Shown: one piece after another, positions 1-64,000 of the stretch
Layout of the letters: each line of letters starts with the position of its first letter
How positions within the stretch are numbered: the stretch's first letter is position 1
DNA from: an uncultured Ruminococcus sp.
GTDB lineage: Bacteria > Bacillota > Clostridia > Oscillospirales > Ruminococcaceae
Direction: 5' to 3'
Assembly (NCBI GenBank): GCA_937926145.1
Contig: CALANW010000118.1
Coordinates: forward strand, 18,338 to 82,337
Length of the DNA stretch: 64,000 nucleotides
Notes under the pieces: generated by a model
Database searches by the model: none
The model's input: only the letters and a program-made list of their open reading frames with translations
What the model was told of the DNA's origin: nothing
Program-made: the position numbers and the translations under genes

Positions 1-248
1 TTCTTGGACGGGATTCCGTGGATTACTTCGTTGTTGATCGAAATGCAGGCCGAACCGGGGAAACCGCAGTAACCGAGGCTCGAAGGCTTTGCACCGTTCT
101 TGACGATGTAATCGTGGATAAGCTTGTCAAGCTCATAAGTTGACATACCGACTTTTATTGACTGTCCGCCGTAGTGAAGAGCGTTAGCGGTGATAACACC
201 TGCTTTACGCATCTTCTCCAATTCGGACTTGGATTTAACATTAATCAT
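1..248 (-). CDS. map: methionine aminopeptidase type I (N-terminal part; gene runs off the left window edge)
   Basis: Own translation of the reverse complement from 248: MINVKSKSELEKMRKAGVITANALHYGGQSIKVGMSTYELDKLIHDYIVKNGAKPSSLGYCGFPGSACISINNEVIHGIPSK. It is open to the edge and sits in the canonical position after adk. Confidence 0.8.
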   Translation of the reverse strand, partial: MINVKSKSELEKMRKAGVITANALHYGGQSIKVGMSTYELDKLIHDYIVKNGAKPSSLGYCGFPGSACISINNEVIHGIPSK

Positions 249-260
249 TTTTCTCTGCCT

Positions 261-893
261 TTAAGCATTGAGCGCTTCTAAAACAACCTTTGAAGTTGCT
301 TCAACGCCGTCCAGACCCTTGACTCTTGTGAGCTTGCCCTTTGCTGCATAGAAATCAGCGAGAGGAGCAGTCTGAACATGGTAAGTTTTAAGTCTTTCAA
401 TAACAGTTTCGGGAGCGTCGTCCTTTCTCTGTACAGCGTTGCCGCCGCACTTGTCGCAAACGCCGTCTACCTTAGTCGGCTTGAAGTCAACGTGGTAGGA
501 AGCACCGCACTTTTCGCAAACTCTTCTGCCCGAGATACGAGCCTGAATGTCTGCATCGGGAACGTCGATCGAAAGTACCTTGTCAATGTTTACGCCCATA
601 GCCTCAAGAGCTTCTGCCTGAGGAACAGTTCTGGGGAAACCGTCAAGTATGAAACCGTTCTTGCAATCGTCTTCGGCAATTCTGTCTTTAAGAATACCGA
701 TCACAACCTCGTCAGGAACTAAAGCGCCGCTTTCCATATAGCTTTTAGCCTTAAGTCCGCATTCCGTACCGTTCTTTACTGCTTCACGCAGAATGTTGCC
801 GGTAGAGATCTGAGGGATACCGAGCTTTGCGCTGATAACCTCTGCCTGTGTGCCCTTGCCTGCACCGGGAGCGCCAAGTAAAATCAAATTCAT
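261..893 (-). CDS. adk: adenylate kinase
   Basis: 210 aa with P-loop GAPGAGKGT and a zinc lid (CEKCG...CDKCGG). Located between secY and map. Confidence 0.95.
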   Translation of the reverse strand: MNLILLGAPGAGKGTQAEVISAKLGIPQISTGNILREAVKNGTECGLKAKSYMESGALVPDEVVIGILKDRIAEDDCKNGFILDGFPRTVPQAEALEAMGVNIDKVLSIDVPDADIQARISGRRVCEKCGASYHVDFKPTKVDGVCDKCGGNAVQRKDDAPETVIERLKTYHVQTAPLADFYAAKGKLTRVKGLDGVEATSKVVLEALNA

Positions 894-935
894 AACAAAT
901 CCTCCTGACGATAAGTGTGTAATGGTTTGTGACGA

Positions 936-2240
936 TTATTCGAGGAATCCCTTGTGGTGACGCATCATCATCTGAGATTCGAGTGTTCTGGAAGTTTCAA
1001 GAACAACGCTTACCACGATGAGTATCGAAGTACCGCCCATTGCGATATTCAAGTCAGGCATTGCCATATTTGAAAGTATCGGGAAGATAGCGATAACGCC
1101 GAGGAAAAATGCACCGACCAAAGTGATCTTTGAAAGAACTTTCTGGATATAGTCGCTGGTAGGCTTACCGGGTCTGATACCGGGGATACCGCCGTTGCTC
1201 TGGCGGAGGTTGTTAGCTATTTCAATAGGATTATACTGCATTGCAACATAGAAGTAGTTGAAAGCAATGATAAGAATGAAATAGATGATAGCGTACCAAC
1301 CGCTGCGGTAGCTGAAGAAGTGAACGAAGCCTGCGTAGAACTTCTGCCAGAATGTGACTGGGTCAGCCTTTACAGGAATGAACATTTCAAGCGTAGCAGG
1401 GAGCGACATGATAGCCATCGCGAAGATGATCGGCATAACGCCGCTCATTGCGATCTTTATCGGAATATGAGTGCTCTGACCGCCGTACTGCTTTCTGCCG
1501 ACAACACGCTTAGCGTACTGGATCGGGATTCTTCTTTCGGATTCATTCATAAATACGATGAATGCGATCATAAGAACAAAAACAACGAGAACGATCGGAA
1601 CGATCAGGTAGTATTTCTTGTCGTCCTTCGCAAGTTCAAACATACGGAGAATGCTTGCAGGACCTCTCGAAACAATACCGGCGAAAAGTATCATTGAGAT
1701 ACCGTTGCCAATGCCCTTGTCATTGATGCAGTTGCCGAGCCAAACAACAACGCCTGCGCCTGCGGTGAACGCTGCGACAATAACTATCGCTGCAAATACG
1801 CCCGAAGCACCGTCTGTAAATCTTACAGCACCGTTGTTGCGCTGAGTAATGAAGTAAGCGTACGACATTACCAAAGCAATTGCCAGTGAAACATACATTG
1901 TTATCGTATCGAGTTTCTTTCTTCCCTCTTCGCCTTCCTTCTGAAGATTTTCAAGAGGAGGGAGCGCATACGTCAGAAGCTGAACGATGATCGAAGCATT
2001 GATGTATGGCTGGATCGAAAGAGCGAAGATAGTTCCCTTTGAGAGAGCGCCGCCGGAGAGGATATCCATATAGCTCAGGAAGCTTCCGCTGCCCGAAATA
2101 TCGGATGCCATTACCGAAGCGTCAAGAAAAGGAACAGGGATATGACAGCCTAAACGGAAAATAAAGATGATTAATAATGTGTAAAGGATTTTATTCCTTA
2201 ACTCTGGAACCTTCCAAGCGTTTCTGAAGGTCGTAAACAC
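936..2240 (-). CDS. secY: preprotein translocase subunit SecY
   Basis: 434-aa polytopic membrane protein in the conserved position after rplO. Confidence 0.95.
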   Translation of the reverse strand: MFTTFRNAWKVPELRNKILYTLLIIFIFRLGCHIPVPFLDASVMASDISGSGSFLSYMDILSGGALSKGTIFALSIQPYINASIIVQLLTYALPPLENLQKEGEEGRKKLDTITMYVSLAIALVMSYAYFITQRNNGAVRFTDGASGVFAAIVIVAAFTAGAGVVVWLGNCINDKGIGNGISMILFAGIVSRGPASILRMFELAKDDKKYYLIVPIVLVVFVLMIAFIVFMNESERRIPIQYAKRVVGRKQYGGQSTHIPIKIAMSGVMPIIFAMAIMSLPATLEMFIPVKADPVTFWQKFYAGFVHFFSYRSGWYAIIYFILIIAFNYFYVAMQYNPIEIANNLRQSNGGIPGIRPGKPTSDYIQKVLSKITLVGAFFLGVIAIFPILSNMAMPDLNIAMGGTSILIVVSVVLETSRTLESQMMMRHHKGFLE

Positions 2241-2241
2241 A

Positions 2242-2682
2242 TTACATCACCTCAGCCTTTCCGCCTGCCTTTTCAATTTTTTCTTTTGCTGAAGCGGAGA
2301 ATGCATCAGCCTTAACAGTTAAGTTCTTGGTGATCTCACCATTGCCGAGGATCTTAACGCCGTTGTCGATGTTCTTAACAAGACCTGAAGCGAGAAGAAG
2401 CTCTGCATCAACCTCTGTACCTTCCTTGAAGATTTCGAGTGAGGAAACATTAACAGCAGCCATCTTTGCTGCGAAGATGTTGTTGAAACCTCTCTTAGGG
2501 ATTCTTCTTGCGAGAGGCATCTGACCGCCTTCAAAGCCCGGTCTTACACCGCCGCCGGAACGAGCATTCTGTCCCTTGTGGCCCTTGCCGGAAGTTTTGC
2601 CCCAGCCTGAACCGTGACCTCTGCCGACTCTCTTAACGTCCTTCTTGGAACCTTCAGCAGGTGATAATTCGTGAATATACAT
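2242..2682 (-). CDS. rplO: 50S ribosomal protein L15 (uL15)
   Basis: 146 aa with a Gly/Arg/Lys-rich N-terminus ([19 protein letters not shown]). Operon position fits. Confidence 0.95.
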
Positions 2683-2702
2683 TGTATCGCACCTCCCTGC
2701 AA

Positions 2703-2879
2703 TTATGCTTCGGTAACTTCTACAAGGTGATTGATCTTAGCGATCTTTCCCTTTGTAGCATCATTATCGGGCTGAACCTTTTCAGCACCAACCTTATTGA
2801 GGCCGAGAGAATGTGCTACTGCGATCTGCGGCTTTGTGCAGCCGTTAAGGCTTTTAACAAGCTTTACTTTAAGTGCCAT
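2703..2879 (-). CDS. rpmD: 50S ribosomal protein L30 (uL30)
   Basis: Own translation, below the ORF-track cutoff: [58 protein letters not shown] (58 aa). Located between rpsE and rplO. Confidence 0.85.
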
Positions 2880-2893
2880 TTCAAACGTCCTCC

Positions 2894-3400
2894 TTAACCT
2901 AAGATCTCATTAACGGACTTGCCTCTGATGTCGGCAACGTCCTTAGCGCTGCGGAGAGTTGAAAGGCCCTGGATAGTAGCTCTTACAACATTGCAAGCGT
3001 TGTTGGAACGCAGGGACTTAGTTCTGATATCCTTGATACCTGCAATTTCAATAACTGCACGAACAGGACCGCCTGCGATGACACCGGTACCGGGAGCAGC
3101 GGGCTTCATAAGAACTCTGCCTGCGCCGTATTCACCGATAACCTCGTGAGGGATTGTTGTTCCTCTGAGGGAAACTTTAATCAAATTCTTCTTTGCATCC
3201 TCGATACCCTTACGGATAGCATCAGGAACTTCTCCTGATTTACCGATACCGAAACCAACTGTGCCGTTGCCGTCGCCTACTACAACGAGTGCAGCAAACT
3301 TGTAAATACGACCACCCTTAACAGTCTTGGAAACTCTGTTAATAGCAACAACCTTTTCGGAAAGTTCGAGTGCAGAAGCGTCTATCTTAGCATTAGCCAA
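2894..3400 (-). CDS. rpsE: 30S ribosomal protein S5 (uS5)
   Basis: 168 aa with the motif [27 protein letters not shown]. Operon order fits. Confidence 0.95.
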
Positions 3401-3437
3401 AAGAATAACCTCCTTATAAGTTACTTGGAAGCCGAAC

Positions 3438-3797
3438 TTAGAAGTTCAGACCGCCCTTTCTTGCGCCCTCGGCAAGTTCTGCAACTCTACCGTGGTAGAG
3501 ATAACCTGCACGATCGAATACAACGTCCTTGATGCCCTTTTCGGCAGCTCTTGCAGCGATCATCTCGCCAACCTTCATAGCGCCTTCCTTGTTTCCGCCG
3601 TTTGCACCGAAGTCCTTCTCTACGGAAGATGCAGCGCAAAGTGTTACGCCTGCAACATCATCGATGAGCTGTGCGTAAATGTGATTTGCAGAACGGAAAA
3701 CATTGAGTCTTGGGCACTGTGCTGTTCCGCTGATCTTGGAACGTACACGAACCTGTCTCTTAGCTCTTGCAGCCTTTCTGTTGAACTGCTTTACCAT
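3438..3797 (-). CDS. rplR: 50S ribosomal protein L18 (uL18)
   Basis: 119 aa with [19 protein letters not shown] and a C-terminal YHGRV motif. Confidence 0.95.
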
Positions 3798-3883
3798 TTA
3801 AATTCACTCCTTTTCAACAAGGAATAGTAGCCGATCTTTCAGGCTGTCCCATTCCTCCACATAACAGGATAAATATTATCGGA

Positions 3884-4429
3884 TTACTTCTTACCCTTAG
3901 CAGCTTTACCTTCCTTGCGGATGATATGCTCGCCCTGGTAACGGATACCCTTGCCCTTATATGGCTCAGGCGGTCTCTTCTCGCGGATCTCAGCAGCGTA
4001 CTGACCAACCTTCTGCTTGTCGATACCGTTAACAACGATCGTGTTAGGGTTAGGAACATCGAGCTTGATGTCAGCTGTTTCAGGAACAGTGACCTGGTGA
4101 GAGAAGCCGAGGTTCATAACAACGTTTGTACCCTGCTTAGCAGCACGGTAACCGATACCCTCGATCTCGAGAGTCTTGGAATAGCCGTTTGTAACGCCTT
4201 CGATCATGTTGTGGATAAGTGTTCTTGTAAGGCCGTGGAGGGACTTGTGGAGCTTATCCTCTGTAGGACGCTCAACAATAACTTCATTGCCTTCAAGCTT
4301 AATGATCATATCCTTGTTGAATGTTTCAACAAGAGTACCCTTAGGTCCCTTTACAGTAACGGTAGTGCCGTCGATCTTAACATCAACGCCTGCAGGAACA
4401 CTGATAGGCTTTTTACCAATTCTTGACAT
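3884..4429 (-). CDS. rplF: 50S ribosomal protein L6 (uL6)
   Basis: 181 aa starting MSRIGKKPISVPAGVDV. Confidence 0.95.
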   Translation of the reverse strand: MSRIGKKPISVPAGVDVKIDGTTVTVKGPKGTLVETFNKDMIIKLEGNEVIVERPTEDKLHKSLHGLTRTLIHNMIEGVTNGYSKTLEIEGIGYRAAKQGTNVVMNLGFSHQVTVPETADIKLDVPNPNTIVVNGIDKQKVGQYAAEIREKRPPEPYKGKGIRYQGEHIIRKEGKAAKGKK

Positions 4430-4443
4430 TTATGTGTTCCTCC

Positions 4444-4842
4444 TTACCATACGAATGCAAGAACTTCGCCGCCAACGTTGAGCTCTCTTGCCTTCTTATC
4501 TGTAACGATACCCTTAGATGTAGAGATAATAGCAATTCCGAGGCCGTTCATAACCTTTGGCATATCCTCGCAGCTGGAATAGATACGAAGACCGGGCTTT
4601 GAAACTCTGCGGAGTCCTGTGATAACCTGTGATTTATTTTCACCGTACTTAAGTGTGATTCTGATGATACCCTGTTTGCCGTCATCAATGATCTGGAAGC
4701 TCTTGATATATCCTTCGTCAACGAGGATCTGAGCGATAGACTTCTTCATGTTGGAAGCAGGCACATCAACTGTTGCGTGCTTAGCAGAATTCGCATTACG
4801 GATTCTGGTGAGCAAGTCTGCAATTGTATCAGTAATTTGCAT
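4444..4842 (-). CDS. rpsH: 30S ribosomal protein S8 (uS8)
   Basis: 132 aa starting [13 protein letters not shown]. Confidence 0.95.
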
Positions 4843-4895
4843 ACCTTGGTAACCTCCTTATTTTAGTGGGGAAAAGATCCCATTGCCGATTGTTT

Positions 4896-5081
4896 TTACC
4901 AGCTTGCCTTCTTAACGCCGGGGATCTGACCCTTGTGAGCCAGTTCTCTGAAGCAGATACGGCAAATACCGTATTTTCTCATATATGCGTGAGGTCTGCC
5001 GCAGATCTTGCATCTGTTGTAAGCTCTTGTGGAAAACTTAGGAGTCTTCTGCTGTTTCAGCTTCATTGCTTTTTTAGCCAT
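4896..5081 (-). CDS. rpsZ: 30S ribosomal protein S14 type Z (zinc-binding short form)
   Basis: 61 aa with a CxxC...CxxC pattern ([20 protein letters not shown]). Confidence 0.93.
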
Positions 5082-5104
5082 TATTAATTAACCCTCCTAA
5101 ATGA

Positions 5105-5647
5105 TTACTTGATGAATGGAGCGCCCATAAGCTCAAGAAGAGCCTTAGCTTCTTCATCTGTGTTTGCAGTAGTGATGATGTTGATATCCATACCGCGAAC
5201 CTTGTCGATCTTATCGTATTCGATTTCAGGGAAAATGAGCTGTTCCTTGATACCGGTAGAGTAGTTGCCTCTGCCGTCGAAGGAGTTAGCGCTGATGCCT
5301 CTGAAGTCACGAACACGTGGGAATGCTACATTGAAAAGTCTGTCGAGGAATTCGTACATCTTTTCGCTTCTGAGAGTAACCTTAACACCGATAGGCATGC
5401 CTTCACGGATCTTAAAGTTAGCTACCGACTTCTTAGCGCGGCATACAACAGGCTTCTGACCTGTGATAGCAGCGAGATCAGTCATGATAGCATCGATAAC
5501 CTTAGCGTTATCCTTTGCTTCACCTGCACCGACGTTGATAACAACCTTGTCGATCTTAGGGATCTGCATAACACTCTTGTACTCGAACTTTTTCATTAAA
5601 GCAGGAGCAACTGTGCTGACATAAAGTTCTTTTAAATTAGATGCCAT
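5105..5647 (-). CDS. rplE: 50S ribosomal protein L5 (uL5)
   Basis: I place the start at the internal ATG (MASNLKELY...), which is preceded by GGAAAGGAG. The longer track ORF would overlap rplX. Confidence 0.92.
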
Positions 5648-5664
5648 ATCAATTTCTCCTTTCC

Positions 5665-5988
5665 TTAATATGTCTTGCCGCAGTCTGCATTCTTGCAAAC
5701 TCTTGACTTAGTACCGTCAGCCTCGATCTTGTGGCCGATTCTTGTTGGCTTGCCGCAGTGTGGGCAAACAACCATTACCTTTGAAGCGTACATAGGAGCT
5801 TCGCACTTTACGATGCCGCCCTGCTGTCCCATCTGTCTGGGCTTAACGTGCTTTGTAGCGATGTTAAGACCTTCAACGATAACCTTTTTCTCCTTGGGGG
5901 ATACTTCCAAAACCTTGCCGCGCTCGCCCTTGTCGTTACCTGAGATAATAACAACGGTGTCGCCGGTTTTAACGTGAAGTTTATTCAT
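5665..5988 (-). CDS. rplX: 50S ribosomal protein L24 (uL24)
   Basis: 107 aa with a KOW motif ([21 protein letters not shown]) and a C-terminal Cys-containing extension. Confidence 0.93.
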
Positions 5989-6002
5989 TTCAGGACACCT
6001 CC

Positions 6003-6371
6003 TTAAAGTACTTCAGGAGCAAGTGAAAGGATCTTAGTATAGTCCTTGTCTCTGAGCTCACGAGCAACAGGTCCAAAGATACGAGTACCCTTCGGGTTCT
6101 TGTCTTCCTTGATAATAACAGCAGCATTCTCATCGAATCTGATGTAGGTTCCGTCTTCACGGCGAACACCCTTAGCAGAACGAACGATTACTGCCTTAAC
6201 AACGTCGCCTTTTTTAACAACGCCGCCTGGTGTTGCTTTCTTAACCGAAGCAACAACAACGTCACCGATATTAGCATATCTTCTGCGTGTGCCGCCGAGA
6301 ACTCTGATACACATAAGTTCCTTAGCACCCGTATTATCAGCGACTTTTAAATAAGTCTGCATCTGTACCAC
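6003..6371 (-). CDS. rplN: 50S ribosomal protein L14 (uL14)
   Basis: 122 aa. GTG start gives [18 protein letters not shown], which aligns with the canonical MIQ.ET.L.VADNSGA N-terminus. Confidence 0.95.
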
Positions 6372-6561
6372 AGTGCACTACTCCTTCCCGTTTTTACAGA
6401 GCATCGCGGCAGAAAGACCCGATTTTCGCTCCGATCTCGCCACCGTTCACTCATATAAATTGATTTTAATATTCAAACAAGCTAAAATGACTCAACGCTC
6501 CCGGGTGTTTCGCGCTTTAGGACGCTTTTCACACGTTCGGTACAGCCATCACCAAGAAAAC

Positions 6562-6590
6562 ATTATAGCATAGTTGCCCCTTGTTGTCAA
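6562..6590 (-). promoter_or_regulatory. perfect consensus sigma-A promoter (spc-operon promoter) in the rpsQ-rplN gap
   Basis: Minus strand reads TTGACA (6590-6585), a 17-nt spacer, then TATAAT (6567-6562). It lies about 190 nt upstream of the rplN GTG. Confidence 0.7.
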
Positions 6591-6632
6591 CTGGCGTTTT
6601 CACCAAAAACAAGGGACAATATGATATTTATT

Positions 6633-6899
6633 TTACTTAGCCTGCTCAATAACCTTTACTAAACGCCATCTCTTATCCTTGGAGATAGGACGGGTTTCCA
6701 TAATTTCAACGCGGTCGCCAATGTTGCAGATATTGTTCTCATCGTGAGCCTTAAGCTTAACAGTTCTCTTGATAGTCTTCTTATAAAGAGGATGCTTAAC
6801 GCTGTCTATGATAGCAACAACGATCGTCTTATCCATTTTGTTGGAAACGACCTTGCCGACTCTTGTTTTTCTAAGATTTCTCTCATCAGCCATCTTCAA
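6633..6899 (-). CDS. rpsQ: 30S ribosomal protein S17 (uS17)
   Basis: 88 aa with [14 protein letters not shown] and HDENN motifs. Confidence 0.95.
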
Positions 6900-6912
6900 A
6901 ACCCTCCTTCAC

Positions 6913-7110
6913 TTACTGCTGTACTTTGGAACGCTCAACAAGAATAGTCTTGATACGAGCGATGTCCTTCTTAACAGCCTTAAGACGTGTTGGATTGTCA
7001 AGCTGATTTACAGCGAGCTGAAAACGGAGAGCAAAAAGCTCTTTCTTGAGGTCAACAAGCTTGTTTTCAAGCTCGAGATCAGTCATTTCTCTAACTTCTG
7101 ATGCCTTCAT
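6913..7110 (-). CDS. rpmC: 50S ribosomal protein L29 (uL29)
   Basis: 65 aa with [19 protein letters not shown]. Confidence 0.93.
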
Positions 7111-7538
7111 TATACGCTCGCCTCCTCTTCTGCCTGACGCTTAACGAATTTGCACTTGATAGGGAGCTTGTGAGCTGCAAGACGCATAGCTTCACGAGCC
7201 TGCTCCTCAGTAACGCCATTGATCTCGAAAAGAACTCTGCCCGGCTTAACTACTGCAACCCAGTATTCAGGTGAACCCTTACCGGAACCCATTCGGGTTT
7301 CAGCAGGCTTTTCTGTGATCGGCTTGTCTGGGAAAATCTTGATCCAAACCTGACCGCCACGCTTGATGTAACGTGTCATAGCGATACGGGCAGCTTCGAT
7401 CTGGTTAGAGGTAATCCATGCAGGTTCAAGAGCCTGAAGACCGAAATCGCCGTATGAAACAACGTTACCTCTTGTAGCCTTACCTGTAAGTCTGCCTCTC
7501 TGTACTCTTCTGTACTTAACTCTCTTTGGAAGAAGCAT
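7110..7538 (-). CDS. rplP: 50S ribosomal protein L16 (uL16)
   Basis: 142 aa starting [16 protein letters not shown]. Confidence 0.95.
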
Positions 7539-8293
7539 TACTGGTTACCTCCTTCTCTTCTTTCTGTACGGTTTCTGCCGCCGTTTGTGCGGGGCTTGTC
7601 ACCGTTAGCTCTTCTGGGCTTTCTTTCTGGCTTCTCGGGAGCTGTCTTAGCAGCATTGAGGTCGCCCTTGAGAACTTCGCCCTTGTAGATCCAAACCTTA
7701 ACACCGATCTTGCCGTAGGTTGTGTTAGCCTCTGCAAAACCATAGTCGATGTCAGCACGGATCGTCTGAAGAGGAATTGTACCTTCATGGTAGCTTTCGG
7801 AACGTGCGATTTCAGCACCGCCAAGACGGCCGCCACACTTAACCTTGATGCCCTTAGCGCCGAGCTTCATAGCTCTGCCGATGGACTGCTTCATAGCTCT
7901 TCTGAAAGATACACGGTTTTCAAGCTGTGCAGCAATGTTTTCTGCAACGAGCTGTGCATTCATATCAGGTGTCTTAACTTCAACGATGTTGATAGCTACA
8001 GACTTACCGATCATCTTTTCAACTTTAGCGCGGATCTTTTCGATGTTCTCGCCGCCTCTTCCGATAACGATACCGGGCTTAGCGCAGTGAACATGGATTC
8101 TTACCTTATCAGCAAATCTTTCGATCTCGATCTTGGCAACGCCTGCTGCATAAAGTTCCTTCTTGATATAATTACGAACGTTGTAATCTTCTACGAGGGT
8201 ATCGCCGAAAGTTGCTTTGTTAGCAAACCAGCGGGAGTCCCAATCTTTGATTACGCCTACACGAAGGCCGTGGGGATTAACTTTCTGTCCCAT
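7538..8293 (-). CDS. rpsC: 30S ribosomal protein S3 (uS3)
   Basis: 251 aa starting [13 protein letters not shown], with a basic C-terminal extension. Confidence 0.95.
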
Positions 8294-8312
8294 TTAGTTT
8301 ACTCCTTTCGAC

Positions 8313-8648
8313 TTATTCTTTTTCCTTTACCACAAGAGTTACATGAGATGTTCTCTTGAGGATGCGGAATGCTCTGCCCTGTGCTCTCGGCATGATTCTC
8401 TTCATTGTAGGTCCGGGGCAAACGAAGCACTCGGATACATAAAGGTTGTTCTTATCCATACCGAAATTGTTTTCTGCATTTGCGATTGCGGACTTCAGAA
8501 GCTTCTCCAGATATTCACAAGCAGATTTAGGTGTGTTCTTTAAAATCGCCATAGCTGTTTCAACGTCTTTGCCTCTGATAAGGTCAAGAACGATCTGAAC
8601 CTTTCGAGGTGCTATGCGAGCATTTTTGAGGTATGCTCTTGCTTCCAT
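8313..8648 (-). CDS. rplV: 50S ribosomal protein L22 (uL22)
   Basis: 111 aa with [18 protein letters not shown]. Confidence 0.95.
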
Positions 8649-8671
8649 TCTAAATTCTCCTCTCTGCCTTA

Positions 8672-8953
8672 TTACTTACCGTTGTTGGATGTCTTTGAAC
8701 CCGCATGACCCTTATAGGTTCTTGTTGGTGCGAATTCACCGAGTCTGTGACCTACCATATCTTCAGTCACATATACGGGAACGTGCTTTCTGCCGTCATG
8801 AACGGCAAATGTATGACCTACGAAATCAGGGAAAATCGTTGAAGCTCTGCTCCAAGTCTTGAGGACTTTCTTTTCACCTGCTTCGTTCATAGCAATAACT
8901 CTCTTAAGAAGAGCTTCCTGGACGTATGGTCCTTTTTTAATGCTTCTGCTCAT
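8672..8953 (-). CDS. rpsS: 30S ribosomal protein S19 (uS19)
   Basis: I place the start at the internal ATG ([11 protein letters not shown]), which is preceded by GAGGGGAGGA. The upstream extension in the track ORF is non-canonical. Confidence 0.93.
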
Positions 8954-9063
8954 TGGTTTTCCTCCCCTCTCAAAATCAGAGGCAAGATGTCGGGAGCATG
9001 ATTGCTCCGACATTCCTCTTTACGATTCCTATGAGTAAACTTTCAATAAAATTTCTTATAAGA

Positions 9064-9897
9064 TTACTTGCCGTTTCTTCTCTTAACGATGAACTTGTCA
9101 GTTCTGTTATGAGTAGCTCTGGTCTTGTAACCGAGTGCCGGCTTGCCCCAAGGAGTAACAGGTCCCGGACGGCCGACAGGTGACTTACCTTCACCACCAC
9201 CGTGTGGGTGGTCGCATGGGTTCATGACAGAACCACGAACGGTAGGTCTGATACCTCTGTGGCGGGTCTTACCTGCCTTACCGAGGTTTACGTTTTCATG
9301 GTCAATGTTGGAAACCTGACCGATGGAAGCCATGCATCCTGCAGGGATCTTTCTCATTTCGCCGGAAGGAAGTCTTACGAGAACGTAGTCGTCTTCCTTA
9401 CCCATGAGCTGAGCCATGTTGCCTGCTGCACGAACGAGCTGTGCGCCCTTGCCGGGGTAAAGCTCAATGTTGTGGATGAATGTACCAACAGGGATATTAG
9501 CAAGAGCAAGAGCGTTGCCCGGCTTGATATCGGAGTCAGCACCTGCGCGGATAACGTCGCCAACAGCAAGGCCGTTAGGAGCGATGATGTATCTCTTTTC
9601 GCCGTCCTCGTACTGAACGAGAGCGATGAATGCGCTTCTGTTAGGATCGTACTCAAGTGTGAGAACAGTAGCGTTCATGCCCTGCTTATCTCTCTTGAAG
9701 TCGATGATTCTGTATTTTCTTCTGTTTCCGCCGCCTCTGTGACGAACAGTGATCCTACCGTAGCTGTTTCTGCCGGCATTCTTCTTGACAGGTGCAAGAA
9801 GGCTCTTTTCAGGAGCTACCTTGGAAAGACCGCTGTAGTCAGTTACAGTCATCTGACGTCTTGAAGCGGTGGTAGGCTGGTAAACTTTAATAGCCAT
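9064..9897 (-). CDS. rplB: 50S ribosomal protein L2 (uL2)
   Basis: 277 aa with [12 protein letters not shown] and [13 protein letters not shown] motifs. Confidence 0.96.
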
Positions 9898-10001
9898 TGT
9901 AGTTCAAATCTCCTTTATAAATTTGCGATGTTTTGCGGAAGCTGTTTCCTTCCATACTTACTCAATGCCCGTGGGCTAAGGAGTAAAAGCCTTATTGGGC
10001 C

Positions 10002-10292
10002 TTACATCATACCGTCGAAGAATTCGATGGTCTTAGAATCTGCTGTAAGAGTAACGATAGCCTTCTTCCAAGCTGCTGTGTAGCCTGCGTTCATGCCCAT
10101 TCTCTTATAACGTCCTCTTACGTTGAGAGTATTAACCTTTGCAACCTTAACGCCGAAGAGCTCTTCAACTGCCTTAGCAATTTCAACCTTGTTAGCGTTC
10201 TTGGCTACTTTAAAGGTGTACTTTCCATTCTGAAGACCGGACATGCTCTTTTCAGTGATGATAGGCTTGATTACGATATCCTGTGCTAACAT
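10002..10292 (-). CDS. rplW: 50S ribosomal protein L23 (uL23)
   Basis: 96 aa with IKPIITEKS. Confidence 0.93.
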   Translation of the reverse strand: MLAQDIVIKPIITEKSMSGLQNGKYTFKVAKNANKVEIAKAVEELFGVKVAKVNTLNVRGRYKRMGMNAGYTAAWKKAIVTLTADSKTIEFFDGMM

Positions 10293-10918
10293 TATGCGTA
10301 CACCTCCTCAATTTTAGCTACGGCATCCTTAACAACGATGAACTTATCAGCGTTGAGAATGTCATAAACATTGATCGTGTTAACGAGAGCTGTCTTAACA
10401 CCTGGGATGTTAGCAGCGCTCTTGATTACGAAGCTGTCATTTTCGGAAAGAACGATGAGAGCCTTCTTGCCCTCTGCTTCGATCGACTTGAGCATATTAA
10501 CAACAGTCTTTGTCTTGAATTCCTCCATCTTGATGGCATCAAGAACGATCATGTTGTTGTCTGCTACCTTAACGGACATTGCAGACTTCATAGCAAGTCT
10601 TCTTAACTTCTTGTTTACTGTGAAACGGTAGCTTCTTGGCTTAGGGCCGAGTGCGATACCGCCGTGTGTCCACTGAGGAGCTCTTGTAGAACCCTGTCTT
10701 GCGTGGCCTGTACCCTTCTGTCTCCAAGGCTTTCTACCGCCGCCTCTTACCTCTGTACGGGTGAGAGTGGACTGTGTGCCCTGACGCTGATTAGCAAGGT
10801 AGTTAACTACCATTGTGTGCATAGCGGACTCGTTGGGTGTGATACCGAAAATTGCATCTGACAGCTCAATGTTGGAAACCTCTTTACCTGTCATATCGAG
10901 AACTTTCATATTAGGCAT
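10292..10918 (-). CDS. rplD: 50S ribosomal protein L4 (uL4)
   Basis: 208 aa with GGGRKPWRQKGTGHARQGS. Confidence 0.95.
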   Translation of the reverse strand: MPNMKVLDMTGKEVSNIELSDAIFGITPNESAMHTMVVNYLANQRQGTQSTLTRTEVRGGGRKPWRQKGTGHARQGSTRAPQWTHGGIALGPKPRSYRFTVNKKLRRLAMKSAMSVKVADNNMIVLDAIKMEEFKTKTVVNMLKSIEAEGKKALIVLSENDSFVIKSAANIPGVKTALVNTINVYDILNADKFIVVKDAVAKIEEVYA

Positions 10919-10936
10919 TGTTGCTTCCTCCTTCCA

Positions 10937-11578
10937 TTAAGCTTTTTTCTTTACGCAGTCGCAGATAGTAACGATTCCGTTCTTAGGACCGGGAATAGCA
11001 CCCTTGATTGCGATAAGATTGTTTTCTGCGTCGATCTTGACAATCTCAAGATTCTGGATAGTAACCTTTTCTGCACCCATGTGACCTGCAAGCTTCTTGC
11101 CCTTGAAGATACGGGAAGGCGAGGAGCAGGCACCCATGGAACCTGCCTGTCTGTGAACAGGGCCTGTACCGTGAGTTTCCTTGAGTGAGCGCTGGTTGTT
11201 CTTCTTGATTGTACCCTGGAAGCCCTTACCCTTTGAAGTACCGCTTACATCAACGATGTCGCCTACTTCAAATGTATCAGCCTTAAGGATAGCTCCGACC
11301 TCGATAGCCTCTGCACCGTCAAGTCTGAACTCTTTGAGAGTTCTCTTGAGAGGAGCGTCAGCCTTTGCAAAGTGACCCTTTACAGGCTTGTTTGCAAGCT
11401 TTTCTCTGAGATCGCCGAAGCCGAGCTGTACTGCGCTGTAACCGTCGTTCTCAACTGTCTTCTTCTGAACGACTACGCAAGGGCCGGCTTCTACAACTGT
11501 CAAGGGGATAACCTTGTTAGTTGCTTCATCGAAAATCTGTGTCATACCGATTTTCTTACCGATGATTGCCTTTGTCAT
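10937..11578 (-). CDS. rplC: 50S ribosomal protein L3 (uL3)
   Basis: 213 aa starting [10 protein letters not shown], with TSKGKGFQG. Confidence 0.95.
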
Positions 11579-11663
11579 GATTTTTTCCTCCTATTGGTTA
11601 TTGGTTGTGTTTTTGCACAACATGACCTGCGGATCGATATTTTCGGAAATGGCAGGCTCTCGC

Positions 11664-11978
11664 TTACTTGATTTCCATTACGATATCAACGCCGGCAGGA
11701 AGTTCAAGACCCTGTAAAGCTTCAGTTGTCTTTGCAGTAGGTCTTATAACGTCGATGAGTCTCTTGTGGGTGCGAAGCTCGAACTGCTCACGGCTGTCCT
11801 TGTACTTGTGTACAGCACGGAGGATTGTAACGATCTCCTTGTCTGTTGGGAGCGGGATAGGACCCGAAACTCTTGCACCGCTGCGCTTTGCTGCCTCTAC
11901 GATCTTAGCTGCTGCTGCATCTACAACCGCATGGTCAAAGCCCTTGATTCTGATTCTGATTTTTTCATTGACTGCCAC
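11664..11978 (-). CDS. rpsJ: 30S ribosomal protein S10 (uS10)
   Basis: 104 aa with [10 protein letters not shown]. First gene of the cluster. Confidence 0.95.
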
Positions 11979-12064
11979 TTAGAATCGCCTCCTTAAGCAA
12001 ATTTAATAATGTAGAGGGGACAATGTAATGTTCAACGCTACCGTGTGTATCGCAAGCTTCACAT

Positions 12065-12096
12065 AAAAAAATCCGAAAAACACAGGTGTTTCCGGA
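12065..12096 (-). terminator. terminator-like hairpin plus U7 inside the S10 leader (candidate attenuator)
   Basis: Minus strand reads UCCGGAAACACCUGUGUUUUUCGGA followed by UUUUUUU, about 90 nt upstream of the rpsJ start. Confidence 0.45.
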
Positions 12097-12279
12097 AACG
12101 TCAGCTTTTATACACACAAAACTTACCTATCGGCATAAAAATGCCAACGGTTTAAGCACACACAGTGTTGATATTACAGCCGCCCGGTTTAAAATCGGAC
12201 ATACTCCATGAAAATTCCCCGGCAAACCGCCGGCCACCTTTCACTTCAACGCATATCTTGTTGCAGTCACGCAAGTAGT

Positions 12280-12308
12280 ATTATAACACACTAATTCTGT
12301 CATTTCAA
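12280..12308 (-). promoter_or_regulatory. S10-operon promoter with extended -10
   Basis: Minus strand reads TTGAAA (12308-12303), a 17-nt spacer ending in TGT, then TATAAT (12285-12280). It predicts a leader of about 290 nt. Confidence 0.65.
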
Positions 12309-12438
12309 GGGTTTTCGCGATTTTCCCGAAATTTTAAAATAGAATTTCGCCCCGATTTCCGATAAATTTTTATGCACTTCCGACAAAACAACGCTTTTTG
12401 TGCATAAAAAGTGTGTTTTCGTGGCAAAATAAGGGTTC

Positions 12439-13107
12439 TTATCCCGAATACGGTTCAAATTTTATGTCCATACAGTAGTCACAGCCGCCCAGTAATTCGT
12501 TTTGCTTTTGAATATACCGTTCATAGTCGTATTCAGTATAGCTGCCAATGTAAGCGTGGTGAAATTCATTGGTATCACAGTCATAAACCGCATCAAAAAC
12601 ACTGTTTCCCAACGGAGATATTATCTGTACCGTTTCATTGATACTTGATATCTGCGGCTTTTCTATTCTGTCGGTAATCTTGAACGCATATTCGGAATCG
12701 GAGCATCTGTAAACCTCTATTTTTGTCTGAGGGAAAAGATCCGCCATAATTCTTTTATCAAATAAAATATCCGCATTCCGAGAATCCATTATCACAAATT
12801 CAAATTGTGCATACAGCGAGTATAGTATCACCCGGTCGTCATAACCGTCATTGTTATAATCGAACGTCGTCCCGAAATATATATCCGTCACCCCAAAAAG
12901 CTCGTCCGTGCTGTCCAGCTCCGCTTTCTTTTCCTCGATAACTGCGGCGATATCTTTGTCAGACTCGCAGTTTTCCGATACCGTTTCCGAACAGCTGCTT
13001 GCTGTAATTTCTCCCGTCAAACTCTCCTGCACATTGTCGGCTGGCTTTCCGCAGGCGGTCATCGTAAGACAAACTGCGCATAAGAGATATATTGCTTTGT
13101 TTTTCAT
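12439..13107 (-). CDS. hypothetical lipoprotein (paralogue 1)
   Basis: Start placed at MKNKAIYLLCAVCLTMTACGK (lipobox LTMTAC). The signal peptide is identical to that of the upstream neighbour. No recognisable domain. Confidence 0.7.
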   Translation of the reverse strand: MKNKAIYLLCAVCLTMTACGKPADNVQESLTGEITASSCSETVSENCESDKDIAAVIEEKKAELDSTDELFGVTDIYFGTTFDYNNDGYDDRVILYSLYAQFEFVIMDSRNADILFDKRIMADLFPQTKIEVYRCSDSEYAFKITDRIEKPQISSINETVQIISPLGNSVFDAVYDCDTNEFHHAYIGSYTEYDYERYIQKQNELLGGCDYCMDIKFEPYSG

Positions 13108-13123
13108 AATATCGCCCGAAAGA

Positions 13124-13936
13124 TCAAGTTTCATCATCACAATAATAGGTATCGGAGAAAAGCCCAAGCTTATTTTCCAAAGAAATATCAAAATCACCGC
13201 AAAGTTTTCCGTCAGCGTTTAAAGTGAACGAAAAATAAAGGTCGTCATCATCTTCCTCGGTCGTTTTTGCAAAGCAGTCGTAAGTAACACTTCCGTCGTC
13301 ATTTTCGGTATATCCTATAATGTGAGCGTGTTCATTGCGCATCTGATATATAAAAGTCGGTTCATTTCCGTTTACATAAATGCAGTTATCCTTGCCCGTA
13401 AATAAACCACCAATTAAATAATTCTGTTTGAATTCTTCAAACAATTCATCTGAATAAAAGCTTTTGATATAAGCTATAAGCTCATCGTAAGTATAATCAG
13501 TGATCAATAATTTGTAATACGGTATAGGGTCGAAGGTCACGCCCTCGGCAGCAGGCATATTTTCGTCATCTTCAAAATAATTGCCATCGCTTTTATCGTC
13601 AAAATCGAAATACGGTGTATTCAAATAATCTTCCCAAGCCGCACCGCAAAGATAATCCCAGTACATTTTGGCATAACCTTCCGCAAATTCCTGACCCCTG
13701 ACAAGGATCTCATCATTTTCATCAAATGTCGTTTCGGGTGTTGGTCTTGTTGTGGTGGTGACCGTCGTTTCGGTCGGTGCCGTGGTTATCGTTTCGGAAG
13801 CCTTTTCGGTTTCCGTTGCCTCTGAAATTGTTGTTATTTCCTCTGTCAAGCTCTCCTGCTCATTATTTACTGTCTTTCCGCAGGCTGTCATTGTAAGGCA
13901 AACTGCACATAAAAGATATATCGCTTTGTTTTTCAT
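13124..13936 (-). CDS. hypothetical lipoprotein (paralogue 2) with Thr-rich linker and acidic C-terminus
   Basis: Start placed at the second ATG (MKNKAIYLLCAVCLTMTACGK), with GGAG 7 nt upstream. Contains a TTAPTETTVTTTTRPTPETT linker. Confidence 0.7.
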   Translation of the reverse strand: MKNKAIYLLCAVCLTMTACGKTVNNEQESLTEEITTISEATETEKASETITTAPTETTVTTTTRPTPETTFDENDEILVRGQEFAEGYAKMYWDYLCGAAWEDYLNTPYFDFDDKSDGNYFEDDENMPAAEGVTFDPIPYYKLLITDYTYDELIAYIKSFYSDELFEEFKQNYLIGGLFTGKDNCIYVNGNEPTFIYQMRNEHAHIIGYTENDDGSVTYDCFAKTTEEDDDDLYFSFTLNADGKLCGDFDISLENKLGLFSDTYYCDDET

Positions 13937-13948
13937 AAACTTCTCCAT

Positions 13949-15250
13949 TCAATTCAGCCATTCGACCCTATGCGATGTTTTCTTATATAATTCGGAAAAA
14001 TAGTCATCGGATAAGATAGCATTTTTCTCTATGGCGTTTGTCGGTATCCCGATAATAAGCTCGGGTTCGTATTTGTCCAGATATGGAAGAGCGTAATTTA
14101 CCGCCTCAAGGTTTCCCGTTTTGCATACGTTGATAAGAACCTCTGTCAGCTTGCTGTTTTCTTCTGCTTTATCGAGTTTGTCAAAACGCACAGTATGCCA
14201 TTCACCGTTTTCATTCTTGTATGCAATAAGAGTTGTTTCGCACACAACAGCCATGCAGTCAGCATCTCCGTAATCGGCAAGCCAATCCGAGCTTGCAAGC
14301 GGTTCAGTTTTGAACCTGCATACAAATTCGTCACCGATATAAACATAATTCACATCGCAGGCGCACCAAGTATGCCGCTCGCTTCCAATACCCCTCAATA
14401 GCTGCCATACGTCATAATCGACAGTCATAACGGACGGCTCTTTTTCAAAAACCGCTTTTCCGTGATAAATTCCCGTAAAAACATTTGCATTATTAAAGCA
14501 TAGATTCAAAACATAACATAAAACAACACAGCCGACCTCAGCCGAAAACCGCCGCTTTTTCACCTGCTCCCCATGTATCGCACCGAATATATTTGAAACA
14601 GATACAAATATAAGCGTTCGCATGAAAACTGAAACAATGCCGTATATCTCCGATGCACTGTTTATATAGTATTCAAAGTTGGTGCGAAAATCGGGTAAAG
14701 CATCGGGAGAATAGCTGTCCGCTATTATTTGGTCAATATTGTATTTGTAAACCGTATCATTGATAAAATCGGAAAGTATCACGCCCGAAACCGCCAAGCA
14801 AACTATTCCGACCGACAGCAAAACAGCATTGACCGCAAGCTTTTTTCCGTCAAGACTTTTTTTCGGCTTCCAAACGACCCAAATCACCGCAAAAATTATA
14901 AAAATATGCAGAACGTGGAAAATATCCCATATAAATTTGTTGAAAAGCGGCTCTGCGGAAAGCTCGTCCGTCCGTATAGTAGCATAATATGACACAATAT
15001 CCGATATTATCTTCACGGACAGCAGTATGACCGCAGCTTTGAGCAGTTTTGTCTTCTCGACTTTTAGCTCCGTCATTTTTAAACAGAGAAAAAACACCGC
15101 AGCATATTCAATGAACTGCATAAGCAGGTGAATTATATTCTCCGATCCAAGCACTGACGGCGGAATAAACGACTGCAGCACAGTATTTGTGTCAAAAATG
15201 TAAAATAAGAGTTCAAAGAAGAATATATAAAGGTATTTTGTGACGGTCAC
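13949..15250 (-). CDS. hypothetical polytopic membrane protein with soluble C-terminal domain
   Basis: 433 aa with several hydrophobic segments in the first ~260 aa and a Cys/Trp-containing C-terminal domain. GTG start is uncertain. Low-GC region. Confidence 0.55.
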   Translation of the reverse strand: MTVTKYLYIFFFELLFYIFDTNTVLQSFIPPSVLGSENIIHLLMQFIEYAAVFFLCLKMTELKVEKTKLLKAAVILLSVKIISDIVSYYATIRTDELSAEPLFNKFIWDIFHVLHIFIIFAVIWVVWKPKKSLDGKKLAVNAVLLSVGIVCLAVSGVILSDFINDTVYKYNIDQIIADSYSPDALPDFRTNFEYYINSASEIYGIVSVFMRTLIFVSVSNIFGAIHGEQVKKRRFSAEVGCVVLCYVLNLCFNNANVFTGIYHGKAVFEKEPSVMTVDYDVWQLLRGIGSERHTWCACDVNYVYIGDEFVCRFKTEPLASSDWLADYGDADCMAVVCETTLIAYKNENGEWHTVRFDKLDKAEENSKLTEVLINVCKTGNLEAVNYALPYLDKYEPELIIGIPTNAIEKNAILSDDYFSELYKKTSHRVEWLN

Positions 15251-15327
15251 TACTTCACTTCCAATAAGTATTTTAATTAAAATACCGCCTGATTTTGTCA
15301 GATTTCTGGAAACTGCACCTTAAACCA

Positions 15328-15361
15328 ATCGCCGACCATTACCGCTATAATGATCGGCGAT
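15328..15361 (-). terminator. hairpin downstream of pfk
   Basis: The inverted repeat ATCGCCGA...TCGGCGAT lies directly after the pfk stop. The U-tract is weak. Confidence 0.4.
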
Positions 15362-15369
15362 CAATTAAT

Positions 15370-16455
15370 TTATTCTCCGAACGAAACCCCAAGTTCCTTT
15401 GCCGTAATGACAAGCTGGTTGTCGGGGGTCACGAATTTTGTCTTGCCGGCAATGTCGGAAAGCTTGTTTTCGGTGATCTTTCCGTCTACCATTGCTACTG
15501 TGTAGCCGTACTTGCCCGATTTGATGAGGCTTGCGGCTCTTACACCGAACTTTGTTGCGAGAACTCTGTCATAGGCTGACGGACTGCCGCCTCTGAGCAT
15601 ATGTCCCGGAACACAGACTCTTGCTTCGATGCCCGTTTCAGCCTGAACCTGTGCGGCAAGTCTTGATGTTGCGGTTGTGATGCCTGCTTCCTGTCTGCGC
15701 TTTGCGCGCTCTTTCTTTTTGAGCTTTGCTTCTTCCTGATCGAATGCGCCCTCTGCCACTGCTACGATAGAGAAAGTCTTTCCTGCTTTCGATCTCTTTT
15801 CGACAGCTGCGCAGATGCTTTCCGTATTATATGGTATCTCGGGGATAACGATGATATCAGCACCGCCTGCGATGCCAGAATAGAGTGTGAGCCAGCCTGC
15901 CTTGTTGCCCATTATTTCGACCATAAGGATTCTGCTGTGCGAAGCAGCTGTGGTGTGAAGTCTGTCGATAACATCGGTAGCAGTATCAACAGCTGTGTGG
16001 AAGCCGAATGTTACGTCCGTGCCGAAGATATCATTGTCGATAGTCTTTGGAAGACCGATAACGTTAAGTCCCTCTTCGGAGAGGAGATTTGCAGTCTTGT
16101 GTGTGCCGTTGCCGCCGAGGGTGAGCAGGCAGTCAAGCTTCTGTGCCTTGTATGTGTCTTTCATAGCCTTGACTTTGTCAACGTTGTCCTCTTCGATAAC
16201 GGACATCATCTTGAACGGCTGACGCTTTGTGCCGAGGATAGTTCCGCCCTGAGTGAGAATACCCGAAAATTCGGACGGCTTCATCTCTCTTGCGATGTTG
16301 TTGATAAGTCCGTAATAGCCGTTCTGGATTCCGACGATCTCAACGTTGTCCTCTCCCATTTCCTCGAAGCAGGCTTTCGCCACTCCTCTGATAGTTGCGT
16401 TAAGACCCGGGCAGTCGCCGCCGCTTGTAAGGATACCGATTCTTCTCTTTGCCAT
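15370..16455 (-). CDS. pfkA: 6-phosphofructokinase (phosphoryl-donor specificity not assignable by eye)
   Basis: 361 aa with GILTSGGDCPGLNA, LGGNGT and GLPKTIDNDI motifs of the PFK family. Confidence 0.9.
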   Translation of the reverse strand: MAKRRIGILTSGGDCPGLNATIRGVAKACFEEMGEDNVEIVGIQNGYYGLINNIAREMKPSEFSGILTQGGTILGTKRQPFKMMSVIEEDNVDKVKAMKDTYKAQKLDCLLTLGGNGTHKTANLLSEEGLNVIGLPKTIDNDIFGTDVTFGFHTAVDTATDVIDRLHTTAASHSRILMVEIMGNKAGWLTLYSGIAGGADIIVIPEIPYNTESICAAVEKRSKAGKTFSIVAVAEGAFDQEEAKLKKKERAKRRQEAGITTATSRLAAQVQAETGIEARVCVPGHMLRGGSPSAYDRVLATKFGVRAASLIKSGKYGYTVAMVDGKITENKLSDIAGKTKFVTPDNQLVITAKELGVSFGE

Positions 16456-16489
16456 ATTGGACCAATCCTTTCAACATTTATTTTTATTC

Positions 16490-18850
16490 TTATTTATCTG
16501 CACCGACCGAGACGCTGTCGGGCTGTTCGGTAAGCTTTTTCTGGTCTTCGCGCTTAGCCTGCTCGGCTTTCATCTTCATAAATTCTTCAAACTTATCCGC
16601 AGGCATCGGCTTTCCGAAGAAGAAGCCCTGCGCAAGATCGCAGCCCGACTGTTTGAGTATATCCACCTGACCCGGAGTTTCGATGCCCTCGGCGATGGTC
16701 TCTATCTTCTTGGATTTTGCAATTCTTATAACAGCCGAGACGATCTCTCGTGAAATCTCATCATCTTCAAGATACATTACGAACGAGCGGTCGAGTTTCA
16801 GCAGCGTGATAGGAAGTATCTGAATGTAGCTGAGCGAAGAATAACCCGTTCCGAAATCGTCCATTGAAAGCTTGATGCCGAGCGATTTTATCTCGTTCAT
16901 CTGCGCAACGGCATGGTCTATGTCTTTGAGTGCGAGCGATTCGGTAAGCTCAACATCGAGCCACTGCGGTTCCATACCCGTTTCTTCGAGCGCCCTCTTG
17001 ATATTTTCGGTAACATTGGTCTGATAGAAATCAACAGCCGTAAGGTTTATCGAAACCGTTACCGGCGGATAGCCCTTATCCTGCCATTCCTTGTTCTGAC
17101 GGCAAGCGTTGTAAAGAACGAAGCGGCTTATCTTCGTGATGAGCATTGAGCTTTCGGCAACGGGGATAAAGTTTCCCGGAGGAATGATAGTGCCGTCGGG
17201 CTTTACCCAGCGGATAAGTGCTTCCATACCCGTAAGTCTGCCCGTGTTGAGGTCGATCTTAGGCTGATAGTAAAGCACGAGCTCGTTGTTTTCGATAGCG
17301 CTTGCAAGCTCTTTTTCGATAGCGTTGCTCTTGATGATCTGATCGTGTATCTCGCGGTCGTAGCGGACTATGCTGCCCTTTGTATCGTCCGAATGTGAAA
17401 GTGCGAATTCCGCACGGTCGAGGACTTGGAGGAAGTCGTTTCCTCCGTCCGACATTTTGCAGTAGCCTGCGGAGCAAGTGATAGTCTGCGTTGAGAAATT
17501 CTCCTCGGAGAATGCGGCAAAGTCTTTCTGTATGCTCTTTACAAGTCTTACGGGAAGTTCGTCATCGCCATTATCCTTTACTATAATGGCAAAATTATCG
17601 CCGCCTATTCTTGCGCCGAGCGAACTTTCACCGAGAGTGCTGAGAGCTTTGTTAAGAATAGAGCCGAACTCCTTAAGGAGCATATTACCGTTCTGATAGC
17701 CGCAGGTGTCGTTGATGATATGGAAATCATCGATATCGAAAATGATTATCCAGTAATCGAGGTCCTGACCTTCAACGGAATCATAAAGTCGGAAGGTTTC
17801 TTCGCCCGTAACGATGAACTTATTGCGGTTGTAGATCTGAGTAACTTCATCGATATAAGCCATTTTCTCGATGATAAGGTCTTTTTCTCTGTCGTCGTTG
17901 ATATCGATAACTGCGCCGCCTATCGTTGACATAAGGATATTTGCGCAGGGAGTTACTTTATATCGGTACTGGAGCCAGCGGTAGGAATCACTGTTCTTAG
18001 GCTTCATTCTGAATTCAACGGAATAGATCTCGCCCGACTTTGTGGGGGTCTGCGCCGTCATTGCACGTCTTAATGTTTCGACAACGAACCTGTCATCAGG
18101 GTAAATGAGCGATTTTAACTCATCAAAGCCGATATATTCCGAATCAAAGCCGCCCATCTGACGGAACTGCTCGGAAGTATAAAGTCTGTAGTCGTTGGCA
18201 TCTTTGAGCATAAGACCTACGCCCGAATACTCCATCGCCATTGTGAAGCGGCTTTCGGACGAAGCAAGGGCGTGAGCATAATTTGTAAGCTCCTCTTTCA
18301 TCTTGGCGTTCTCCGAAAGGTCATGACCTATCGAAAGGAGAATATATTTAGTGTTATTCTTGCCGTGCTTTTCAACGAACATAAGCGAGGTATTCCAAAT
18401 AGTGCAAACTTTTGCACCCGTTTTTGAGGTCACGAAAAACTCCTCGTCACGGTTATTGATTATCGCCTGAAGGCTCGGTGCGAAAGCGTCCTTTGGAAGA
18501 AGCTTCTGAATGTTCTTTGCATTGTCGCGAAGATCGTCGGCAGTATAACCCGTGACGGTGGTAAGCTCGGAGTTTACCTCTATCTCATGGAAATTGCTCT
18601 CCCAGACGATAGCCATAGCGTTAAGACTCTGGACGATATCGGAAAGATAGCTTCTCTGCTTTGCTATCCTTGTACGCTCATTGCGCTTCATCACACCGCA
18701 GAGCACAACGACCGAAACAGCCGCCAGCGCAAGATACATCACAATGACTGCCGCCATATATTCGGGCAGGTTGACAGCCACGATAAGCGCCGCCATTACC
18801 GACGCTATATATGAAAGGGCGATGATAAGCCCCGTATAATTTTTCTTCAT
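16490..18850 (-). CDS. membrane-anchored PAS / degenerate GGDEF / EAL signalling protein (likely c-di-GMP phosphodiesterase)
   Basis: Start at MKKNYTGL after GGGGAG. The GGDEF site reads GGDNF. EAL-domain motifs EALIRW, DDFGTGYSSL, AEGIET and QGFFFGKP are intact. Confidence 0.85.
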   Translation of the reverse strand: MKKNYTGLIIALSYIASVMAALIVAVNLPEYMAAVIVMYLALAAVSVVVLCGVMKRNERTRIAKQRSYLSDIVQSLNAMAIVWESNFHEIEVNSELTTVTGYTADDLRDNAKNIQKLLPKDAFAPSLQAIINNRDEEFFVTSKTGAKVCTIWNTSLMFVEKHGKNNTKYILLSIGHDLSENAKMKEELTNYAHALASSESRFTMAMEYSGVGLMLKDANDYRLYTSEQFRQMGGFDSEYIGFDELKSLIYPDDRFVVETLRRAMTAQTPTKSGEIYSVEFRMKPKNSDSYRWLQYRYKVTPCANILMSTIGGAVIDINDDREKDLIIEKMAYIDEVTQIYNRNKFIVTGEETFRLYDSVEGQDLDYWIIIFDIDDFHIINDTCGYQNGNMLLKEFGSILNKALSTLGESSLGARIGGDNFAIIVKDNGDDELPVRLVKSIQKDFAAFSEENFSTQTITCSAGYCKMSDGGNDFLQVLDRAEFALSHSDDTKGSIVRYDREIHDQIIKSNAIEKELASAIENNELVLYYQPKIDLNTGRLTGMEALIRWVKPDGTIIPPGNFIPVAESSMLITKISRFVLYNACRQNKEWQDKGYPPVTVSINLTAVDFYQTNVTENIKRALEETGMEPQWLDVELTESLALKDIDHAVAQMNEIKSLGIKLSMDDFGTGYSSLSYIQILPITLLKLDRSFVMYLEDDEISREIVSAVIRIAKSKKIETIAEGIETPGQVDILKQSGCDLAQGFFFGKPMPADKFEEFMKMKAEQAKREDQKKLTEQPDSVSVGADK

Positions 18851-19188
18851 ATAATTCTCCCCTTTAAGATGAAAGCTGCTCGATTGTTTGAAAAGACACA
18901 ATGCTGAAAAAATTCGGGAAAAAAGCAGTTTTTAAATGGTAAATTATTGCACAATAAGTCAATTTTGCCATACTATTCTAAGATAATGATACTCTTATTT
19001 TTGCATTTTGTCAAGGCAATGACAATAAAAGCTTAAAAATACGCTGAATTTTCACATATCTTTCATATTTTCGTGGTAAACTTATTTTTAAATTAAAATG
19101 GCAGAAAAACGCTCGGAAAAGTCGTGGAAAACGGATAAAATATATGGGTTTTATATGGCTTTTCGGTAAAAATCAAGGAGATGACATT

Positions 19189-19860
19189 ATGCAGAGAATA
19201 CTTGTTGTTGACGATGAAAAAATGATACGAAATGTTATTAAGGAATACGCCGAATTTGACGGTTTTGAAGTCACAGAGGCTGAGGACGGAATGGAAGCGG
19301 TCGAAATTTGCCGCAAAGAAGACTTCGACCTTATAGTTATGGATATAATGATGCCAAGGCTCGACGGATATTCGGCGATAAAGGAAATTCGCAAGACCAA
19401 GCAGATACCCGTCATAATGCTTTCGGCAAGGGGCGAGGAATACGACAAGCTTTTCGGCTTCGAGATAGGCATTGACGACTATGTTGTAAAGCCTTTCTCC
19501 CCTAAGGAGCTTCTTGCAAGAATAAAAGCTGTCCTCAAGCGCGCAGCCGCAAAGGAACAGCCAATGGATATTATCCGTTACGAGGGTCTTGAGATCAACG
19601 TCACGGGCAGAGAGGTCAGCGTTGACGGCAAGCCTGTTTCGCTCACGCCAAAGGAATACGACCTGCTCTTCTACCTTGTGCGGAACAAGGGCATCGCACT
19701 TTCGCGTGAAAAGCTCCTCGAAGAAGTATGGGGTTATGACTTCTTCGGCGATGACAGAACCGTTGATACACATATAAAAATGCTCCGAAATTCCCTCGGC
19801 GAATACCGCAAGTTCATCAAAACTCTGAGAGGAATGGGATATAAGTTTGAAACAACATAA
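19189..19860 (+). CDS. OmpR/PhoB-family response regulator
   Basis: Start at MQRILVVDDE after AAGGAG. Receiver domain (DLIVMDIMMPRLDG) plus winged-helix C-terminus (LRGMGYKF). Confidence 0.92.
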   Translation: MQRILVVDDEKMIRNVIKEYAEFDGFEVTEAEDGMEAVEICRKEDFDLIVMDIMMPRLDGYSAIKEIRKTKQIPVIMLSARGEEYDKLFGFEIGIDDYVVKPFSPKELLARIKAVLKRAAAKEQPMDIIRYEGLEINVTGREVSVDGKPVSLTPKEYDLLFYLVRNKGIALSREKLLEEVWGYDFFGDDRTVDTHIKMLRNSLGEYRKFIKTLRGMGYKFETT

Positions 19861-21274
19861 AAGTATCTTGAACCTCAAAACGGCGATATGGATGTACTTG
19901 GTCATCTTTATAACGGGTATTTTTGTACTGCTGTGGTTCACGTTCGGCGTGTCGCTCGAAGCGAACTACAAGAGCAAAAAGACCAAGGACATCGTTTCTA
20001 TCGCTTCGTATATTCTCAAGGGCTGGAACGAGGACGGACTGACTACCGAAAATCTCGACAATACGGCATACAATAATAATATGTGCATCCTTATTCAGGA
20101 CGCCGACGGCTACACGGTATATTCCTACGATATGATGGCGAACAACTGCCTTATCCACGGCGTTTACAGCCTGAACCTTTTCAAATACCGAAATCAGGCT
20201 CTTGCGAGCAGCAACGGCTATTATTACGCCGAGGTCAACAACCCGCGCTTCAACACGAACACACTGCTTTTCGTTATGGTCATAGGCTCGGTCGATGACC
20301 CCGAGGGCTATATTTACCTCAACACCTCTCTCGCACCGCTCAAATCGACCGCTGATATTATCAAGCGGCAGATATATTGGATAGGTATTATCCTGCTTCT
20401 GCTCGGACTTATCATTGCGTATTTCCTCGCGTCCGTTATCGAAGCGCCTATCGTCCGCATTACAAAAACCGCGAAGAAAATGGGCGAGGGAAACTACAAC
20501 GTTGTCTTTGACGGACACGGATATGAGGAAACGGAAATTCTCGCCGATACTCTGAACAGTGCGGAGGAAGAAATCTCAAAGGTCGATACTCTCCGCCGTG
20601 ACCTTATCGCGAACGTTTCGCACGATCTGAGAACGCCGCTCACAATGGTCAAAGCCTACGCCGAGATGATACGCGATATTTCGGGCGATAATCCGCAGAA
20701 GCGCGCTGAACATCTGAACGTTATCATCGAAGAGAGTGACCGACTTGCAAAGCTCGTCAATGATATCCTTGACCTTTCCAAACTTGAAAGCGGCAACTTT
20801 GAGATAACCGAAACGGAATTCTGCATCACCGACACGATACGAAGCATAATGGAGCGCTATACCCTGCTTTCCGAGCAGAAAGGCTACACCTTTATCGTTT
20901 CTGCCGAGCAGAATTTCATCGTCAAAGCCGATGCTGTTAAAATTCAGCAGGTAATTTACAACCTTATCAACAACGCCGTCAACTACACGGGCGAGGACAA
21001 GACCGTTTATATCACGCAGATAGTCAAGAAGAAAAAACTCGTCCGAATCGAGATAACCGACACGGGCGCAGGCATCGACCCCGAGCTGATACCGCTCATC
21101 TTCGACCGCTACTACCGCACGGAAAAGAGCAAGCGTGAGGTCATCGGCACGGGACTTGGACTTTCCATAGTAAAGCAGATACTCCAGCGCCACAACTATG
21201 AATTCGGCGTTCGTTCCGAAAAAGGTGTCGGAAGCACATTCTGGTTCGAGATGCCGGGACATCTTGAAGAATAA
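19847..21274 (+). CDS. sensor histidine kinase (HAMP-HisKA-HATPase)
   Basis: 475 aa with H-box SHDLRTPL, N-box NLINNAVNYT and G-boxes DTGAGI and GTGLGLSIV. The TTG start overlaps the regulator stop, so the start is uncertain. Confidence 0.9.
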   Translation: MKQHKSILNLKTAIWMYLVIFITGIFVLLWFTFGVSLEANYKSKKTKDIVSIASYILKGWNEDGLTTENLDNTAYNNNMCILIQDADGYTVYSYDMMANNCLIHGVYSLNLFKYRNQALASSNGYYYAEVNNPRFNTNTLLFVMVIGSVDDPEGYIYLNTSLAPLKSTADIIKRQIYWIGIILLLLGLIIAYFLASVIEAPIVRITKTAKKMGEGNYNVVFDGHGYEETEILADTLNSAEEEISKVDTLRRDLIANVSHDLRTPLTMVKAYAEMIRDISGDNPQKRAEHLNVIIEESDRLAKLVNDILDLSKLESGNFEITETEFCITDTIRSIMERYTLLSEQKGYTFIVSAEQNFIVKADAVKIQQVIYNLINNAVNYTGEDKTVYITQIVKKKKLVRIEITDTGAGIDPELIPLIFDRYYRTEKSKREVIGTGLGLSIVKQILQRHNYEFGVRSEKGVGSTFWFEMPGHLEE

Positions 21275-21384
21275 TGCGTAATTCGTAATGCTTAATGCGT
21301 AATTATTTTGTTCCGCAGGTTTACGGTGAGAACCCTATCTTCATAGGGACGGGTTTATATTCGACTGTTTTCCAACAAAAACTC

Positions 21385-21413
21385 TTGACATATCAGTTTA
21401 AAAGTCTTATAAT
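21385..21413 (+). promoter_or_regulatory. consensus promoter of candidate antitoxin sRNA, copy 1
   Basis: TTGACA (21385-21390), 17-nt spacer, TATAAT (21408-21413). Confidence 0.7.
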
Positions 21414-21419
21414 ATAAAT

Positions 21420-21512
21420 ACAAAGAGGGCACACCGATAGACGGTCACTCCCAATATTTAGGTTAAGAAATAACCGTCCAAGTTTGGTCGCTCTGGGCGG
21501 TTATTTCTTTTT
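21420..21512 (+). ncRNA. candidate antisense (antitoxin) sRNA, copy 1 (ends approximate)
   Basis: No ORF. It ends in the hairpin GAAAUAACCGUCC...GGGCGGUUAUUUC (21467-21507) plus U5. The 3' end overlaps the last four codons and the 3' UTR of the convergent peptide gene. Confidence 0.55.
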
Positions 21513-21590
21513 ATTGTTGCAGCAATTCAACACTATCTGTATGATATTGCATATAAGTATTCCTAAAGATACAACTTCTGTGATACTCAT
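21501..21590 (-). CDS. 29-aa hydrophobic peptide, candidate type I toxin, copy 1
   Basis: Own translation: MSITEVVSLGILICNIIQIVLNCCNNKKK. The GGGGG SD lies 9 nt upstream. The peptide has one TM-like segment and a Lys tail. Confidence 0.6.
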   Translation of the reverse strand: MSITEVVSLGILICNIIQIVLNCCNNKKK

Positions 21591-21657
21591 ATCGCAACGC
21601 CCCCTTTCAGGGAGCAAAGATTGACCGCCTACCGTTTCTGGTATGCCCATAGATTCT

Positions 21658-21686
21658 ATTTTATCTTTTATGTTGAAATTTGTCAA
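21658..21686 (-). promoter_or_regulatory. promoter of peptide gene, copy 1
   Basis: Minus strand reads TTGACA (21686-21681), 17-nt spacer, TAAAAT (21663-21658). Confidence 0.6.
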
Positions 21687-21775
21687 TTATTTGAAATAAA
21701 TACACTTTTTTGTTGTTTTAAGCATCGACAGTTTACAATTGATAATTTTGTCGGAAACAAAATCAAAAACAGCTC

Positions 21776-21804
21776 TTGACATATCATTTTAAAAGCATTA
21801 TAAT
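21776..21804 (+). promoter_or_regulatory. consensus promoter of candidate antitoxin sRNA, copy 2
   Basis: TTGACA (21776-21781), 17-nt spacer, TATAAT (21799-21804). Confidence 0.7.
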
Positions 21805-21810
21805 ATAAAT

Positions 21811-21902
21811 ACAAAGAGGGCATACTGATAGACGGTCGCTCCCAAAATTAGCGAAAAAAAGTAATCGCTCCGGTTTGGTCGCTCGGGCGGTTACTTCTTT
21901 TT
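21811..21902 (+). ncRNA. candidate antisense (antitoxin) sRNA, copy 2 (ends approximate)
   Basis: Same architecture as copy 1, with a terminator hairpin at 21858-21897 plus U5. Confidence 0.55.
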
Positions 21903-21980
21903 ATTGTTGCAGCAATTCAATACTATCTGTATGATATTGCATATAAGTATTCCTAAAGATACAACTTCTGTGATACTCAT
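21891..21980 (-). CDS. 29-aa hydrophobic peptide, candidate type I toxin, copy 2
   Basis: Own translation gives a peptide identical to copy 1. Only 2 of 90 nt differ and both changes are synonymous. Not in the ORF track because it is under 60 aa. Confidence 0.6.
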   Translation of the reverse strand: MSITEVVSLGILICNIIQIVLNCCNNKKK

Positions 21981-22046
21981 ATCGCAACGCCCCCTTTCAG
22001 GGAGCAAAGATTGACCGCCTACCGTTCAGGTATGCCCATAAACCTT

Positions 22047-22075
22047 ATTTTATCATTTAAATAGTATTTTGTCAA
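22047..22075 (-). promoter_or_regulatory. promoter of peptide gene, copy 2
   Basis: Minus strand reads TTGACA (22075-22070), 17-nt spacer, TAAAAT (22052-22047). Confidence 0.6.
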
Positions 22076-22139
22076 TTATTTGAAATAAATACACTTTCTT
22101 GTTGTTCTTATAGTAAAAATAAAATCTGCACATTAAATC

Positions 22140-22183
22140 AACAGACCTGTTTTCGAGGATTTTTCCTTGAAAACAGGTCTGTT
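22140..22183. terminator. long perfect hairpin (15-bp stem), member of a repeated terminator family
   Basis: AACAGACCTGTTTTC-loop-GAAAACAGGTCTGTT. Near-identical stems occur at 42234-42277 and 48030-48072. Confidence 0.65.
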
Positions 22184-22379
22184 CGTTTATTTCATAACAC
22201 ATTGCGGCGCAGGATGGGCAACCGTCCATTGTAGTTTCGTGGGTCGCTAACGGGCGGATATGGAATCCGCCCCTACGGAATTCAGCCTTTCGTAAAATAT
22301 GCGGAGCAAGAATAATTGCGCATTACGAATTACGCATTGAATTAATTCCGCATTCCGAATTCCGAATTTAAACCAAGTA

Positions 22380-22943
22380 TTATCCTACCGCATTTATACT
22401 CATAGTATAAACCGCTTCATCATTATCCATATCATCGATAGCCGCGTGGTAGTTGTATATCCGCGCAAGTGCGTTCCATGTCGCGTGATTGAGATCACCC
22501 GTTACGGGCAGACCCGATATCGCTTGGATTCGGCGTATCTCCTCGGCGGTTTCGCTGTCATAGATCCCGTTTATCGCCGCACCTTTAAGATTGTCGTAAA
22601 ACTGCGCGATAGTGTTTAGCATCACCTGAATGATATAAACGGGATAGCCTGCCGAGCCTGTCGTTAGTGGAGTTTCGCTGACCGCGCGCGGATTTATGCT
22701 TTCAAGCTCGGCGAAGAACAGTGCCGCTTCTTTATACAGCTTATAAAGTTCGTCCCATGTCCTCGGATCGATCTCCCCCGTTTCGGGCAGACCTCTCTCA
22801 CGCTGAAATGCCGCAACTGCGTCCCTTGTGTCATCACTGTAAGTTCCGTCTGCGACAGTCATAGGGATATTGGGGTTGTATTTCGATATCGTCCGAAGAT
22901 AACGCTGTGCCTCACGAACGTCCGAAGCTTTGTTTTCTGCCAT
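22380..22943 (-). CDS. peptidoglycan-binding domain protein (two PG_binding_1-type repeats)
   Basis: 187 aa with two copies of the pattern DG.Y...T..AV..FQ...GLP.TG..D..TW..L. Confidence 0.75.
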   Translation of the reverse strand: MAENKASDVREAQRYLRTISKYNPNIPMTVADGTYSDDTRDAVAAFQRERGLPETGEIDPRTWDELYKLYKEAALFFAELESINPRAVSETPLTTGSAGYPVYIIQVMLNTIAQFYDNLKGAAINGIYDSETAEEIRRIQAISGLPVTGDLNHATWNALARIYNYHAAIDDMDNDEAVYTMSINAVG

Positions 22944-22979
22944 TTGATTACCCTCCGTATTATATCTGATAAATGTACA

Positions 22980-24380
22980 TTATGAAATAGTGTAACCCGG
23001 GTTCTGCCCTGCCTGCTTTACATAGCCGAATCGATGCTCGCTGTATATCTCGGAGATCTTGTTCCAGGTATCAGCACCGACAGCGCCGTTCTGCGGAAGT
23101 CCGAAGATGCGCTGGAACTCGGTCACGCCCTGCTTCGTCAGCGGCCCGTAGAAGCCTGTCGGCTGAATTTCGGGTATTGTCGGATAGAACCGATGCAGAT
23201 AGTTCAGATACTCCTGCAAAATCCGTATATAAGGATTTGTCATACCCTCGTTCAGGATAATTCCGGGGAAAAGCACGGGGTTTTCGCTGTTTTCATTGAG
23301 CGGAACGTTCTCAACAATGCCGAGGTAAGCGTCCTCGAGCAAATTCCACGTTTCACGGTCAACAACGCCCGTCTGCGGCAGACCGAAGACCTGCTGGAAT
23401 GAGCGGACGGAATTCTCGGTCGCAGTGTCAAAAGTTCCCGTTATCGTGACGGGCAGGACATTATTATAGTACGCCCCGACGACTTCGAGATAATACTGCA
23501 GATAGCGCACAGCCATTCCGCTCTCGCCGAATGAAAGCCTTTCGGGGAAAACGACCGCCGTTTCTTCGAGAGTAAGTCCCTCGGACGCAAGCTGGGAGAG
23601 CTTTTTCACGCTCGTATAAATATAGTGTATCCGATACCATGTCGCCTTATCGACAACTCCCGTCTGCGGAAGATTGAAGATCTTCTGAAAAGCTCGCACA
23701 GCCTCTTCCGTTGCACTGTCATAAACTGTCCCCTCAGTCGGGATTTTCGGTATCGCAGGATAATTCCGTGAAATTCGGTTGAGCTCACGGCGAATTCGGA
23801 CAACATCATTTCCGCCGTCGCCAAGACTTAGCGGCTCGCCGGGATAGGACGGCGCATTCGTCCTTACGTCTGTATTGGTCACAATGTCAATATCATCTCC
23901 ATAAAAGCGTGTCAGAATATCATACGGTCCAAGACCCTCACGAGCGAGGGCAACTGTCCCCCACTGGGTCAGACCTCCGCAGTCGGCAACATCTCTTCCG
24001 TCACAATAGACCGCAAAAAGCGGTTCAACTCTCCCTTGGCGAACGATATATTCGTTGAAAATTTCGTCAACTATCTGAGCTATCGGCTCGTAAATATCTC
24101 TGTCCTTGAAGAAAGACTGGTCGAACTGAATGGAGTTCGTTATATCGAAGTCATAGCCCTGCGAGGGATACCATTCGGTAAAAATGCGGTTGAGCGTGAA
24201 TGAGATTATCGCGTAAATATTTGCGCGAAGTGCGGCTTCGGGCCAAGTCGGATAAAGCTCGCTCGATGCGACATTTTTTATATAGTCGGGAAAGCTCACG
24301 GTCACATTCTCCGCAGAAGCGTCATTCGGTCTGCCGAGGTGGACTGTGACAGTTTCGGGAATAAACGGTTCAGGCATCAT
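22980..24380 (-). CDS. SleC-like spore cortex-lytic enzyme core with three C-terminal peptidoglycan-binding repeats
   Basis: Start at MMPEPF after GGCGGTGGA. The N-terminal block VTVHLGRP...FPDYIKNVASSELYPTWPEAALRANIYAIISFTLNRIFTEWY resembles the clostridial SleC core (recalled from memory). Three PG_binding_1-type repeats are visible. Confidence 0.65.
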   Translation of the reverse strand: MMPEPFIPETVTVHLGRPNDASAENVTVSFPDYIKNVASSELYPTWPEAALRANIYAIISFTLNRIFTEWYPSQGYDFDITNSIQFDQSFFKDRDIYEPIAQIVDEIFNEYIVRQGRVEPLFAVYCDGRDVADCGGLTQWGTVALAREGLGPYDILTRFYGDDIDIVTNTDVRTNAPSYPGEPLSLGDGGNDVVRIRRELNRISRNYPAIPKIPTEGTVYDSATEEAVRAFQKIFNLPQTGVVDKATWYRIHYIYTSVKKLSQLASEGLTLEETAVVFPERLSFGESGMAVRYLQYYLEVVGAYYNNVLPVTITGTFDTATENSVRSFQQVFGLPQTGVVDRETWNLLEDAYLGIVENVPLNENSENPVLFPGIILNEGMTNPYIRILQEYLNYLHRFYPTIPEIQPTGFYGPLTKQGVTEFQRIFGLPQNGAVGADTWNKISEIYSEHRFGYVKQAGQNPGYTIS

Positions 24381-24391
24381 TCCACCGCCTT

Positions 24392-25390
24392 TCAACCAAG
24401 CATGGATCTGCCATCATCGCTCGATCTTGGGATAAGCGCGATAGGCTGTATCGACTTCACGCCCGAAAAAACGGGGACTTCCATATCATTTTCGGCGTAA
24501 AAGCCGTCAGCATAGGCACTTATATAATAATCGGCGAAAGGCTTCTCGGTCGGGTCGGGCGTTTCGGAAAACGAAACGTTCGGCGCAGGCAAAGCCACCG
24601 TTTCGGTCGAGCCGCTCTCGTCCGAGATAAGCATTTTCAGCAGGTAAGTTTTGCCGTTTTCCTTTTTCGTGATAAGAACGACTGCATTTTCGATTGGAAC
24701 AGCACCGCTGCCCGTTGTGACCTCTGCCTTTATGTAGCCGATGCCGTCTTCATCGGACGTTTCGTCCTCACCTCCGCTGTATCTCGGTTCAAGAGGGTCG
24801 GAAAGGTCGGAGAACTCCTCGGAGTTATAGTTTCCCTGAAAATTTTCGGGTTCGGAAGTCATAATATCACGGGGCGAAGTCATTTCGGGACGAAACTCCC
24901 CTGCCGACGGCTCATTCCGCCCCCCGTCCGAACCGTTATTGCCCGACATAACTTCATTCACGAACCTGTTTTCCATTGACGCCTCGAATTCCTCGCGCAT
25001 TATATCCTCGGGCGAGGGAAATTTTGAGTTGGTCTTTGGCATCTCCTGCATTTGCGGCGTTTTCGGCTTCGATTTTACGCTGTCAGCATTTTCCGACATC
25101 AATGATGCTGACGTTGGAACTGCTTTGGGGATAATGCTGCGCTCATTTTTGGCAGAAAAAAACTCTGCAGCTGCTTTCGGCTTTATCGGCTGAACATTTT
25201 GTGCAGATTGTGCAGGCTGAACCGACTTTGGCGGCACTGAACTTTGCACGGAATGCACAGGCTGAACATTTCTCGGCGGAGATATCGTTTCAGCCGCTCC
25301 CCCACCCGTTTTACTGCTCTGTTTGTACATTCGCAGCATTTCTTCCTTATATTTTCGTGCCATTGCTTCGATTTGAGCTTTGCTGTCCAT
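24392..25390 (-). CDS. low-complexity protein ending in a carboxypeptidase-regulatory-like beta-sandwich (resembles the SleC N-terminal pro-region)
   Basis: 332 aa with a Q/P/S/V-rich repeat region (VQP..SVQ). The C-terminus reads GYIKAEVTTGSGAVPIENAVVLIT...ALPAPNVSF...YYISAYADGFY. Its stop lies just upstream of the next gene's start. Confidence 0.5.
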   Translation of the reverse strand: MDSKAQIEAMARKYKEEMLRMYKQSSKTGGGAAETISPPRNVQPVHSVQSSVPPKSVQPAQSAQNVQPIKPKAAAEFFSAKNERSIIPKAVPTSASLMSENADSVKSKPKTPQMQEMPKTNSKFPSPEDIMREEFEASMENRFVNEVMSGNNGSDGGRNEPSAGEFRPEMTSPRDIMTSEPENFQGNYNSEEFSDLSDPLEPRYSGGEDETSDEDGIGYIKAEVTTGSGAVPIENAVVLITKKENGKTYLLKMLISDESGSTETVALPAPNVSFSETPDPTEKPFADYYISAYADGFYAENDMEVPVFSGVKSIQPIALIPRSSDDGRSMLG

Positions 25391-25442
25391 TTTTATCCTC
25401 CTTGAAGTATTATTTTTCCTTTAATTCTATTCATTTGAGGAT

Positions 25443-25475
25443 AAAAAAATACCTCGGAGCTTTCGTCCGAGGTAT
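25443..25475 (-). terminator. rho-independent terminator after pilA paralogue 2
   Basis: Minus strand reads AUACCUCGGACGAAAGCUCCGAGGUAU followed by U7. Confidence 0.8.
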
Positions 25476-25491
25476 AGAAGATCCAATCGCA

Positions 25492-25974
25492 TTATGGCGC
25501 AAGCGGGTGACATCCGAGGGGAACAGAGCCGTTCGTGAAGCGCGCATTTACATCATTATATGAATACATTCCCGTGAAGTCAGATGCAGAAAGCGGCTGA
25601 TCGCTCCATAATGCGTATGAAGCGCCCGTTCCTGCTGTATCTGTCACGAACCCAAAATAGCCTCTGAAATTTTCACCTACATAATCTGTGATATCGCAGA
25701 CATCGCCGCTTGTCTGTCCCACACATTCAGCGTCCCCGTCGGCAGAATTAAGAAAAAGCTCACCTGCATTGAAAAACTGCCCTGCATTATAGTTATCCGT
25801 GATAGCAAGCTGTGCTCCTGAAAAGACAGTCTTGGCATTTGCATTGAATTGTGATATTCTCGATTTTTTCACATATCCAAGCATTGATGGCACGAGTATT
25901 GCTGCCAGTATACCAATTATCGCAATTACTACGATCAGTTCAATCAATGTAAAACCCTTTGTTTTTCCCCTCAT
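25492..25974 (-). CDS. type IV pilin (paralogue 2), prepilin-type N-terminal methylation domain
   Basis: Start at MRGKTKG/FTLIELIVVIAIIGILAAILVPSMLGYV, with a class III signal (G|FTLIE). Confidence 0.85.
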   Translation of the reverse strand: MRGKTKGFTLIELIVVIAIIGILAAILVPSMLGYVKKSRISQFNANAKTVFSGAQLAITDNYNAGQFFNAGELFLNSADGDAECVGQTSGDVCDITDYVGENFRGYFGFVTDTAGTGASYALWSDQPLSASDFTGMYSYNDVNARFTNGSVPLGCHPLAP

Positions 25975-26036
25975 AGCATTGTCCCCTTCCAAATGTAAAA
26001 TAATCATATATATTTAACTGAAATTATTATACTTTC

Positions 26037-26065
26037 ATAATATAACAATTTCTATATTTTGTCAA
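26037..26065 (-). promoter_or_regulatory. promoter of pilin paralogue 2
   Basis: Minus strand reads TTGACA (26065-26060), 17-nt spacer, TATTAT (26042-26037). Confidence 0.55.
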
Positions 26066-26098
26066 CAGCAAAGCAAATTTGTAATCAAATTGTAATAT

Positions 26099-26911
26099 TC
26101 ATTCTTTCCAAATCTCCCAATATCTCAGAATTTCGGGAGAAAACTCATCAAATGCCCACGTTCTTGCACTTTTTTCGGGATTTGCAGGGTCATTGATGAT
26201 GAATCCTGTTTTATCATAGCCGCGGATTACAAATGCGTGGCTTCCGAACGTATCACCTTTCACGTTCACAATAAGCGGTCTGCCTTTATCAAGAATATCT
26301 TTCATTTGCTTTTCATCGGGTTTGCCGTTTCCGCCCTCATCGGGGTCAAAGTTGTAGCTGTTGTATTTCAGACCGACAGCCTCGCAAATGTTTCCAATCT
26401 CGCTGTTCCTTACACCGCCCATAAAACCGCTCGCGCCTAAGTCTTCCGCTACCCTCGAAACCCTCACGGGATCATAATAGCCGTCACCTGTCAAACCGAC
26501 ATCTACCATTGAAATGCTTACAACTGCGCAGCCGCCCGAAAAGATATATCTACCTCCGATCGTTTCATACGCCCAACGGTAATCATCCATATAAAAATTC
26601 GGAATAGTTCCGCTATCGAGCTCTTCCTCGGTGAACGACATCGTTTTATAATCGTCCTTATGCTCAACATAATTATAAACCATATCAATAAATTCATCGT
26701 TCATATAGTAATAGTCGAGCAATGCCCTGGGGTATTCGTCAACGTGTTCAAGAATATATGCCGATCGTTCGTCCGTTTCGGCATTTTCCGCAAGCTTTCC
26801 ATACTGTTCGTGCAGCTTTTGTTTTTTTTCAACCGGTATGAGCAGGAGCAGCACTGCGACAACTGCAAGAATTACCACTATTATTATCATAACCTTCGTT
26901 TTTGTTTTCAT
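26099..26911 (-). CDS. membrane-anchored papain-fold (C39-like) cysteine peptidase
   Basis: 270 aa with an N-terminal TM anchor. Candidate catalytic residues are Cys in SGGCAVVSISM and His/Asp in GSHAFVIRGYD...IINDP. Confidence 0.5.
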   Translation of the reverse strand: MKTKTKVMIIIVVILAVVAVLLLLIPVEKKQKLHEQYGKLAENAETDERSAYILEHVDEYPRALLDYYYMNDEFIDMVYNYVEHKDDYKTMSFTEEELDSGTIPNFYMDDYRWAYETIGGRYIFSGGCAVVSISMVDVGLTGDGYYDPVRVSRVAEDLGASGFMGGVRNSEIGNICEAVGLKYNSYNFDPDEGGNGKPDEKQMKDILDKGRPLIVNVKGDTFGSHAFVIRGYDKTGFIINDPANPEKSARTWAFDEFSPEILRYWEIWKE

Positions 26912-26933
26912 ATTGTCCTCACAAATGACTTTA

Positions 26934-26966
26934 TAAAAAAACAGCAGCAGAAAGGTCTGCTGCTGT
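26934..26966 (-). terminator. strong rho-independent terminator after the major pilin gene
   Basis: Minus strand reads ACAGCAGCAGACCUUUCUGCUGCUGU followed by U7. Confidence 0.85.
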
Positions 26967-26993
26967 CATTTTCAATTAGTCGCTCAAAGTCGA

Positions 26994-27569
26994 TTACGGA
27001 TTAGAGCTAGAAGTGCCAAGGGAAGGAGCAGGGTATACACCGTAAATGTTACCAGCCTTAGCGTCAGACTTCTGATCGCCCTCTGTGATAGCCTTAACAT
27101 CATCGGAAGATGTCTTAGTGCTGATTACGTTCCAACCCTGTGCTGTTGTTGCATATACAGCAACGGAAACAGAGTATGTACCAGGATTGAAGAATGCTCT
27201 GCCGTAGCCTGTGAATTCTTCGCCAAGGTAAGCAGCAAGGTCAACGTCAGCATCCTGAGGTGTGTTATTAACGTTATTCCAAGACACAGGAATAACACCG
27301 TTGCTAATTGGGTTATCAGTTGTATTTACTGTGAGGTAACCTTCTGTTTGTGTAGTGCCAGACCAAGACCAGTTAGCGATACCGAGCTGTGTAAGAGCGG
27401 AAGCACATGCTGTGTGAACCTGCTTAGCACCGGAGTTAGCGGAAGAAATTCTTGCGTTTCTAACGTAACCGAGCATAGAAGGTACGAGGATAGCAGCAAG
27501 AATACCGATAATCGCAATAACTACGATAAGTTCGATAAGGGTGAAGCCCTTAGTTTTTGAATTTCTCAT
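26994..27569 (-). CDS. pilA: major type IV pilin
   Basis: Start at MRNSKTKG/FTLIELIVVIAIIGILAAILVPSMLGYV after AAGGAGG. It has its own strong terminator, and by eye its codon usage looks biased compared with paralogue 2. Confidence 0.85.
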   Translation of the reverse strand: MRNSKTKGFTLIELIVVIAIIGILAAILVPSMLGYVRNARISSANSGAKQVHTACASALTQLGIANWSWSGTTQTEGYLTVNTTDNPISNGVIPVSWNNVNNTPQDADVDLAAYLGEEFTGYGRAFFNPGTYSVSVAVYATTAQGWNVISTKTSSDDVKAITEGDQKSDAKAGNIYGVYPAPSLGTSSSNP

Positions 27570-27640
27570 GTGGAAATTCCTCCTTTTCAATATTTAAAAT
27601 GTTTTTTTATTAAAACCGAACCATGCGGTTTTATACGTTA

Positions 27641-28438
27641 TTAAGTGTAGGAAACAGTTGTGGAATTCTCAATATCCGCATACAACGGATAATATCCAAC
27701 TGCTGTTCCTGCGGCTTTTCCGAGGAACGTGCCGTCATCAAGAGTTTTTCCGGAATATATTCTCTTCTGTGAATAAATGTCCTCGCAGAAAGGAATCCTT
27801 CCGTTTGAAGCAGTCATAATGTTTGTGCTGCCTGAACTTTTTGTCTTGAACATTGGAACAAAATCAGCAATACCGTTTGCTGAATTCTCGACTCTTTCAT
27901 AGTCTTCGGCGAAGACCACACTGTCAACTATCCAATCTTCCATATCGATAGCTGCATAAACATAACCTGTAAAGTCCATTGCGAGGTTATCGGTCAGATA
28001 CTTCGCAAGCTTACGGAATTTCTTCTCCGTATTGGTCGTTGCCGATGCTGCATCCGGATAATTGTATGAAAGAGTTGCTGTTGTTGTTCCATCATTAATA
28101 ACAAGACTATGCGAACTTGTCATTATTCCGTTATCCATTACAAAACTCAAGGTAACATATTTGGAAAATGTTCCGCCTGCACCGTATGTAGTCGGGTCAA
28201 GCAAATCGCTTTCCTGCTTTATCTCTATCTGTATGAGTGCATTCTGAACGCTTGTATAAACGGTCTGTGCTTTATCTCTTGCTGTTTCAAGCCTTGAATC
28301 ACGCACAAGTCCCGTTGTAAGTATTGAGATCATTCCTGCAAGTATTGCAAGTATCGCAATAACGATCAGAAGCTCGATGAGGGTAAAGCCCTTTAAGCTT
28401 TTTGCGGAGGACTTACCGCAGTTTTTATTACTGTCCAT
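27641..28438 (-). CDS. pilin-like protein with prepilin-type N-terminus (265 aa)
   Basis: The N-terminus reads ...SLKG/FTLIELLIVIAILAILAGMI. First gene after a consensus promoter. Confidence 0.75.
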   Translation of the reverse strand: MDSNKNCGKSSAKSLKGFTLIELLIVIAILAILAGMISILTTGLVRDSRLETARDKAQTVYTSVQNALIQIEIKQESDLLDPTTYGAGGTFSKYVTLSFVMDNGIMTSSHSLVINDGTTTATLSYNYPDAASATTNTEKKFRKLAKYLTDNLAMDFTGYVYAAIDMEDWIVDSVVFAEDYERVENSANGIADFVPMFKTKSSGSTNIMTASNGRIPFCEDIYSQKRIYSGKTLDDGTFLGKAAGTAVGYYPLYADIENSTTVSYT

Positions 28439-28495
28439 TGGGATCTCCTCCTAATAAGTTTCACACATTTTATGTAGTGTTCTCTTACTGTTATT

Positions 28496-28524
28496 ATTAT
28501 ATAGCGCGAGTATCTTTTTGTCAA
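28496..28524 (-). promoter_or_regulatory. perfect consensus promoter of the pilin sub-operon
   Basis: Minus strand reads TTGACA (28524-28519), 17-nt spacer, TATAAT (28501-28496). Confidence 0.7.
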
Positions 28525-28749
28525 TAGATTTTGTAATATTTCTGCACTAAAAAAGTGAATTTGTGTATAATTTCTTTTTATCACTAAAATTGTGATTATT
28601 TTTTGCCATTTTGACTAAATTATTAATAAACACAAACGTTTTCTTATACTCTCGGTAAAATGCATATAAGTTCTGCCAAAGTATGCACTTTTTTGTTGAA
28701 AACGTTTATGTAAAATCACACTTTTTTCTTCGGCATAACTTTTTTATTA

Positions 28750-29886
28750 TCAGAAGCGGTTCATACCGGGAGCGCCGCCTGCACCCTTGAGGTAACGCTC
28801 ATATTCAGCGATATCAAGGCTCTTTTCACGGGCATTTGCGTCTGTGATAACGCCGTCCTTAACAAGTCGTGCAAGCTCCTGATCGAGGCAGACCATTCCT
28901 TCTTTTTTACCTGTCTGGATAGCTGTCTGGATAAGATGTACCTTGTTGTCACGAACCATTGCCTTAACGGCATCGGTAGCGTTAAGAATTTCGAGAGCCG
29001 CAACACGTCCCGTACCGTCAGCCTTAGGGATAAGGGTCTGGGCGATGATACCTACGAGAACTGTTGCGAGCTGTGAACGGATCTGGTTCTGCTGATGTGC
29101 AGGGAAAACGTCGATGATACGGTTGATAGTATCGGCTGCACACGTTGTATGAAGTGTGGACATTACAAGGTGTCCCGTTTCAGCGGCGGTAACAGCGGCG
29201 TTAATGGTTTCAAAGTCTCTCATTTCTCCGACGAGGATAACGTCAGGGTCTTCACGGAGTGCGGCACGGAGGGACATTGCAAACGATTCAACGTCGTCGC
29301 CGATCTCTCTCTGGTTTACCATACAGCGCTTATGCTCGTGAACGTACTCGATAGGGTCTTCAACGGTGATGATATGCGCCGAACGGTTGATATTTACATA
29401 GTCGATCATAGCTGCGAGGGTCGTAGATTTACCTGAACCTGTAGGACCTGTTACAAGGATAAGTCCACGGGGACGCATTGCAAATTCGCCGAGGATAGGA
29501 GGAAGATCGAGGTCAGCAAGGGACGGAATATCGTTTCTGAGAAGACGGATAGAGATAGCCGTGTTGCCCTTCTGGTGGTAAACATTGACTCTGTGACGGT
29601 AGCCTCTCTTTGTAACGTACGAGAAGTCGGTATCGACCTTGTTCTTGATATTTTCAAGCTGTCTGCCGTTTGTCATCTGTTCAACGATCTTCATGATAGC
29701 GGCTTCGGTCATCTCGGGGTAAGATGCAAGTCTGCGGAGCGAGCCGTGAAGACGAACTACAGGCGCGATCTTCGTTGTGAAATGCACGTCGGAGCAGCCG
29801 AGAACTCGAGCTTCGTCAAGAATTTTGTTGATGTTGATGACTACTTTTTCGGGAGCTTTGGTTTCCATTTCTGCCATTTGATTCAA
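28750..29886 (-). CDS. pilT: type IV pilus retraction ATPase PilT
   Basis: 378 aa with Walker A GPTGSGKST and the PilT-type motif AHQQNQIRSQLA. The exact start is uncertain. Confidence 0.88.
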   Translation of the reverse strand: MNQMAEMETKAPEKVVININKILDEARVLGCSDVHFTTKIAPVVRLHGSLRRLASYPEMTEAAIMKIVEQMTNGRQLENIKNKVDTDFSYVTKRGYRHRVNVYHQKGNTAISIRLLRNDIPSLADLDLPPILGEFAMRPRGLILVTGPTGSGKSTTLAAMIDYVNINRSAHIITVEDPIEYVHEHKRCMVNQREIGDDVESFAMSLRAALREDPDVILVGEMRDFETINAAVTAAETGHLVMSTLHTTCAADTINRIIDVFPAHQQNQIRSQLATVLVGIIAQTLIPKADGTGRVAALEILNATDAVKAMVRDNKVHLIQTAIQTGKKEGMVCLDQELARLVKDGVITDANAREKSLDIAEYERYLKGAGGAPGMNRF

Positions 29887-29930
29887 TTCCTTTCAAGATT
29901 ATATGTTTGAAAAATATATAATAGTATATT

Positions 29931-31619
29931 TTATACTGCGTATGTAACTCTGACGAGTTCGTCCATTGTGGTCTTGCCCTGCTGAACGAGTTCCGAAACG
30001 TTGTCACGGAGGAGCTTTGTACCCTGCTTAGCTGCGAGTGCTGCGATAGCGTCGGTCTTGCCGCCGTTCGCGATAAGGCTGCTCATTTCCGTTGTGCAGG
30101 TGAGAACTTCATGGATAGCGGTACGTCCCGTGTAACCCGTGTTATTGCACTTCGGGCAGCCGCAGGCATCATAAATAGTGATAGGTGCGCTGATTCCCAT
30201 AAGTTCGTCCTCTTCGGGGGTAGACATACGCGGCGTACGGCAGTCTTCGCATATCTTTTTAACAAGTCGCTGTGCAACGATACCGATAAGCGAAGTAGCG
30301 ACCATGTACGGTGCAACGCCCATATCCACAAGACGGGTAACGGTCGATGCGGAGTCGTTTGTATGGAGTGTCGAGAGAACCATATGACCGGTGATAGCAG
30401 CTCTGATAGCGATCTCGGCTGTTTCCTGGTCACGCATTTCACCGATCATTACGATATCAGGGTCCTGACGGAGGATAGAACGGAGGGCAGCGGAGAATGT
30501 CATACCTGCCTTAGCGTTTACCTGACACTGATTGATGCCTTCGATATCTTTTTCGACAGGGTCTTCGACCGTAACTACGTTTACGTTAGGCTTTGCAAGC
30601 TCACCGAGAGCGGCATAAAGGGTGGTTGTTTTACCTGAACCTGTAGGTCCTGTTACGAGCATAACGCCCTGCGGAACTTTGATAAGTTTTGAGAATCTCT
30701 GATAGTTATAATCGGTCATACCGAGGTCTGTGATCTTACGGAGGGCAACGTTACCCGTTGAAAGGATACGGATAACGACCTTTTCGCCGTTTACCATCGG
30801 GAGGTTAGATACACGGACGTCGAGCGTTGTTCCGTCAACGACCTGCGAGAAACGTCCGTCCTGCGGCACACGCTTTTCCGCGATGTTCATACCGCTTATG
30901 ATCTTAAGTCTTGTAACGAGTGCATTATGTACAACGTTTGAAACGTTCATAAGCTCGATAAGGTCGCCGTTAACTCTGATACGGATACGGGTAAAGGTCT
31001 TGAACGGCTCGATATGAATATCCGTTGCGCCTGCACGGAACGAGTTTTCAACGATAGTCGTTGCGAGTTTAACGATAGGAGCGTTGTCGATTCTGTCTGC
31101 GGATTCGTCATCGACGCCGTTGAGGTCATCATCGGCGAACTGGCTCGTAACGCTGTCGAGGATAGCGCCCGTGTTCTGCATCGAATAGCATTTGCCGATA
31201 GCCTTTGTGATAGCTTCCTTTGTTGCGAGGACAGGAACAACGTCCATTCCCGTTGAAACCTTGATATCTTCAAAAATATAGAAGTTTACAGGGTCGTGCG
31301 AAGCAACGGTAAGTCTTTTGCCTGTTACCTTTATAGCAATAATAGTATGCTTCTTTGCGAGCGCTTCCGGTATCTTCTTAACGGCTTCGATGTCGATGTT
31401 GACTTCGGGGTCGTTAAGGTCAACGAACGGAACGTTGAGCTTCTTTGCGAGGATCTGTGCGAACTGAACGTCGGTAACGTATCCAAGCTGGATAACATAA
31501 TCGCCGAAGAATTTACCGGGGACATTTTCCTCTTTCTTAACGTCAAGAACGTGCTGGAGCTGTTCTTCGGTAATTACGCCCTCATTGACCATATATTGTC
31601 CTATTGGGATATTCTTCAT
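29931..31619 (-). CDS. pilB: type IV pilus assembly ATPase PilB (GspE family)
   Basis: 562 aa with an N-terminal GSPII_E_N-like domain, Walker A GPTGSGKTT and a tetracysteine motif (CEDC...CPKC). Confidence 0.92.
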   Translation of the reverse strand: MKNIPIGQYMVNEGVITEEQLQHVLDVKKEENVPGKFFGDYVIQLGYVTDVQFAQILAKKLNVPFVDLNDPEVNIDIEAVKKIPEALAKKHTIIAIKVTGKRLTVASHDPVNFYIFEDIKVSTGMDVVPVLATKEAITKAIGKCYSMQNTGAILDSVTSQFADDDLNGVDDESADRIDNAPIVKLATTIVENSFRAGATDIHIEPFKTFTRIRIRVNGDLIELMNVSNVVHNALVTRLKIISGMNIAEKRVPQDGRFSQVVDGTTLDVRVSNLPMVNGEKVVIRILSTGNVALRKITDLGMTDYNYQRFSKLIKVPQGVMLVTGPTGSGKTTTLYAALGELAKPNVNVVTVEDPVEKDIEGINQCQVNAKAGMTFSAALRSILRQDPDIVMIGEMRDQETAEIAIRAAITGHMVLSTLHTNDSASTVTRLVDMGVAPYMVATSLIGIVAQRLVKKICEDCRTPRMSTPEEDELMGISAPITIYDACGCPKCNNTGYTGRTAIHEVLTCTTEMSSLIANGGKTDAIAALAAKQGTKLLRDNVSELVQQGKTTMDELVRVTYAV

Positions 31620-31759
31620 ATATATTCTCCGTTTCTCCGTGACTAATTTTTGTGCCGCTCACGGTGCGGATTTTAAAATTGCTATTGAAAAATTTAAAAT
31701 TATATGTTAAGATATTGTTTAAGCAAATATCAAATTTTCACTGTAAAGGAGTTTTGCAA

Positions 31760-32767
31760 ATGAACATTGCCTTTGCCGCATCAGAAATGATCGGCTTGCA
31801 GATCGGTATCTATGTAATGGTGTTCCTTTTCGGGATCACGATCGGAAGCTTCCTGAACGTCTGCATATTCAGGCTTCCTGAGGGCGAATCGCTCATCAAA
31901 CGGAATTCGCACTGTATGACCTGCGGCGCGGAGATAAAGCGATATGATCTTATCCCGCTTTTCAGCTGGCTCATACTCGGGGGAAAATGCCGTTCCTGCG
32001 GAGCGAAGATATCGGGAAGATATCCGCTTGTCGAAGGATTGACGGGTGTGCTTTTCGTACTGGTCTACACACAGTATGATCTTATCACCGACGGACTTAT
32101 TTATCCTGCTGTTGTGTGTCTTTTCATTGCAGGCATCATCGTTATCGGATTTGAGGATTTTGATACGCAGGAAATGTCGGTATGTGTGCTTGTTTATCTC
32201 GGCATTGAAGCTTTTCTGACGAGAGTTCTTTCGGTGCTTCTTCCGACTGCATTCAGAGGAAACGATGTTCCGCTCGTTGACGGTATCATCGGACTTTTTG
32301 CAGTAAGCGTTCCGCTTCTTCTCATCGGTTTCGTGTTCACGCCGCTTATTTACATATTATTTATAAGTGAAGATCACAAAACTGTAAGAAAGCTGAAAAA
32401 ACGTCTTGCAAAAGAGAAGCTGAGCGAAAAGGAAGCCGAAAAACTGACCAAGCTTCTTAATGAAACTCTTGAAAAGATCAAGGAAAAAGGCCCTGTTTAC
32501 GGATTTGGAATGGGCGATATACTGTTTATGGCTGCAGGCGGCTTGATGTTCGGCTGGAAAGCAGCTGTTGTAGCGCTTTTCATCGCAATAATCATCGGAG
32601 CGGTCGCTGCCGTTGTTATCAAGATCAAAAACAAGGACAAAGAGGACGCTGACAACGCATTCGCGTTCGGTCCGTGCCTTGCAGTGGGACTTGTCTGTGC
32701 ATCATTCTTCGGAACGAAGCTTTTCGATATGTACTGGACTGCTATGACTGTTCCGCACGTTATGTGA
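31760..32767 (+). CDS. pilD: prepilin peptidase (A24 family) with N-terminal Cys-rich methyltransferase-type region
   Basis: Start at MNIAFAAS after AAAGGAG. Motifs: CxxC...CxxC (HCMTCG, CRSCG) and catalytic-type GFGMGD. An extra charged insert of about 60 aa precedes GFGMGD. Confidence 0.88.
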
Positions 32768-32782
32768 TTTGACCGATCATAT

Positions 32783-32816
32783 CGGGGGTGTGCTTATGCG
32801 CACCCCCGAATTTTTT
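32783..32816. terminator. bidirectional terminator between pilD and the convergent minor pilin gene
   Basis: CGGGGGTGTGC-TTAT-GCGCACCCCCG followed by AATTTTTT. Confidence 0.75.
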
Positions 32817-33588
32817 AATCTTTCGGAAGAGTAAAAATGATATAGGTATTTGCGTTATTTGCTGTTGTGCTTGCTCCTGCGTAAAGAGCATCAGTTGCTC
32901 CATTTATGGGAGAACTCAGATTCAAGCAATTTACCTCACCATCCGTCGAAACAAATTTATAACCTGAAACATCATTTGTACCAACGGTTGTTCCTGCACG
33001 ATTCACTTGGTCAAGTGAAGATGGTAGAAGACTCGAAACAGTAATCTTCAATCCGTCGAAGGTTTTTCCTGTCACCTTCGACGGATCAGATGGGTCATCA
33101 TGCTTTGGAACAATATTAACCGGTACAACATTAATGGAGTAAGTATATTTTCCGTAGTAAGCCTCACCAAGAGCAAGACGTGATGTCGTTCCGGTGGCGG
33201 TCTTGCTTCGGAGGATACGTCCGTATGAATCTGCGTCGTTGTACTTATACTGCGTCTTGTTGTCAATCGTGATAACATTAAGATCGCCATCTGTTGCAGA
33301 ATTGTAACCGGTTGCATTTGTAAACGCTGTAATAGCGTCTGAAAGATTGTTGATCGCCGTTGTCTGCTCGTTGTATATTCCCATTTTGGTAGCATAGCGT
33401 GTACTTTCCGTAATGTATGTCACAATGCCGCTTTGGGTATTGCGCTGAGCTTCATAATATGTCGCATCAACGTACGTGTTTCTTATCGGCTTCATCATCT
33501 GCATTATACCGACCATAAGAATTGACATAACTGCCATTACAACAATCAACTCAATAAGGGTAAAGCCTTTTATCAATTTATTTTTCAT
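32815..33588 (-). CDS. minor pilin / pseudopilin (257 aa)
   Basis: N-terminus reads MKNKLIKG/FTLIELIVVMAVMSIL. Confidence 0.75.
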   Translation of the reverse strand: MKNKLIKGFTLIELIVVMAVMSILMVGIMQMMKPIRNTYVDATYYEAQRNTQSGIVTYITESTRYATKMGIYNEQTTAINNLSDAITAFTNATGYNSATDGDLNVITIDNKTQYKYNDADSYGRILRSKTATGTTSRLALGEAYYGKYTYSINVVPVNIVPKHDDPSDPSKVTGKTFDGLKITVSSLLPSSLDQVNRAGTTVGTNDVSGYKFVSTDGEVNCLNLSSPINGATDALYAGASTTANNANTYIIFTLPKD

Positions 33589-33600
33589 AAGAGCCCCCTA

Positions 33601-34140
33601 TCAATTGCTGTGACCCACTATGTATTTATAGCGGAGCGAGATATCCTTTTCAGCCAAGCCGGTATATGCGGGATTATCCACCCAAGTACCCGACACAAGT
33701 GTTTTAGATGGTACATCGTTATTAGGATTGTTTTTGTCGTGACTGCGGCTGAGAAGAACATAGATATCAACAGGGTAGCTGTACATTTCACCTGTAAGGT
33801 TTCCTGCACTGTCGTATTTTTTGATCTCAATATAATTTTTCTGTACGGAAACGTCCGTAACCTTGCTTGGAGGGGTGCAGTCACCGCTTTTGCTTGCACT
33901 GTGGTTATCCGCAACCGATGTAGCAGATGTGCTGCCATAATAGATTGGTATAGAATCCGTTCCTGTAGCATCTTCAACAATTTTCATCTGGTATGACAAA
34001 CTTGCGTTAACGTTATGGTTGTTCAAATTTGTACGGCTTACATCTGCATAGATCTGAGCCATTACCAGTGAAGCAATGCCAAGTATCGCAAGAGCAATAA
34101 GACATTCAATAAGGGTAAAACCTCTGAAACTTTTTTTCAT
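33601..34140 (-). CDS. minor pilin / pseudopilin (179 aa)
   Basis: Start at MKKSFRG/FTLIECLIALAILGIASL after AGGAGG. The longer track ORF overlaps the upstream gene. Confidence 0.75.
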   Translation of the reverse strand: MKKSFRGFTLIECLIALAILGIASLVMAQIYADVSRTNLNNHNVNASLSYQMKIVEDATGTDSIPIYYGSTSATSVADNHSASKSGDCTPPSKVTDVSVQKNYIEIKKYDSAGNLTGEMYSYPVDIYVLLSRSHDKNNPNNDVPSKTLVSGTWVDNPAYTGLAEKDISLRYKYIVGHSN

Positions 34141-34153
34141 AGCATTTACCTCC

Positions 34154-36589
34154 TTAGTTTCTCGAATACTGGTATGACTTGAAGTCATGAATCGGATCAC
34201 CAGCCTGACCATTATCACCTGAGCTTTTATCGAGGTAAAGTATGCCTGACTGGTTGCTTTCGCTAAATTCCTGACAAAGAAGTGAACCTATAATTGCAGC
34301 GTTTTGAACGTTTGTAACTGCTCCATTACCGTTATCGTATGCAACCGTTCCTATCTTTCCACCATTATTAAGATAAAGGAAACCTGTAGGCATCATAATA
34401 TATCCGCAGATAAGGTTCTGGTTGCCTGTATTAAGGAATGAACCCGTTCCGCCATAAATATCAATGGAAGGCGCCTTTGTTGTACCATTTGTAATTGCAG
34501 TCGTTGCTGTATTGACATCGTCTGTAACAAGTATGCAATTGTCAAAGGTAGTTGTTGCAGACGCTCCTACAAGCGCTGTGTTGCTATCTTCAGGAAGTAA
34601 CAGAATAAGTCTGCCATTATCCCCTGTTACTGTCCAGCGGCAGCCATAATATGCGTTTCTATCAAGTACATAATACTGGTCACCGCTACTCAAATCAAAA
34701 GTGTAGCTGCCCGTAGGCATCGACTGAACATTTGGAATTGTACCATCGGCAATCATTGATGTAATGGTTCTGGGTCCTGCGCCTGGAGTGACAGGATCAA
34801 GCTCAAGATAATCGGCAAGCAAGTCAGCCCCCGAATTAAGCCATTTTATTTTGTTCGTTTGGCTGTAAATATTAGAATATGCATTGTCTGGATGAGTTGG
34901 ATCTGCAACTGTCGGATTGTCAAAATTCTTTAATTCACCTGTGGACTCATGAAAAGCACCATCTGCGAAATAATCATTGAAATATGCCTGAGCAGTTGGA
35001 ACTTCAATGGTGTTGCTTCCGTCAATCTGAAAAGGAAGAATATACTGTTTAAAAATCCTGTCATTTGAATCCTTTACTGTAGAATAATCGTTAATATCAA
35101 ATGGATCTGTTGATGTTTCCGGAAGAACAATTGCTCCATTTATTGTGAAAACACAAGTGTCCATAGCTGTTGCTCTTATTCCGGTTGAATCAGAAATTGT
35201 AAAGTTTCTGCAAAGTTTTAAATTTGCATTTGAATACTGATTAAGATTTATTGTTACTGTAGGCCAAGTCGATGTATCAATACAATCATCAGGCAACACC
35301 AAATTTTTTACATAAAGACTTCCATCGTTTGTATGGACCTTACCAGGATTTGTGTCTTGAACTTCAAAAGTTGTAACGTACGCATCACCATAAAAGTTTA
35401 AATCAGTAGCACTTGTTTTTACTATTTGATCTGCGATAACATTTACTTTATATGTATTATCACCGAACGTACCGCCGTTGTTGAGAACGCTTGTTCCCCC
35501 AAGGAATACATAGCAGCCATCACCTGTTGCCTTGACCTTAGTCGGGTTTGAAGATGAAACAATACCATCCATTCCAACTATAGAATCACCTGCATTGATA
35601 ACCGTGTCAGCAGATGAAACCCACTGTAGGGAACCAAGCGAAAATACAGAACCTGACATATTGTTACCATCACCTACCGCAGATGTTCCAATATCCATGC
35701 TTGCTACGCCGCCCGCAGTCCTCACCTGTGCACCGCCAGCGCCTGCAAAACTACCGGTCGTTGTAAGTGCATTATCAGAAGCCGGAGGATCTTTCTGGTT
35801 TGTATCATATATAAGCACAGCTGTGCTTTCAACGTCCATAAATGTTACAGTAGACGTTATTTTAAGACGCATCTGGTCCTTGCCTCTGGCACCGTTTTCA
35901 AACGCCTCAGGACCATCGGAGCTTGCAAGAAGAGTAGCTCTGTCCGCATAGGTTCCATCAGTTATCTTACTTTCATCAATATCATATTTTCTGTCAAGAA
36001 CTTCGACTCTGATAGTAGCTTCTATTTGGTCGACGCCTCCAACTTTAGAAGTATCGACCATTTTACCGTAGTTGTCAGAAGCACTGCTCACCTGTGGAAA
36101 AACAGTGATACGGTATTCAATATACTCATTACCTGTTGTGGAATCAGTCTGAACCTTTGTGTTGTCAGCTCCGTAATAATGATGATATTCGTCCTTTGGC
36201 GTTGCAGGCGAATAACCATTTAAAGCCGTTTGCTCAATATTATCACCACTCTGAGAATGAATATTGTACAGATCAAGCTGCAGCGCAAGACCCTGCTTCA
36301 TTTTATCTGTGGTAACATTGTTGTCATGTATATACGTTCTTACACCGCTTGAATCATAGGCATAATAATCCTTGTCATTAAGCAGGTTGTTCGTAAACAC
36401 GTCCAAAGCCGACCGCGCGGTATAATACGCCTGGTTTTCTTCATATTTGGTATAGTATCTGTTCTGCGCCGTTGAAACAACGCTCAGTGTCGCCAACAGC
36501 ATTATGATCAGAACAAACATTACCGTAACTACCATGATAAGAACAACGCCGCTAAGGCTTTTTTTCTTATCGGTACTGATTTTTGCCAT
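34154..36589 (-). CDS. very large PilX/PilK-like pilus-associated protein (N-terminal PilX_N-type anchor, no G|F cleavage motif)
   Basis: Start at MAKISTDKKKSLSGVVLIMVVTVMFVLIIMLLATLSVV...AYYTARSALD. The rest is rich in Thr/Asn/Gly/Asp, consistent with beta structure. Confidence 0.6.
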   Translation of the reverse strand: MAKISTDKKKSLSGVVLIMVVTVMFVLIIMLLATLSVVSTAQNRYYTKYEENQAYYTARSALDVFTNNLLNDKDYYAYDSSGVRTYIHDNNVTTDKMKQGLALQLDLYNIHSQSGDNIEQTALNGYSPATPKDEYHHYYGADNTKVQTDSTTGNEYIEYRITVFPQVSSASDNYGKMVDTSKVGGVDQIEATIRVEVLDRKYDIDESKITDGTYADRATLLASSDGPEAFENGARGKDQMRLKITSTVTFMDVESTAVLIYDTNQKDPPASDNALTTTGSFAGAGGAQVRTAGGVASMDIGTSAVGDGNNMSGSVFSLGSLQWVSSADTVINAGDSIVGMDGIVSSSNPTKVKATGDGCYVFLGGTSVLNNGGTFGDNTYKVNVIADQIVKTSATDLNFYGDAYVTTFEVQDTNPGKVHTNDGSLYVKNLVLPDDCIDTSTWPTVTINLNQYSNANLKLCRNFTISDSTGIRATAMDTCVFTINGAIVLPETSTDPFDINDYSTVKDSNDRIFKQYILPFQIDGSNTIEVPTAQAYFNDYFADGAFHESTGELKNFDNPTVADPTHPDNAYSNIYSQTNKIKWLNSGADLLADYLELDPVTPGAGPRTITSMIADGTIPNVQSMPTGSYTFDLSSGDQYYVLDRNAYYGCRWTVTGDNGRLILLLPEDSNTALVGASATTTFDNCILVTDDVNTATTAITNGTTKAPSIDIYGGTGSFLNTGNQNLICGYIMMPTGFLYLNNGGKIGTVAYDNGNGAVTNVQNAAIIGSLLCQEFSESNQSGILYLDKSSGDNGQAGDPIHDFKSYQYSRN

Positions 36590-36716
36590 TTTTTCCACCC
36601 TTTCTTAAAATTTTATGCCGGGGTATGAACAAAATCTTCTCTTCTTTAAAATATTTTCTCTATATGCCACTTATGCCGATGAAGAAAGGTTTCTTCATCG
36701 GCTGCGGCTTTTTTGA

Positions 36717-37472
36717 TCACTCTGCTGTTTCTTCGGTTTCAACGAGGCTTGGGTCAAAAACGAACTGGTCGCTTTCTTCCATTACCTTATCGATATTCAG
36801 AGGATAGATGGAATAGATCTTAAGATTTATTGAGCTTTCTACCTCTGCTGCACCCTGTTCATCTTCGCCCTTATTGAATTCGGTGACGATAATAGTCTTG
36901 CCGTTTTCCTTTACAGCGTCAATAAACTTATAAAGTCCGGAATAATCCATTTTATCTCTGTAGTCAACGGTCATAGATGTAACGCCGATGATGCTGCTGC
37001 CGCCTGTGCGCTTGTTTGCCTTATTATATGCATCATAAACTTCCTGCGGAAGTTCATTGTAAAGGTCGCTGTCGATGAAGATATCGCAGGCAGCGATATT
37101 CTGCGCATTTACGACATACTGTTCAATATCGTCAGCGGATGTGTACTGAGTGTTCATTCCGCGAACTGTTACGTTATTTCCGAGGATCTCACGGACATAC
37201 TGTTCGTTGAGGTACGGATCCTGCTCAGGCATAAAATATTCCTGGATCTCGCCAACATCCTGTGCTGCGGATTTAAGTGCAGCAACAACATCAGGGAGGG
37301 TGTTTATCTTAGCTTCAACATCAGCCTGTTCTGACTGTTTTGCCTGGAGTGCGCTCTTTGCATAATTCATTTCCTCAAACTTAGGCTTGATGAAAACGAA
37401 AATACCTGCAACGATAATAATTATAACGATCGCTGCAACAAAAATTACTTTATCTCTGTATGAAAGCTTCAT
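36717..37472 (-). CDS. PilO-like pilus assembly protein (single N-terminal TM, coiled coil)
   Basis: 251 aa with a TM at residues ~10-30, then a coiled-coil segment. The call rests on its position after pilMN. Confidence 0.5.
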   Translation of the reverse strand: MKLSYRDKVIFVAAIVIIIIVAGIFVFIKPKFEEMNYAKSALQAKQSEQADVEAKINTLPDVVAALKSAAQDVGEIQEYFMPEQDPYLNEQYVREILGNNVTVRGMNTQYTSADDIEQYVVNAQNIAACDIFIDSDLYNELPQEVYDAYNKANKRTGGSSIIGVTSMTVDYRDKMDYSGLYKFIDAVKENGKTIIVTEFNKGEDEQGAAEVESSINLKIYSIYPLNIDKVMEESDQFVFDPSLVETEETAE

Positions 37473-37474
37473 TC

Positions 37475-38983
37475 TTATTCAGCCTCCTCTGTTGTTTCTT
37501 CGGGAACGACTTCCTTTATCTGGACAAAGATCGTGAAATCATATACTTCCTTTACCGAATCCTTATCCGACGAGCTGCTGTAGCCTGTGTAGGTTATATT
37601 GGAGAAAGCATCCTGATCGACAAAATTCGTAACTACCTTTGCAGGTGTCTGGTTGTCATCAGCACGGCACTGGAGAGTGATCGCACCGTTGGAATAAGTG
37701 TAACTGAGTATCTTTGCATCTGTGCCCTTGAAGTTTTCCTCGAGGGTCGTTTTAACTTCTGTTGTGAATACAGGAAGCGAATCGAAATAGCCCTTAGCTT
37801 CTTCAAGGCTGCTGCGGAACGAATTTACCTTGTCGAGCTTTGCCTGAGCTGTGTCAACAGCGGCAGTCTTCTGTGCTGTTTCGGGACTGTCGAGCCAAGC
37901 CTGGATCGTTGCGGTATCGTCCTCATACTGGCTCTTTACAACGTTTGCGCCGAGAGTAATACCTGCAACAAGAGCGATCGAAGCAAGAGCTGCGACTGCA
38001 ACGGTAACAACAAAGGAAGCACCTGCAGCGGAACGTCCCGATGTTGCGTCTGTTTCGATAAGGTTGATTCTTTCGGAGTCCTTGTTGCTTCTGAGCATAG
38101 CGCCGATAGCGTTTGCATAAGCCTGGAACTCGAAGTTTTCATAGCCGCCGACGTTGTTCGGAACACCGAGGAGGCTCGTTACGATATCAAGGGATTCAAG
38201 AGCATTTGTAAGGCGGATATACTCTGTTGTATCACCGTAGAAAACAACGTTCTTGATAGGATCTTCGGGATTTCTCGATCTCTGGAACTGGAACATACGG
38301 GAGATGTTTTCGGTAACAGCTTCGTAGATGTAATCCTCGGAGTTGTCATAGTCAACAGGGTCGATCGATGCAAAACGCGAGAATGTAAGCTGGTTGTTCT
38401 CATAGAGGTTAAGGCTTACGAAGTTCGGGTCGATCTGAACGAGGAGCATAGGCATTTTTGCCTTCATCTTCGGATCGGAAATGATAAGTCTTGAAATAGT
38501 GTTGCAGGCAACGGCTACGGAACGAAGTCCTATGCCGAGCATCGAGAACACCTTTCTGAAGCAGTCAACGACTTCAAACGGGCAGGCTGTTGCAAGTATC
38601 TTAAGAGCCGCAACGCCATCCTCTTCGATCTCACCTGCAATGGTGTAGGAGATCGAATAGTCGTCAGCAATACCCATTGTATGCTGCATCTGGTTCTGGA
38701 CCATTGAAAGGAGCTGAGCGCCCTTTGCCTTAGGGATATGTAACTCCTTGAAGATAACAAGGTTCGAGGAAATGCTGATAACAGCTTCCTTGTCAGCCAT
38801 CTTCTTGTTTTTGAGTTCTTCGTTGATTATTGTTGCGATTTTAGGTATATCTTTAATGTGACCATTAACGATAAGACCTTCTTCGAGATCGATAGCAGCA
38901 GCAGCGGAAACCTTGATCTTGTTGTTTGCTTCTGTACCACGAATAATTCGAATATGTCTGTCGGTAATATCAAATGAAAGCAT
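37475..38983 (-). CDS. pilM: PilM-PilN fusion-type pilus assembly protein
   Basis: Start at MLSFDIT after GAGGTG. Actin-like N-terminal ~330 aa, a TM segment (FVVTVAVAALASIALVAGITLG), then an extracytoplasmic tail. Confidence 0.65.
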   Translation of the reverse strand: MLSFDITDRHIRIIRGTEANNKIKVSAAAAIDLEEGLIVNGHIKDIPKIATIINEELKNKKMADKEAVISISSNLVIFKELHIPKAKGAQLLSMVQNQMQHTMGIADDYSISYTIAGEIEEDGVAALKILATACPFEVVDCFRKVFSMLGIGLRSVAVACNTISRLIISDPKMKAKMPMLLVQIDPNFVSLNLYENNQLTFSRFASIDPVDYDNSEDYIYEAVTENISRMFQFQRSRNPEDPIKNVVFYGDTTEYIRLTNALESLDIVTSLLGVPNNVGGYENFEFQAYANAIGAMLRSNKDSERINLIETDATSGRSAAGASFVVTVAVAALASIALVAGITLGANVVKSQYEDDTATIQAWLDSPETAQKTAAVDTAQAKLDKVNSFRSSLEEAKGYFDSLPVFTTEVKTTLEENFKGTDAKILSYTYSNGAITLQCRADDNQTPAKVVTNFVDQDAFSNITYTGYSSSSDKDSVKEVYDFTIFVQIKEVVPEETTEEAE

Positions 38984-39026
38984 ACTCGTCACCTCACTGA
39001 TTTATTTTTTAAATAGATTTTTATTT

Positions 39027-40220
39027 TTACTGGATATTTTCGAACGAACCGTAAAGAGCCGGAAGGATACCTGCAATAACGAAACCGATCGCAGTACCCA
39101 TAAAGATGATCATTACAGGCTCGATCATACCGACAAGACGTCCGATAGCAGCGTCCGATTCATCTTCATAGAATTCAGCGGACTTTGTAAGAATGGTATC
39201 GAGCGCACCGGATTCCTCACCAACATAGATGATAGAAACGAACATTGACTCGAAAATGCCCGTTCTCTGAATGGAAACGGAGAGCTGTTCACCCTGCTTT
39301 ACTTCATCAACGACTGTTTCAAAAGCCTTTTCGATATAGTCATTGTTAAGGATAGCAGCCGAACGTTCAAGTGCTTCGACCATAGGGATACCGGAGGAAT
39401 AAAGCGACGAAAGTGTTCTTGCGAATTTACCGGTATAAACCTTTACAACAAGCTTTCCGAAGCCGGGACCTTTACATTTCAGTTTATCCCATTTATAATG
39501 TATCGACGGAACTTTAAGAGCATACTTTACTGCAAAGATAACGCCGAGGATAACAGCGATGTAAACATACCAGTAGCCGATAAGGCTGTCGGAGAATGCA
39601 AAAAGAGCACCTGTGATACCCTTCATATCCTCTTCTCTCATCATATCCTTGAATGTAGGCATGATAAATGTGAAAAGGAGAACAACGATCGCTACGCAGA
39701 GAACAGCAAGGATAATAGGATACATCATTGAGCCTTTTATCTTGTTGTTGAGTTTAGCTTCCTTTGCGTAGTTATCTTCAAGTCGCTTTGAAATAACGTC
39801 AAGAGAACCCGAAGCTTCACCTGCCTGAACCATCGAGATCATAAAGTTCGGGAATGCACCCTGCTGCATTTTGAGAGCGTCCGAGAAAGACGAACCCTTC
39901 TGAACTTCTTCGTAGATCTCCTGATAGATCTGCTTCTGCGCTTTCTTTTCCTGCTCTTTATACAGGATATCGAGCGCCTTGACGAGTGTGAGTCCCGATG
40001 TCAGCATTGCGCTGAGCTGTCTGCAGTCATTGGAGAGCTCTTTTGTCGTGAACTTATGAAGAGTGTTTGTCGTTTTGGAAGAAGCTTCCTTGTAGCTGGA
40101 GCAAAAAAGCCCCTTTTCGTGGATCTTTTCCAAAAAGTCATTTACATCCTCAGCCGTCATTCGAGCGTTCTTGACAGTATTGCCCTGAACGTCTGTGGCG
40201 GTGTAGATAAATGTCTTCAT
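39027..40220 (-). CDS. pilC: type IV pilus platform protein PilC (GspF family)
   Basis: 397 aa with two GspF-type repeats and three TM segments. Confidence 0.88.
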   Translation of the reverse strand: MKTFIYTATDVQGNTVKNARMTAEDVNDFLEKIHEKGLFCSSYKEASSKTTNTLHKFTTKELSNDCRQLSAMLTSGLTLVKALDILYKEQEKKAQKQIYQEIYEEVQKGSSFSDALKMQQGAFPNFMISMVQAGEASGSLDVISKRLEDNYAKEAKLNNKIKGSMMYPIILAVLCVAIVVLLFTFIMPTFKDMMREEDMKGITGALFAFSDSLIGYWYVYIAVILGVIFAVKYALKVPSIHYKWDKLKCKGPGFGKLVVKVYTGKFARTLSSLYSSGIPMVEALERSAAILNNDYIEKAFETVVDEVKQGEQLSVSIQRTGIFESMFVSIIYVGEESGALDTILTKSAEFYEDESDAAIGRLVGMIEPVMIIFMGTAIGFVIAGILPALYGSFENIQ

Positions 40221-40288
40221 ATAGGATTTACACCTCCGGTTGGATAAAAAAGATTTAAGGGCACACCCTGCCCCAAGATACTACCCCT

Positions 40289-40317
40289 ATTATAACATTT
40301 TGGTTACAAATTGGCAA
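40289..40317 (-). promoter_or_regulatory. promoter of the pilC-pilMN-... operon (extended -10)
   Basis: Minus strand reads TTGCCA (40317-40312), a 17-nt spacer ending in TGT, then TATAAT (40294-40289). Confidence 0.6.
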
Positions 40318-40616
40318 TATGTTATTTTCAACAAAATGTCTAAAAATATTGTACGTTTATCACAAAGCTTTCAACAACATCTATGTTTTAAGTCTAAAAT
40401 ATGTCCTGATTTTGTATTTATTTCATCTTTTTGATATACTATTCTTGTCCTCCAAAAACTTGCACAGCAATAGTGCTTTTTCCTGCAAAAACTCAAAAAC
40501 AAGCCTCTGCAATGCAACTTATCTTTTAAAATCCTGCATCATTACGTCATATTGCTCAATATTTATGGTCAAATATTGTAAACCTATAAAAAATTTGATT
40601 TTTTGGCAAAAAGCTC

Positions 40617-40645
40617 TTGCAAACCAAAGATGTATAGTGTATAAT
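40617..40645 (+). promoter_or_regulatory. gdhA promoter (extended -10)
   Basis: TTGCAA (40617-40622), a 17-nt spacer ending in TG, then TATAAT (40640-40645). Confidence 0.6.
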
Positions 40646-40728
40646 AGAAACTGTAATGTTCTCCGTAACGAAAAAGCGGCGGAACGAGAAGCTGTGAGTG
40701 AGTCATCAGCACTATATACTATTATTAA

Positions 40729-42099
<1,371 letters not shown>

Positions 42100-42102
<3 letters not shown>

Positions 42103-42585
42103 TTCGGAATTAGGAATTCGGAATGCGGAATTAGTTTGCTTCGCAAATAATTTTAAATCGTTGGGGCGGATTCTATATCCGCCCTTTTCGTGTTTAATTG
42201 CTAATTGGATTTTCGATATGCGAATAAACAAAGACAGACCTGTTTTCAAAGAATTATCCCTTTGAAAACAGGTCTGTTCGTTTATTTTATACTAAACACC
42301 AATTAAAAACTATACAAAAAATCAAGCAAAAGCTCGTAGCTGTTATAACAGCTTGATGTTGAAAACAGGTTTATATGGCTTTTGCGCCGATTTTTTGTCT
42401 ACACTTTGATTAAAAATTAGTATTATAACGCCTTGCGGCGCGGGACGGGAAACCCGTCCCCTACAGTAGTTCCGCTGTAATTCGTAGATTGCATCGGGCG
42501 GATATGGAATCCGCCCCTACGAAAATCCGTTTTTTCGCCGTAAATTTTCGGAGCAAAATAATTCCGAATTCCGCATTCCGAATTA
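42100..42585. repeat. mosaic intergenic repeat locus B (type example)
   Basis: Left array T(AATKMGG)x4AATTAG at 42100-42134. Right array (ATTCCGM)x3 at 42558-42585. Palindromes at 42163-42184 (+), 42442-42464 (-) and 42496-42520 (-). Central terminator hairpin at 42234-42277. Confidence 0.85.
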
Positions 42586-43635
42586 ATCCTTAATGTTTTC
42601 TATAAACTTCGTCAATTCCCCTGCCATTTCATTGTGTTCCGCAAGTCTTGGGTGTCCGGGAGTTGCCGCGCCGTTTCTTGTAAAGAGGTTATGGTATGCT
42701 TTTATGCCCATTTCGTTAAGCTCGTTCTTTATCTCCTCTATTGCGTTATCCCATTCGGCATCGTGCATCAATATTGTCGTTGTGAGGACAAATTTCGGCG
42801 AGGAATACTTTTTATCGAGGTCGCGGACCATTTTGATATATGCGGTCTTCCACACTTTTCTGTACTCGGGGTCGGAGATGTTTATATCGTCGCTGTCCGT
42901 TCTGCCGTTATGCTTATCGTTCTGACCGATAGCAATTACGACGATATCGGGGATATAACGTGAGAAATCCCACTGCGAAAGTCCGCCCTCGGGGAAGTAA
43001 CAGAGCTTATCATAGACGCTTTCCAGTCCGATATAATCGGGGTGGTGGAAATATCCCGTTCCGTCAAAGAGCGCGATGCCGCCCTGACAGATATTATGTA
43101 TTTCCGCACCGATATTGCGCGCGGTCTGCATCACAAAGCTGTTCCAGACGTTATCATAGCGGCTATTGTGATTTTCTGGGTCACATTTGCCGATATAATC
43201 TGCGGCTTCGATGACCTCACCTGCGCAAACGCTGTCGCCGTAAACTTCCATTTTAAGCTTCGGCTTTTCGGGCGCATCGAGCATTTCGCCGTCTATCTCA
43301 ATACCTTTGAGGGTCAAAAGCTGGTTTGCGGCGTGCTGCTTGTATATTGTGACATTATGCTCGGTGTTTTCAAGGTTTTCCGCTATAACAATATCGATAT
43401 CCCTGCCGTTATTTTCGGCGGAAAGCTTCACACTGCACTGTTTTCCGTCAACGACTGCGCCGAGGGAAAGTTCGCCCCAATAGATAACGGTGTTGATCCT
43501 GACGGTGAGTGCTGTTCCCTTGAAGCGGAACGAAGCACTTGAACCTGCGTAGTAAAACACGGGTGCATTTTCATCACCGAAATTTATTCTTCCGCTGTAT
43601 GATATCCTTTTATCCGACATTTTTATGCTGTTCAT
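42583..43635 (-). CDS. SGNH-hydrolase carbohydrate esterase (CE2-like acetyl esterase) with N-terminal beta-sandwich
   Basis: 350 aa with GDS block (VYGDSVCAG), GQND block and a C-terminal His (PGHP). No signal peptide. Confidence 0.75.
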   Translation of the reverse strand: MNSIKMSDKRISYSGRINFGDENAPVFYYAGSSASFRFKGTALTVRINTVIYWGELSLGAVVDGKQCSVKLSAENNGRDIDIVIAENLENTEHNVTIYKQHAANQLLTLKGIEIDGEMLDAPEKPKLKMEVYGDSVCAGEVIEAADYIGKCDPENHNSRYDNVWNSFVMQTARNIGAEIHNICQGGIALFDGTGYFHHPDYIGLESVYDKLCYFPEGGLSQWDFSRYIPDIVVIAIGQNDKHNGRTDSDDINISDPEYRKVWKTAYIKMVRDLDKKYSSPKFVLTTTILMHDAEWDNAIEEIKNELNEMGIKAYHNLFTRNGAATPGHPRLAEHNEMAGELTKFIENIKD

Positions 43636-43839
43636 TTTTTATCCTCCTAAAACCGGAAATGAAAACATTTTCATTCCTACTGTTATAATATTTTAACATA
43701 CATTCTCGGTATGTTCAAGCAAAATCATATAATTTTTTCAAAAATATACAGAAAATCCTCATTATAAACTCATTATGGAATAGTATAATTAAGGTAGAAA
43801 GAAGTACACTTTATCATTCCGATAGGCGGTGAAGACAAT

Positions 43840-45471
43840 ATGAAATCAAGGCTTTTTATCAACCAGCTCGGCTATGAGCTTTACGGTCCGAAAACGGCTG
43901 TTGTCACGGGCATCACCCAAACAGAATATTTCAGCATTGTCGATTGCTCCACTGAGAAAACTATGCTCACGGGGCAGCTTTCCAAGCCGCTTTTTGACGA
44001 AGCTTCGGGAGAATACACTGCCATTGCGGATTTCTCCACGTTCCGTCTTCCGGGAAGATATTACATAAAGGTCGGCAGGAAGCACTCATACGAATTCGAT
44101 GTGCGCGAACGCCCCTACTGCAACCTTAAAGCAACGCTGCTCCGCGGATTTTATTACAACCGCTGCGGCGAAGTGAGCGATGAGAATCCTGCAATTATCC
44201 CCGAATATGCTCACCCGAAATGCCACTGCGAGCCTGCGGAGCTTGTCGAGAACCGTGAAAAGATCATCGATGTTTCGGGCGGCTGGCACGATTCGGGCAG
44301 CTATGTAAAGGCTGTCCCGAGCGCCTGCATTGCCCTTGCTCAGATGCTTTATGCTTATAAAATGTTCCCTGCCGAATTTTGCAGCAGGGACAATATCCCC
44401 GATTCGCCCAAGGGTATGCCCGATATCCTCGCCGAGTGCAGAGTCGAACTTGTATGGCTGCTGAAAATGCAGACGAGGAGCGGCGGAGTTTACCACAAGG
44501 TTTCGACACCGAACGTCAGCGTTTTTGCACGTCCCGAAAATGACCACGAGCTTCAGCTCGTTGCGCCCGTTTCGTTCCAGGCGACCGCCTGCTTTACGGC
44601 TGTTGCGGCGCTCGCAAGCAGTATATACGAAGAATTCGACAGGGACTTCGCCGACCTGCTCCAGTCTGCGGCTTTCAGCGGTTGGATATGGCTTTCCTCC
44701 TGCGAAGAACCTCAGCAGTTCGTCAACTCTCCCGAATTTACACATTCATCGAGCGGCGATATCAAACCGAGAAGCCTTACGGATACGCTCTTCTGGACAG
44801 TGTGCGAGCTTTATTCGCTCACGGGCGAAGAATCGTTCCGCAGGAAGATACATCAACTCTATAAAAATGTCTGCGCAACGGAATTTTCCTGCTTCGGCAC
44901 GGGCGGCTTCGGCGCACTCGCCTATATCACGACCGACAGAGTAAAAGACCTCGAAGTGGATCGTCATATACGCCTCCAGTTCCGTATCGAAGCCGACAAT
45001 ATCATCGGTCTTTCCGAGCATAACGGCTTTGAAACTGCGCAAGCACCCTCGGAGTATAACTACTTCACCAATATAAATGTCCTTAACCGTGCAATGGTGC
45101 TTATCGTTGCGAATATCTTTTTCCACAGCAGAGAGTATGTCAACGCCGCCGCAAGCCAGTTCGACTATATCCTCGGAAAAAATCCGCTCGGGCAGTGCTT
45201 TATCACGGGCGTTGGCATCAACCCAGTAAAAAATCCGCACCACAGACTTTCGGCATTCTCCGAAACGGACGACCCCGTACCGGGACTTCTCGTCATAGGC
45301 GTATGCGCGGACGACGATGCAAAGGATTCATTCGCGAAATGGAATATCCCGAGAGGAACACCGCGCGCGAAATGCTACTGCGACAACAAAGTATGCTATT
45401 CGACAAATGAAACCGTACTCTTTGCAAACTCGGCAATGCTGTTTGTTACGGCGTTTTTCGACAAAATGTGA
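43840..45471 (+). CDS. glycoside hydrolase family 9 protein with N-terminal Ig-like domain, no signal peptide
   Basis: Near matches to both GH9 signatures (GVGINPVKNPHHR; YCDNKVCYSTNETVLFANS). The DAGD box reads GGWHDSGS. Confidence 0.8.
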   Translation: MKSRLFINQLGYELYGPKTAVVTGITQTEYFSIVDCSTEKTMLTGQLSKPLFDEASGEYTAIADFSTFRLPGRYYIKVGRKHSYEFDVRERPYCNLKATLLRGFYYNRCGEVSDENPAIIPEYAHPKCHCEPAELVENREKIIDVSGGWHDSGSYVKAVPSACIALAQMLYAYKMFPAEFCSRDNIPDSPKGMPDILAECRVELVWLLKMQTRSGGVYHKVSTPNVSVFARPENDHELQLVAPVSFQATACFTAVAALASSIYEEFDRDFADLLQSAAFSGWIWLSSCEEPQQFVNSPEFTHSSSGDIKPRSLTDTLFWTVCELYSLTGEESFRRKIHQLYKNVCATEFSCFGTGGFGALAYITTDRVKDLEVDRHIRLQFRIEADNIIGLSEHNGFETAQAPSEYNYFTNINVLNRAMVLIVANIFFHSREYVNAAASQFDYILGKNPLGQCFITGVGINPVKNPHHRLSAFSETDDPVPGLLVIGVCADDDAKDSFAKWNIPRGTPRAKCYCDNKVCYSTNETVLFANSAMLFVTAFFDKM

Positions 45472-45476
45472 TAGTT

Positions 45477-45820
45477 TAATGCGGAATTAGGAATTCGGAA
45501 TTATTAGCATAGCTAACATTTGCCTGGTATTGCGAAGCCAAGCGAAACTTTATAAACCAACAATCAAATAGCGTGATATTTAGCAGATCAAAAGCGCAGT
45601 TCACACGATAACGGAAAACGAAATTCGTGATCTTTAATGTGAATTGCGCTGTTCTGTTTTTCCGAAACAAGCAAACAGCTTATACATAATGTTAGAATAT
45701 AACAACGCGTCAAAGCAATATGCCGCAGGGCTATTTACTTTTATATTTTTTACGGTATAATTAAAAATCAGAGCATGGACCCACGGCAATTCCGAATTCC
45801 GCATTCCGAATTCCGAATTT
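45477..45820. repeat. mosaic intergenic repeat locus C
   Basis: Left array at 45477-45503 (TAATGCGGAATTAGGAATTCGGAATTA). Right array (ATTCCGM)x4 at 45788-45820, directly upstream of the traX RBS. Confidence 0.8.
45593..45661 (+). terminator. long-loop hairpin plus U-rich tail inside locus C
   Basis: AGCGCAGTTCACA...TGTGAATTGCGCT followed by GTTCTGTTTTT. Plausible GH9 terminator. Confidence 0.45.
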
Positions 45821-45841
45821 ATCATAAGGGGTATTTTTTAA

Positions 45842-46591
45842 ATGAAAAAGGGCTTGAACTCCAATGCACTTAAAATGATCGCCGTTGCCGCAATGACGAT
45901 AGACCATATCGCATGGCTCGCTTTCCCCGATTATCCGCACGAAGCTCTGCCCGTTATCCTGCACATCATCGGCAGGCTGACCTGCCCCATTATGTGCTTT
46001 TTTATCGCAGAGGGATATCACTACACCAAAAATATCCGCAAATATACCTGCCGATTGTTCGTATTTGCGTTCATCTCGCATTTCGCATATATTTTCGCAT
46101 CTGCGGATTTTGTCGATTGGAAGTCATTTATCCCGTTTTATTACGGAAATATCCTCAACCAGACGAGCGTTATCTGGCCTCTCGCATGGGGGCTTGTTAT
46201 GCTGCGCGTAGTCAACAGCGAAAAGATACGGAAGCAATGGGTCAAAACCGTTCTTATACTGCTGATATGCCTTGTGACATTCCCGAGCGACTGGAGCTGC
46301 ATCGCAAGTCTTTGCATACTCGCATTCGGCACGAACCGCGGCAACCTCAAAGCGCAGTCGCTTTGGATGATCTTCTATGTTGCTATCTATTCAGCTGTTT
46401 ATTGCTTCACTATCGACTGGGTATACGGACTTGTGCAAATGGGCGTTGTCCTCGCGATACCGTTCATAAAGCTTTACAACGGCGAAAGAGGCAAAAACCC
46501 TCGCACAAACAAAGCTATGAAGTGGATTTTCTACATATACTATCCGCTTCATCTTGCAATTCTCGGCTTTATCCAGCTTGCTTTGCGATAA
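45842..46591 (+). CDS. TraX-family membrane protein
   Basis: 249 aa starting LKMIAVAAMTIDHIAW, as is typical of the TraX family. Polytopic. Confidence 0.8.
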   Translation: MKKGLNSNALKMIAVAAMTIDHIAWLAFPDYPHEALPVILHIIGRLTCPIMCFFIAEGYHYTKNIRKYTCRLFVFAFISHFAYIFASADFVDWKSFIPFYYGNILNQTSVIWPLAWGLVMLRVVNSEKIRKQWVKTVLILLICLVTFPSDWSCIASLCILAFGTNRGNLKAQSLWMIFYVAIYSAVYCFTIDWVYGLVQMGVVLAIPFIKLYNGERGKNPRTNKAMKWIFYIYYPLHLAILGFIQLALR

Positions 46592-46615
46592 AACCTTATT
46601 AATTTGGTGAGAAAA

Positions 46616-47098
46616 ATGAACAAACAAGAAACCTACGCTTTTCTAAAGGAAAATAACATAGAATTTGAAGCTGTCGAGCATAAAGCCGTGTTCAATATGG
46701 ACGAACTCGGCACGATCGAGCTTCCCCACCCCGAATGGGAAGCGAAAAACCTTTTTGTCCGTGATGATAAAAAGCGGAACTACTACCTTATCACCGTTAA
46801 GGGCGACAAGCGTGTCGATCTAAAGGATTTTCGCCAAAAGCACGAATTAAGACATCTTTCGTTTGCCTCTGCCGATGACCTGCTCGAAATTATGGAACTC
46901 ACCCCGGGCTCGGTAACACCGCTCGGACTGCTTAACGACAGCGAATGCAAGGTGAAATTTTACCTTGATGCCGAATTTGAGAGTGGAATGATCGGTGTTC
47001 ACCCTAACGACAACACCGCGACCGTTTATATGAAAGCCGATGATGTTCTGCGACTTATCATTGAACACGGCAATGAAGCGGAAATGACCGAAATATAA
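46616..47098 (+). CDS. YbaK/ProX-type aminoacyl-tRNA editing domain protein
   Basis: Start at MNKQETY after GGTGAG. Contains the NLFVRDDKKRNYYLI...GSVTPLGL pattern of the prolyl-tRNA editing family. Confidence 0.75.
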   Translation: MNKQETYAFLKENNIEFEAVEHKAVFNMDELGTIELPHPEWEAKNLFVRDDKKRNYYLITVKGDKRVDLKDFRQKHELRHLSFASADDLLEIMELTPGSVTPLGLLNDSECKVKFYLDAEFESGMIGVHPNDNTATVYMKADDVLRLIIEHGNEAEMTEI

Positions 47099-47158
47099 GG
47101 AGTTACATTTAATGATATTGAATAATCGGAGAATTCCGATATTAGACCCAAGAACCTG

Positions 47159-47192
47159 CCTTGAAAACCGAATCTAAAAATTTTCAAGGGAG
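47159..47192 (+). promoter_or_regulatory. SD-occluding hairpin in the pnuC leader
   Basis: CCTTGAAAA (47159-47167) pairs with TTTTCAAGG (47181-47189). The 3' arm overlaps the AAGGGAG SD, 9 nt before the ATG. Confidence 0.45.
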
Positions 47193-47200
47193 AAATGTAA

Positions 47201-47908
47201 ATGAGCAATCCAATTAAAGAACTTACAGCAAAGGAATGGGCGCTTTGGCTCTGTTCTCTGCTTGCGGTAATAGCTTCAAACCTGCTTGCGGGAAATGTCG
47301 ATATCCTCACGCTCGCGGCGGTATGCATCGGTGTGACTTCACTTGTATTTGCCGCGAAGGGCAATGTCTGGTCGCAAATACTGATGATAGTTTTCAGTGT
47401 CCTCTACGGTATAATTTCGTGGAGATTCCGATACTGGGGCGAAATGATGACCTACCTCGGAATGACCCTGCCAATGGCGGTCTGGTCAACGATAACGTGG
47501 ATAAAAAATCCGTCCGAGAACGGAAAAGAGGTCGAAATACAGAAGCTCACCAAGAAGCACGTCATAGGACTTGTTTTCTTCGGGATAGTAACGACAGCCG
47601 TGTTCTATTTTATATTGAAAGCACTCGGCACACCGAATATCGCCTTCAGTACACTGTCGGTAACAACGAGCTTTTTCGCCGCATCACTCACAATGCTCCG
47701 CTCGCCATTCTATGCGCTCGGATATGCATCGAATGATATCGTGCTCATAGTTTTGTGGGTGCTGGCTTCGATGAATGACCCTCAGTATATCCCCGTTGCG
47801 GTCAATTTTGCGATATTCTTTTTCAATGATATGTATGGATTTGTCAGTTGGAGAAAGAGAGCGCAGGTTCAGAACAGTAATCTGTCGGAGAAATGCGAAG
47901 CTGAATAA
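47201..47908 (+). CDS. pnuC: nicotinamide riboside transporter PnuC family
   Basis: 235-aa polytopic protein with Trp-rich PnuC-like segments (WSTITWIKNP, NDMYGFVSW). Confidence 0.75.
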   Translation: MSNPIKELTAKEWALWLCSLLAVIASNLLAGNVDILTLAAVCIGVTSLVFAAKGNVWSQILMIVFSVLYGIISWRFRYWGEMMTYLGMTLPMAVWSTITWIKNPSENGKEVEIQKLTKKHVIGLVFFGIVTTAVFYFILKALGTPNIAFSTLSVTTSFFAASLTMLRSPFYALGYASNDIVLIVLWVLASMNDPQYIPVAVNFAIFFFNDMYGFVSWRKRAQVQNSNLSEKCEAE

Positions 47909-47943
47909 AGTTAAATAAAATTTAGCAGAGTGTACGAATTTCG

Positions 47944-48181
47944 GCAGGGACGAATTCCATATCCTCCGGATAAACGCACGATTTTGCTCCGCAAAACAAA
48001 TATTGCAGGACATTGTAATATAAACGAACAAGACCTGTTTTCATTGGAATTTTCCTTTGAAAACAGGTCTGTTTTTATAATTATTTCCGACACTTCGTGC
48101 GCCGAAAAATCACTTCGCGATTTGGGACAGGTGCCCCGCCCCTACGGAGTTTATGACAAATATACGCAATACAAATAATTA
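47944..48181. repeat. degenerate mosaic repeat locus D
   Basis: Degenerate palindromes at 47947-47970 and 48124-48145. The GATAAACGCACGATTTTGCTCCGCAAAAC module is present. Terminator hairpin at 48030-48072 plus T5. An ATTACGC heptamer remnant contains the galK stop. Confidence 0.65.
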
Positions 48182-49426
48182 CGCATTGATCTCAGTTCCG
48201 CCAACAGGACGAATGAAAAGCTTGTGGCACGAACCCTCGCCGAAGACAGCGTTTTCTGCCTTGATGAATTCGTCAAGAAGCTCGTTCGGAACGAACGCCT
48301 GAATAGTGCCAGCGAAGCCGCCGCCGTGTACACGCGATGCGCCCTTTCCGCCGAGAACGCGCTCTGCGGTGTAAAGTCCGACCGCAACGCCCTGCTCTTC
48401 GGGGTTCTTGTTCGCATAAACATTCTGCAGGAATTTATAGGAGCTGTTTCCGCTCGCGTTAATTGCTGCGAGGAATGTGTCGATATCGCCCGATTTGAGC
48501 GCTTCTGCCGCTTTTTCCACGCGGTTGTTCTCATCGAAGAAATGCGCCGCACGGAGAACTGCTCTGTCACCGCACTTTTTGCGAAGTTCGCCCATTTTCG
48601 CGAAGAACTCCTCTTCCTCGACCTCGCGGAGAACGGTCTTTCCGAGTGCCGCCGCAACCGACTTCATCTCGGCAGGGATAGCCGCATATTCGGGGGTAAG
48701 GTCTGCGTGGCTGCCCTTGGTGTCAACGATGCAGAGGGTGTAGCCGTACTGATTGATGTTGAACTCGATCGGCACGATGATAGGATACTGCGTTTTCTTG
48801 AAGTCAACATAAACGAAGCCGCCGACCGAAGCCGCCATTTGGTCAAGAAGTCCGCTCGGCTTGCCAAAATATTCATTCTCGGCGAACTGTGATATCTGCG
48901 CCGCCTTAACTGCGCTCACGGTGTTGTCATTGTAAAGTCCCGAAAGTATGCTTGCAACGAGGACTTCAAACGCTGCCGAGGACGAAACGCCGCTTCCTTT
49001 CATAACGTCCGAGGTCATATAAGCCTTGAAGCCGCCTATTTTAAGTCCGTTTTTTGCAAAGCCTGCCGCAACACCTCTAACGAGCGCAGGAGTTGTGTCC
49101 TTTTCGTCAGCCTTGGCTTCAAGCTCTTTCGTGTCAACGGTGAAAAGTGGATAGCCCTCCGATTTTACGGTGATGATGCCGTCATCGGTCGGAACGGTGT
49201 ATGCGATGATGTCAAGGTTTACAGCCGCCGCAAGAACCTTGCCGTTGTTGTGGTCGGTGTGGTTGCCGCTTACCTCTGTTCTGCCGGGGGCGGAGAAAAT
49301 TCTCATGCCGCTCTGCTCGCCGAATTCCCTGACAAAGCTTTCCTCAGCAGCCTTGTAACGTGCTTTCTGGCGGTCAAGCTGATCTTCGCCGTAAAGCTTT
49401 ATAAGCTCATTTTCATTGATATTCAT
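48179..49426 (-). CDS. galK: galactokinase
   Basis: 415 aa with the galactokinase signature GRTEVSGNHTDHNNG and a GHMP motif (GSGVSSSAA). Confidence 0.93.
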   Translation of the reverse strand: MNINENELIKLYGEDQLDRQKARYKAAEESFVREFGEQSGMRIFSAPGRTEVSGNHTDHNNGKVLAAAVNLDIIAYTVPTDDGIITVKSEGYPLFTVDTKELEAKADEKDTTPALVRGVAAGFAKNGLKIGGFKAYMTSDVMKGSGVSSSAAFEVLVASILSGLYNDNTVSAVKAAQISQFAENEYFGKPSGLLDQMAASVGGFVYVDFKKTQYPIIVPIEFNINQYGYTLCIVDTKGSHADLTPEYAAIPAEMKSVAAALGKTVLREVEEEEFFAKMGELRKKCGDRAVLRAAHFFDENNRVEKAAEALKSGDIDTFLAAINASGNSSYKFLQNVYANKNPEEQGVAVGLYTAERVLGGKGASRVHGGGFAGTIQAFVPNELLDEFIKAENAVFGEGSCHKLFIRPVGGTEINA

Positions 49427-49439
49427 AGTTTTATTCTCC

Positions 49440-50720
49440 TTAGCTTTCCATTATTGCAAGAATTGTGATGCCCTTGTCCTCCGAACCATCGGCAGGCTTT
49501 ATTTCAACAGTGTGCTTTTCGGTGTCCTTTGCAAGAAGAACCTGCTTCGGGAAAGCGTAATTTCCCCAGCCGCCCGAGAAGTCGCCCTCGAGCTTGCCCT
49601 TGCGCTCGCCGTCAACATAAACTTCGTAAGTACCGCTCTTGCCGTCCGTAGTTTTGAGGTAAAGTATGCCGATGTTCTGACATTCAACATCGAATGAGAG
49701 CGTTCCGCCGCCCTCCGTTATCCAGTTTTCGGGGAACTGTGAGTAGACCTTGTTCTGACCGACCTCGAAGCCGTCGGCAGTATATTCGATCTGCGAAGCG
49801 TTGACAAGCTTTGCGTTTTTGTAGTAATCGTTTGTGTAGCCCTCTGTGTCGAATGCAGTCACTTCAGCGGCAAGAGAAGCTGTGTCGGAATCGTAAATTC
49901 CGTCAAGATAGCGGGAAAGAAGCTGACCGATGATGCCGTGACCGATATCGTTCGGGTGAATGTTGTCGGGCGAAATGTCTTTCCAGTTGATAGTTCCTGC
50001 CGCAACCTCGGGATAAACGGCTTCACGGTAGCTTATCATTGGCAGATCGTAAGCCTTGCCTATCTCCTTGTGAACGTCCTGCAGGCTCGTTCCGTCCTCC
50101 TGCGTGGTGAAAAGGAGAATGACAGCAGGCTCGTTTTCAGCGGAAAGAACCTTGCGCACAAGGCTGTCGTAGGAGTATTTGTTCATGGTCTTGTCCGTGT
50201 CGTTTACCGAGAATTCGATAACAACAACATCGGGGTTGTAGGAAAGAAGCTGTTCGTCAGCGCGGTGAACGCCAAGATAGGAGTCCGTTCCGCCGATGCC
50301 TGCATTAACTGTGTTGACTTCGCACTCGGGGAACTTTTCCTGCCACCAGGAGAAAAATCTCGAAGCATAGCAGCTGTTAGTGCTTGATGCCGCCGTTCCC
50401 TGCGTGATAGAGCCGCCGATAGCCGCAACGGTGATGCTTTCACCCTTTTTAGCCTTTTCCATAGCCGCTGCAAGACGGGAAGTGTTGCCCTCGTTGAGGA
50501 GTGCGCGGTTGTACATCTTGTCGGTAACGCCGCCCTCAAGGTCGAACGGTACGCTCGGGTCAACAGCGTTTTCATCTACCGAAACAGCGGTGGTAACAAC
50601 CGTCGCCGCCTCGCTCGTTTCGGAAGTGCCTGCATCGTCAGTCTTGTTTCCGCAGCCGCCGAGCATCGAAATGCATATAAGCGCCGCGATAAAAGCGGAA
50701 ATGCGCTTTGTATTCTTCAT
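49440..50720 (-). CDS. secreted SGNH/GDSL-type esterase lipoprotein with C-terminal beta-sandwich domain
   Basis: Lipobox ISMLGGCG. Block I reads AAIGGSITQG and block V reads DNIHPNDIGH. Confidence 0.75.
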   Translation of the reverse strand: MKNTKRISAFIAALICISMLGGCGNKTDDAGTSETSEAATVVTTAVSVDENAVDPSVPFDLEGGVTDKMYNRALLNEGNTSRLAAAMEKAKKGESITVAAIGGSITQGTAASSTNSCYASRFFSWWQEKFPECEVNTVNAGIGGTDSYLGVHRADEQLLSYNPDVVVIEFSVNDTDKTMNKYSYDSLVRKVLSAENEPAVILLFTTQEDGTSLQDVHKEIGKAYDLPMISYREAVYPEVAAGTINWKDISPDNIHPNDIGHGIIGQLLSRYLDGIYDSDTASLAAEVTAFDTEGYTNDYYKNAKLVNASQIEYTADGFEVGQNKVYSQFPENWITEGGGTLSFDVECQNIGILYLKTTDGKSGTYEVYVDGERKGKLEGDFSGGWGNYAFPKQVLLAKDTEKHTVEIKPADGSEDKGITILAIMES

Positions 50721-50816
50721 ATATTATCGTTCCTTTCCGATTTTTAGGAAAAATATTCAATGTACTAATTATACCAAACTTTTGCTGTAAATGCAATAAT
50801 GTTTGAGGGATTTTAT

Positions 50817-50919
50817 TAATGCTTAATGCGTAATTCGTAATGCGTAATTATTTTATTTCGGGAAATTGTTGTTTCGCCGTAAATTTGCGGAGCAAAATAA
50901 TTACGCATTGCGAATTGCA
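50817..50919. repeat. minimal mosaic repeat element (locus E, 103 bp)
   Basis: The (AATKCKT)x4 array at 50817-50850 and the inverted ATTRCGM array at 50899-50919 are separated only by the ATTTCGGG...CGCCGTAAATTTGCGGAGCAAAAT core. Confidence 0.8.
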
Positions 50920-50981
50920 AATGTTATACCCTCTATAACTAATTTAAATATCGCAATATTTATAAATTAATAAAAAATCGG

Positions 50982-51010
50982 TTGACTTTAAAAGGGAATA
51001 ATATTATAAT
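50982..51010 (+). promoter_or_regulatory. ilvBNC promoter
   Basis: TTGACT (50982-50987), 17-nt spacer, TATAAT (51005-51010). Confidence 0.65.
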
Positions 51011-51044
51011 AATAAGTATATTTATTATGTTTGGAGTGATTAGG

Positions 51045-52673
51045 ATGACTGAGAAGATCAAAGCCGCCGAAGCCATGGTCAAGTGCCTGGAGCAAGAGGG
51101 TGTCAAAGTCGTCTTCGGTTATCCCGGAGCTGCTATCTGCCCTTTCTATGATGAGCTTTACAAAAGCGATATACACCATGTCCTTGTAAGACACGAAGCA
51201 AACGCAGGTCATGCCGCTAACGGCTATGCAAGAATCACCAACAAGCCTGCTGTATGTATTGCCACATCGGGTCCGGGCGCAACTAATCTTATTACCGCGA
51301 TAGCTACCGCTTATGCCGACAGTATCCCGATAATCTGTATCACGGGTCAGGTTTCCACCGACCAGATCGGCTGCGATGTTTTCCAGGAGGCAGACATTAC
51401 GGGTTCTGCGATGCCGTTCGTAAAGCACAGCTACCTTGTCAAGAACGCAAGCGACCTCCCGCGAATTTTCAAGGAGGCTTTCCATATTGCAGGAACGGGC
51501 AGAAAAGGTCCTGTCCTGATAGATGTTCCGATCGATGTTCAGCAGGCTGTCATCAAATATGAGCCCGTTGAAGAAGTTTCGATGCGCACATACAAGCCCA
51601 CTTTCAAGGGCAACACAATGCAGGTAAAGAAGATCGCAAAGGCTCTCGAAGCTGCCAAGAAGCCGCTTATCTGCGCAGGCGGCGGTGTTTTTGCCTCCGA
51701 CGCTGCGGACGAGCTTATCGCTTTTGCCGAAAAGTCGGGTATCCCTGCTGTTTCGACAATGATGGGCATAAGCCTTTTCCCTACCGACCACCCGCTTTAT
51801 ATGGGTATGCTCGGTATGCACGGCGTTAAGACCGCTAACCACGCTGTCAGCGAGTGCGACACGCTTATCCTCATCGGCGCAAGAGTTGGCGACAGAGCTG
51901 TTACTTCGCCGAGCTTCCTTGCCGAAAACAAGAAGATCATACATATTGATATAGACCCTGCCGAGATAGGCAAGAACATTGAAACGGATATCCCGCTTGT
52001 AGGTGACTGCAAGGCTATCCTCACAGAGCTCACCGACTACATCGAGAAGAAAGACCGCTCCGAGTGGCTTTCCGAGCTCAACGAGGTAAAGAATTCCATT
52101 CCTACCGAAAACGAGACTGAAGGTTACGTCAACCCGAAGATGTTTATCCGCAAGCTTTCTAACGCACTCCCCGACAACTCGGTATGCGTTGCCGATGTCG
52201 GTCAGAACCAGATCTGGGCTTGCAACAATTTCAACATCAAAAAGGGCGGCAGATTCCTCACGAGCGGCGGCATGGGAACAATGGGTTACTCCGTTCCTGC
52301 GGCTGTCGGCGCGAAAATGGCTGCACCCGACAAGGAAGTTGTCGTTATCTGCGGCGACGGTTCGTTCCAGATGCAGATGATGGAGCTTGCGACTATCGTT
52401 CAGGAGAACATTGCCGTAAAGATAATCATTATGCGAAACAACCGCCTCGGAATGGTTCGTGAGCTTCAGACAAAGGCTTATAAAGATCAGCAGATAGCAG
52501 TTCGTCTTACGGACGGAAACCCTGATTTCGCGATGCTTGCAAAGGCTTACGGCATTGATTCTATGTCCGTTTCAAATATGTCCGAAGCGGAAGAAGCTAT
52601 CGGAAAGCTCGCAGCTTCCGACAAGCCGTTCCTGCTTGAAGTCAACGTATTCAAAAACGAAAGCACTTTATAA
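51045..52673 (+). CDS. ilvB: acetolactate synthase large subunit
   Basis: Start at MTEKIKAAEAM after GGAGTGA. ThDP-enzyme motifs are present (GYPGAAICP, GDGSFQMQMMEL). Confidence 0.93.
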   Translation: MTEKIKAAEAMVKCLEQEGVKVVFGYPGAAICPFYDELYKSDIHHVLVRHEANAGHAANGYARITNKPAVCIATSGPGATNLITAIATAYADSIPIICITGQVSTDQIGCDVFQEADITGSAMPFVKHSYLVKNASDLPRIFKEAFHIAGTGRKGPVLIDVPIDVQQAVIKYEPVEEVSMRTYKPTFKGNTMQVKKIAKALEAAKKPLICAGGGVFASDAADELIAFAEKSGIPAVSTMMGISLFPTDHPLYMGMLGMHGVKTANHAVSECDTLILIGARVGDRAVTSPSFLAENKKIIHIDIDPAEIGKNIETDIPLVGDCKAILTELTDYIEKKDRSEWLSELNEVKNSIPTENETEGYVNPKMFIRKLSNALPDNSVCVADVGQNQIWACNNFNIKKGGRFLTSGGMGTMGYSVPAAVGAKMAAPDKEVVVICGDGSFQMQMMELATIVQENIAVKIIIMRNNRLGMVRELQTKAYKDQQIAVRLTDGNPDFAMLAKAYGIDSMSVSNMSEAEEAIGKLAASDKPFLLEVNVFKNESTL

Positions 52674-52690
52674 TAGGGAGAGAAAAATAT

Positions 52691-53185
52691 ATGAAACACA
52701 CTATCTCAGTCCTTGTTGAGAACCATGCAGGCGTTCTTTCCAGAGTTTCGGGACTTTTTTCAAGAAGAGGCTTCAACATCGACAGCCTTGCAGTAGGCGT
52801 TACCGATGACCCCGAAATTTCAAGAATCACCATTGTTGCCGACGGTGATGAACACACCGCTCAGCAGCTTGAAAAGCAGCTCAACAAGCTCATCGATACT
52901 CTCAAAGTCAAGAATCTCAGCGAGGGCGAGTTCATTTCAAGAGAGCTTCAGATGATAAAGATAAACGCAAACGCTTCGCAGAGAAGCGAAATTCTCACCA
53001 TCTGCGAGATCATGGGTGCAAAGGTTGTTGACCTTACTTCCAACACCGTTACGGTCGAAATCTGCGACACAACGCCGACTTTGAAGCGCTTTGCGGAGCT
53101 TGTTCGTCCTTACGGCATAAAGGAACTCGTAAGAACGGGTGTTATCGCTATCGAAAAGGGTTCGGATAGCCTTAAGACCAAGTAA
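52691..53185 (+). CDS. ilvN: acetolactate synthase small (regulatory) subunit
   Basis: 164 aa with an ACT-domain start (ISVLVENHAGVLSRVSGLFSRRGFNIDSL). Confidence 0.93.
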   Translation: MKHTISVLVENHAGVLSRVSGLFSRRGFNIDSLAVGVTDDPEISRITIVADGDEHTAQQLEKQLNKLIDTLKVKNLSEGEFISRELQMIKINANASQRSEILTICEIMGAKVVDLTSNTVTVEICDTTPTLKRFAELVRPYGIKELVRTGVIAIEKGSDSLKTK

Positions 53186-53251
53186 TAATGTTTCTGATTC
53201 TGCGTCAGAATTTTTCTGCACAGTTCAAAAAATGGGTTTGCTAAAGTTTGA

Positions 53252-54319
<1,068 letters not shown>

Positions 54320-54322
<3 letters not shown>

Positions 54323-54590
54323 TTCGGAATTAGGAATTCGGAATGCGGAATTATTGGTGATTTGTACATTTGTCACGAAACGCCAAAATTTCGTACCATA
54401 AGGCATTAATATAATAACAAACAACCCTGTTTTCAATGGTTTTATCCAAAGAAAATAGGGTTGTTTTTGTTATTATTCAAGATATTGGGTACACATAAAA
54501 TTGCTGACGCAATTCGGGACGGAAATCGGTTCTCGCCATAAATTTGCGGAGCAAAGTAATTCCGAATTCCGCATTCCGAATTCCGAATTA
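54320..54590. repeat. mosaic intergenic repeat locus F
   Basis: Left array at 54320-54353 starts with the ilvC stop TAA. Right array (ATTCCGM)x4 at 54558-54590 ends with the sod stop. Terminator hairpin at 54421-54464. Degenerate palindrome at 54516-54535. Confidence 0.85.
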
Positions 54591-55187
54591 ATATAAAATG
54601 TTTCTCTCCAATTCGTCCCAGTTAAGTATTTCAAGCGCCGCATCAATGTAATCATCACGGTGGTTCTGACGGTCGAGGTAGTAGCTGTGTTCCCATAGAT
54701 CGAGAGCGCAGACGGGACGGATATTTTCACCCTCGGGGAGCGTATGATTCGGCGTTGACATTATAAACAGTCCTCCGCAGCAGTCCTCGCAGACCCATGT
54801 AAAACCCGAGCCGTAGACCTTTGCGGCGGTTTCTTTTATCGCTTTGAGAAATTTCTCCACACTGCCAAACTGCTTGTTCAGGATCATTTTCAAATGGTCG
54901 GACGGCTCTTTCCGATTCGGCGAAAGCGACTTGAAATACAGCTCGTGTCCGAACACTGATGCGGCGGCTCTTGCGATATCGATATCTTTCCAGTGAGCAA
55001 GGTTTTCAAGGCTGATATTCTGCGCCTGCGGCTGTTCAAGCACCATTGCATTGAGCTTTTTCAGCGTCGGCAGATAATGCTCATTATAGTGAAAAAACAC
55101 GGTGAAGCGCCCGATATTCGGTTCGAGCGCATTGTCCTCATACTCCAATTTCAGTTCCGCAAAGGGATAATATTGTTCATATACCAT
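54588..55187 (-). CDS. sodA: Fe/Mn-family superoxide dismutase
   Basis: 199 aa with DLWEHSYYLD. The four metal ligands can be aligned by eye (H in FFHYNEH, H in FGHELYF, and D and H in DLWEH). Confidence 0.8.
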   Translation of the reverse strand: MVYEQYYPFAELKLEYEDNALEPNIGRFTVFFHYNEHYLPTLKKLNAMVLEQPQAQNISLENLAHWKDIDIARAAASVFGHELYFKSLSPNRKEPSDHLKMILNKQFGSVEKFLKAIKETAAKVYGSGFTWVCEDCCGGLFIMSTPNHTLPEGENIRPVCALDLWEHSYYLDRQNHRDDYIDAALEILNWDELERNILY

Positions 55188-55199
55188 AGTCGGTCTCCT

Positions 55200-57302
55200 T
55201 TATATAAATAGATTTGAAATGCCCGAAACTGCGGCGCAGAGTATAAGTCCTACCGCCGTCGGGAGTGTCGCACCAAGCAGTGTCCACTTCAGACTTCCCG
55301 TTTCCTTTTTCATCGTCATAAGCGAGGTCGAACACGGGAAATGGCAGAGCATAAATATCAGCGTACACACTGCCGTAACGGGTGTCCAGCCGTTCGCGAG
55401 CAGGATATTTTTCAGCGAATCAAGGTTCTCGTAGTCGGTCATCACCCCCGATGAAAGATATCCCATAAGCATTATCGGGATAACAATTTCATTCGCAGGA
55501 AAACCTAAAATAAACGCAAGCAGGATAACTCCGTCCATTCCGAAAAACCGTGCGAAAGGGTCGAGTGCACCCGAGCATATCGAAAGTATGCTTTCGCCGC
55601 CGATTTGGACATTTGCCGCAAGCCATATAATAAGACCTGCAGGAGCGGCGGCTGTCACGGCTCTGCCGAGGACGAAAACCGTTCTGTCGAGCAGTGAGCG
55701 AATGAGTATCTTCCCTATCTGCGGTCGGCGGTAAGGCGGAAGTTCAAGCGTGAACGAGGACGGTTCGCCTTTCAGTAACGTTTTTGACAGCAGTTTCGAG
55801 ATAAAGAGCGTCAGCATCACGCCGAAAAGTATAAAAAGTATCAGAATTCCGACCGAGATGAGCGAGCCGCCGAAGCCGCCCGTTCCTGCCGCAAAAAATA
55901 TCGTTATTATTGCGATAAGCGCAGGAAAACGCCCGTTGCACGGGACAAAATTGTTCGTGAGGATAGCAATGAGCCTTTCCCTCGGCGAATCGATTATGCG
56001 GCAGCCCGTTATTCCGACCGCGTTGCAGCCGAAGCCCATTGCCATTGTCAGCGATTGCTTTCCGCAAGCACCTGCGCGCTTAAAATATCGGTCGAGGTTG
56101 AATGCCGCCCTCGGCAGGTAGCCAAGGTCTTCGAGCAGCGTGAAAAGCGGAAAAAATATTGCCATTGGCGGCAGCATTACCGAAATTACCCACGTCAGAA
56201 TACGGTAGATTCCGTCTAAAAGCACACCTTTCAGCCATTGCGGAGCGGCGGTCATTTCCATAAGTGCGCGGAGCTTTTCCCCGAGCGCGCCGAACGCCGA
56301 TGAAAGCAGTGCCGAGGGGTAATTTGCGCCGTAAATCGTTATCCAGAATATGACGGCGAGCATTGCCGCCATTATCGGAACGCCCCAGACTTTGTGGGTT
56401 AAAACACGGTCAATTTTGCGGTCGCGTTTAAGGCAGTTTTCGTCGCCGAAGTGAACACATTCCGCAGCGATATCTTCGCCCTTGCGGACGAGCGTTGTAA
56501 CGATAGTATCGCGTATCTTCTGTCCGTCATAGCCGACCGATGCAAGGCGTTCTTTTTCCGCTGAAATAACAGTAAGCGTTTCTTCATCGGCGCTTTCGAG
56601 AAATCTCTGCGAAAGCTTTTCGTCACCCTCCAAAATGCGCAGAGCAGCAAAGCGTCCGCCGCCGTTTTCGCCGAGCCTTTCGGATATCACAGCCGCGGAG
56701 CGCTCTATTTCTTCGTCATAAGTACAGCGGAAAGCCTGCTCCCTCGTTATGTCTTTTATTGCGGAAAGTCCGTTTGCGAACGCTTCCATACCCTCGCCCG
56801 AACGTGCCGCCGCAGGATAGACGGGTACTCCGAGCAATGTCGAAAGCTTTTCGCAGTCAACGGATATCTGCTTTTTCCGAGCCTCGTCGATAAGATTCAC
56901 GCAGACGACAACGTGCGGCGTTATTTCAAGTATCTGCAGAACAAGGTTGAGGTTTCGTTCAAGACAGGACGCATCGCATACGACCGCAACACCCTGCGCG
57001 CCGCCGAAGCAGATAAAATCGCGCGCGGCTTCTTCCTCCGCCGAGTGCGCAAGTATCGAATATGTACCGGGGATATCGACAAGAGTATATGAATTCCCGC
57101 CGCAGGAAAAGCTTCCGCAGGCGTTCTGCACCGTTTTTCCCGTCCAGTTTCCCGTATGCTGATGAAGTCCCGTAAGAAAGTTGAAAACCGTTGATTTTCC
57201 GACATTCGGGTTGCCTGCAAGCGCAAGAACGATGCTGTCCGTGTCGGAAATATGCTCGATATCGCCGCAGCATTTGCCCGTATTTGAGGCTGTAAGTCCC
57301 AT
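55200..57302 (-). CDS. feoB: ferrous iron transporter FeoB
   Basis: 700 aa with an N-terminal G-domain (GNPNVGKSTVFN) and a polytopic C-terminal permease. Confidence 0.93.
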   Translation of the reverse strand: MGLTASNTGKCCGDIEHISDTDSIVLALAGNPNVGKSTVFNFLTGLHQHTGNWTGKTVQNACGSFSCGGNSYTLVDIPGTYSILAHSAEEEAARDFICFGGAQGVAVVCDASCLERNLNLVLQILEITPHVVVCVNLIDEARKKQISVDCEKLSTLLGVPVYPAAARSGEGMEAFANGLSAIKDITREQAFRCTYDEEIERSAAVISERLGENGGGRFAALRILEGDEKLSQRFLESADEETLTVISAEKERLASVGYDGQKIRDTIVTTLVRKGEDIAAECVHFGDENCLKRDRKIDRVLTHKVWGVPIMAAMLAVIFWITIYGANYPSALLSSAFGALGEKLRALMEMTAAPQWLKGVLLDGIYRILTWVISVMLPPMAIFFPLFTLLEDLGYLPRAAFNLDRYFKRAGACGKQSLTMAMGFGCNAVGITGCRIIDSPRERLIAILTNNFVPCNGRFPALIAIITIFFAAGTGGFGGSLISVGILILFILFGVMLTLFISKLLSKTLLKGEPSSFTLELPPYRRPQIGKILIRSLLDRTVFVLGRAVTAAAPAGLIIWLAANVQIGGESILSICSGALDPFARFFGMDGVILLAFILGFPANEIVIPIMLMGYLSSGVMTDYENLDSLKNILLANGWTPVTAVCTLIFMLCHFPCSTSLMTMKKETGSLKWTLLGATLPTAVGLILCAAVSGISNLFI

Positions 57303-57420
57303 ACGCTCCCTCCTTTTATTGATTGACTTGATACAAGTCTATTCAGCGGCGGCAAGTCCTTATTCGTTACGAAAAATTATTTTAAAATGTTAAAAAAGTG
57401 TAAAAACACTTCAAAATCTC

Positions 57421-57451
57421 TTGACTTTGAGCCAACTCCAAGTATTATAAT
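57421..57451 (+). promoter_or_regulatory. MerR-type promoter with 19-bp spacer and internal dyad operator
   Basis: TTGACT (57421-57426), 19-nt spacer, TATAAT (57446-57451). The dyad is ACTTTGAG (57424-57431), ccaa, CTCCAAGT (57436-57443). Confidence 0.65.
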
Positions 57452-57515
57452 GTAATCAGAAAAAAGGTGGTGATCCGAATTTCCCGAAAAGCGTGATTCG
57501 GGAGATCAGAAGAAT

Positions 57516-57896
57516 ATGACTATTAAAGAAGTAAGCGAAAAATACGGACTTTCGCAGGATACTCTGCGATATTACGAAAAAATCGGCGTTATCCCACCCG
57601 TTACAAGAACTTCGGGCGGTATCCGAAACTACACCGAAAAGGATATAGGCTGGGTCGAAAACGCCGTTTGTATGCGTAATGCAGGACTTCCCGTTGAAGT
57701 CATAGCCGAGTATTGCAGGCTTTTCAGCATGGGCGACTCGACTATCGACGCACGGCTCGAACTTCTCACCGAGCAGCGCAAAAAACTCATTGAGCAAAAG
57801 GAACAGCTTGAAGCGGAAATTTCACGCCTTGACTACAAGATAGGCAGATATGAGATAGCCGTAAAGACTGGCGTTTTAAGCTGGGAAAAAGAATAA
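57516..57896 (+). CDS. MerR-family transcriptional regulator (NmlR/AdhR-like, single Cys at position 52)
   Basis: 126 aa with an HTH (IKEVSEKYGLSQDTLRYYEKIGVI) and a coiled-coil dimerisation helix. Cys52 lies in NAVCMRNAG. Confidence 0.85.
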   Translation: MTIKEVSEKYGLSQDTLRYYEKIGVIPPVTRTSGGIRNYTEKDIGWVENAVCMRNAGLPVEVIAEYCRLFSMGDSTIDARLELLTEQRKKLIEQKEQLEAEISRLDYKIGRYEIAVKTGVLSWEKE

Positions 57897-57914
57897 TGAA
57901 AGGACTTGAAAATC

Positions 57915-59663
57915 ATGTATATTGAAAAGATCAACTCTCCAAGTGACGTTAAAAAGCTTGACCACGATGAAAGGATCGCTCTTGCCGCTGAAATGCGTGA
58001 GGCTCTTTTGAAGAGAGCAAGTATTCACGGCGGACACTTCGGCCCTAACTTCGGTATGGTTGAGGCTACTATCGCTCTCCACTACGTTTTCAACTCGCCC
58101 GAGGACAAGATCATCTTCGATGTTTCGCACCAGAGCTACCCTCACAAGATGCTCACGGGCAGAAAGGACGCTTATCTTTACCCCGAAAAATATGACGATG
58201 TTTCGGGCTATACGAACCCAAACGAAAGCGAGCACGACTTCTTCGAGGTAGGTCACACCTCCACTTCGATAAGCCTTGCCTGCGGTACTGCAAAGGCTCG
58301 TGACCTCACGGGCGGCAAGGGCAACGTTATCGCTGTTATCGGCGACGGCTCACTCAGCGGCGGCGAGGCTCTCGAGGGTCTTGACATGGCAGGCGAACTC
58401 AACACGAACCTTATCATCATCATCAACGACAACGATATGTCCATTGCCGAGAACCACGGCGGACTTTACCGCAACCTCAAGGCTCTCCGCGAGGGCAACG
58501 GCAAGGCTGAAACCAACCTTTTCACTGCAATGGGTCTTGACTATGTTTTCGTCAAGGACGGAAACGATATTGACGCGCTCATCAAGGCTTTTGAAAGCGT
58601 TAAGGACACGAAGAAAGCTGTTGCCGTTCACATCGTAACGCAGAAGGGCAAGGGTTATGCTCCTGCCGAAAAGGACAAGGAAAACTGGCACTGGCACATG
58701 CCTTTCAACATTGAAACGGGCGAATGTACTTTCAGCTTTGACGGCGAAGATTACGGCGCAATGACCGCTGATTATCTCCTTGACAAGATGAAGAAAGACC
58801 CTGCCGTTGTTGCTCTCACAGCAGGCACTCCGACCGTTATGGGCTTCACAAAGGACAAGCGTGAACTCGCAGAAAAGCAGTTTGTCGATGTCGGCATCGC
58901 AGAAGAAAACGCAGTTGCAATGAGCTCCGCACTCGCAAAGTTCGGCGCAAAGCCCGTTTTCGGCGTTTACAGTCCGTTCCTCCAGCGCACCTACGACCAG
59001 ATCTCACATGATGTCTGCATCAACAGGAACGCTGCAACATTTGTCGTTTTCTCTGCCTCCGTATGGGGTATGAATGACGTTACCCACCTTGGACTTTACG
59101 ATATCCCGATGATATCGAATATCCCAGAGCTTGTTTACCTCGCACCGACCTGTGCAGAGGAATACTTTGCAATGCTCGACTGGGCAATTGAGCAGAACGA
59201 GCGTCCCGTTGCGATCCGTGTTCCCTGCAACGGCGTTACCCACTCGGACAGAAAGTTCCCGACCGATTACAGCGCGCTTTCTTCCGAGGTCGTTGCAAAG
59301 GGCAGCAAGGCAGCTATCATCGCACTCGGCGACTTCTATCAGCTTGGTGAAGAAACTGCAGCTATCCTCAAAGAAAGCGGCATAAATGCAACTCTCGTTA
59401 ACGCACGTTATGCAAGCGGAGTTGACGCAAAGCTTCTTGACGAGCTGAAAAAGGATCACTCGCTCGTTGTTACTCTCGAAGACGGCTCGCTTGAGGGCGG
59501 CTTCGGCGGCAAGGTAGCATCATACCTCGGTGATTCGGGTGTCAAGGTCAAGAATTTCGGCATCACGAAGTCGTTCTACGACCGCTACACCCCCGATGAA
59601 CTTCTTGAAAAGCTTGGCGTTACACCTAAGAACATTGCGGAATACATCATTAACAATGCGTGA
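57915..59663 (+). CDS. dxs: 1-deoxy-D-xylulose-5-phosphate synthase-like transketolase-family enzyme
   Basis: Start at MYIEKINSP. Motifs: GGHFGPNFG, DVSHQSYPHKMLTGR, GHTSTSISLACG, VIGDGSLSGGEALEGL. Confidence 0.8.
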   Translation: MYIEKINSPSDVKKLDHDERIALAAEMREALLKRASIHGGHFGPNFGMVEATIALHYVFNSPEDKIIFDVSHQSYPHKMLTGRKDAYLYPEKYDDVSGYTNPNESEHDFFEVGHTSTSISLACGTAKARDLTGGKGNVIAVIGDGSLSGGEALEGLDMAGELNTNLIIIINDNDMSIAENHGGLYRNLKALREGNGKAETNLFTAMGLDYVFVKDGNDIDALIKAFESVKDTKKAVAVHIVTQKGKGYAPAEKDKENWHWHMPFNIETGECTFSFDGEDYGAMTADYLLDKMKKDPAVVALTAGTPTVMGFTKDKRELAEKQFVDVGIAEENAVAMSSALAKFGAKPVFGVYSPFLQRTYDQISHDVCINRNAATFVVFSASVWGMNDVTHLGLYDIPMISNIPELVYLAPTCAEEYFAMLDWAIEQNERPVAIRVPCNGVTHSDRKFPTDYSALSSEVVAKGSKAAIIALGDFYQLGEETAAILKESGINATLVNARYASGVDAKLLDELKKDHSLVVTLEDGSLEGGFGGKVASYLGDSGVKVKNFGITKSFYDRYTPDELLEKLGVTPKNIAEYIINNA

Positions 59664-59673
59664 TACGCATTGT

Positions 59674-60096
59674 TAAATTCGGAATTCGGAATGCGGAATT
59701 CGAAATTATTTTGCTCCGTAAATTTATGGCGAGAACCGATTTTCCGTAGGGGCGGATTCTATATCCGCCCGATAAACGCACGATTTTGTTCCGCAAAACG
59801 GAATGTAAAGGACGTTTTTCCAGTTCCGCGCCGCAAGGCGTTTATACAATAAAAACAACCCTGTTTCAATGGCTTTTAACCGATGAAACAGAGTTGTTTT
59901 GTTATGCGGTAAACCATACCGAAATATATGCACCGAAAAATCGCTGGCGCGATTCGGGACGGGCAACCCGTCCCCTACAGAAAATGCGCCCAAATATAGA
60001 TTTTGCATCGGTCGGATATGGAATCCGACCCTACGATTTACGGCAATTTGCGGAGCAAAAATAATTCCGAATTCCGAATTCATAATTCCGAATTTA
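59674..60096. repeat. mosaic intergenic repeat locus G
   Basis: Left array at 59674-59708 and right array at 60059-60096. GTAG-headed palindromes at 59746-59770 (+), 59956-59978 (-) and 60010-60034 (-). Terminator hairpin at 59852-59900. Confidence 0.85.
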
Positions 60097-60099
60097 ATA

Positions 60100-61332
60100 T
60101 CAGTAGTCTATTATAAACACAAGAATCCTATACTGCGAATAATAGTCTGTCCAGCTGACATTGAGTTTGACGTTCATCTCGGAACTTATGTCGGCTATCC
60201 TGCCTTTGAGGTAATCTCCCCCGCTGCTTGCGCTGTCCATCATCTGCCGAACGGTCGAAAGCATCATATTGTTCGTGCTGAACTTTACCGAAGCGGTGTG
60301 TTTGCCCTCGGATATTGCTTTTCGCAGGGCGTTTTCTATCGTCTGCTCGGTCGCTTCCTCGCTTTCGACATACAGTCCCTCTTTGATGAAGTAGTTCTCC
60401 GTTGTACCGTATGCTTTCGGCGGAGGCGAGATTATCGTCCATATCGTGTGGTTGTTCTCTATGACCGAATCGGTGACGAGAAAATACTGATACATCACCA
60501 TATCGGGATACATTTCGGCGATCATTCCGTCGGGTTTATCCCATGTCACATCGACGTGATACCAGTTTCCGTCGATCTTGACCATATTCCACATATGGGC
60601 GGTATCCGTTTCGCCAGTGACGATGATATTCTCTATCCCAGCTTTATTGCAGAGGTAGGAAAAGCTCTTCGCATAGCCTTCGCAGAGCGCCTTTCCCCTT
60701 ACGAGCGCACCATAGATAGTGTTCGCATAGACATCTTCTGAGTCGCTATCGCAATGGGTGATAAGGTAATCGTGGAAATATTTCAGCTTATCATAGGTCG
60801 TCATTTCGTCGGTGACACCGCTCATTATCTCATTTGCGGCTGCTTCCGCGGCTCGGTTCATATTGCTCATTTCCTCGCAGGAAAAGCGATAGGTGAACTC
60901 AACGGGAAAGTGCTGGGTTTCGGTATCGAAATTGCCGACCTTTCTGTCTGAAACATTGCCGAAGCCCATTTGCTCAACTCCGATAAGATTCAGGATCTTT
61001 GTATAGGTCACGCCGTCCGATTCCATAGGCACGGACGGTTCTTCGTTGCCAATAGCTTCAACGAGCGAATTATATATTTTCTTTTCATCGGAGGAAAGGA
61101 AATTCTGTCCGTACACCGTTTCCATATCCTCGGGAAAATAGATAAGGCTGTTGCGGACAACTGACGATGAATCTTCGATAAGTATCGAAGTTCCGCCCTC
61201 TATCATGTGATAGCTGCCGTTATAGGTCATATCCTCTGTCGGGTCTTTTTCCGAACCGCACGAGGAAAAAGCCATAGTTACCGTTATTGCCGCTGCGGCA
61301 GCTGCGCAGCGCTTCGGTATAAGTTTACGCAA
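60100..61332 (-). CDS. transglutaminase-like (papain-fold) lipoprotein, paralogue 1
   Basis: Lipobox MAFSSCG. Cys-His-Asp core: KALCEGYAKSFSYLC, HMWNMVKIDGNWYHVDVTWD. Confidence 0.8.
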   Translation of the reverse strand: MRKLIPKRCAAAAAAITVTMAFSSCGSEKDPTEDMTYNGSYHMIEGGTSILIEDSSSVVRNSLIYFPEDMETVYGQNFLSSDEKKIYNSLVEAIGNEEPSVPMESDGVTYTKILNLIGVEQMGFGNVSDRKVGNFDTETQHFPVEFTYRFSCEEMSNMNRAAEAAANEIMSGVTDEMTTYDKLKYFHDYLITHCDSDSEDVYANTIYGALVRGKALCEGYAKSFSYLCNKAGIENIIVTGETDTAHMWNMVKIDGNWYHVDVTWDKPDGMIAEMYPDMVMYQYFLVTDSVIENNHTIWTIISPPPKAYGTTENYFIKEGLYVESEEATEQTIENALRKAISEGKHTASVKFSTNNMMLSTVRQMMDSASSGGDYLKGRIADISSEMNVKLNVSWTDYYSQYRILVFIIDY

Positions 61333-61375
61333 GGTGATTTACCTCCAAAGCCTTTCAAAACAATGGATAAAGGAT

Positions 61376-62896
61376 TCAGCTGTTATCATTGCTGAGATAC
61401 TGAAGGAAAAGCTTTATAACTCTTGTCTTTGGGTCACTGTGATACTGTATAGAGTTCAGGTTGTATTTATTTTCCGCCGAATCGTAGGTGTTTTCATAGA
61501 TGTCGATAGCGTGGCGCTGTTCGGGGTCGAAAAGATAGAAGATAACGTCCTCGAAAGTCGTATCGTCTGCACAGGCGAACTGGACTGCGGGTATTTTCGC
61601 CGCCGAAGCCTTTATGATCTCCTCTGCGATAAGTGCTGCCGCATCGGGAACATCTCTCGCAATGAGGTTGTTATAAACGAAGTAGTTGTACTTTTCGGAA
61701 GTCGCCTTTGGGTAGTCGAACGGCTGGTCGTAAAGGACGTGATACTTGTTTATTATATCGTCCGTAACGCAGAAATAGTCGTATCTTATGTATGGGAATT
61801 CGGTGTTCGTTGCATTGCCCGAGGTTACGTCAACGTGATACCAGTTCCCGTCTATCTTGACCATATTCCACATATGCGGAGTTTCGTTGAAGTCGCCGAG
61901 GGTCGTAATGGTTTCGATGCCGACCTTTGAGCAGAGGTAGGAAAATGCTCTTGCATATCCTCCGCATACTGTCGATTTTTCGACGAGTGCACCGTAGATA
62001 TCGCGGAGATTTTCGGCATTTTCGTTGTATTCGACCTCGGAAGCGAGCTTATCGTAGAAAAACTTCACTATCTCATATTCCGACATTCCGTCCCAAAGCT
62101 CGGAGATGATCTTATCCGCAGCGGCATCGACCTTTTTCTGCATATCATCGACCTGCTCGGAGGTGTAGAGGTAGGAAAGCTGCGCAGAAACGACATTTCC
62201 CGTGTTTGAAGCGCTTGTATAACGGATATTTACGTCAAGATCAAAGATGCTGTATTCAAAGTCATATATAAGCTGATAAAGTTCGACATATTCATCACCC
62301 GAGATCTTAACTCCGTCTGGGATATCGAATCTGTCCTTATGCGCCTTGATCGCTGTGAGCATAGCGTCATAGGCGGCTTTTTTGTTGCTGTCGAGAGTGT
62401 TATAAGGATAAGCTTTTTTTATGGGCGAACCCTTGACGAAGACATACTCCCCGTCTGCGCGCTTTACGGGCGCTGCCGTGATTACGGTTTCGGTCGTGAC
62501 GAGCGTCGTTGTTTCAGAGGAAGTTACGGTCGTACCCGTTGTCGGGACGGTCGTAGCGGCAGGTGATGCGCTTTCCGAAAACACCGTCGTATCAGGTGCA
62601 GTCGTTACCGATGATACAGGTGAAAAGGACGATCTTTCTTCCGATGTTTCGGGCGGAGCGGTCGTTGTTGCAAGCTCCGTGCTTTTCTCCGTTGTCGTCG
62701 TTGTTTCGGGAACGGATATCGAAATCGGCGGATTGGTTTCCGCTTCGATAACGGAAACTTCCTTTTCGGGCTCGGTCGTAATGGCAGAGGGAAGCGTATC
62801 TTCCCAGTCGGCATCACTGCCCCCTCCGCAGCCCGAAAGCATGAGCGCAGCCGCAAGCAGGGCGGCTATGAACGCGCTGACTTTATTTTTATTCAT
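61376..62896 (-). CDS. transglutaminase-like lipoprotein, paralogue 2, with long Thr/Ser/Pro linker
   Basis: Lipobox LMLSGCG, a T/S/P-rich linker of about 110 aa, and the core STVCGGYARAFSYLC, HMWNMVKIDGNWYHVDVT. Confidence 0.8.
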   Translation of the reverse strand: MNKNKVSAFIAALLAAALMLSGCGGGSDADWEDTLPSAITTEPEKEVSVIEAETNPPISISVPETTTTTEKSTELATTTAPPETSEERSSFSPVSSVTTAPDTTVFSESASPAATTVPTTGTTVTSSETTTLVTTETVITAAPVKRADGEYVFVKGSPIKKAYPYNTLDSNKKAAYDAMLTAIKAHKDRFDIPDGVKISGDEYVELYQLIYDFEYSIFDLDVNIRYTSASNTGNVVSAQLSYLYTSEQVDDMQKKVDAAADKIISELWDGMSEYEIVKFFYDKLASEVEYNENAENLRDIYGALVEKSTVCGGYARAFSYLCSKVGIETITTLGDFNETPHMWNMVKIDGNWYHVDVTSGNATNTEFPYIRYDYFCVTDDIINKYHVLYDQPFDYPKATSEKYNYFVYNNLIARDVPDAAALIAEEIIKASAAKIPAVQFACADDTTFEDVIFYLFDPEQRHAIDIYENTYDSAENKYNLNSIQYHSDPKTRVIKLFLQYLSNDNS

Positions 62897-63024
62897 AATA
62901 AACCTACAGTCCTTCCCGGTTCTGGCGTAAAAAATTCACAATAGGGAGGAAAATCAGCCGTTTCGCACCGAATTTCGCCATAATGCGACGATATCGGAGC
63001 AAAATGCGGCATTTTCCGCTGATC

Positions 63025-64000
63025 TTAGAATATCAATGATATATGGATCACATAAAGCGAACTGTTTTCAATATGGTGAGCCGAGCTTATTTTAAGCCCG
63101 TCATTTGCATTCAGTTCCTCGATGATCTCTTTTAGACCCTGCTGATCGTAAAGATACGAACAGACCTCGCTGAAAGCTTCTTCGTTATCGAAGCGTATCT
63201 CCGCTTCTCCGCTGCCGTTTCGGGCGGCTTCCTTTATCGAAGCTGAAAGTCCCGCAAGTCCGTCTGTATAATTATCGAAATAAAGTCCGCTTTTGACGAA
63301 ATAATTTTCACTTCTGTCCGTACATGCCACCGACGGAAGATACTCGGTGTCGGGGAAATGCGAGATGCCGTTTATCTCATCGTCCGATACGAGAAAATAG
63401 TCGTGCCGCAGAAATTTTTCGTTTTCATCTTTAAGGATAGGATCGTCCCATGTGCAGTCAACGTTGTACCACTCGCCATTGCAGACAGCCTTGTTCCAGA
63501 GGTGCGGTTCGCCGTTTTCGTTTGAGCCGCTTACAACGTAGTTTTCGATGCCTGCCGCTGTGCAGAGGTAAGAAAATGCGAACGCATAGCCTTCGCACAT
63601 CGCCGAGCCATCAACGAGCGCGCCGTAAGCAGTGGCGGCGTTGTTTCCGTCCTCGGAGAAAGTGCAGGAAAGGACTATCGCATCGTGTATCGCAAGGAGC
63701 TTTTCATAATCGTCCGTATTCTGACCGAAGCCTGCGATAATTTTGCCTGCTTCAAGGTCGAGCGCAACGCGCATACGGTCGGTCTGCTCTTCGTCATAGC
63801 GATACATAAAATATAACATTCGCTGCCCGTCATCGCAGTAGAATCTGCTGTCGAGCCAGAAGATACGTTCCTGCTGGGTATAAAGAAGAGTGAAAAGCTT
63901 TCGCATTTCATCGCTGTCAAAGCCCTCGGGGAACGGAAATTCATTTTCGCGTCTGTTCACCGCTCCGATCATATCGGAATAGGTTTCCTTTTCCTTATCG
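63025..64000 (-). CDS. transglutaminase-like protein, paralogue 3 (reading frame open to the right window edge; N-terminus probably outside)
   Basis: Core SAMCEGYAFAFSYLC, HLWNKAVCNGEWYNVDCTWD. No stop codon between 63972 and 64000 in frame. Confidence 0.75.
   Translation of the reverse strand, partial: DKEKETYSDMIGAVNRRENEFPFPEGFDSDEMRKLFTLLYTQQERIFWLDSRFYCDDGQRMLYFMYRYDEEQTDRMRVALDLEAGKIIAGFGQNTDDYEKLLAIHDAIVLSCTFSEDGNNAATAYGALVDGSAMCEGYAFAFSYLCTAAGIENYVVSGSNENGEPHLWNKAVCNGEWYNVDCTWDDPILKDENEKFLRHDYFLVSDDEINGISHFPDTEYLPSVACTDRSENYFVKSGLYFDNYTDGLAGLSASIKEAARNGSGEAEIRFDNEEAFSEVCSYLYDQQGLKEIIEELNANDGLKISSAHHIENSSLYVIHISLIF

Follow-up and report, generated by a model that had tools for sequence, protein, structure and literature searches.

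Within the window, the whole 64,000-nucleotide stretch of DNA that was analysed, a histidine kinase gene (19847..21274, plus strand; read from the ORF list and the sequence, with an orthologue in each of 18 genomes of the genus) faces a convergent gene for a PG-binding protein (22380..22943, minus strand; also in the ORF list and conserved as the neighbour in relatives), and the interval between them holds two units of a candidate toxin-antitoxin (TA) pair. A sequence-only reading of this DNA had described the interval as bracketed by inverted heptamer arrays with sub-terminal modules just inside, and both descriptions were borne out. On the left, the TAA stop codon of the kinase gene (21272-21274) doubles as the first triplet of a T-type (TAATKCG) array on the plus strand (21272..21307), which reads T followed by the four AATKCKT units AATGCGT, AATTCGT, AATGCTT and AATGCGT and an inner AATTATT cap. 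The composite right array, on the minus strand (22311-22369), has two parts, a T-type array on the inside that carries the AATTATT cap (22311..22338) and is kept in all the relatives of the TA clade, and an outer G-type array (22339..22369; two AATTCGG units, one AATGCGG unit and the cap AATTAATT) whose end lies 11 nt short of the stop codon of the PG-binding gene. The left sub-terminal module, of class A (21308..21375, plus strand), joins a linker with TTGTTCCGCAGGTTTACGGTGAGAACC to a GTAG-type hairpin that is degenerate here but intact in the related genome G013 (GTAGGGGCGGATTCTATATCCGCCC); the module agrees with a consensus present inside about 60% of the arrays of the genome. Of the two hairpins among the right class-A modules (22205..22310, minus strand), the one of GGGACGGG type is degenerate and the GTAG-headed one (22252-22276, minus strand) is intact; a linker closed by CGGAGCAAG (22302-22310, minus strand) completes the set. 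Between the two sides lies an unstranded central terminator hairpin with a 20-bp stem (22140..22183), assigned to the repeat family by alignment to its members, and the stem recurs at 42234-42277 in the window.

The interval had also been called free of ORFs, which is correct apart from two 29-aa toxin ORFs, one in each TA unit. Unit 1 (21376..21766), delimited from its promoters, sRNA terminator, ORF and predicted folds, has an sRNA promoter at 21385-21413 (plus strand), an sRNA at about 21420-21512 (plus strand), a toxin ORF at 21501-21590 (minus strand) and a toxin promoter at 21686-21658 (minus strand). Unit 2 (21767..22100) is a tandem copy with about 89% identity to unit 1, where the corresponding features are the sRNA promoter at 21776-21804 and the sRNA at about 21811-21902 on the plus strand, and the toxin ORF at 21891-21980 and its promoter at 22075-22047 on the minus strand. 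Both sRNA promoters match the consensus at 12 of 12 positions and the other two promoters at 11 of 12. As predicted from the sequence, each toxin ORF shares its last codons with an sRNA terminator (21485-21503 and 21876-21893). The fold of the first sRNA has a z-score of −5.2, and in the toxin 5' UTR the Shine-Dalgarno sequence is predicted to be paired in a leader hairpin. The toxin peptide MSITEVVSLGILICNIIQIVLNCCNNKKK, present twice at the locus, is small and hydrophobic with a membrane-spanning core, and its 26-aa paralogues keep the same pattern.

On these features the two units may be regarded as candidates for working type I TA systems. In families such as par/Fst of pAD1 (RNA I-RNA II) and, in Bacillus subtilis, TxpA/RatA and BsrG/SR4, the two RNAs are convergent and overlap at their 3' ends, and the Ldr and Ibs/Sib loci of E. 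coli first came to notice as intergenic repeats, LDR and QUAD. The present units share with chromosomal type I families a short hydrophobic peptide that ends in a basic tail, a predicted convergent antisense sRNA with its own strong promoter and a shared terminator region, a structured leader that would hide the Shine-Dalgarno sequence, and a multi-copy, tandem and intergenic occurrence. They differ in that some of the candidate copies are nested in another repeat family, and in that neither sequence nor profile searches linked them to a described family of toxins or antitoxin RNAs: four toxin variants queried against Pfam and NCBIfam gave no match at E ≤ 10, and the Rfam search gave no sRNA match at the gathering score, the weak best being ohsC_RNA (E = 0.37). 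Rfam matches at E ≤ 1 were discarded as chance hairpin matches. This want of relatives is what could be expected if the units were not TA systems but a small RNA gene beside a small ORF that is untranslated or has nothing to do with it, as might be the case in a regulatory RNA repeat. We consider that very unlikely, however, since the hydrophobic 26-29-aa ORF with its lysine tail is maintained across copies that are only 72-89% identical in DNA, and a consensus promoter, a sequestered Shine-Dalgarno sequence and a convergent sRNA across the 3' end of the ORF come together in a family that is multi-copy and often tandem, as the chromosomal type I families are.

The TA pair is flanked by the left hairpin on one side and by the central terminator on the other. 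When it is taken out, the rest of the interval can be aligned over its whole length with ordinary family members of about 350 bp, with class-A matches of the join at 59675-60094, 42100-42585, C7:12216 and C46:27832, and the modules follow one another as array, linker, GTAG hairpin, terminator, hairpins, linker and array. The frame around the pair is thus a typical member of a repeat family. In the window, the two-unit pattern of the arrays was matched 32 times as against 2.9 ± 1.7 times in shuffled sequences, none of 100 shuffles reaching 32, and the matches sort into inverted pairs at six loci. The genome as a whole contains 225 period-7 arrays, about 190 of them in the AATKCGK family, and 54 inverted array pairs with interiors of 43-1006 bp. 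The brackets had been said to enclose only about 100-480 bp at the other loci, and this holds within the window but not genome-wide, where five bracketed interiors measure 754-1006 bp and four of these are without TA; a 1-kb interior is therefore not peculiar to the TA locus. The same heptamers and the same cap are found in many phyla.

Comparison of the same junction in related genomes, read by eye, gave all the states that one could wish for to order the events: empty, with arrays only, with arrays and TA, and with the TA deleted. Empty sites with a plain terminator only were found in G001 and G004, distant species whose kinases are 73-74% identical, and these sites are too diverged to define the boundaries of an element; no target-site duplication was evident. 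Arrays without TA occur in G018 and G016, where T-arrays surround the terminator alone, in G010, which has other arrays and one GTAG hairpin, and in G009, with a T-array and a class-B module. Arrays together with TA occur in G000, G007, G012, G013 and G014, and in G002 the TA was deleted, and only the −35 box of unit 2 and the spacer between the units are left as remnants. Thus, TA at this junction was always accompanied by at least remnants of arrays, and arrays were present in all nine of the readable ingroup genomes. In the kinase tree, where the key nodes all have support of at least 98/96, the genomes G000, G014, G007, G012, G013 and G002 form one clade (100/99), sister to G018/G016, with G010 and G009 next out. 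Arrays were widespread at the junction, and the TA occurs in a single derived clade that branches from among array-only genomes, with one later loss in G002. No genome was found that has the exact class-A frame at the junction free of any trace of TA. Because the array-only relatives hold other interiors rather than the class-A frame, a joint arrival of the frame and the TA is possible.

The arms themselves also vary among these genomes. The left array is as described here in G012 and G013, and only one or two of its units are left in G014. A G-type array at the outer edge is found on a single side, on the left in G007, as an additional array ahead of the left one, and on the right in G000, G014 and G002, the right outer array being absent from G007, G012 and G013. 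In G014 it is shorter than in G000 by a 28-bp deletion of four units. Such changes by multiples of 7 bp between sister genomes, along with the one-sided outer array, may suggest that there is no element at all, and that the arrays decorate the 3' ends of genes and grow in place by replication slippage, which has been held responsible for the excess of heptamer repeats in bacteria (PMC4692102). On that view every convergent region would have the appearance of being bracketed, and the TA would be merely intergenic. In keeping with this, 143 of 191 arrays (75%) face and adjoin the 3' end of a gene at a median of 5 bp, many of them across the stop codon and often with their start on its TAA, on gene calls made by a crude longest-ORF procedure, and solo arrays are common. 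However, arrays occupy both ends of 25 convergent intergenic regions as against about 4 expected under independence, a roughly sixfold excess, and the types at the two ends of a pair are correlated (GG 30, TT 13, mixed 11; Fisher p = 1.4e-4, odds ratio 13). Moreover, conserved linker and hairpin modules lie in mirror orientation just inside the arrays, entire interiors recur as full-length families with 72-82% identity over at least 90% of their length, array pairs are found beside the 5' ends of genes too, and identical heptamers and cap in so many phyla would not be looked for from slippage. Growth in place as the whole explanation consequently seems to us quite improbable.

We favor, with moderate confidence, the interpretation that the TA pair is nested in a pre-existing cassette, into which it was inserted later, and is not the payload of that cassette. 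The interval would be one of a set of palindromic intergenic cassettes spread through the genus, each arm of which would run from a heptamer array, at or within a few bases of a stop codon, through the AATTATT cap and a linker of about 35 nt to a GTAG-headed, REP-like hairpin, with a terminator hairpin as the centre. A candidate TA module of about 330 bp would have landed later in the centre, with the left hairpin to one side of it and the terminator to the other, and would then have been duplicated in tandem. The module would extend from promoter to promoter, taking in the sRNA with its own promoter and terminator and the convergent gene of the 29-aa hydrophobic peptide, whose 3' end would overlap the sRNA terminator. 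Its route of arrival was probably recombination with, or duplication from, a paralogous TA copy. Of the two histories offered by the sequence-only reading, a scaffold that carries or has captured passenger DNA and TA units that entered a pre-existing element, the comparison thus supports the nesting and favors the insertion, which we regard as probable; we do not claim for the pair the status of true cargo.

The distribution of the TA family elsewhere bears on this point. TA copies are present in 15 of the 19 genomes of the genus, including genomes without AATKCGK arrays (G008, with five matches, G015 and G005), and most of the non-orthologous TA loci in relatives have no array in their 1.5-kb flanks. 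The homology among the TA copies spans from about 10 nt before the −35 box of the sRNA to about 25 nt past the −35 box of the toxin, whatever the flanks. In the genome under study there are four TA loci, and the question whether the other copies too are bracketed has a divided answer: the locus on C164 (G000), which has an orthologue in G010 (L158), is bracketed, with its sRNA promoter about 30 nt from a GTAG hairpin, and the loci on C148 and C114 are without arrays within 2.5 kb. A third locus associated with the repeats, on C7 of G013 (L154), has an array and a class-A module on the sRNA side. The pattern that would have refuted the sequence-only reading, TA units at this site with no arrays and other copies never linked to the repeats, was not observed. 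By the array-free copies and genomes, the TA and array families are independent. Their repeated occurrence together would be accounted for by the accumulation of both in long convergent intergenic regions, and the repeated bracketing at C164/L158 and L154 could also reflect a real affinity.

It can nevertheless be argued that the pair is true cargo, such that the arrays serve as handles for homologous or site-specific recombination and the class-A frame entered together with the TA as one unit, replacing an earlier interior. The T-type arrays do persist at the junction while the interiors differ wholly (terminator only, class-B, one GTAG hairpin, class A with TA), two or three TA loci that are independent of one another are bracketed, and like arms enclose a PF05635 gene both in the same genome, between inverted (AATAGTT)n arms at C47:1057-1410, and in Nostoc (L044; PF05635 match at E = 1.2e-24), between (AATTCGT)n arms, so that arms around a coding payload exist. 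Against this, the same TA with the same cassette junctions was not found at two sites, as C118, C164/L158 and L154 share only the TA and generic modules, and since no second locus combines the TA with cassette-specific junctions, joint mobility is unsupported. The spacers between hairpin and TA are unlike at the two bracketed loci, the left and right arrays do not mirror each other in the order of their units (identity of 0.85 versus a null of 0.86), and the bracketing of two of four TA loci is not significant (P about 0.15) when conditioned on the 18% of long convergent intergenic regions that are bracketed. Nor was a recombinase or transposase found to co-vary with the arrays among 19 genomes, as judged from Y1_Tnp and PF05635. 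Entry of frame and TA as one unit is accordingly unlikely in our estimation.

With respect to mobilizing enzymes, the search was made with PF01797 (Y1_Tnp) only, and in this 99.5%-complete genome it returned a single gene, C74:7071-7427, which is IS200-like with unrelated ends and has neither GTAG hairpins nor arrays in its flanks. The array-rich genomes G013 and G002 had no Y1_Tnp match. A RAYT for the GTAG hairpins was rejected, as the sole Y1 gene is of the IS200-like kind, has no such hairpins beside it and shows no co-variation with the arrays in the genus. Y1_Tnp and PF05635 each occur in 9 of the 19 genomes, with no clean overlap with the array-bearing ones, and PF05635 as a partner of the arrays was uninformative (7 of 13 array-bearing versus 2 of 6 array-free genomes); the ORF list has no PF05635 ORF in the TA-bearing interval. 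A further conjecture, which we hold to be rather doubtful, is that the inverted arrays are the working handles of exchangeable intergenic cassettes and that the TA pair is real cargo which stabilizes its cassette by addiction. On this conjecture at least four unrelated interiors, namely the terminator only, a class-B stack, GTAG hairpins, and hairpins with TA, have taken each other's place at this one junction between lasting T-type arrays, and like arms enclose PF05635 genes in this genome and in other phyla.

The cassettes resemble several kinds of known repeats without coinciding with any of them. They share with MITEs the terminal inverted repeats, here inverted arrays and mirrored linker and hairpin modules, and the many full-length copies at unrelated sites (54 pairs, 72-82% identity), but they differ from a MITE with cargo in that no cognate transposase was found in the PF01797 search and no cargo-end junctions are shared across sites. 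The BIMEs of E. coli are mosaic intergenic repeats of REP-type hairpins. In common with REP/BIME elements, the cassettes have GC-rich GTAG-headed hairpins in inverted pairs, about 180 such hairpins of two subtypes occurring genome-wide, placed just past stop codons, chiefly between convergent genes, and with modular mosaic interiors; the heptamer arrays at the ends of their arms, however, have no counterpart in REP/BIME elements. REP-type hairpins also form REP/REPIN doublets (PMC3116915), from which the present case differs in that the Y1_Tnp search gave no hairpin-flanked RAYT in the genome. Cassettes around PF05635, the 23S rRNA intervening-sequence protein, likewise have inverted heptamer arms around an interior, but the TA locus has no PF05635 gene and lies outside rRNA. 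The heptamer repeats of cyanobacteria are said to have been named STRR by Mazel et al. in 1990. Like STRR-like repeats, the present arrays are intergenic, have 2-6 units, lie near gene ends at many sites per genome, are patchy across phyla and vary in length between close relatives, inverted pairs having been noted in both; they differ in their AATKCGK unit and in that they end full-length repeated cassettes with conserved inner modules. Three tandemly repeated heptanucleotides have been described in Calothrix and GGGAATC / GGGGAYT repeats in Xanthomonas and Nostoc (PMC4692102), and TAACTGA repeats in Beggiatoaceae, Cyanobacteria and Bacteroidetes (PMC4679880), for which regulatory or G-quadruplex roles but no mechanism of spread have been proposed (PMC4692102, PMC4679880). 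Literature searches on the heptamer sequence and on small dispersed repeats gave no description of the AATKCGK family.

Considering these findings, a single junction provides a full natural series, from empty through arrays only and arrays with TA to TA lost, by which the events can be ordered. Not only does the series order the events, it also shows how fast the arms change, in 7-bp steps, through a further array gained at the stop codon on one side only, and where the last codons of a gene are replaced. Two repeat families that a reader could easily fuse are now separated, with long convergent intergenic regions as their shared sink. Should the arrays prove to be handles for recombination, the locus would count as one of the first in which they enclose a defined functional module that is not PF05635. 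The TA units themselves represent an undescribed candidate family of type I toxins from gut Ruminococcus-like bacteria.

The bracketing of the kinase-to-PG-binding interval by inverted heptamer arrays, as described in the sequence-only reading, proved correct when the sequence was read directly and the pattern counted. In the source genome (3.17 Mb, 176 contigs), where the window spans C118:18338-82337, the histidine kinase ORF (19847-21274, plus strand) ends in TAA, and this stop is the first triplet of the left array, TAATGCG TAATTCG TAATGCT TAATGCG TAATTATT (21272-21307). On the opposite side, the first part after the PG-binding gene (22380-22943, minus strand) is a G-type array, AATTCGG AATTCGG AATGCGG with the cap AATTAATT (22339-22369, minus strand), followed inward by a T-type array with the cap AATTATT (22311-22338, minus strand) and then, on the same strand, by CTTGCTCCGC... 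and a GTAG-headed hairpin. The two-unit heptamer pattern has 32 matches in the window versus 2.9 expected, and these form inverted pairs at six loci.

Genome-wide, we found 192 arrays of at least three units (184 with composites merged), in two flavours, AATTCGG-like (G) and AATGCGT-like (T), with the inner end nearly always AATTATT; about 190 of the 225 period-7 arrays reported by TRF belong to this family. A gene 3' end lies on the outer side of 143 of 191 arrays at a median distance of 5 bp (5 bp or less in 81 cases), and the TAA stop is often supplied by the array itself. There are 54 plus/minus pairs, enclosing 43-1006 bp, and 52 of these interiors have no called gene, while a crude gene caller gave one ORF in each of the other two. 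Arrays at both ends were seen in 25 of 371 convergent intergenic regions, as against about 4 under independence, and the ends of a pair tend to share flavour (GG 30, TT 13, mixed 11; p = 1.4e-4). Unit order is not mirrored between left and right arrays in the 54 pairs. Two cassettes, C78:25186-25542 and C92:20979-21335, are 99.4% identical with identical outer flanks; either a larger region has recently been duplicated or the assembly includes it twice.

Immediately inward of the cap sit a few conserved linker and hairpin modules: class A (TTGCTCCGCAAATTTACGGCGAGAACCGAATTTCC, then GTAGGGGCGGATTCTATATCCGCCC or GTAGGGGACGGGTTTCCCGTCCC), class B (TGCATAGCT..GCGAAGCCAA.., then more stacked hairpins) and a short class starting AATTAAGCTTCGC. 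The interiors, which fall into families of ~350 bp (class A) and 0.75-1 kb (class B), align to each other full-length at 72-82% identity. ORF-poor, mirrored class-B stacks of 0.75-1 kb lie between arrays at C165:71133-72141, C103:19454-20515, C46:33997-34883 and C114:8484-9300; each is a long imperfect palindrome of several nested hairpins with a common terminator (GGCGCAATTCACA...). Thus, the earlier statement that other loci enclose only 100-480 bp holds inside the window but not across the genome, and a 1-kb interior is not special to the TA locus. When the TA-less flanks were joined (21272-21383 + 22093-22369), the product aligned end to end with 59675-60094 and 42100-42585 in the window and with C7:12216 and C46:27832 on other contigs, in the order array, linker, hairpin, terminator, hairpins, linker, array. 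The locus is a class-A cassette interrupted by the TA pair, which has the left hairpin on one side and the central terminator on the other.

The insert consists of two tandem units, spaced by ~390 bp and 89% identical. On the plus strand, each has a perfect TTGACA-17-TATAAT promoter and a predicted RNA of ~92 nt with a strong terminator at its end; the minus-strand features are an 11/12 promoter and a 29-aa ORF, MSITEVVSLGILICNIIQIVLNCCNNKKK (21501-21590 and 21891-21980), whose last codons are contained in the sRNA terminator. In each toxin leader, a GGGGG Shine-Dalgarno sequence is predicted to pair with CUCCC. As far as can be judged from sequence, this layout is that of a convergent type I toxin-antitoxin module, and since neither the 29-aa peptide nor the ~92-nt RNA matched any described family, we infer the TA label from the anatomy. 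The toxin peptides at the kinase junction, MSITEVVSLGILICNIIQIVLNCCNNKKK, MSISEVLTLGILICNIIQIMLNNSKK and MGVIEVLTLGLLICAVIQIMQNSNKK (window; loci L002, L003 and L158), diverge strongly despite 97-98% kinase identity between genomes, suggesting that paralogous copies have replaced one another or that the peptides evolve rapidly. A palindromic, MITE-like element of ~110-120 bp (AAGGAAACGCTGATTAA...TTAATCAGCGTTTCCTT; variant AAAGCAAAGCCGATCAA...) occupies the same position in the toxin 5' leader of several TA loci, where it may inactivate toxin expression, and is also found beside an array in G016 and directly past the kinase stop in G003; it was seen at L003:1040-1170 (minus strand), L008:1270-1380 and L014:2940-3055, and as split matches in G014:C27, G012:C7 and G007:C27. 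At the G010 orthologue of C164, the toxin leader contains a different small inserted element with the inverted ends ACTAATTCCAAACC / GGTTTGGAATTAGT (L158:1060-1195, minus strand).

Kinase orthologues were found in 18 genomes of the genus, and direct reading of the junctions among these relatives revealed all three states that had been sought, namely empty, element-only and element-plus-TA sites. G013 and G012 have T-arrays around class A and one TA unit; in G012, a palindrome of ~120 bp is inserted into the toxin leader. In G007, the left array is G+T and the right T, the first TA unit has another toxin variant and the second has its toxin deleted; in G014, one TA unit sits between arrays eroded to 1-2 units. 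In the case of G002, a different heptamer (AATTGAY) makes up the left array, which takes the place of the last kinase codons; the right array is T+G, and of the TA only the inter-unit spacer and a single -35 box remain. G018 and G016 hold a single terminator inside T-arrays, and G010 has outer arrays of a third heptamer enclosing 1-2 T/G units, a terminator and one GTAG hairpin. G009 shows a T-array and class-B module up to the contig end, where an Illumina adapter (AGATCGGAAGAGCGTCGTGTAGGG; L009:1-30) directly past the class-B hairpin is contamination of the public assembly. In G001 and G004, the kinase stop, a plain terminator and the stop of a convergent gene follow each other without arrays. 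Synteny is broken in G003, G008, G011 and G017, where another gene follows the kinase, and G015, also with another downstream gene, has two units of a different heptamer and a GTAG hairpin after the kinase stop. T-type arrays persist at the orthologous junction while the interiors are wholly different between lineages with kinase identity of 90% or higher: terminator only, class B, a GTAG hairpin with outer arrays of the third heptamer (GGAGTTT/GGAGAGT), or class A with TA (L002, L007, L008, L009, L010 and window 21272-22369).

The maximum-likelihood kinase tree, ((G001, G008), ((G009, G010), ((G018, G016), (G007, G012, G013, G002, (G000, G014))))), where G000 is the source genome, has support of 98-100 at the named nodes. 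Considering this tree together with the junction states, the most parsimonious interpretation is that the arrays at the junction predate the TA, which was acquired a single time, on the branch leading to the six-genome clade, and lost in G002. The TA would then have inserted into a cassette-occupied junction and undergone tandem duplication afterwards. Because relatives with arrays but no TA have different interiors, the class-A frame may instead have reached the junction together with the TA.

The TA pair had been proposed to be either cargo of the repeat scaffold or a later insertion into it. This reading is partly supported: the pair is nested in a bona fide member of the repeat family, while cargo in the sense of transport by the arms lacks support. 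Neither the source-genome copies nor the loci from relatives gave evidence of joint movement of TA and arms, and the cassette-TA junctions differ from locus to locus. The homology limits of the TA are identical in every context, with no inverted ends or duplications seen at them. Bracketing of other TA copies, which the same reading had raised, applies to some only. Besides the two units on C118, the copy at C164:43139-43342, which has no toxin leader, is bracketed, and its orthologue in G010 (L158, on C144) is fully bracketed with a complete TA; the copies at C148:2323-2634 and C114:16853-17169 are without arrays, C139 holds a fragment, and G013:C7 (L154) has an array and class-A module only on the sRNA side. 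Because 18% of convergent intergenic regions of at least 300 bp are bracketed, two bracketed TA loci out of four corresponds to P of about 0.15. About six of roughly 22 non-orthologous TA loci from relatives have an array in their flanks, L158 and L154 among them. The TA family is present in 15 of 19 genomes of the genus, frequently as two or three copies in tandem, and these genomes include G008, G015 and G005, where AATKCGK-family arrays are absent. Cassette exchange through the arrays seems to us improbable.

Array differences between close relatives are of three kinds: changes by multiples of 7 bp (G014 versus the source genome), gain or loss on one side of an entire G-type array of 35-37 bp placed exactly between stop codon and T-array (left in G007; right in the source genome, G014 and G002), and substitution of the C-terminal kinase codons (G002). 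In the last case (L006:1400-1500, minus strand), the kinase has lost its last codons (HLEE) and ends inside the AATTGAT/AATTGAC array, which provides a new C-terminus (KLKAIDN) and stop codon. A RAYT-type enzyme was considered for the GTAG hairpins and is absent, the sole Y1 transposase gene in the genome being IS200-like and unrelated to them. Intergenic heptamer repeats (Calothrix heptanucleotides, GGGAATC, TAACTGA) have been published without a mechanism (PMC4692102, PMC4679880), and we found no description of the AATKCGK array family.

Within the order, the arrays are found almost exclusively in this genus, with a single match among 200 other genomes versus 13 of 19 species of the genus. 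Exact matches to AATKCGK x3 + AATTATT were also seen in Nostoc, Dolichospermum, Stigonema, Bacteroidales, Myxococcales, Chloroflexia, Ignavibacteriae and others, often as inverted pairs (loci L021-L137, e.g. L044, L054, L026, L045); in Odoribacteraceae (L026), the order is reversed, with the two arrays placed tail to tail and separated by 60 bp. The Nostoc locus L044 has an ORF between the arms that matches PF05635, the 23S rRNA intervening-sequence protein family (E = 1.2e-24). The single PF05635 gene of the source genome (C47:1057-1410) lies, outside the window, between inverted (AATAGTT)n and (AACTATT)n arrays (C47:1000-1450), the left of which begins in the stop region of the upstream gene. 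Given that PF05635 is bracketed in both places, arms round a payload are a real and wider pattern.

Follow-up and report, generated by a model that had tools for sequence, protein, structure and literature searches.

Results

The window, by which we mean the whole 64-kb stretch of DNA analysed, contains a tandem repeat pair (21373-21717 and 21764-22106) whose spacing of 389-391 bp agrees with the two units about 391 bp apart described in an earlier note on this DNA. Each unit of ∼390 bp carries a 29-codon open reading frame (ORF) on the minus strand that converges on a candidate small RNA (sRNA) gene on the plus strand. In the first unit, a promoter scan places a perfect TTGACA-17-TATAAT sequence (12/12 positions) at 21385-21413 on the plus strand, ahead of a candidate antitoxin sRNA of ∼95 nt (21420-21514) that was delimited by its predicted fold and by a match to a covariance model, R1 (76.2 bits, E = 2.4e-17). 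The sRNA comprises hairpin 1 (21427-21452), with the conserved loop AUAGA at 21437-21441, and a terminator hairpin (21465-21509; arms 21465-21480 and 21494-21509) followed by a U-run. On the minus strand, a TTGACA-17-TAAAAT promoter (11/12; 21658-21686) precedes a 5′ UTR of ∼61 nt (21591-21651) and the ORF itself (29 codons plus stop, 21501-21590), whose translation, MSITEVVSLGILICNIIQIVLNCCNNKKK, is predicted to be a small hydrophobic membrane peptide of 29 residues with one helix and a Lys tail. The second unit has the same parts in the same order: a 12/12 TTGACA-17-TATAAT promoter (21776-21804) and an sRNA of ∼94 nt (21811-21904; R1 69.2 bits, E = 1.5e-15, and fold) on the plus strand, and on the minus strand a TTGACA-17-TAAAAT promoter (11/12; 22047-22075) with a TG before its -10 box, a 5′ UTR of ∼60 nt (21981-22040) and an ORF encoding an identical peptide (21891-21980). 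The two ORFs differ at two nucleotides, both synonymous, and the repeat segments on the sRNA side (21373-21511 and 21764-21902) are 78% identical. Each unit also carries an internal bounding inverted repeat, and the intergenic region around the units is flanked by short genome-wide repeats.

All the parts assigned in the earlier note are thus present in both copies, including both promoters on their respective strands, the ORFs (21590 to 21501 and 21980 to 21891) and the 5′ UTR of ∼60 nt with its Shine-Dalgarno (SD) sequence in the hairpin GCUCCC-UGAAA-GGGGGC (21615-21599 and 22005-21989), where GGGGG lies 9 nt upstream of the AUG. The sRNA gene, put at about 90 nt and non-coding, measures ∼93-95 nt in sequence and matches R1 in both copies, and no ORF lies within the first of them. 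When the 29-nt promoter pattern was searched with at most one mismatch, 12 sites were found in the 64-kb window against 0.41 expected; four of the 12 fall within this 715-bp stretch, and the sRNA promoters account for two of the window's four perfect sites. Further diverged copies were not found elsewhere in the window, where R1 detects only the two units (76 and 69 bits) and its next-best match has E = 0.077.

As had been proposed, the terminator of the sRNA overlaps the last peptide codons and the 3′ UTR, its hairpin covering the stop codon, the KKK and N26 of the peptide gene. The further claim that this hairpin is a shared bidirectional terminator holds for the sRNA strand, on which it was flagged by a terminator scan, but the same scan did not flag the minus strand, where no T-run follows the full stem. 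On that strand an inner G+C stem is followed by UUAUUUCUU, giving the A-tract/stem/U-tract shape of bidirectional terminators, so that the peptide mRNA may plausibly end at the shared hairpin.

To gather relatives, genomes were scanned with an 18-nt terminator anchor, GGGCGGTTAYTTCTTTTT, yielding at least 120 loci. Because the anchor fixes the 3′ arm of the terminator and the KKK-stop, both features are ascertained and do not count as independent evidence. A shared architecture is present in at least 93 units from 84 loci: a hydrophobic ORF of 22-41 aa, with a strong SD and ending in KKK-stop, begins with ATG in 86/93 units, and an 11-12/12 sRNA promoter precedes the terminator end by a median of 92 nt in 80/93, the antisense promoter being of perfect consensus in 55/93. 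Among the matches listed, the majority belong to Oscillospiraceae, Ruminococcaceae, Acutalibacteraceae and other Clostridia, chiefly to Oscillospirales; the hosts come mostly from human and animal guts. The units occupy differing genomic contexts, some lie on predicted phage contigs, and many form tandem arrays, among them one with four R1 matches in Ruminococcus callidus ATCC 27760 (locus L028; NZ_CP186925.1, ∼552-554 kb). Tandem duplication is frequent in this locus family, and Fozo et al. 2010 (PMC2887945) describe it as characteristic of type I loci. A plasmid collection gave no match, and a phage collection gave one weak match, to a divergent unit.

Several lines of evidence indicate that the peptide ORF evolves as coding sequence. 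Across the family, substitutions at the three codon positions number 151, 53 and 251, and of the 336 codons that differ, 170 do so synonymously. In the peptide frame the median open stretch is 46 codons, versus 5 and 9 in the other two frames, and two loci (L005 and L002) show in-frame deletions of one and three codons together with conservative replacements.

The earlier note had not recognised the peptide as belonging to the Fst, TxpA or BsrG families, and for the window peptide this stands: neither its 29-aa nor its 61-aa version matches Pfam or NCBIfam at E ≤ 10, and it matches no PHROG model and not the Fst model. Of its two closest homologues, P0001 likewise lacks a Pfam or NCBIfam match, and P0002 has only a below-cut-off match to the unrelated Cortexin (E = 0.17). 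The peptide is not an orphan, however. Among 80 family peptides, 33 match Pfam PF16935 Hol_Tox, the TxpA family (best E = 1.3e-10), 11 match the type I toxin model PepG1 of NCBIfam, 14 the NCBIfam competence inhibitor ComI, and 10 PHROG 3488, annotated ‘holin’; annotated members of the TxpA family have themselves been called ‘holin-like toxins’ (Fozo 2010, PMC2887945). In a profile comparison by hhalign with the KKK removed, the window subfamily (A4) aligned with the VTY-type group (A5), 13 of whose 24 peptides match Hol_Tox, at a probability of 59% (E = 9e-5, 22 columns). The window units moreover share three RNA features with Hol_Tox-matching loci such as L063, all of which lie outside the search anchor: the R1 sRNA (69-76 bits), the loop motif of hairpin 1, and the 5′ UTR motif CGGUAGGCGGU. 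These three shared features indicate that the window locus is homologous, at the level of the locus, to loci encoding bona fide Hol_Tox members.

The sRNA, by its pattern of compensatory changes across the family, is a conserved structured RNA with two hairpins. In a MAFFT alignment of 67 sRNAs the two arms of hairpin 1 were out of register, and RNAalifold accordingly detected no more than the core of the terminator; that result was replaced by supplying the structure by hand for covariance model R1 and for counting pairs. Double changes occur in 13 of 24 pairs, including all 10 pairs of hairpin 1, and at terminator pair 101-145, 59 sequences have AU and 40 have GC. Covariation scores 0.223 versus 0.143 in shuffles, none of 500 of which reaches 0.223, and sliding the partners gives at most 0.105. 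The loop sequence of hairpin 1 is conserved, and the 5′ end of the sRNA is purine-rich, AAAGAGGG. At E ≤ 1e-5, R1 has 115 matches in 100 sources, of which ∼10 are low-scoring reverse-strand matches to the palindromic terminator. Rfam, searched with the window at gathering threshold and with the region at E ≤ 10, returned no antitoxin or other family, only chance-level matches, the best of them in the region being ohsC (24.9 bits, cut-off 50, E = 0.34).

The leader of the peptide mRNA is predicted to occlude its own translation start, with the SD in an anti-SD hairpin of 6-7 bp and the AUG in a second helix. The SD is predicted to be paired with a mean probability of 0.77, versus 0.59 when the upstream leader is shuffled, and native leaders exceed shuffled ones in 70 of 79 loci.

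Besides this hairpin, the first 5′ UTR, which includes the block GGUAGGCGGUC, contains a segment (T5, ∼21610-21648) that is a same-sense near-copy of the 5′ domain of the sRNA. On the DNA these 5′ repeats form an inverted pair, so that both RNAs have the same sequence and not its complement. Across the family the two segments co-vary from locus to locus: same-sense similarity scores 33.1 for cognate pairs, compared with 19.2 when the partners are non-cognate and 15.9 when the reverse complement is taken, and the cognate partner is the best in 33 of 56 loci. Pairing of the 5′ UTR with the antisense of the sRNA gives a duplex that exceeds its mirror image in stability at 51 of 52 loci (mean difference 7.9 kcal/mol), and outside the invariant block a position-resolved count gives 46 wobble-compatible transitions versus 15 incompatible ones (p = 9e-5). 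Part of this wobble bias is supplied by two positions that are fixed family-wide, so the loci are not independent; masking these two invariant G/A positions by regular expression barely altered the asymmetry, with uncertain coverage of all loci by the mask. The G·U bias could also reflect a need of the 5′ UTR itself for alternative pairings rich in G and U. For the window, read-through RNAs of copies 1 and 2 are predicted to form a 5′-3′ panhandle of ∼21 bp (z = -7.2 and -4.1; pairing probability 0.77 and 0.73), a fold-back that is predicted for the read-through transcript only. The 5′ similarity therefore suggests, as far as predicted folds can tell, a 5′-3′ fold-back in read-through toxin mRNA with which the sRNA would compete. 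Two alternatives, complementary 5′ repeats of the par type and a specific contact in trans between the sRNA 5′ part and the region of the toxin start, were considered and rejected: outside the overlap, duplexes between the sRNA 5′ part and the toxin 5′ UTR and start region are no better for cognate (-28.1 kcal/mol) than for non-cognate pairs (-26.7 kcal/mol).

Discussion

The architecture shared by 93 units from 84 loci, a coding ORF, a structured and covarying sRNA and a family related to Hol_Tox make this locus a type I toxin-antitoxin candidate, and together with the tandem duplication they leave the reading given in the earlier note as the best supported one. We consider it likely that the 390-bp units are modules resembling type I toxin-antitoxin systems, of the Gram-positive class with 3′ overlap, and that they fall within a large and mostly unannotated family of gut Clostridia, itself related to the TxpA/BsrG ‘holin-like toxin’ group of Bacillus. 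The peptide is probably a membrane-damaging toxin, because the locus family is homologous to the TxpA/BsrG/PepG1 group.

We propose that the strong minus-strand promoter would direct synthesis of an mRNA of ∼190 nt for the 29-residue, single-helix membrane peptide with its Lys tail, and that this mRNA would hide its own SD in the anti-SD hairpin and its AUG in the second helix. The perfect plus-strand promoter would in turn produce a two-hairpin non-coding RNA of ∼93 nt, whose terminator hairpin is encoded on the strand facing the end of the peptide gene, from its last codons through the stop codon into the 3′ UTR. Drawing on mechanisms described for related systems (PMC6562991, PMC8594479), we suggest that the sRNA binds the peptide mRNA at its 3′ end by base pairing, making first contact at the fully complementary terminator loops (conserved UUUGG). 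Pairing may lead to RNase III-type cleavage and decay, to stronger occlusion of the SD, or to both, as for bsrG/SR4 and txpA/RatA, and the peptide would be produced only once the level of sRNA drops.

A further step is possible, and we put it forward tentatively: part of the peptide mRNA may read through the shared hairpin, and the 3′ extension, being antisense to the sRNA 5′ domain, may pair with the mRNA's own 5′ UTR in a hok-like manner while the sRNA competes for the same 3′ segment. Such competition would follow from the sRNA 5′ domain being a copy of the toxin 5′ UTR. A broader idea, which we regard as slightly more speculative still, is that the antitoxin 5′ domain has been maintained in evolution as a same-sense copy and that, in consequence, the toxin 5′ UTR and the antitoxin compete for one 3′ segment of the read-through mRNA. 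A hok-like 5′-3′ lock would then have arisen by inverted duplication, and an RNA mimicking one of its strands would open or destroy it; the system concerned would be Gram-positive and related to TxpA, common among gut Oscillospirales and frequently amplified in tandem there.

It is also conceivable, though in our judgement unlikely, that neutralisation of the toxin occurs chiefly in trans and relies on the 5′ domain of the sRNA, either because the 3′ arm of hairpin 1 (CUCCC/GCCCC, a copy of the anti-SD) covers the SD or because the purine-rich 5′ end binds ribosomes as that of SprF1 does (PMC8158120). The same-sense similarity would then exist because both RNAs must complement the same SD, and in most loci sRNA block C indeed matches the cis anti-SD exactly or almost exactly. 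Several loci have their best predicted duplex at the SD region, and both SprA1AS and RNAII act outside the overlap (PMC8594479). However, cognate pairs have no predicted pairing advantage over non-cognate ones, trans pairing in the window would amount to only 5-6 bp, and such a mechanism neither predicts the directional G·U bias nor explains the conservation of the hairpin-1 loop.

The proposed module resembles bsrG/SR4 and txpA/RatA in its short, single-helix peptide with a Lys-rich C-terminus, in a convergent antisense RNA that overlaps the toxin mRNA at its 3′ end, the last part of the ORF included, and in an SD that the toxin mRNA sequesters in a helix. The sRNA described here, at ∼93 nt, is much shorter than SR4 and RatA, which measure roughly 180-220 nt. 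The overlap may be limited to the terminator hairpin of ∼45 nt, the window peptide lacks a Hol_Tox, PepG1 or ComI match and the sRNA an Rfam match, and the toxin 5′ UTR has a same-sense copy in the 5′ domain of the sRNA, an arrangement of which we found no description for bsrG/SR4 or txpA/RatA in the literature searched. Binding of SR4 starts at the antitoxin's terminator loop (PMC6562991, PMC8594479). Just as the Bacillus loci reside on prophages, family relatives are found on predicted phage contigs. The likeness to TxpA/RatA and BsrG/SR4 drawn in the earlier note stands, whereas its likeness to Fst/RNAII does so only in part. Like the convergent RNAs of par (fst/RNAII of Enterococcus faecalis pAD1), which share one two-way hairpin, the transcripts here would meet at an A-tract/stem/U-tract hairpin in both directions, with a terminator flagged on the sRNA strand only. 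The 5′ repeats of par are known as DRa and DRb; those described here are same-sense, not complementary, so that the analogy breaks down on a defining point, and the peptide lacks an Fst model match. In par the overlap excludes the ORF and the decisive pairing takes place at oppositely read 5′ repeats (PMC8594479), and first contact is made through complementary loops (PMC6562991), as we propose for this locus.

Comparisons with other type I systems are also informative. Staphylococcus aureus sprG1/SprF1 has a 3′-overlapping antisense antitoxin, 11 of the 80 family peptides match PepG1, and the purine-rich 5′ end of the sRNA recalls the ribosome-binding 5′ end of SprF1 (PMC8158120); the window peptide, in contrast, has no PepG1 match, and there is no sign of two nested peptides. 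A 5′-3′ fold-back keeps the hok and aapA1 mRNAs inert (PMC8594479, PMC6733600), and the ∼21-bp pairing predicted if the peptide mRNA reads through is similar in kind. In contrast to this locus, hok/sok and aapA1/IsoA1 are Gram-negative systems with unrelated peptides and different gene layouts, and here the 3′ partner of the fold-back would double as the antitoxin binding site. By description, there is also a likeness within the class Clostridia to type I modules of Clostridioides difficile (such as CD2517.1/RCd8 and prophage modules), with small hydrophobic peptides, Lys-rich C-termini and antisense RNA antitoxins; these modules are often on prophages (PMC6563280, PMC7699646).

Whether the peptide acts as a toxin bears on a rival reading, to which we assign still less weight than to action in trans: a gene for a small membrane peptide with a cis-antisense regulator, in which the peptide is a ComI-like inhibitor, a holin-like release factor or an anti-competitor peptide and the sRNA tunes its level. 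The 14 matches to ComI and 10 to the PHROG ‘holin’ among 80 peptides are consistent with such a role, as is the survival of the peptide gene and its promoter at three loci (L002-L004) where a transposase-like insertion removes the sRNA gene; the peptide is then either not lethal there or silenced by the structure of its own mRNA. Against this reading, hallmarks of type I systems (PMC2887945, PMC8594479) are present in the form of double occlusion of SD and AUG, perfect antisense promoters in 55 of 93 units, tandem amplification and predicted phage contigs, and the relatives TxpA, BsrG and PepG1 are toxic on overexpression (PMC6562991, PMC8158120). A non-coding, repeated intergenic element of the MITE or REP type with fortuitous ORF and promoters, which the duplicated unit in differing contexts, the internal inverted repeat and the flanking genome-wide repeats might bring to mind, is very improbable and was rejected on the coding and covariation evidence, given the codon-position pattern, synonymous excess, in-frame indels, open frame, conserved SD and ATG (86/93), 11-12/12 promoters far above chance, and RNA covariation.

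If the toxin-antitoxin reading is correct and mimicry of the 5′ UTR is functional, the module would represent a new regulatory layout among type I systems. Modules of this kind are systematically missed by gene callers: the peptide gene is not called at two loci in other assemblies (L128 and L129) that are identical to the window locus, and the 61-aa TTG-extended ORF, used as a query, found only two clusters in a database of 5.8 billion proteins. R1 provides a covariance model for a candidate antitoxin RNA absent from Rfam and would improve the annotation of gut commensals. Three cultured carriers, Ruminococcus callidus ATCC 27760, Sporobacter termitidis DSM 10068 and Pseudoflavonifractor sp. 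524-17, are usable as test organisms.

Two tandem peptide/antisense RNA units

Comparison of repeats resolved window 21373-22106 into two units in head-to-tail order, with a spacing of 389-391 bp. The earlier note had described tandem peptide genes, each with a convergent sRNA, and the promoters, leader, Shine-Dalgarno (SD) sequence, ORF and terminator were all located as claimed. On the plus strand, the promoter scan found a perfect TTGACA-17-TATAAT for each sRNA (21385-21413 and 21776-21804), followed by an sRNA region of ~93-95 nt that contains no ORF in either unit and ends in a long hairpin (arms 21465-21480 and 21494-21509) and a T-run. On the minus strand, peptide gene promoters of the form TTGACA-17-TAAAAT (21686-21658 and 22075-22047) precede a leader of ~61 nt, a GGGGG SD sequence 9 nt 5′ of the ATG, and a 29-codon ORF that encodes MSITEVVSLGILICNIIQIVLNCCNNKKK in both copies (21590..21501 and 21980..21891); its stop and KKK codons lie inside the 3′ arm and T-run of the plus-strand terminator. 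The promoters are not chance occurrences, since the 29-nt pattern, with at most one mismatch, has 12 sites in the whole window against 0.41 expected, four of them in this locus. Folding bore out the proposal that the SD is buried, placing it within a predicted 7-bp hairpin, GCUCCCU/AGGGGGC, and the AUG is paired with codons 11-14 in a predicted second helix; the sRNA folds as two predicted hairpins. For the bidirectional terminator proposed for the two RNAs, the terminator scan of the locus made a call on the sRNA strand, with its hairpin and T-run, and none for the peptide mRNA, a result that weighs against the proposal; termination of the peptide mRNA at this hairpin is plausible.

Between the two copies, the peptide gene and its leader (21495-21636 versus 21885-22026) are 99% identical, with two nucleotide differences within the ORF, both synonymous; identity is only 78% in the sRNA-specific part (21373-21511 versus 21764-21902), where changes cluster near the promoter, in the linker and in the terminator 5′ arm. 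Such uneven divergence might mean that antitoxin specificity has diversified, or that the toxin part has recently undergone conversion. The same intergenic region occurs in other metagenome assemblies (L128; L129, 4565-5669), with one SNP at window position 21763 and a gene call for neither peptide; two further contigs (L130, L131) break within the tandem repeat.

A recurring locus architecture in Clostridia

Rfam covariance models gave no family match to the locus, and the 61-aa extended ORF, searched against 5.8 billion proteins, matched only two clusters. These encode MSITEVLSLGILICNIIQIMLNCSNKKK and MSIIEVLTLGILICDIIKILLDSKKK, lie in differing genomic contexts and, relative to the window, have conservative replacements, synonymous changes, and deletions of 1 and 3 codons that preserve the frame. 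Divergent units are also present on predicted viral contigs, one a GenBank 'Bacteriophage sp.' entry (MT835489; L001, 2985-3305) and two from IMG/VR (L006, 3560-3890; L007, 3935-4270). An 18-nt terminator arm, GGGCGGTTAYTTCTTTTT, is common to the window units and all of these relatives, and its use as the anchor for a scan of 185,579 species genomes gave at least 120 matches. Those listed are overwhelmingly from Oscillospiraceae, Ruminococcaceae, Acutalibacteraceae, Oscillibacter, Faecalibacterium and other Clostridia, with a few from Negativicutes and Bacilli and a few probable chance matches in unrelated phyla. Among the matches listed, a candidate ORF accompanies the anchor in 115 units, and in 93 of them, from 84 loci, it is hydrophobic, 22-41 aa long, preceded by a strong SD and closed by a KKK-stop; the KKK-stop and the terminator 3′ arm are not independent evidence because the anchor fixed both, and the remaining family features are independent. 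The start codon is ATG in 86 of these 93 units, and 80 have an opposite-strand promoter matching at 11-12 of 12 positions, from which the RNA would have a median length of 92 nt (interquartile range 90-97).

Conservation of nucleotides but not of the ORF, which the earlier note had set against its own reading, is not what we observed. The median open stretch upstream of the stop is 46 codons in the peptide frame versus 5 and 9 in the two alternative frames, and in 32 equal-length coding-sequence pairs (70-99% identity) substitutions at codon positions 1/2/3 number 151/53/251, with 170 of 336 differing codons synonymous. As judged from these patterns, the ORF is a genuine gene.

Structure and conservation of the sRNA

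Alignment of 67 family sRNAs and their consistent MFE folds revealed a hairpin 1 whose loop of 5 nt, (A/G)UAGA, is closed by ACCG/CGGU; 3′ of it lie a variable linker and a terminator hairpin with UUUGG in its loop. R1, a covariance model built on this structure, matches the window copies with scores of 76.2 and 69.2 bits and found no further copy in the 64-kb window. Tandem arrays are common elsewhere, with four R1 copies in Ruminococcus callidus ATCC 27760, three each in L099, L111 and L118, and two in several other loci. In the alignment of 115 R1 matches, which is biased towards the structure because it was fitted to the model, pairing holds in 85.7% of cells and every one of the 10 hairpin-1 pairs shows compensatory double changes. 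Covariation scores 0.223 versus 0.143 for column shuffles (0/500 reach the observed value) and at most 0.105 for slid partners; this slide control and the raw MFE folds are consistent with the R1-fitted structure. Terminator pair 101-145 is AU in 59 cases and GC in 40, which is a synonymous AAA/AAG Lys codon on the opposite strand. On this comparative evidence, the sRNA is a conserved structured RNA. One subfamily (L044, L071, L080, L113, L124) is distinguished by peptides of the form MTIFEVIS...GNKKK and by longer sRNAs, 120-143 nt, that contain an additional hairpin; its terminator and KKK anchor are as in the rest of the family.

A candidate type I toxin-antitoxin family

The recurring architecture, coding ORF and covarying sRNA support the type I toxin-antitoxin interpretation as far as sequence reaches, and the window locus appears to be an unannotated member of this kind. 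Three relatives encoding MSIIEVLTLGILICDIIKILLDSKKK (L002, 5147-5293; L003; L004) count against it: beyond the terminator loop, the end of a transposase-like ORF, at which all three contigs terminate, takes the place of the sRNA gene, and the peptide gene and promoter are kept intact. The window locus belongs to a large gut-clostridial family whose putative antitoxin RNA is absent from Rfam.

Of 80 distinct family peptides, 33 match Pfam PF16935 Hol_Tox (best E = 1.3e-10), 14 match ComI, 11 the NCBIfam 'type I toxin-antitoxin system toxin PepG1', and 10 PHROG 3488 'holin'. Annotated TxpA-family members have been named 'holin-like toxins', and TxpA-like sequences have been found in Clostridiales (Fozo et al. 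2010, PMC2887945). The earlier note did not place the peptide in the Fst, TxpA or BsrG families; this holds for the window peptide, which matched no Pfam or NCBIfam model, and not for the family of loci. Peptides of the window subfamily lie beyond the reach of the Hol_Tox, PepG1, ComI and PHROG models, and profile-profile comparison with the Hol_Tox-like group, KKK trimmed, gave a probability of 59%. The sRNA, the hairpin-1 loop motif and a leader motif, CGGUAGGCGGU, all three outside the search anchor, are common to the window units and the Hol_Tox-matching loci, and the link is stronger at the level of the locus than of the peptide. Because of these three RNA features we treat the window locus as a putative divergent branch of a TxpA/BsrG-related family, with no claim that the peptide passes a family sequence test. 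Further points against the type I reading come from the literature: a 2019 review states that, C. difficile systems aside, in silico searches had identified relatives of known type I toxins in very few clostridial species (PMC6563280), and the publications searched contained no experimental data on any member of this peptide/sRNA family.

Proposed regulation

The window units are arranged like the Gram-positive families of T1TAdb, in which the antisense RNA is placed 3′ and its overlap takes in the ORF end (PMC8594479). Of the layouts proposed earlier, those of TxpA/RatA and BsrG/SR4 agree with this overlap; for that of Fst/RNAII (par), a second contact between the 5′ ends is unsupported, since cognate 5′ duplexes do not surpass non-cognate ones. 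Toxin mRNAs of B. subtilis are bound at their 3′ ends by RatA, SR4, SR5 and SR6, which leads to RNase III cleavage; SR4, whose binding begins at the terminator loop, in addition extends the helix that sequesters the SD (PMC6562991). In the window units, by analogy, loop-loop contact between the fully complementary terminator loops would be followed by formation of an sRNA/peptide mRNA duplex, and then by decay of the peptide mRNA and/or reinforced SD occlusion. SD pairing probability is 0.77 versus 0.59 with the upstream leader shuffled, native exceeding shuffled in 70 of 79 loci, and SD occlusion is a predicted feature of the whole family.

The first ~35 nt of the sRNA (S5) have the same sequence, in the same sense, as the first ~45 nt of the toxin leader (T5), forming an inverted repeat at the DNA level in which T5 carries two extra segments of ~6-7 nt. 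Such mimicry of the 5′ UTR is the only aspect that could raise the locus above an ordinary type I member. The similarity is locus-specific (cognate score 33.1 versus 19.2 non-cognate; cognate the best match in 33 of 56 loci), which argues that S5 and T5 co-evolve. Differences between the two are directional, with T5 G/S5 A in 68 cases, T5 U/S5 C in 31 and the opposite transitions in only 16 (46 versus 15 outside the invariant block, p = 9e-5), counts that come from phylogenetically related loci with two biased positions fixed family-wide. The bias makes the T5:antisense-S5 duplex more stable than its mirror in 51 of 52 loci, the mean difference being 7.9 kcal/mol. Antisense-S5 is carried by a toxin-strand transcript that extends past the shared hairpin, and folding of this read-through mRNA predicts a 5′-3′ panhandle in copy 1 (short form -60.9, read-through -91.9 kcal/mol; z -7.2 versus shuffled extension; pairing probability 0.77) and copy 2 (-58.8 and -84.5 kcal/mol; z -4.1; 0.73). 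A hok-like fold-back, in which the 3′ partner would also be the antitoxin's full binding site, is a tentative and somewhat doubtful reading of these results. Alternatively, the sRNA may bear a trans copy of the anti-SD, the leader may require G/U-rich alternative pairings for itself, or gene conversion between the inverted repeats may keep up the similarity.

Throughout the family, a leader block within T5, GGCGGU(U/C)A (21622-21630 in the window), almost repeats the 8-mer GGGCGGUUA of the terminator 3′ arm (21496-21504), and is therefore complementary to the stop-codon region of the toxin mRNA, UAACCGCC, and to the sRNA terminator 5′ arm. The block could compete with terminator formation; it and the 3′ arm are both invariant.

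Surrounding features of the window

Short repeats of the AATGCG[T/G]AATT type, often inside TAATTCGGAATTAGGAATTCGGAATGCGGAATTA, have 17 matches against 2.3 expected and lie inverted at both borders of many intergenic regions: 21273-21304(+), 22314-22354(-), 42122(+)/42567(-), 45478(+)/45795(-), 50825-50849(+)/50899(-) and 54342(+)/54565(-). The motif also borders the homologous unit in L005. Several intergenic regions contain a module of a 20-bp hairpin (AACAGACCTGTTTTC...GAAAACAGGTCTGTT) and a second hairpin (GGGCGGATATGGAATCCGCCCC), at 22134-22189 and 22254-22276 and at 42236-42290 and 42497-42520, with a similar hairpin at 54418-54470; the one at 22134-22189 probably terminates the upstream minus-strand gene and insulates copy 2. 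The sole Rfam match at gathering score in the window, an S10-Clostridia ribosomal protein leader (12177-12257, minus strand, 38.5 bits), is consistent with a clostridial origin.

Follow-up and report, generated by a model that had tools for sequence, protein, structure and literature searches.

Between the glutamate dehydrogenase gene (40744-42102, plus strand; TAA stop) and a CE2 esterase gene (42583-43635, minus strand) of an uncultured Ruminococcus sp., two stop codons face each other across a segment whose edges are built from tandem 7-nt units in inverted orientation. What is such a segment, and why do its edges fall on the ends of the genes? The locus lies within a 64-kb stretch of one contig (hereafter the window, meaning the whole stretch that was analyzed), and its parts, in window coordinates, are as follows.

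42101-42584, no strand: element c, the whole array-bounded segment (the reported locus)
42101-42135, plus strand: left array of five G-type heptamers (AATTCGG, AATTAGG, AATTCGG, AATGCGG, AATTAGT)
42163-42185, no strand: REP-like GC hairpin GGGGCGGATTCTATATCCGCCC, with an inverted partner at 42493-42522
42233-42278, no strand: bidirectional intrinsic terminator at the center, stem of 19-20 bp, T-rich tail on each strand
42441-42522, no strand: pair of GC hairpins, CGGGACGGGAAACCCGTCCCCTAC and GGGCGGATATGGAATCCGCCCCTAC, each followed by CTAC
42532-42560, minus strand: sub-terminal module B' (TTTTGCTCCGAAAATTTACGGCGAAAA) with a small 5-bp hairpin
42557-42584, minus strand: right array of four G-type heptamers, as read on the minus strand

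The left array overlaps the TAA stop at 42100-42102 and the right array overlaps the stop codon of the minus-strand gene at 42583-42585. A weaker copy of module B lies 3' of the left array (42133-42150), and the hairpin pair at 42441-42522 is 80% identical to 59955-60036 in another of the window's elements, element j.

Tandem arrays of the heptamer AATKMGK recur across the 64 kb, with 13 arrays and one two-unit remnant at seven loci, all of which sit between protein-coding genes. A search for (AATKMGK)x3 with at most one mismatch gave 28 overlapping matches in the window and none in 100 shuffles; the chance expectation for such arrays is none. Over the whole window, TRF and a generic period-7 finder placed arrays at the AATKMGK sites only, TRF giving 4.6 copies in eight of the 12 arrays that it reports, and the three methods together confirm the count of 13 arrays at seven loci made in the original prediction. 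Its second subfamily, with T in place of G, is equally real: the units are either G-type (AATTCGG, AATGCGG, AATTAGG), in which GG is the longest G run, or T-type (AATTCGT, AATGCGT), in which Gs are single. Six inverted array pairs enclose intergenic segments of 99-1096 bp, and the majority of arrays begin inside or beside the stop codon of the adjoining gene. The ribosomal and pilus clusters had rightly been called array-free, as the period-7 and pattern scans found no arrays in 1-21272 or 22369-42100. The locus at 47.9 kb had been taken as array-bounded and is not, since its left array is absent and only a right-hand remnant of two units persists. The other elements of the window, with their arrays, are as follows.

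21273-22368, no strand: element a, with a T-type left array, a T-type inner right array and a solo G-type outer array
21273-21307, plus strand: left array, element a
22311-22338, minus strand: inner right array, element a
22348-22368, minus strand: outer array, element a
45478-45819, no strand: element e, between co-directional GH9 and TraX genes
45478-45505, plus strand: left array, element e
45792-45819, minus strand: right array, element e
47935-48187, no strand: element f, with REP-like modules, a terminator at 48031-48082 and no left array
48174-48187, minus strand: two-unit remnant, element f
50818-50916, no strand: element g, a minimal 99-bp T-type form consisting of array, module B, B' and array
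50818-50852, plus strand: left array, element g
50896-50916, minus strand: right array, element g
54321-54589, no strand: element h, between ilvC and sodA, both stops overlapping arrays
54321-54355, plus strand: left array, element h
54562-54589, minus strand: right array, element h
59676-60094, no strand: element j, between dxs and the next minus-strand gene
59676-59710, plus strand: left array, element j
60060-60094, minus strand: right array, element j

The positions of these elements relative to genes differ. The outer G-type array of element a adjoins the stop of the gene at 22380-22943 (minus strand), and the T-type remnant of element f (minus strand) contains the galK stop codon. The gene after element e has its ribosome-binding site and ATG (45842) directly 3' of the right array, and element g sits between divergent genes, 5' of the lipase and ilvB promoters.

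Between the arrays, the window's elements hold a hairpin module, REP-like hairpins, bidirectional terminators and one type-I-toxin-like unit. The sub-terminal module (TTTTGCTCCGYAAATTT..GGCGA) is present in nine copies at up to three substitutions within the window, GC-rich hairpins recur across its elements, and the terminator hairpin of 42233-42278 belongs to a family with further members at 22141, 48031, 54423 and 59853; the repeat search thus supports the three kinds of interior module that had been proposed (sub-terminal segment, GC palindromes and central terminator). Sequences in which GTAG or CTAC stands beside an imperfect GC palindrome, GTAGGGGCGGATTCTATATCCGCCC and CGGGACGGGAAACCCGTCCCCTAC, are multi-copy, intergenic and found in both orientations, a trait of REP/BIME sequences. 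Element a encloses a duplicated toxin-like unit, a terminator (22140-22183) and a REP-like hairpin (22248-22280), element h a terminator hairpin (54416-54471), and element j a copy of module B (59707-59742), REP-like hairpins (59742-59774, 59955-59980 and 60007-60036) and a terminator hairpin at about 59853-59900. Folded as full-length single strands, 42098-42587 (-200.9 kcal/mol, z = -15.9) and 50812-50922 (-40.7 kcal/mol, z = -5.8) are both predicted to pair their arrays, and these folds, together with the matched array pairs, sustain the idea that the arrays can close a very long stem. Only close Ruminococcus relatives share the sub-terminal module, the GC hairpins and the terminator hairpins. 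The notion of the whole mosaic as one repeat unit has to be given up, as the arrays alone are widespread whereas the interior modules are lineage-limited and swapped between conspecific strains. Rfam at its gathering threshold contains no family for the elements anywhere in the window, in line with the claim that they lie outside catalogued repeats, and at the E-value threshold 21250-22400 and 42090-42600 gave sub-threshold hairpin look-alikes only. The window has no tRNAs and, in the Rfam scan, no rRNA.

How far do the arrays extend beyond this genome? A genome scan with an 18-mer of the array as query found the same heptamer arrays at more than 119 genome loci, foremost in gut and rumen Clostridia and also in many other phyla, and the arrays match 47 viral contigs. 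In nearly all of the at least 119 loci the 7-nt period runs on past the 18-mer, and the same heptamers appear in both GC-rich and AT-rich phyla. Local duplication within about 40 kb is ruled out by these loci, and the family is dispersed, as predicted. [quoted passage not shown] A paper search returned no match to the exact AATKMGK heptamers, and a literature search on Ruminococcus and MITEs nothing specific. The array class itself is already described; beyond what the sequence of the window could show, the same arrays flank PF05635 genes.

This link emerges at six loci among the at least 119 listed (L025, L032, L041, L051, L060, and L114), where an ORF of ~120 aa lies exactly between inverted arrays and matches PF05635 (E = 1e-28) and TIGR02436 (E = 1e-31). 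The pair in L051 forms a parE-parC cassette inside an operon. Its PDB relatives 2RLD and 2GSC have five chains each. In a reverse test, 80 metagenome loci were picked by the protein alone, 67 of them with both flanks. A period-7 array was present within 160 nt of the PF05635 gene at 55 of these 67 loci vs. 12 of 66 control ORFs from the same contigs, and on both sides of 25/67 vs. 3/66, a 4- to 8-fold enrichment; the left array of a gene is the reverse complement of the right. The flanking heptamer varies by protein lineage (AATTCGG, AATTGAC, AATTCAT, AAGGTAA, and others), so that the terminal repeat sequence shifts from lineage to lineage with its 7-nt period kept. Pairs whose proteins are >95% identical share the heptamer in 85% of cases, those at 50-65% in 1%, and heptamer divergence grows with protein divergence. 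The window's own types (AATTCGG, AATGCGG, AATTCGT, and AATGCGT) flank the gene in L025, L041, L051, L060, L129, L133, L139, L153, and L219. Inverted heptamer arrays therefore typically flank PF05635/TIGR02436 genes. Among the ORF families of 119 loci of 8 kb, PF05635 is the sole enriched small ORF near arrays, the other clusters comprising only ABC ATPases and syntenic housekeeping genes, with no enrichment of transposases or recombinases. A PADLOC identity for the four-helix-bundle protein was dropped, the match being marginal and implausible.

The association is asymmetric: arrays stand at most four-helix-bundle genes, yet the gene is found in only ~5% of array pairs. An hmmsearch of six-frame ORFs covered the window and loci L001-L128 with a profile that is narrow because it was built from five close sequences; it found the ORF in the six loci only. 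Neither the window nor its sister and conspecific loci (L089 and L120-L128) gave a match, and the elements studied here can thus be no more than gene-less derivatives. The viral contigs hold a single close relative of the protein, despite arrays in 47 of them.

The two ends of an element are closely matched. Both arrays share a type in 73 of 82 pairs, and identity at variable positions within pairs is 0.742 vs. 0.599 +/- 0.020 for permuted partners. Pairing cells reach 89.4%, shuffles giving 84.9 +/- 0.6, and changes on both sides affect 77 cells vs. 45 in shuffles. Unit position 4 (T or G) shows little covariation in inner units, which shared type or descent fits better than strict selection for pairing. 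Array length has a sharp mode at 4.5 units, equal to five AAT cores or ~32 nt, in both locus sets (239 and 174 arrays). Where a co-oriented gene lies on the 5' side, the array begins in the stop codon in 35 of 93 cases and within 7 nt in 50 of 93; arrays after stops are sense rather than antisense by ~50 to 7, and among solo arrays the start is no more than 10 nt from a co-oriented stop in 28, vs. two that stand beside an opposite-strand gene. A T precedes the array (position -1) in 50%, and the flanks are AT-rich. Two simple functions were considered for the units and rejected: backup stops in three frames, as T-type (TAATKCG)n gives TAA in all frames and G-type does not, and CsrA-type GGA sites, which fail for T-type units.

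Comparison of strains reveals the elements as sites of conspecific difference, by interior exchange, cargo genes and block inversion. Three different interiors occupy the gdh locus among conspecific strains, and interiors are wholly different between strains with identical flanking proteins, the arrays unmoved. The ilvC-sodA element of 11 strains that share one IlvC protein is G-type or T-type, both sides always alike; a given stop codon can thus adjoin a G-type array in one strain and a T-type array in another, and arrays stay at both stops with differing interiors. Locus g has 7- and 14-nt indels between strains. Arrays thus change by whole 7-nt units, and both arrays of one element keep the same type. 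As cargo, L211, L212, and L214 contain an HTH gene and L024 contains purN. The galK-lipase block is inverted between two elements, each array moving with its gene end and the breakpoints lying inside the elements, between the arrays. In L209 an array remnant lies beside a new array (compare 22311-22368 in the window); in L089 the right array of element e is missing, but the surrounding sequence has also diverged. No clean filled-vs.-empty site was seen among the strain loci compared. Strains thus vary in the interiors and arrays of the elements. Target-site duplication was not found: no flanking direct repeat, TA and TTAA duplications included, was present at any of the 69 pairs inspected.

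We lean, at slightly better than an even chance, towards a reading in which a widespread class of small intergenic cassette has the arrays as its inverted terminal repeats, with the window's loci as gene-less members. Coding members would carry one gene, for the PF05635/TIGR02436 four-helix-bundle protein (alias S23p or 23S rRNA intervening-sequence protein, a relative of Avd). The window members would have retained the arrays around an interior of lineage-specific, largely palindromic modules and, once, a duplicated toxin-like unit. With both arrays on one transcript a stem of ~30 bp could form, as shown for IVSs. In S23p-type IVSs RNase III cuts the array stem, and such a cut would therefore remove the cassette as RNA, making it harmless in rRNA, in operon spacers and after stops. 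Where genes converge, the two arrays are separated by a strong terminator; most transcripts there would therefore include a single array and seldom form the RNase III stem. Spread would need a trans-acting factor, for which the pentameric four-helix-bundle protein is the best candidate; it may recognize the usual five AAT cores. Here we infer both the route of spread and any host function of the elements.

The cassette model leaves the abutment on stop codons and the orientation bias unexplained, save by an insertion-site preference or short original spacers. If the arrays were instead host cis-elements, each would belong to the gene whose stop it adjoins, linked to the 3'-UTR or translation termination, e.g., as the site of an RNA-binding protein, and inverted pairs would be a by-product of convergent genes. 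The counts at stop codons (35/93 and 50/93; sense to antisense ~50:7) and the same bias of solo arrays (28 vs. 2) agree with this, as do the constancy of arrays at both stops in 11 strains with variable interiors and their movement with gene ends in the block inversion. However, pairs also occur between co-directional (45478/45819) and divergent (50818/50916) genes, and the arrays are inverted around the four-helix-bundle gene, so one must be antisense in any transcript. Type sharing within pairs far above chance and the replacement of G-type by T-type at the same stop codon also argue against it, and short original spacers would put any insertion near a stop; we consider this reading unlikely. 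Should a recombinase instead read the heptamers and swap or invert the content, in an integron-like or invertase-like manner, the wholesale replacement of interiors with arrays in place, the whole-gene cargo (HTH gene; purN) and the inversion of a gene block bounded by elements would follow. This we judge improbable, as the ORF families of the 119 loci of 8 kb include no array-associated recombinase, the breakpoints lie between arrays, where homologous recombination of inverted interior modules would suffice, and allelic replacement via flanking genes explains the interior swaps.

A classical IS-derived MITE, with the arrays as the TIRs of a DDE transposase (e.g., IS630/mariner, TA target), would account for small, intergenic, dispersed elements with terminal inverted repeats, for the T before half of the arrays and the AT-rich flanks, and for the remnant-plus-new-array layouts (L209; 22311-22368), which suggest repeated insertion. 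We rate it as very improbable: the elements are probably not a classical MITE because neither target-site duplication (69 pairs) nor, in the 119 loci of 8 kb, a transposase was found, PF05635 rather than any transposase family being the sole enriched small ORF near arrays, and the terminal sequence is lineage-variable at a constant 7-nt period, with many arrays solo. Correia/NEMIS, ERIC, RUP and BOX are likewise small, dispersed intergenic elements with inverted ends; Correia transcripts can fold into stems sensitive to RNase III, and BOX has a modular mosaic build. All of these have fixed terminal repeats and known or suspected IS partners, and Correia, RUP and ERIC have TA target duplications, whereas the ends here are sequence-variable tandem heptamers, with no duplication seen and a four-helix-bundle coding partner. 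Ordinary slippage of simple repeats (phase-variation tracts or G-quadruplex formers without any link to a gene family) would explain copy-number shifts in 7-nt steps between strains, and an over-representation of heptanucleotides in bacteria is noted in two papers (PMC4679880, citing Mrazek 2007; PMC4692102). It is disfavored, to the point of carrying almost no weight, by identical heptamers in GC-rich and AT-rich phyla, a length peak at 4.5 units in place of decay, the matched inverted pairs and the 4- to 8-fold enrichment at PF05635 genes, and in its G-quadruplex form by T-type units without G runs and G-type units with GG only.

The nearest known relatives of the cassettes proposed here are the S23p IVSs of 23S rRNA in Coxiella burnetii and Leptospira (PMC4990558). 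The Coxiella IVS has an S23p ORF and a 28-bp terminal stem, cut by RNase III, with two to four tandem GACAGAT units whose number varies between strains (PMC4990558). Shared features are terminal inverted repeats of ~28-32 bp made of strain-variable tandem heptamers, an element size of ~0.4-0.5 kb and, in the related loci L025, L032, L041, L051, L060, and L114, a PF05635 ORF between the repeats. The window elements differ in lacking the ORF, in lying outside rRNA, after stops or between promoters, in their unit (AATKMGK rather than GACAGAT) and in interiors with terminators and REP-like hairpins; RNase III cleavage belongs to the published cases, and the stems of the window elements to predicted folds.

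The GGGAATC arrays of Xanthomonas are intergenic and mostly of four units, with ~75% in convergent inverted pairs (Rehm et al. 2015, PMC4692102). They lie far nearer the upstream than the downstream ORF, and their length and sequence vary between close species (PMC4692102). Tandem intergenic heptamers of about four units, frequent convergent pairs, proximity to the upstream ORF, strain variation and an AAT core (AATCGGG vs. AATTCGG) are common to both, whereas the sub-terminal and interior modules are unlike the window's. These arrays were read as G-quadruplex formers, and the paper draws no link to S23p (PMC4692102); one array overlaps the beginning of XCC0516, a PF05635 member and the protein of PDB entry 2GSC. 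The window's units cannot form three-tetrad quadruplexes because they hold GG at most, T-type units having single Gs, and a G-quadruplex built on G3 tracts was rejected. STRR of Cyanobacteria and TAACTGA of Beggiatoaceae, Cyanobacteria and Bacteroidetes are also short intergenic tandem heptamers, often adjoining coding regions, whose patchy spread suggests horizontal transfer; they are mostly direct arrays 5' of start codons, and neither inverted pairing nor a protein-family link is reported (PMC4679880). Avd of the diversity-generating retroelements is a pentameric, nucleic-acid-binding four-helix bundle (PMC10053308). The cassette protein falls in the same fold family, PF05635 resembling Avd, but the cassettes examined have neither a reverse transcriptase nor a template or variable repeat beside them.

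Could all of these repeats be the work of one system? As a whole, with all parts taken together, we find this doubtful and offer it tentatively: the excess heptamer arrays (STRR, TAACTGA, GGGAATC, and AATKMGK) would be a footprint driven by PF05635 proteins. A homopentameric PF05635 ring would read five AAT-type cores, 7 nt apart, in single- or double-stranded form, and with host factors would propagate or maintain array-bounded cassettes without target-site duplication. One possible route is RNA released by RNase III together with a reverse transcriptase acting in trans, by analogy with Avd. On this view there would be a new class of mobile element, with the window's gene-less pairs as its non-autonomous members.

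The link between arrays and PF05635 genes ties together three puzzles, namely the excess of heptamers (noted since 1990 and 2007), the role of the very widespread S23p genes and the origin of 23S rRNA IVSs. In many bacterial genomes no long simple repeat is as over-represented as the 7-nt kind; in the cassette model 7-nt repeats would be the matched ends of cassettes with a PF05635 gene, gene-less pairs being common in the same genomes. Testable ideas follow, including 5:5 binding of protein to repeat, excision by RNase III and genome-wide co-occurrence. For annotation, the arrays mark gene ends precisely, yet can mislead ORF callers. In these gut Ruminococcus genomes, differences between conspecific strains fall in the array-bounded intergenic regions, as swapped interiors, captured genes and block inversions.

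The original description of 42100-42585 as an array-bounded intergenic element holds on re-reading of the sequence. According to both Tandem Repeats Finder and a generic period-7 search, period-7 arrays lie at 13 sites in the window and none elsewhere in it, and a degenerate three-unit pattern gives 28 overlapping matches in the window against none in 100 shuffles. When every array is read as AATKMGK (G-type units end in G, e.g., AATTCGG, and T-type units in T, e.g., AATTCGT), plus- and minus-strand arrays take turns along the window and make up six inverted pairs. The 13 arrays proposed at seven loci are therefore confirmed in number, but the 47.9-kb locus (element f) is not paired and retains only a two-unit remnant at 48174-48187.

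Arrays in the window, with paired positions as left/right
42101, plus strand, left array of element c: AATTCGG AATTAGG AATTCGG AATGCGG AATTAG, fused to the TAA stop of the gene at 40744-42102
42584, minus strand, right array of element c: reverse complement, same array kind, running into the stop of the gene at 42583-43635
42101/42584, inverted pair, element c
21273/22338, inverted pair, element a, with an extra solo array at 22348-22368
45478/45819, inverted pair, element e
50818/50916, inverted pair, element g
54321/54589, inverted pair, element h
59676/60094, inverted pair, element j

The other modules listed are also present (repeat families D3, D8, D10 and D12-D14): a sub-terminal TTTTGCTCCGYAAATTT..GGCGA segment, GC-rich hairpins with CTAC after them, and a long hairpin in the centre. 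At 42233-42278 this last hairpin is scored as a bidirectional intrinsic terminator. For a single strand spanning a whole element, the predicted fold has the arrays closing the structure, as had been proposed. The sub-terminal module and GC hairpins are confined to close Ruminococcus relatives and one viral contig, which argues that they are local additions and that the arrays are the universal part. The GC-rich hairpins resemble REP sequences and form two families flanked by GTAG/CTAC (GGGCGGATATGGAATCCGCCCCTAC and CGGGACGGGAAACCCGTCCCCTAC); in the window they always lie inside array pairs.

REP-like GC hairpins in the window
22248-22280
42163-42185
42441-42522
47935-47971
59742-59774
59955-60036

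The interior of element a (21373-22106) contains a convergent pair in two tandem copies of ~390 bp each. In this unit a putative minus-strand promoter (TTGACA-17-TAAAAT) would serve a 29-aa hydrophobic peptide (MSITEVVSLGILICNIIQIVLNCCNNKKK). On the plus strand, a perfect promoter (TTGACA-17-TATAAT, at 21385 and 21776) would serve a ~90-nt RNA with terminators at 21485-21503 and 21876-21893; this RNA overlaps the peptide ORF at its 3' end. The arrangement resembles a type I toxin-antitoxin unit that has been duplicated and is carried as cargo by the array-bounded element; it matches no Rfam family. Elsewhere in the window, an S10-Clostridia ribosomal protein leader (12177-12257, minus strand; Rfam RF03136, 38.5 bits, above gathering) lies upstream of the ribosomal protein cluster and supports assignment of the window to Clostridia. 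A 56-nt repeat (D5) has five minus-strand copies within genes (25904-25959, 27496-27551, 28338-28393, 33515-33570 and 34070-34125), encoding the N-terminal methylation and hydrophobic segment that is conserved in type IV pilin-like proteins; the genes that carry it are pilin paralogues from the pilus cluster.

The arrays are a dispersed family, as predicted, and not a local duplication: one scan of a species-representative genome collection with the pattern AATTCGKAATGCGKAATT found at least 119 loci. For this 18-mer ~70 chance matches are expected over the ~1.2e12 positions searched, but the 7-nt period extends past the 18 matched bases in nearly all matches, so most are real arrays. The majority of listed loci belong to gut or rumen Oscillospiraceae, Ruminococcus, Acutalibacteraceae and other Clostridia. 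Beyond this group, the heptamers are present in Treponema, Nostoc, Leptolyngbya, Gemmataceae, Thermoguttaceae, Phycisphaerae, Caldilineaceae, Bacteroidales, Lentisphaeria, Holophagae, Gemmatimonadetes and delta-proteobacteria, GC-rich genomes included, and plus-then-minus pairing, 60-900 bp apart, is the rule in these phyla as well. The AATKMGK pattern is found in 47 viral or proviral contigs. The nearest relative of the window is an uncultured Ruminococcus MAG (L089, a sister species; 87-96% DNA identity over 6.7 kb), and conspecific contigs come from human gut metagenomes. Other heptamer families immediately adjoin AATKMGK arrays at several loci of other genomes (GAGGAGT/GAAGAGT, GTAGGCA/GTAGGGA and AATTAGC; L003, L069, L113, L118 and others). 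A purN-like gene in a Bacteroidales MAG (L024, 1868-2580) and a PHP-domain-like ORF in a delta-proteobacterial MAG (L065, 1613-2204) lie between inverted arrays, sense before the start codon and antisense after the stop, so the mRNA ends could pair.

Clustering of the ORFs of the 119 listed loci into families revealed one small ORF family lying precisely between inverted arrays, at six loci. It corresponds to PF05635 ‘23S rRNA-intervening sequence protein’ (E = 1e-28) and TIGR02436 ‘four helix bundle protein’ (E = 1e-31), and its solved relatives, 2RLD and 2GSC, have five chains in each deposit. The cassettes, i.e., this gene between inverted arrays, are found among housekeeping genes and typically span from the upstream stop codon to shortly before the downstream ribosome-binding site; at three loci (L051, L032 and L060) the cassette fills the spacer between two type II topoisomerase subunit genes, and at another (L025) it separates whiA-like and dnaE-like genes. 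The association was also examined independently of the repeat, in 80 metagenome loci picked by protein alone, 67 of them with both flanks. A period-7 array lies within 160 nt of the PF05635 ORF in 55/67 and on both sides in 25/67, against 12/66 and 3/66 for control ORFs from the same contigs that do not adjoin the cassette. Left and right arrays of these loci are mutual reverse complements. The heptamer varies by lineage (AATTCGG, AATGCGT, AATTGAC, AATTCAT, AATTCAC, AATTGAG, AAGGTAA, AGTTCAT and others), usually retaining the AAT core, and heptamer difference rises steadily with protein divergence, indicating that gene and arrays descend together. At one locus (L184) a 290-bp GAACTAT array adjoins a four-helix-bundle gene. 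In L219-L224 (2880-3400) one four-helix-bundle cassette sits between N6/N4 methyltransferase and ResIII helicase genes beside a phage-type integrase, with arrays before the ORF in the order plus, minus, plus, minus; this setting points to an integrative element bearing a restriction-modification operon. For the protein of this cassette, a protein search listed 514 contigs and a contig index 920 blocks of the collection.

Within an element, the two arrays match each other. The same base occupies unit position 7 on both sides in 73 of 82 distinct pairs, and identity at the three variable unit positions is 0.742 vs. 0.599 +/- 0.020 with permuted partners. When the two arrays are scored as a helix, pairing holds in 89.4% of cells (84.9 +/- 0.6 in shuffles), and both sides carry a change in 77 cells (45 +/- 4); the compared sequences are mutually related and the shuffle counts are thus not probabilities. 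The pairing is lost when the partner array is shifted by one to three columns. The signal is mostly that of position 7 (G-C vs. U-A), position 4 being near-independent in inner units, so element type is conserved more than perfect complementarity. Array length has a sharp peak at 4.5 units (~32 nt, five AAT cores) in both locus sets, and eight window arrays have 4.6 copies by Tandem Repeats Finder; this distribution differs from expectation under slippage alone.

Close strains differ in these elements. At the gdh locus, with an identical glutamate dehydrogenase protein, three unrelated interiors (344, 480 and 806 bp) lie between the same two stop codons. Among eleven strains with identical IlvC, arrays abut both stop codons of the ilvC-sodA spacer in all eleven; they are G-type in six and T-type in five, always alike on both sides, and their unit number ranges from three to seven. 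In one strain a new array follows a remnant, in another the right half is duplicated, and three (L211, L212 and L214, ~8030-9660) carry ~1.6 kb of cargo including a complete HTH_3 gene. The C-terminal half of the HTH_3 protein is internally repetitive, and its gene has its own promoter-like sequence and terminator. Also in this cargo is a sub-terminal module of another kind, ..GCAAAACTCAACTTTG..GCGAAGCC.., which follows arrays in the window (45505-45550) and in L036, L110 and L122 as well. Element g arrays show 7-nt and 14-nt indels between strains. The sister species L089 lacks the right array of element e, and its element c has arrays of mixed type. Compared with the window, L122, L213 and L216 have an inversion of the galK-lipase block, which lies between elements f and g (window 48179-50720); each array keeps its gene end, placing the breakpoints inside element interiors. 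The PnuC-like gene (window 47201-47908) is missing from L213.

Two published systems are comparable. [quoted passage not shown] As at the PF05635 loci here, the family gene lies inside heptamer-built inverted ends. Xanthomonas has 186 GGGAATC arrays, most of four units and about three quarters in convergent inverted pairs, at a mean distance of 28 nt from the upstream ORF vs. 160 nt from the downstream ORF (PMC4692102); convergent pairs and a nearer upstream ORF are likewise common to the arrays described here. One of the Xanthomonas arrays lies 6 nt past bccP and overlaps the XCC0516 start (supplementary table, PMC4692102). The protein in PDB entry 2GSC is XCC0516, a PF05635 member. S23p goes unmentioned in the Xanthomonas paper (PMC4692102). 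PF05635 is also regarded as the family of Avd, the DGR accessory protein (PMC10053308).

What, then, are the arrays? The best-supported interpretation is that they are the inverted ends of a class of cassette in which the coding members bear the four-helix-bundle gene. On this view the window elements are members without the gene, with interiors that local palindromic modules, among them the terminators of flanking convergent genes, have colonised or replaced. These elements may derive from, or depend on, gene-carrying cassettes. A pentameric four-helix-bundle protein could read the five-core array, and co-transcribed arrays might be cleaved by RNase III, by analogy with the intervening-sequence stem. 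Counting against a cassette origin, the window and the loci of its relatives yielded no PF05635 gene, and at convergent genes a terminator separates the two arrays. None of 69 pairs inspected has flanking direct repeats; the base before the array is T in half of cases, and flanks are AT-rich. Elements e, between co-directional genes, and g, between divergent promoters, show that pairs are not limited to convergent genes. Alternatively, the arrays could be cis-elements of the adjoining gene. Among 191 arrays analyzed, where the 5'-side gene is co-oriented the array starts within the stop codon in 35/93 cases and within 7 nt in 50/93; ~50 stop-adjoining arrays are sense vs. ~7 antisense, and solo arrays have the same bias. 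The cassette interpretation leaves this abutment unexplained, which keeps the cis-element alternative alive.

The family had been called unrecognised. Its kind is not new, since inverted intergenic heptamer pairs and heptamer-ended S23p intervening sequences were already described, but the AATKMGK family of Clostridia and its composite Ruminococcus form are new as far as the searchable literature shows. The same applies to the general association of heptamer arrays with the PF05635 gene; in that literature, itself incomplete, no publication joining heptamer arrays, S23p and intervening sequences was found. This association makes two old questions testable.

Follow-up and report, generated by a model that had tools for sequence, protein, structure and literature searches.

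Why do genes of this genome end exactly where tandem heptamer repeats begin? The stretch of DNA analyzed here, 64,000 nucleotides long and called the window below, is C118:18338-82337 of a 3.17-Mb assembly (44.7% G+C, 176 contigs). In it, the convergent genes ilvC and sod flank an intergenic cassette whose terminal arms are arrays of three to five heptamer units of the form [GT]AAT[GT][AC][GT]. An earlier note on the sequence had read the stop codons of both genes as part of these arrays, and this proved correct. The ilvC stop, TAA at 54320-54322, opens the array at 54320-54353, and plus-strand TTA at 54588-54590, the stop of sod, closes the inverted array at 54557-54590. The left junction reads ..ATC AAC AAC TAA TTCGGAATTAGGAATTCGGAATGCGGAATTA.., and the far end reads ..TAATTCCGAATTCCGCATTCCGAATTCCGAATTA ATATAAAATG... 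Two arm types were distinguished, T-type (TAATGCG TAATTCG TAA..) and G-type (GAATTCG). The locus is composed as follows:

53291-54322, plus strand: ilvC, ketol-acid reductoisomerase of 343 aa (Pfam KARI_N and KARI_C), whose stop is common to the left array
54320-54353, plus strand: left arm, G-type, 34 nt (TAATTCG GAATTAG GAATTCG GAATGCG GAATTA)
54354-54419, plus strand: interior of the left half, in degenerate form; other copies have TTTTGCTCCGCAAATTT and then GTAG-headed REP hairpins
54420-54470, no strand assigned: central hairpin of the CCTGTTTTCA...TGAAAACAGG module family, T-rich on both strands
54471-54556, minus strand: interior of the right half, with a GGGACGG hairpin (REP-like, degenerate) followed by GCCATAAATTTGCGGAGCAAAG
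54557-54590, minus strand: right arm, an inverted G-type array of 34 nt, whose outermost plus-strand triplet, TTA, is the sod stop
54588-55187, minus strand: sod, Fe/Mn superoxide dismutase of 199 aa (Pfam Sod_Fe_N and Sod_Fe_C)

The relatives of the sod gene come from uncultured Ruminococcus / Oscillospiraceae gut MAGs. The earlier note had described comparable junctions at the convergent pair of gdhA and a CE2 esterase gene, at a histidine kinase gene and at galK, and all were found as described. The further features of the window are these:

42100-42134, plus strand: G-type array whose TAA-T is common to the gdhA stop (42100-42102; gene read from Pfam)
42558-42592, minus strand: inverted array at the end of the CE2 esterase gene (Pfam), containing its stop (42583-42585)
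21272-21306, plus strand: T-type array whose first TAA (21272-21274) is the stop of the histidine kinase gene (Pfam)
22314-22369, minus strand: composite right arm, T-type units giving way to G-type ones, of a 1.1-kb cassette with small toxin-like ORFs
48170-48186, minus strand: T-type remnant, 1.5 units long, in which galK stops (48179-48181) with ..ATC AAT GCG TAA
45477-45820, no strand assigned: cassette with a type-B interior; its left array lies 5 nt past the stop of a gene for 543 aa and its right array 21 nt before the next start
50817-50851, plus strand: T-type array of a mini-element of ~110 bp in a divergent promoter region
59675-60095, no strand assigned: cassette between convergent genes, with arrays 11 nt and 4 nt from the respective stops

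The name type B was given to a second module family of ~400 bp, into which many unpaired arrays lead. As the earlier note had stated, T-type arrays hold TAA in every frame within 17 nt, since TAA recurs at offsets 0, 7, and 14. G-type arrays do not provide stops in every frame.

Mosaic intergenic cassettes of 127-1071 bp carry the heptamer arrays as inverted arms at their termini. From the outside inward, a cassette consists of an arm, a TTTTGCTCCGCAAATTT-like segment, GTAG-headed REP hairpins (GTAGGGGCGGATTCTATATCCGCCC, GTAGGGGACGGGTTTCCCGTCCC), and a central hairpin, followed by the mirror image of this order. The central hairpins form a family (CCTGTTTTCA..TGAAAACAGG) with T-rich tracts on both strands. 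GTAG-headed palindromes of the kind found inside the cassettes occur in 132 copies genome-wide. At the ilvC-sod cassette, the arrays as such are A/T-rich arms ~200 nt apart, and the G+C-rich stem with a U-run that marks an intrinsic terminator is absent from them and present only in the central hairpin at 54420-54470, which looks like a bidirectional terminator. When the element (54317-54593) was folded as RNA, the arms paired into a stem of ~35 bp (dG -104 kcal/mol, z = -9.6); a control with the reversed sequence says nothing here, the heptamer unit reversed being its own rotation. No known RNA family was recognized: Rfam at its gathering threshold returned zero matches at the cassettes and no rRNA in the window, and no tRNAs were found. 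As candidate miniature inverted-repeat elements (MITEs), the cassettes have terminal inverted repeats, the size range given above, and ends (TAAT...ATTA) so palindromic that a target-site duplication is inseparable from them. No transposase linked to the cassettes was found. The idea that a RAYT gene drives these REP hairpins was set aside, because the sole Y1_Tnp gene of the genome (C74) is IS200-type TnpA-like and lacks flanking REPs.

The earlier note had proposed genome-wide statistics on the distance between array ends and stop codons. These were compiled for the window's genome only, relatives being read via alignments, with a simple gene model based on ORFs and codon scores (2590 genes, 83% coding) in which single offsets may be wrong. 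Of the 185 arrays located, 121 (65%) had a gene stop at -17 to +8 nt from the outer end, compared with 1.7% for random intergenic positions and orientations (P ~1e-164), and the enrichment is thus present. The outer neighbor was the 3' end of a gene reading into the array in 149 cases and a 5' end in 35 (P = 3e-23); 81% of arms face a gene 3' end, with a constant orientation to the gene. Arrays on the 5' side lie at scattered distances of 8 to 822 nt from the start codon. For 38 arrays the first TAA serves as the stop codon of the gene, and an overlapped TAAT was accordingly counted at 38 junctions versus an end-to-end TAA/TAAT at 1. Arrays were found in 20% of convergent spacers versus 2.3% of tandem and 2.4% of divergent ones. 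An inverted array pair lies within 37 convergent gene pairs; in 34 of these the stop-to-stop space outside the element was -43 to +17 nt, and the median over all 37 was -2 nt (both sides summed). The distribution of flushness seems sharp and bimodal, an array being either flush or separated by an entire terminator that was kept. Native convergent spacers without an array are compact in themselves: for those of 45-200 bp the median length is 68 bp, and a median of 12 nt separates the strongest hairpin from either stop. Tracking of replication direction was also considered; solo arrays showed no association with local GC skew or with the gene-strand majority, a comparison of low power across 176 contigs, and this idea was set aside.

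The choice of stop codon bears on how the junctions arose. The abutted genes end in TAA, TGA, and TAG in 96, 22, and 3 cases, respectively, against a background of 63%/33%/4%, so that TAA is over-represented (P = 9e-4). Where the stop lies wholly outside the array, 29 TAA and 20 TGA were counted, which matches the background of 63% versus 33%, and on this ground TAA-specific targeting was rejected. The insertion preference for TAA/TTAA at stops that the earlier note had suggested is therefore unsupported as stated, and arrays also lie flush behind retained terminators and near promoter -35 boxes. Roughly 25-30 TGA genes are missing among those abutted, which may indicate that the array TAA took the place of a native TGA at a considerable minority of the apparently shared stops; a slight preference for genes ending in TAA would explain the deficit just as well. 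In addition, the array encodes the tail of ~20 genes (for example LMRNS, LMRNA, NA, NS, and NSEL before the stop), and such tails occur at 15 of 46 T-type arrays versus 6 of 76 G-type arrays (P = 9e-4).

Native and array-supplied gene ends were then distinguished with orthologues of six genes from genomes within the genus (individual genomes are denoted by G numbers). For ilvC, the array-free genome G006 ends ..INN TAA T at the identical position. For gdhA, ..WQGV[SA]Y TAA T was found in 12 of 12 genomes, seven of which have no array there. As aligned, the native TAA-T is merely shared with the array in these two genes, and the overlap is trivial. The histidine kinase of the window's own clade ends ..HLEE TAA, with the TAA as the first triplet of the array, while in G018 it ends ..HLKE TGA, followed by an 11-nt spacer and then the same array as in the own clade; in G002 the gene reads into an AATTGAT-type array and ends ..AIDN. 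For galK, the own clade ends ..INA TAA, the TAA being that of the array, and the array-free G006 ends ..INA TGA followed by a possible decayed unit. A switch from a T-type to a G-type array in G002 removed the TAA of galK, and the ORF is prolonged to ..SAEF. Because the protein ends of the own-clade kinase and galK match a relative with a TGA stop, their TAA is probably supplied by the array and has probably taken the place of a native TGA. The direction from spaced to flush at the histidine kinase is argued from parsimony, and the TGA-ended relative of galK might conceivably be a relic site itself.

In the two remaining genes, the tail itself is altered in the alignments, with differences in the final one to three residues. 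The CE2 esterase ends ..NIL in G013 and G006 and ..IL in G018, where an array begins at that TAA; it ends ..IKD in the own genome, G012, and G007 (..NIKD in the own genome, final codons AAG GAT). Sod ends ..EKNL in G006, ..ERNILY or ..ERNIMN in G-type alleles, and ..ERNIINA in T-type alleles. The six sets as read from these alignments show two shared native stops, two probable replacements, and two altered tails. Replacement of native gene ends, one of the possibilities raised earlier, is thus indicated for the histidine kinase, galK, the CE2 esterase, and sod; ilvC and gdhA keep a native TAA-T. Conversely, the outcome that would have made the overlap trivial, an array-free orthologue with the same C-terminus and a native TAA-T, was obtained for the latter two genes and not for the other four. 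No clean empty site was recovered in close relatives, the candidates in G012 (rplQ) and in G018 and G006 (galK) having the look of decayed relics. At most sites, insertion at the stop is for this reason indistinguishable from later loss of the spacer.

Stop codons are not the only features against which the arrays rest. The native terminator of rplQ is kept in six species, in five of which the array follows directly past the T-run, and the junctions between T-run and unit are ragged. Terminator-like hairpins also precede the arrays behind genes whose products alone suggest eno and secG. About 10 arrays stop short of outward promoters (TTGACx-17-TATAAT), their ends lying 4-27 nt upstream of the -35 box. 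Between argC and argJ, cassettes with a PF05635 gene span the space from the argC stop to a few nucleotides before the argJ ribosome-binding site. In G008, 10 of 18 arrays of a GAATTAA family lie after native terminator T-runs and 3 are flush with stops.

We consider it somewhat more probable than even that the arms have been compacted against the first functional base that they met, the TAA codons of the array rendering the overlap harmless. According to this proposal, the terminator-like hairpin of the cassette would render native spacer DNA dispensable. The arms would behave as unstable microsatellites, and the spacer up to the first functional base would disappear, probably through deletions at short (T)AAT homologies. 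Because the arm ends in TAAT and carries a TAA every 7 nt, a junction that overlaps or trims the end of an ORF would still terminate translation and survive selection. The arm would come to rest at a required feature, namely a stop, the T-run of a retained terminator, a ribosome-binding site, or a -35 box. Native convergent spacers, with the strongest hairpin so close to each stop, would have left little spare DNA from the outset. In favor of compaction are the contrast between the spaced kinase end of G018 and the flush one of the own clade, the galK ends, the 38 overlapped versus 1 end-to-end junctions, the features other than stops at which arrays rest, the greater share of T-type arrays that encode tails, and an arm copy number that varies from ~3 to 7 at an unmoved ilvC junction. 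We infer both the process of spacer deletion and its direction. Besides the failure to recover a clean empty site, two findings weigh against compaction. With both arms flush in 34 of 37 convergent cassettes, it needs many independent losses of native terminators, and slow random deletion might leave more intermediates than the bimodal distribution contains.

The arm might instead be born flush, by a site-selective mechanism that integrates at (T)AAT or unit-like gene 3' ends or at the boundary of a T-run and AAT. We regard such targeted integration as unlikely. The arm always starts in the phase xAAT, and the native TAA-T lies exactly at the ilvC and gdhA junctions. The native end of galK, AATGCGT, amounts to one complete T-type unit; the kinase end carries T-type, composite G+T, or AATTGAT-type (G002) arrays depending on the lineage; and post-terminator junctions are exact as well (TTTTTT/AAT). 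All of this would be expected of a site-selective mechanism. However, genes ending in TGA are abutted at the background rate, with A/T spacers of 1-5 nt, and the register of overlap is variable (2, 1, or 0 nt, in other cases a 1-5-nt spacer), whereas a transposase would cut precisely. TAAT is frequent across A/T-rich spacers yet is avoided by arrays, and the kinase gene of G018 has the same array 11 nt off its stop. Moreover, no transposase is associated with the cassettes, PF05635 is without known catalytic function, and the lone Y1 gene belongs, as noted above, to an IS200-type element without REP flanks.

Selection might also keep the array after the stop as a functional module of the 3' end, an explanation that we hold to be distinctly unlikely. 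Possible roles are a back-up stop in all frames, a platform for a protein (possibly a PF05635 pentamer), or one strand of a stem cleaved by RNase III. If the last applied, the arm might define or destabilize the mRNA 3' end, as in the intervening sequences (IVS) of rRNA. The constant orientation of the arms, the 81% of them at gene 3' ends, and the excess in convergent spacers (20% versus 2.3% in tandem and 2.4% in divergent ones) are consistent with a function, as are the pairing of the arms into a stem of ~35 bp and the cleavage by RNase III of a heptamer-containing stem in the Coxiella IVS (PMC4990558). The two arms of a cassette also vary together. Arm pairs within the genome agree in type in 43 of 54 cases (P = 3e-4), and mixed types are absent from the complete ilvC-sod alleles examined, each of which is either G/G or T/T. 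Against a function, strains whose flanking proteins are identical differ freely in the type and copy number of the arm. In ten assemblies with an identical IlvC protein, the ilvC-side arm ranges from ~3 to 7 units with partial duplications, and the arms are G-type or T-type, both switching together while the TAA junction is unmoved. The gdhA arm of G007 changed from G-type to T-type with the interior unchanged. Furthermore, 6 of 19 genus genomes are without this array family, gdhA has no array in some array-bearing genomes, and three-frame stops are missing from G-type arrays. By inference from the sequence, a transcript ending at the central hairpin would hold one arm only.

The arrays are related to genes for PF05635 (23S_rRNA_IVP) proteins. 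Within the genomes searched, the cassettes are restricted to this genus, the array family being found in 13 of 19 genus genomes (the window's own counted) and in 0 of 22 genomes of other genera. PF05635 genes are framed by GAATTCG arrays in G012, G014, and G017, and one in G010 by TAATGCG arrays; other frames are GAATTAA (G008), AAATTGC (G006), and GAGAGTG-like (G003). The own genome has a single PF05635 gene (C47:1056-1409), framed by inverted AATAGTT arrays. The gene upstream of it has its stop inside the AATAGTT array (C AAT AGT TAA). The closest solved structure to the PF05635 protein is PDB 2rld, deposited with five chains. Since the heptamers of the window frame PF05635 genes in sister genomes, the window cassettes are gene-less relatives of those elements. 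A PF05635 ORF between the arms is absent from every cassette in the window, which makes them derivatives and not full members of the PF05635/S23p IVS-like class. The presence of the gene does not track that of the arrays: the near-complete genomes G002 and G018 carry 80-200 arrays without the gene, and G006 and G008 have the gene but other heptamers.

A PF05635 protein, or another factor that recognizes the arrays, might actively rewrite the arms; we judge this quite improbable. Both arms would be homogenized to the current heptamer of the genome, and an arm would be extended or re-seated at the nearest constrained base. Active homogenization would account for the paired switching between G- and T-type arms and for differing heptamer families at one gene end among sister species. 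If it were true, gene ends, stops, and C-terminal tails would be repeatedly overwritten by a previously unrecognized system of repeat maintenance or mobility. Finally, chance or annotation, in that A/T-rich repeats containing TAA end any spurious ORF that enters them, has next to no prospect of explaining the pattern, for although overlaps of class 0 are partly definitional, an ORF that enters a T-type array having to stop within 17 nt, the ORFs concerned are long and well scoring with Pfam domains and conserved orthologues, the 65% observed faces 1.7% by random placement, and TGA-ending genes are likewise abutted.

For annotation, the junctions mean that the stops and up to five C-terminal residues of ~20 genes are derived from repeats and differ between near-identical strains. 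For genome evolution, compaction would make the cassettes selfish DNA packed to the exact limit of what selection tolerates, their own stop codons keeping the junction harmless.

Several known systems resemble these cassettes in part. Enterobacterial REP/BIME elements are modular mosaics of palindromic units that fill spacers at gene 3' ends. The cassettes share with them the mosaic filling of spacers at gene 3' ends and the GTAG-headed palindromes; they differ in that the heptamer arms are not REPs and that no REP-flanked RAYT gene was found.

The ORF-bearing 23S rRNA IVS of Coxiella burnetii and Leptospira (Warrier et al. 2016, PMC4990558) are similar in that a small gene for a four-helix-bundle PF05635 protein is framed by terminal inverted repeats with tandem heptamers (GACAGAT in Coxiella), the arms of which form a long stem. 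In C. burnetii, the IVS has an S23p/PF05635 ORF and heptamers in the terminal stem, and is cleaved by RNase III (PMC4990558). By contrast, the window copies are gene-less mosaics of 127-1071 bp that lie between protein-coding genes and not at helix 25 or 45, the classical locations, and they bear REP hairpins, a terminator-like module, or toxin-antitoxin cargo. Judged from the shared heptamers, the present data strengthen the link between the arrays and the arms of PF05635 (IVS-protein) cassettes, of which we found no published account.

The heptamers of Rehm et al. 2015 (Xanthomonas GGGAATC, Nostoc GGGGAYT; PMC4692102) come closest in distribution. In Xanthomonas, ~190 dispersed arrays per genome, mostly of ~4 units and with 70-75 arrays as convergent inverted pairs, favor sense-strand positions no more than 50 bp from a stop, sometimes overlapping it (PMC4692102). 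The arrays described here are likewise dispersed tandem heptamers with inverted pairs and enrichment within 50 bp past the stop on the sense strand. Unlike those G-rich repeats, which were read as G-quadruplex formers (PMC4692102), they are A/T-rich; neither TAATGCG nor GAATTCG contains a run of G that could serve as a G-quadruplex tract. Neither orthologue tests of gene ends nor a link to PF05635 was found in that report. In marine Beggiatoaceae, TAACTGA arrays stop all frames and overlap ORF ends by up to two units, with 13 such ORFs listed (MacGregor 2015, PMC4679880). They resemble the present arrays as heptamer arrays with three-frame stop codons, but they lie mostly directly upstream of, and oriented to, start codons and have no inverted arms (PMC4679880).

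Heptamer repeats near stops are thus known in other bacteria, and an A/T-rich Firmicute family is added here that joins the gene-end heptamers of Xanthomonas, Nostoc, and Beggiatoaceae and widens the pattern. The present analysis contributes the resolution of the junctions to single bases, the orthologue evidence that tells native from array-supplied stops, and the switching of arm type at the level of strains.

A block consisting of galK and a gene for a 426-aa protein occupies window positions 48179-50851, with inverted array remnants at both borders. In a genome of the same genus (G012, contig C7; locus L025, 5784-8729), this block lies in the reverse orientation relative to the window. The opposite orientations are consistent with inversion through recombination between the heptamer arms.

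Heptamer sequences were also observed at the argC-argJ junction. In four genomes of the genus (G008, G010, G012, and G014), a cassette carrying the 23S rRNA intervening-sequence protein gene (PF05635) is located between argC and argJ. In the genome to which the window belongs, this place is occupied by a hicA/hicB toxin-antitoxin pair (contig C12, minus strand, from about 8805 downwards). The argC stop codon on C12 is overlain by a 2.5-unit array remnant (TAA ATTCGGAATTGGGAATAC). Differing cargo can apparently be framed by heptamer arms. Within the window, a small ORF is present in duplicate between array arms at 21484-22010 (..MSITEVVSLGILICNIIQIVLNCCNNKKK), and its predicted peptide, hydrophobic with a KKK tail, is type I toxin-like. 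A similar peptide is encoded at about position 11990 of contig C139, 3' of a type-B module.

The type-B interior, a second repeat family of about 400 bp, is repeated behind arrays, both at window positions 45477-45820 and at many solo arrays across the genome. Its layout is ..TTATTTGCAGAGCTGACATTTGTCGGGCAATGCGAAGCCAA.. GTCGCTCTCCGCAGAGAGCGAAA..CCCTAAACTAACAG.., followed by the hairpin AAAAGGCGCAATTCACA, and Rfam gave no match for this interior. An unassembled IS-like repeat with the terminal sequence CATATGCACTAACCTAAGCAAATATCAGACATCTGTAAGGAAT was found at at least 10 contig ends of the same assembly (e.g., C46, C61, C125, C138, C145, and C147). Because this end was joined in every case to the type-B module hairpin GGGGCAGCGCCCC, the results suggest that the hairpin is the target of an insertion sequence.

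Additional heptamer families, AATTGAT, GACAGTT/AATAGTT, and AATTATC, were detected at gene ends (the 3' end of the G002 histidine kinase gene, locus L130; and C47:135-290 of the own genome). Since one gene end bears different heptamers across sister species, the repeat unit appears to turn over rapidly.

An S10-Clostridia ribosomal protein leader was matched by Rfam at window positions 12177-12257 on the minus strand (38.5 bits), consistent with a Clostridia origin.

The window's own genome contains 132 GTAGGGG[AC][CG]G sites, and no RAYT gene matching the REPs was found in it. No GTAG REP hairpins lie near its single Y1_Tnp gene (C74:7071-7427, locus L001), which is IS200-like; judged from its sequence, the product looks like a canonical IS200 TnpA.
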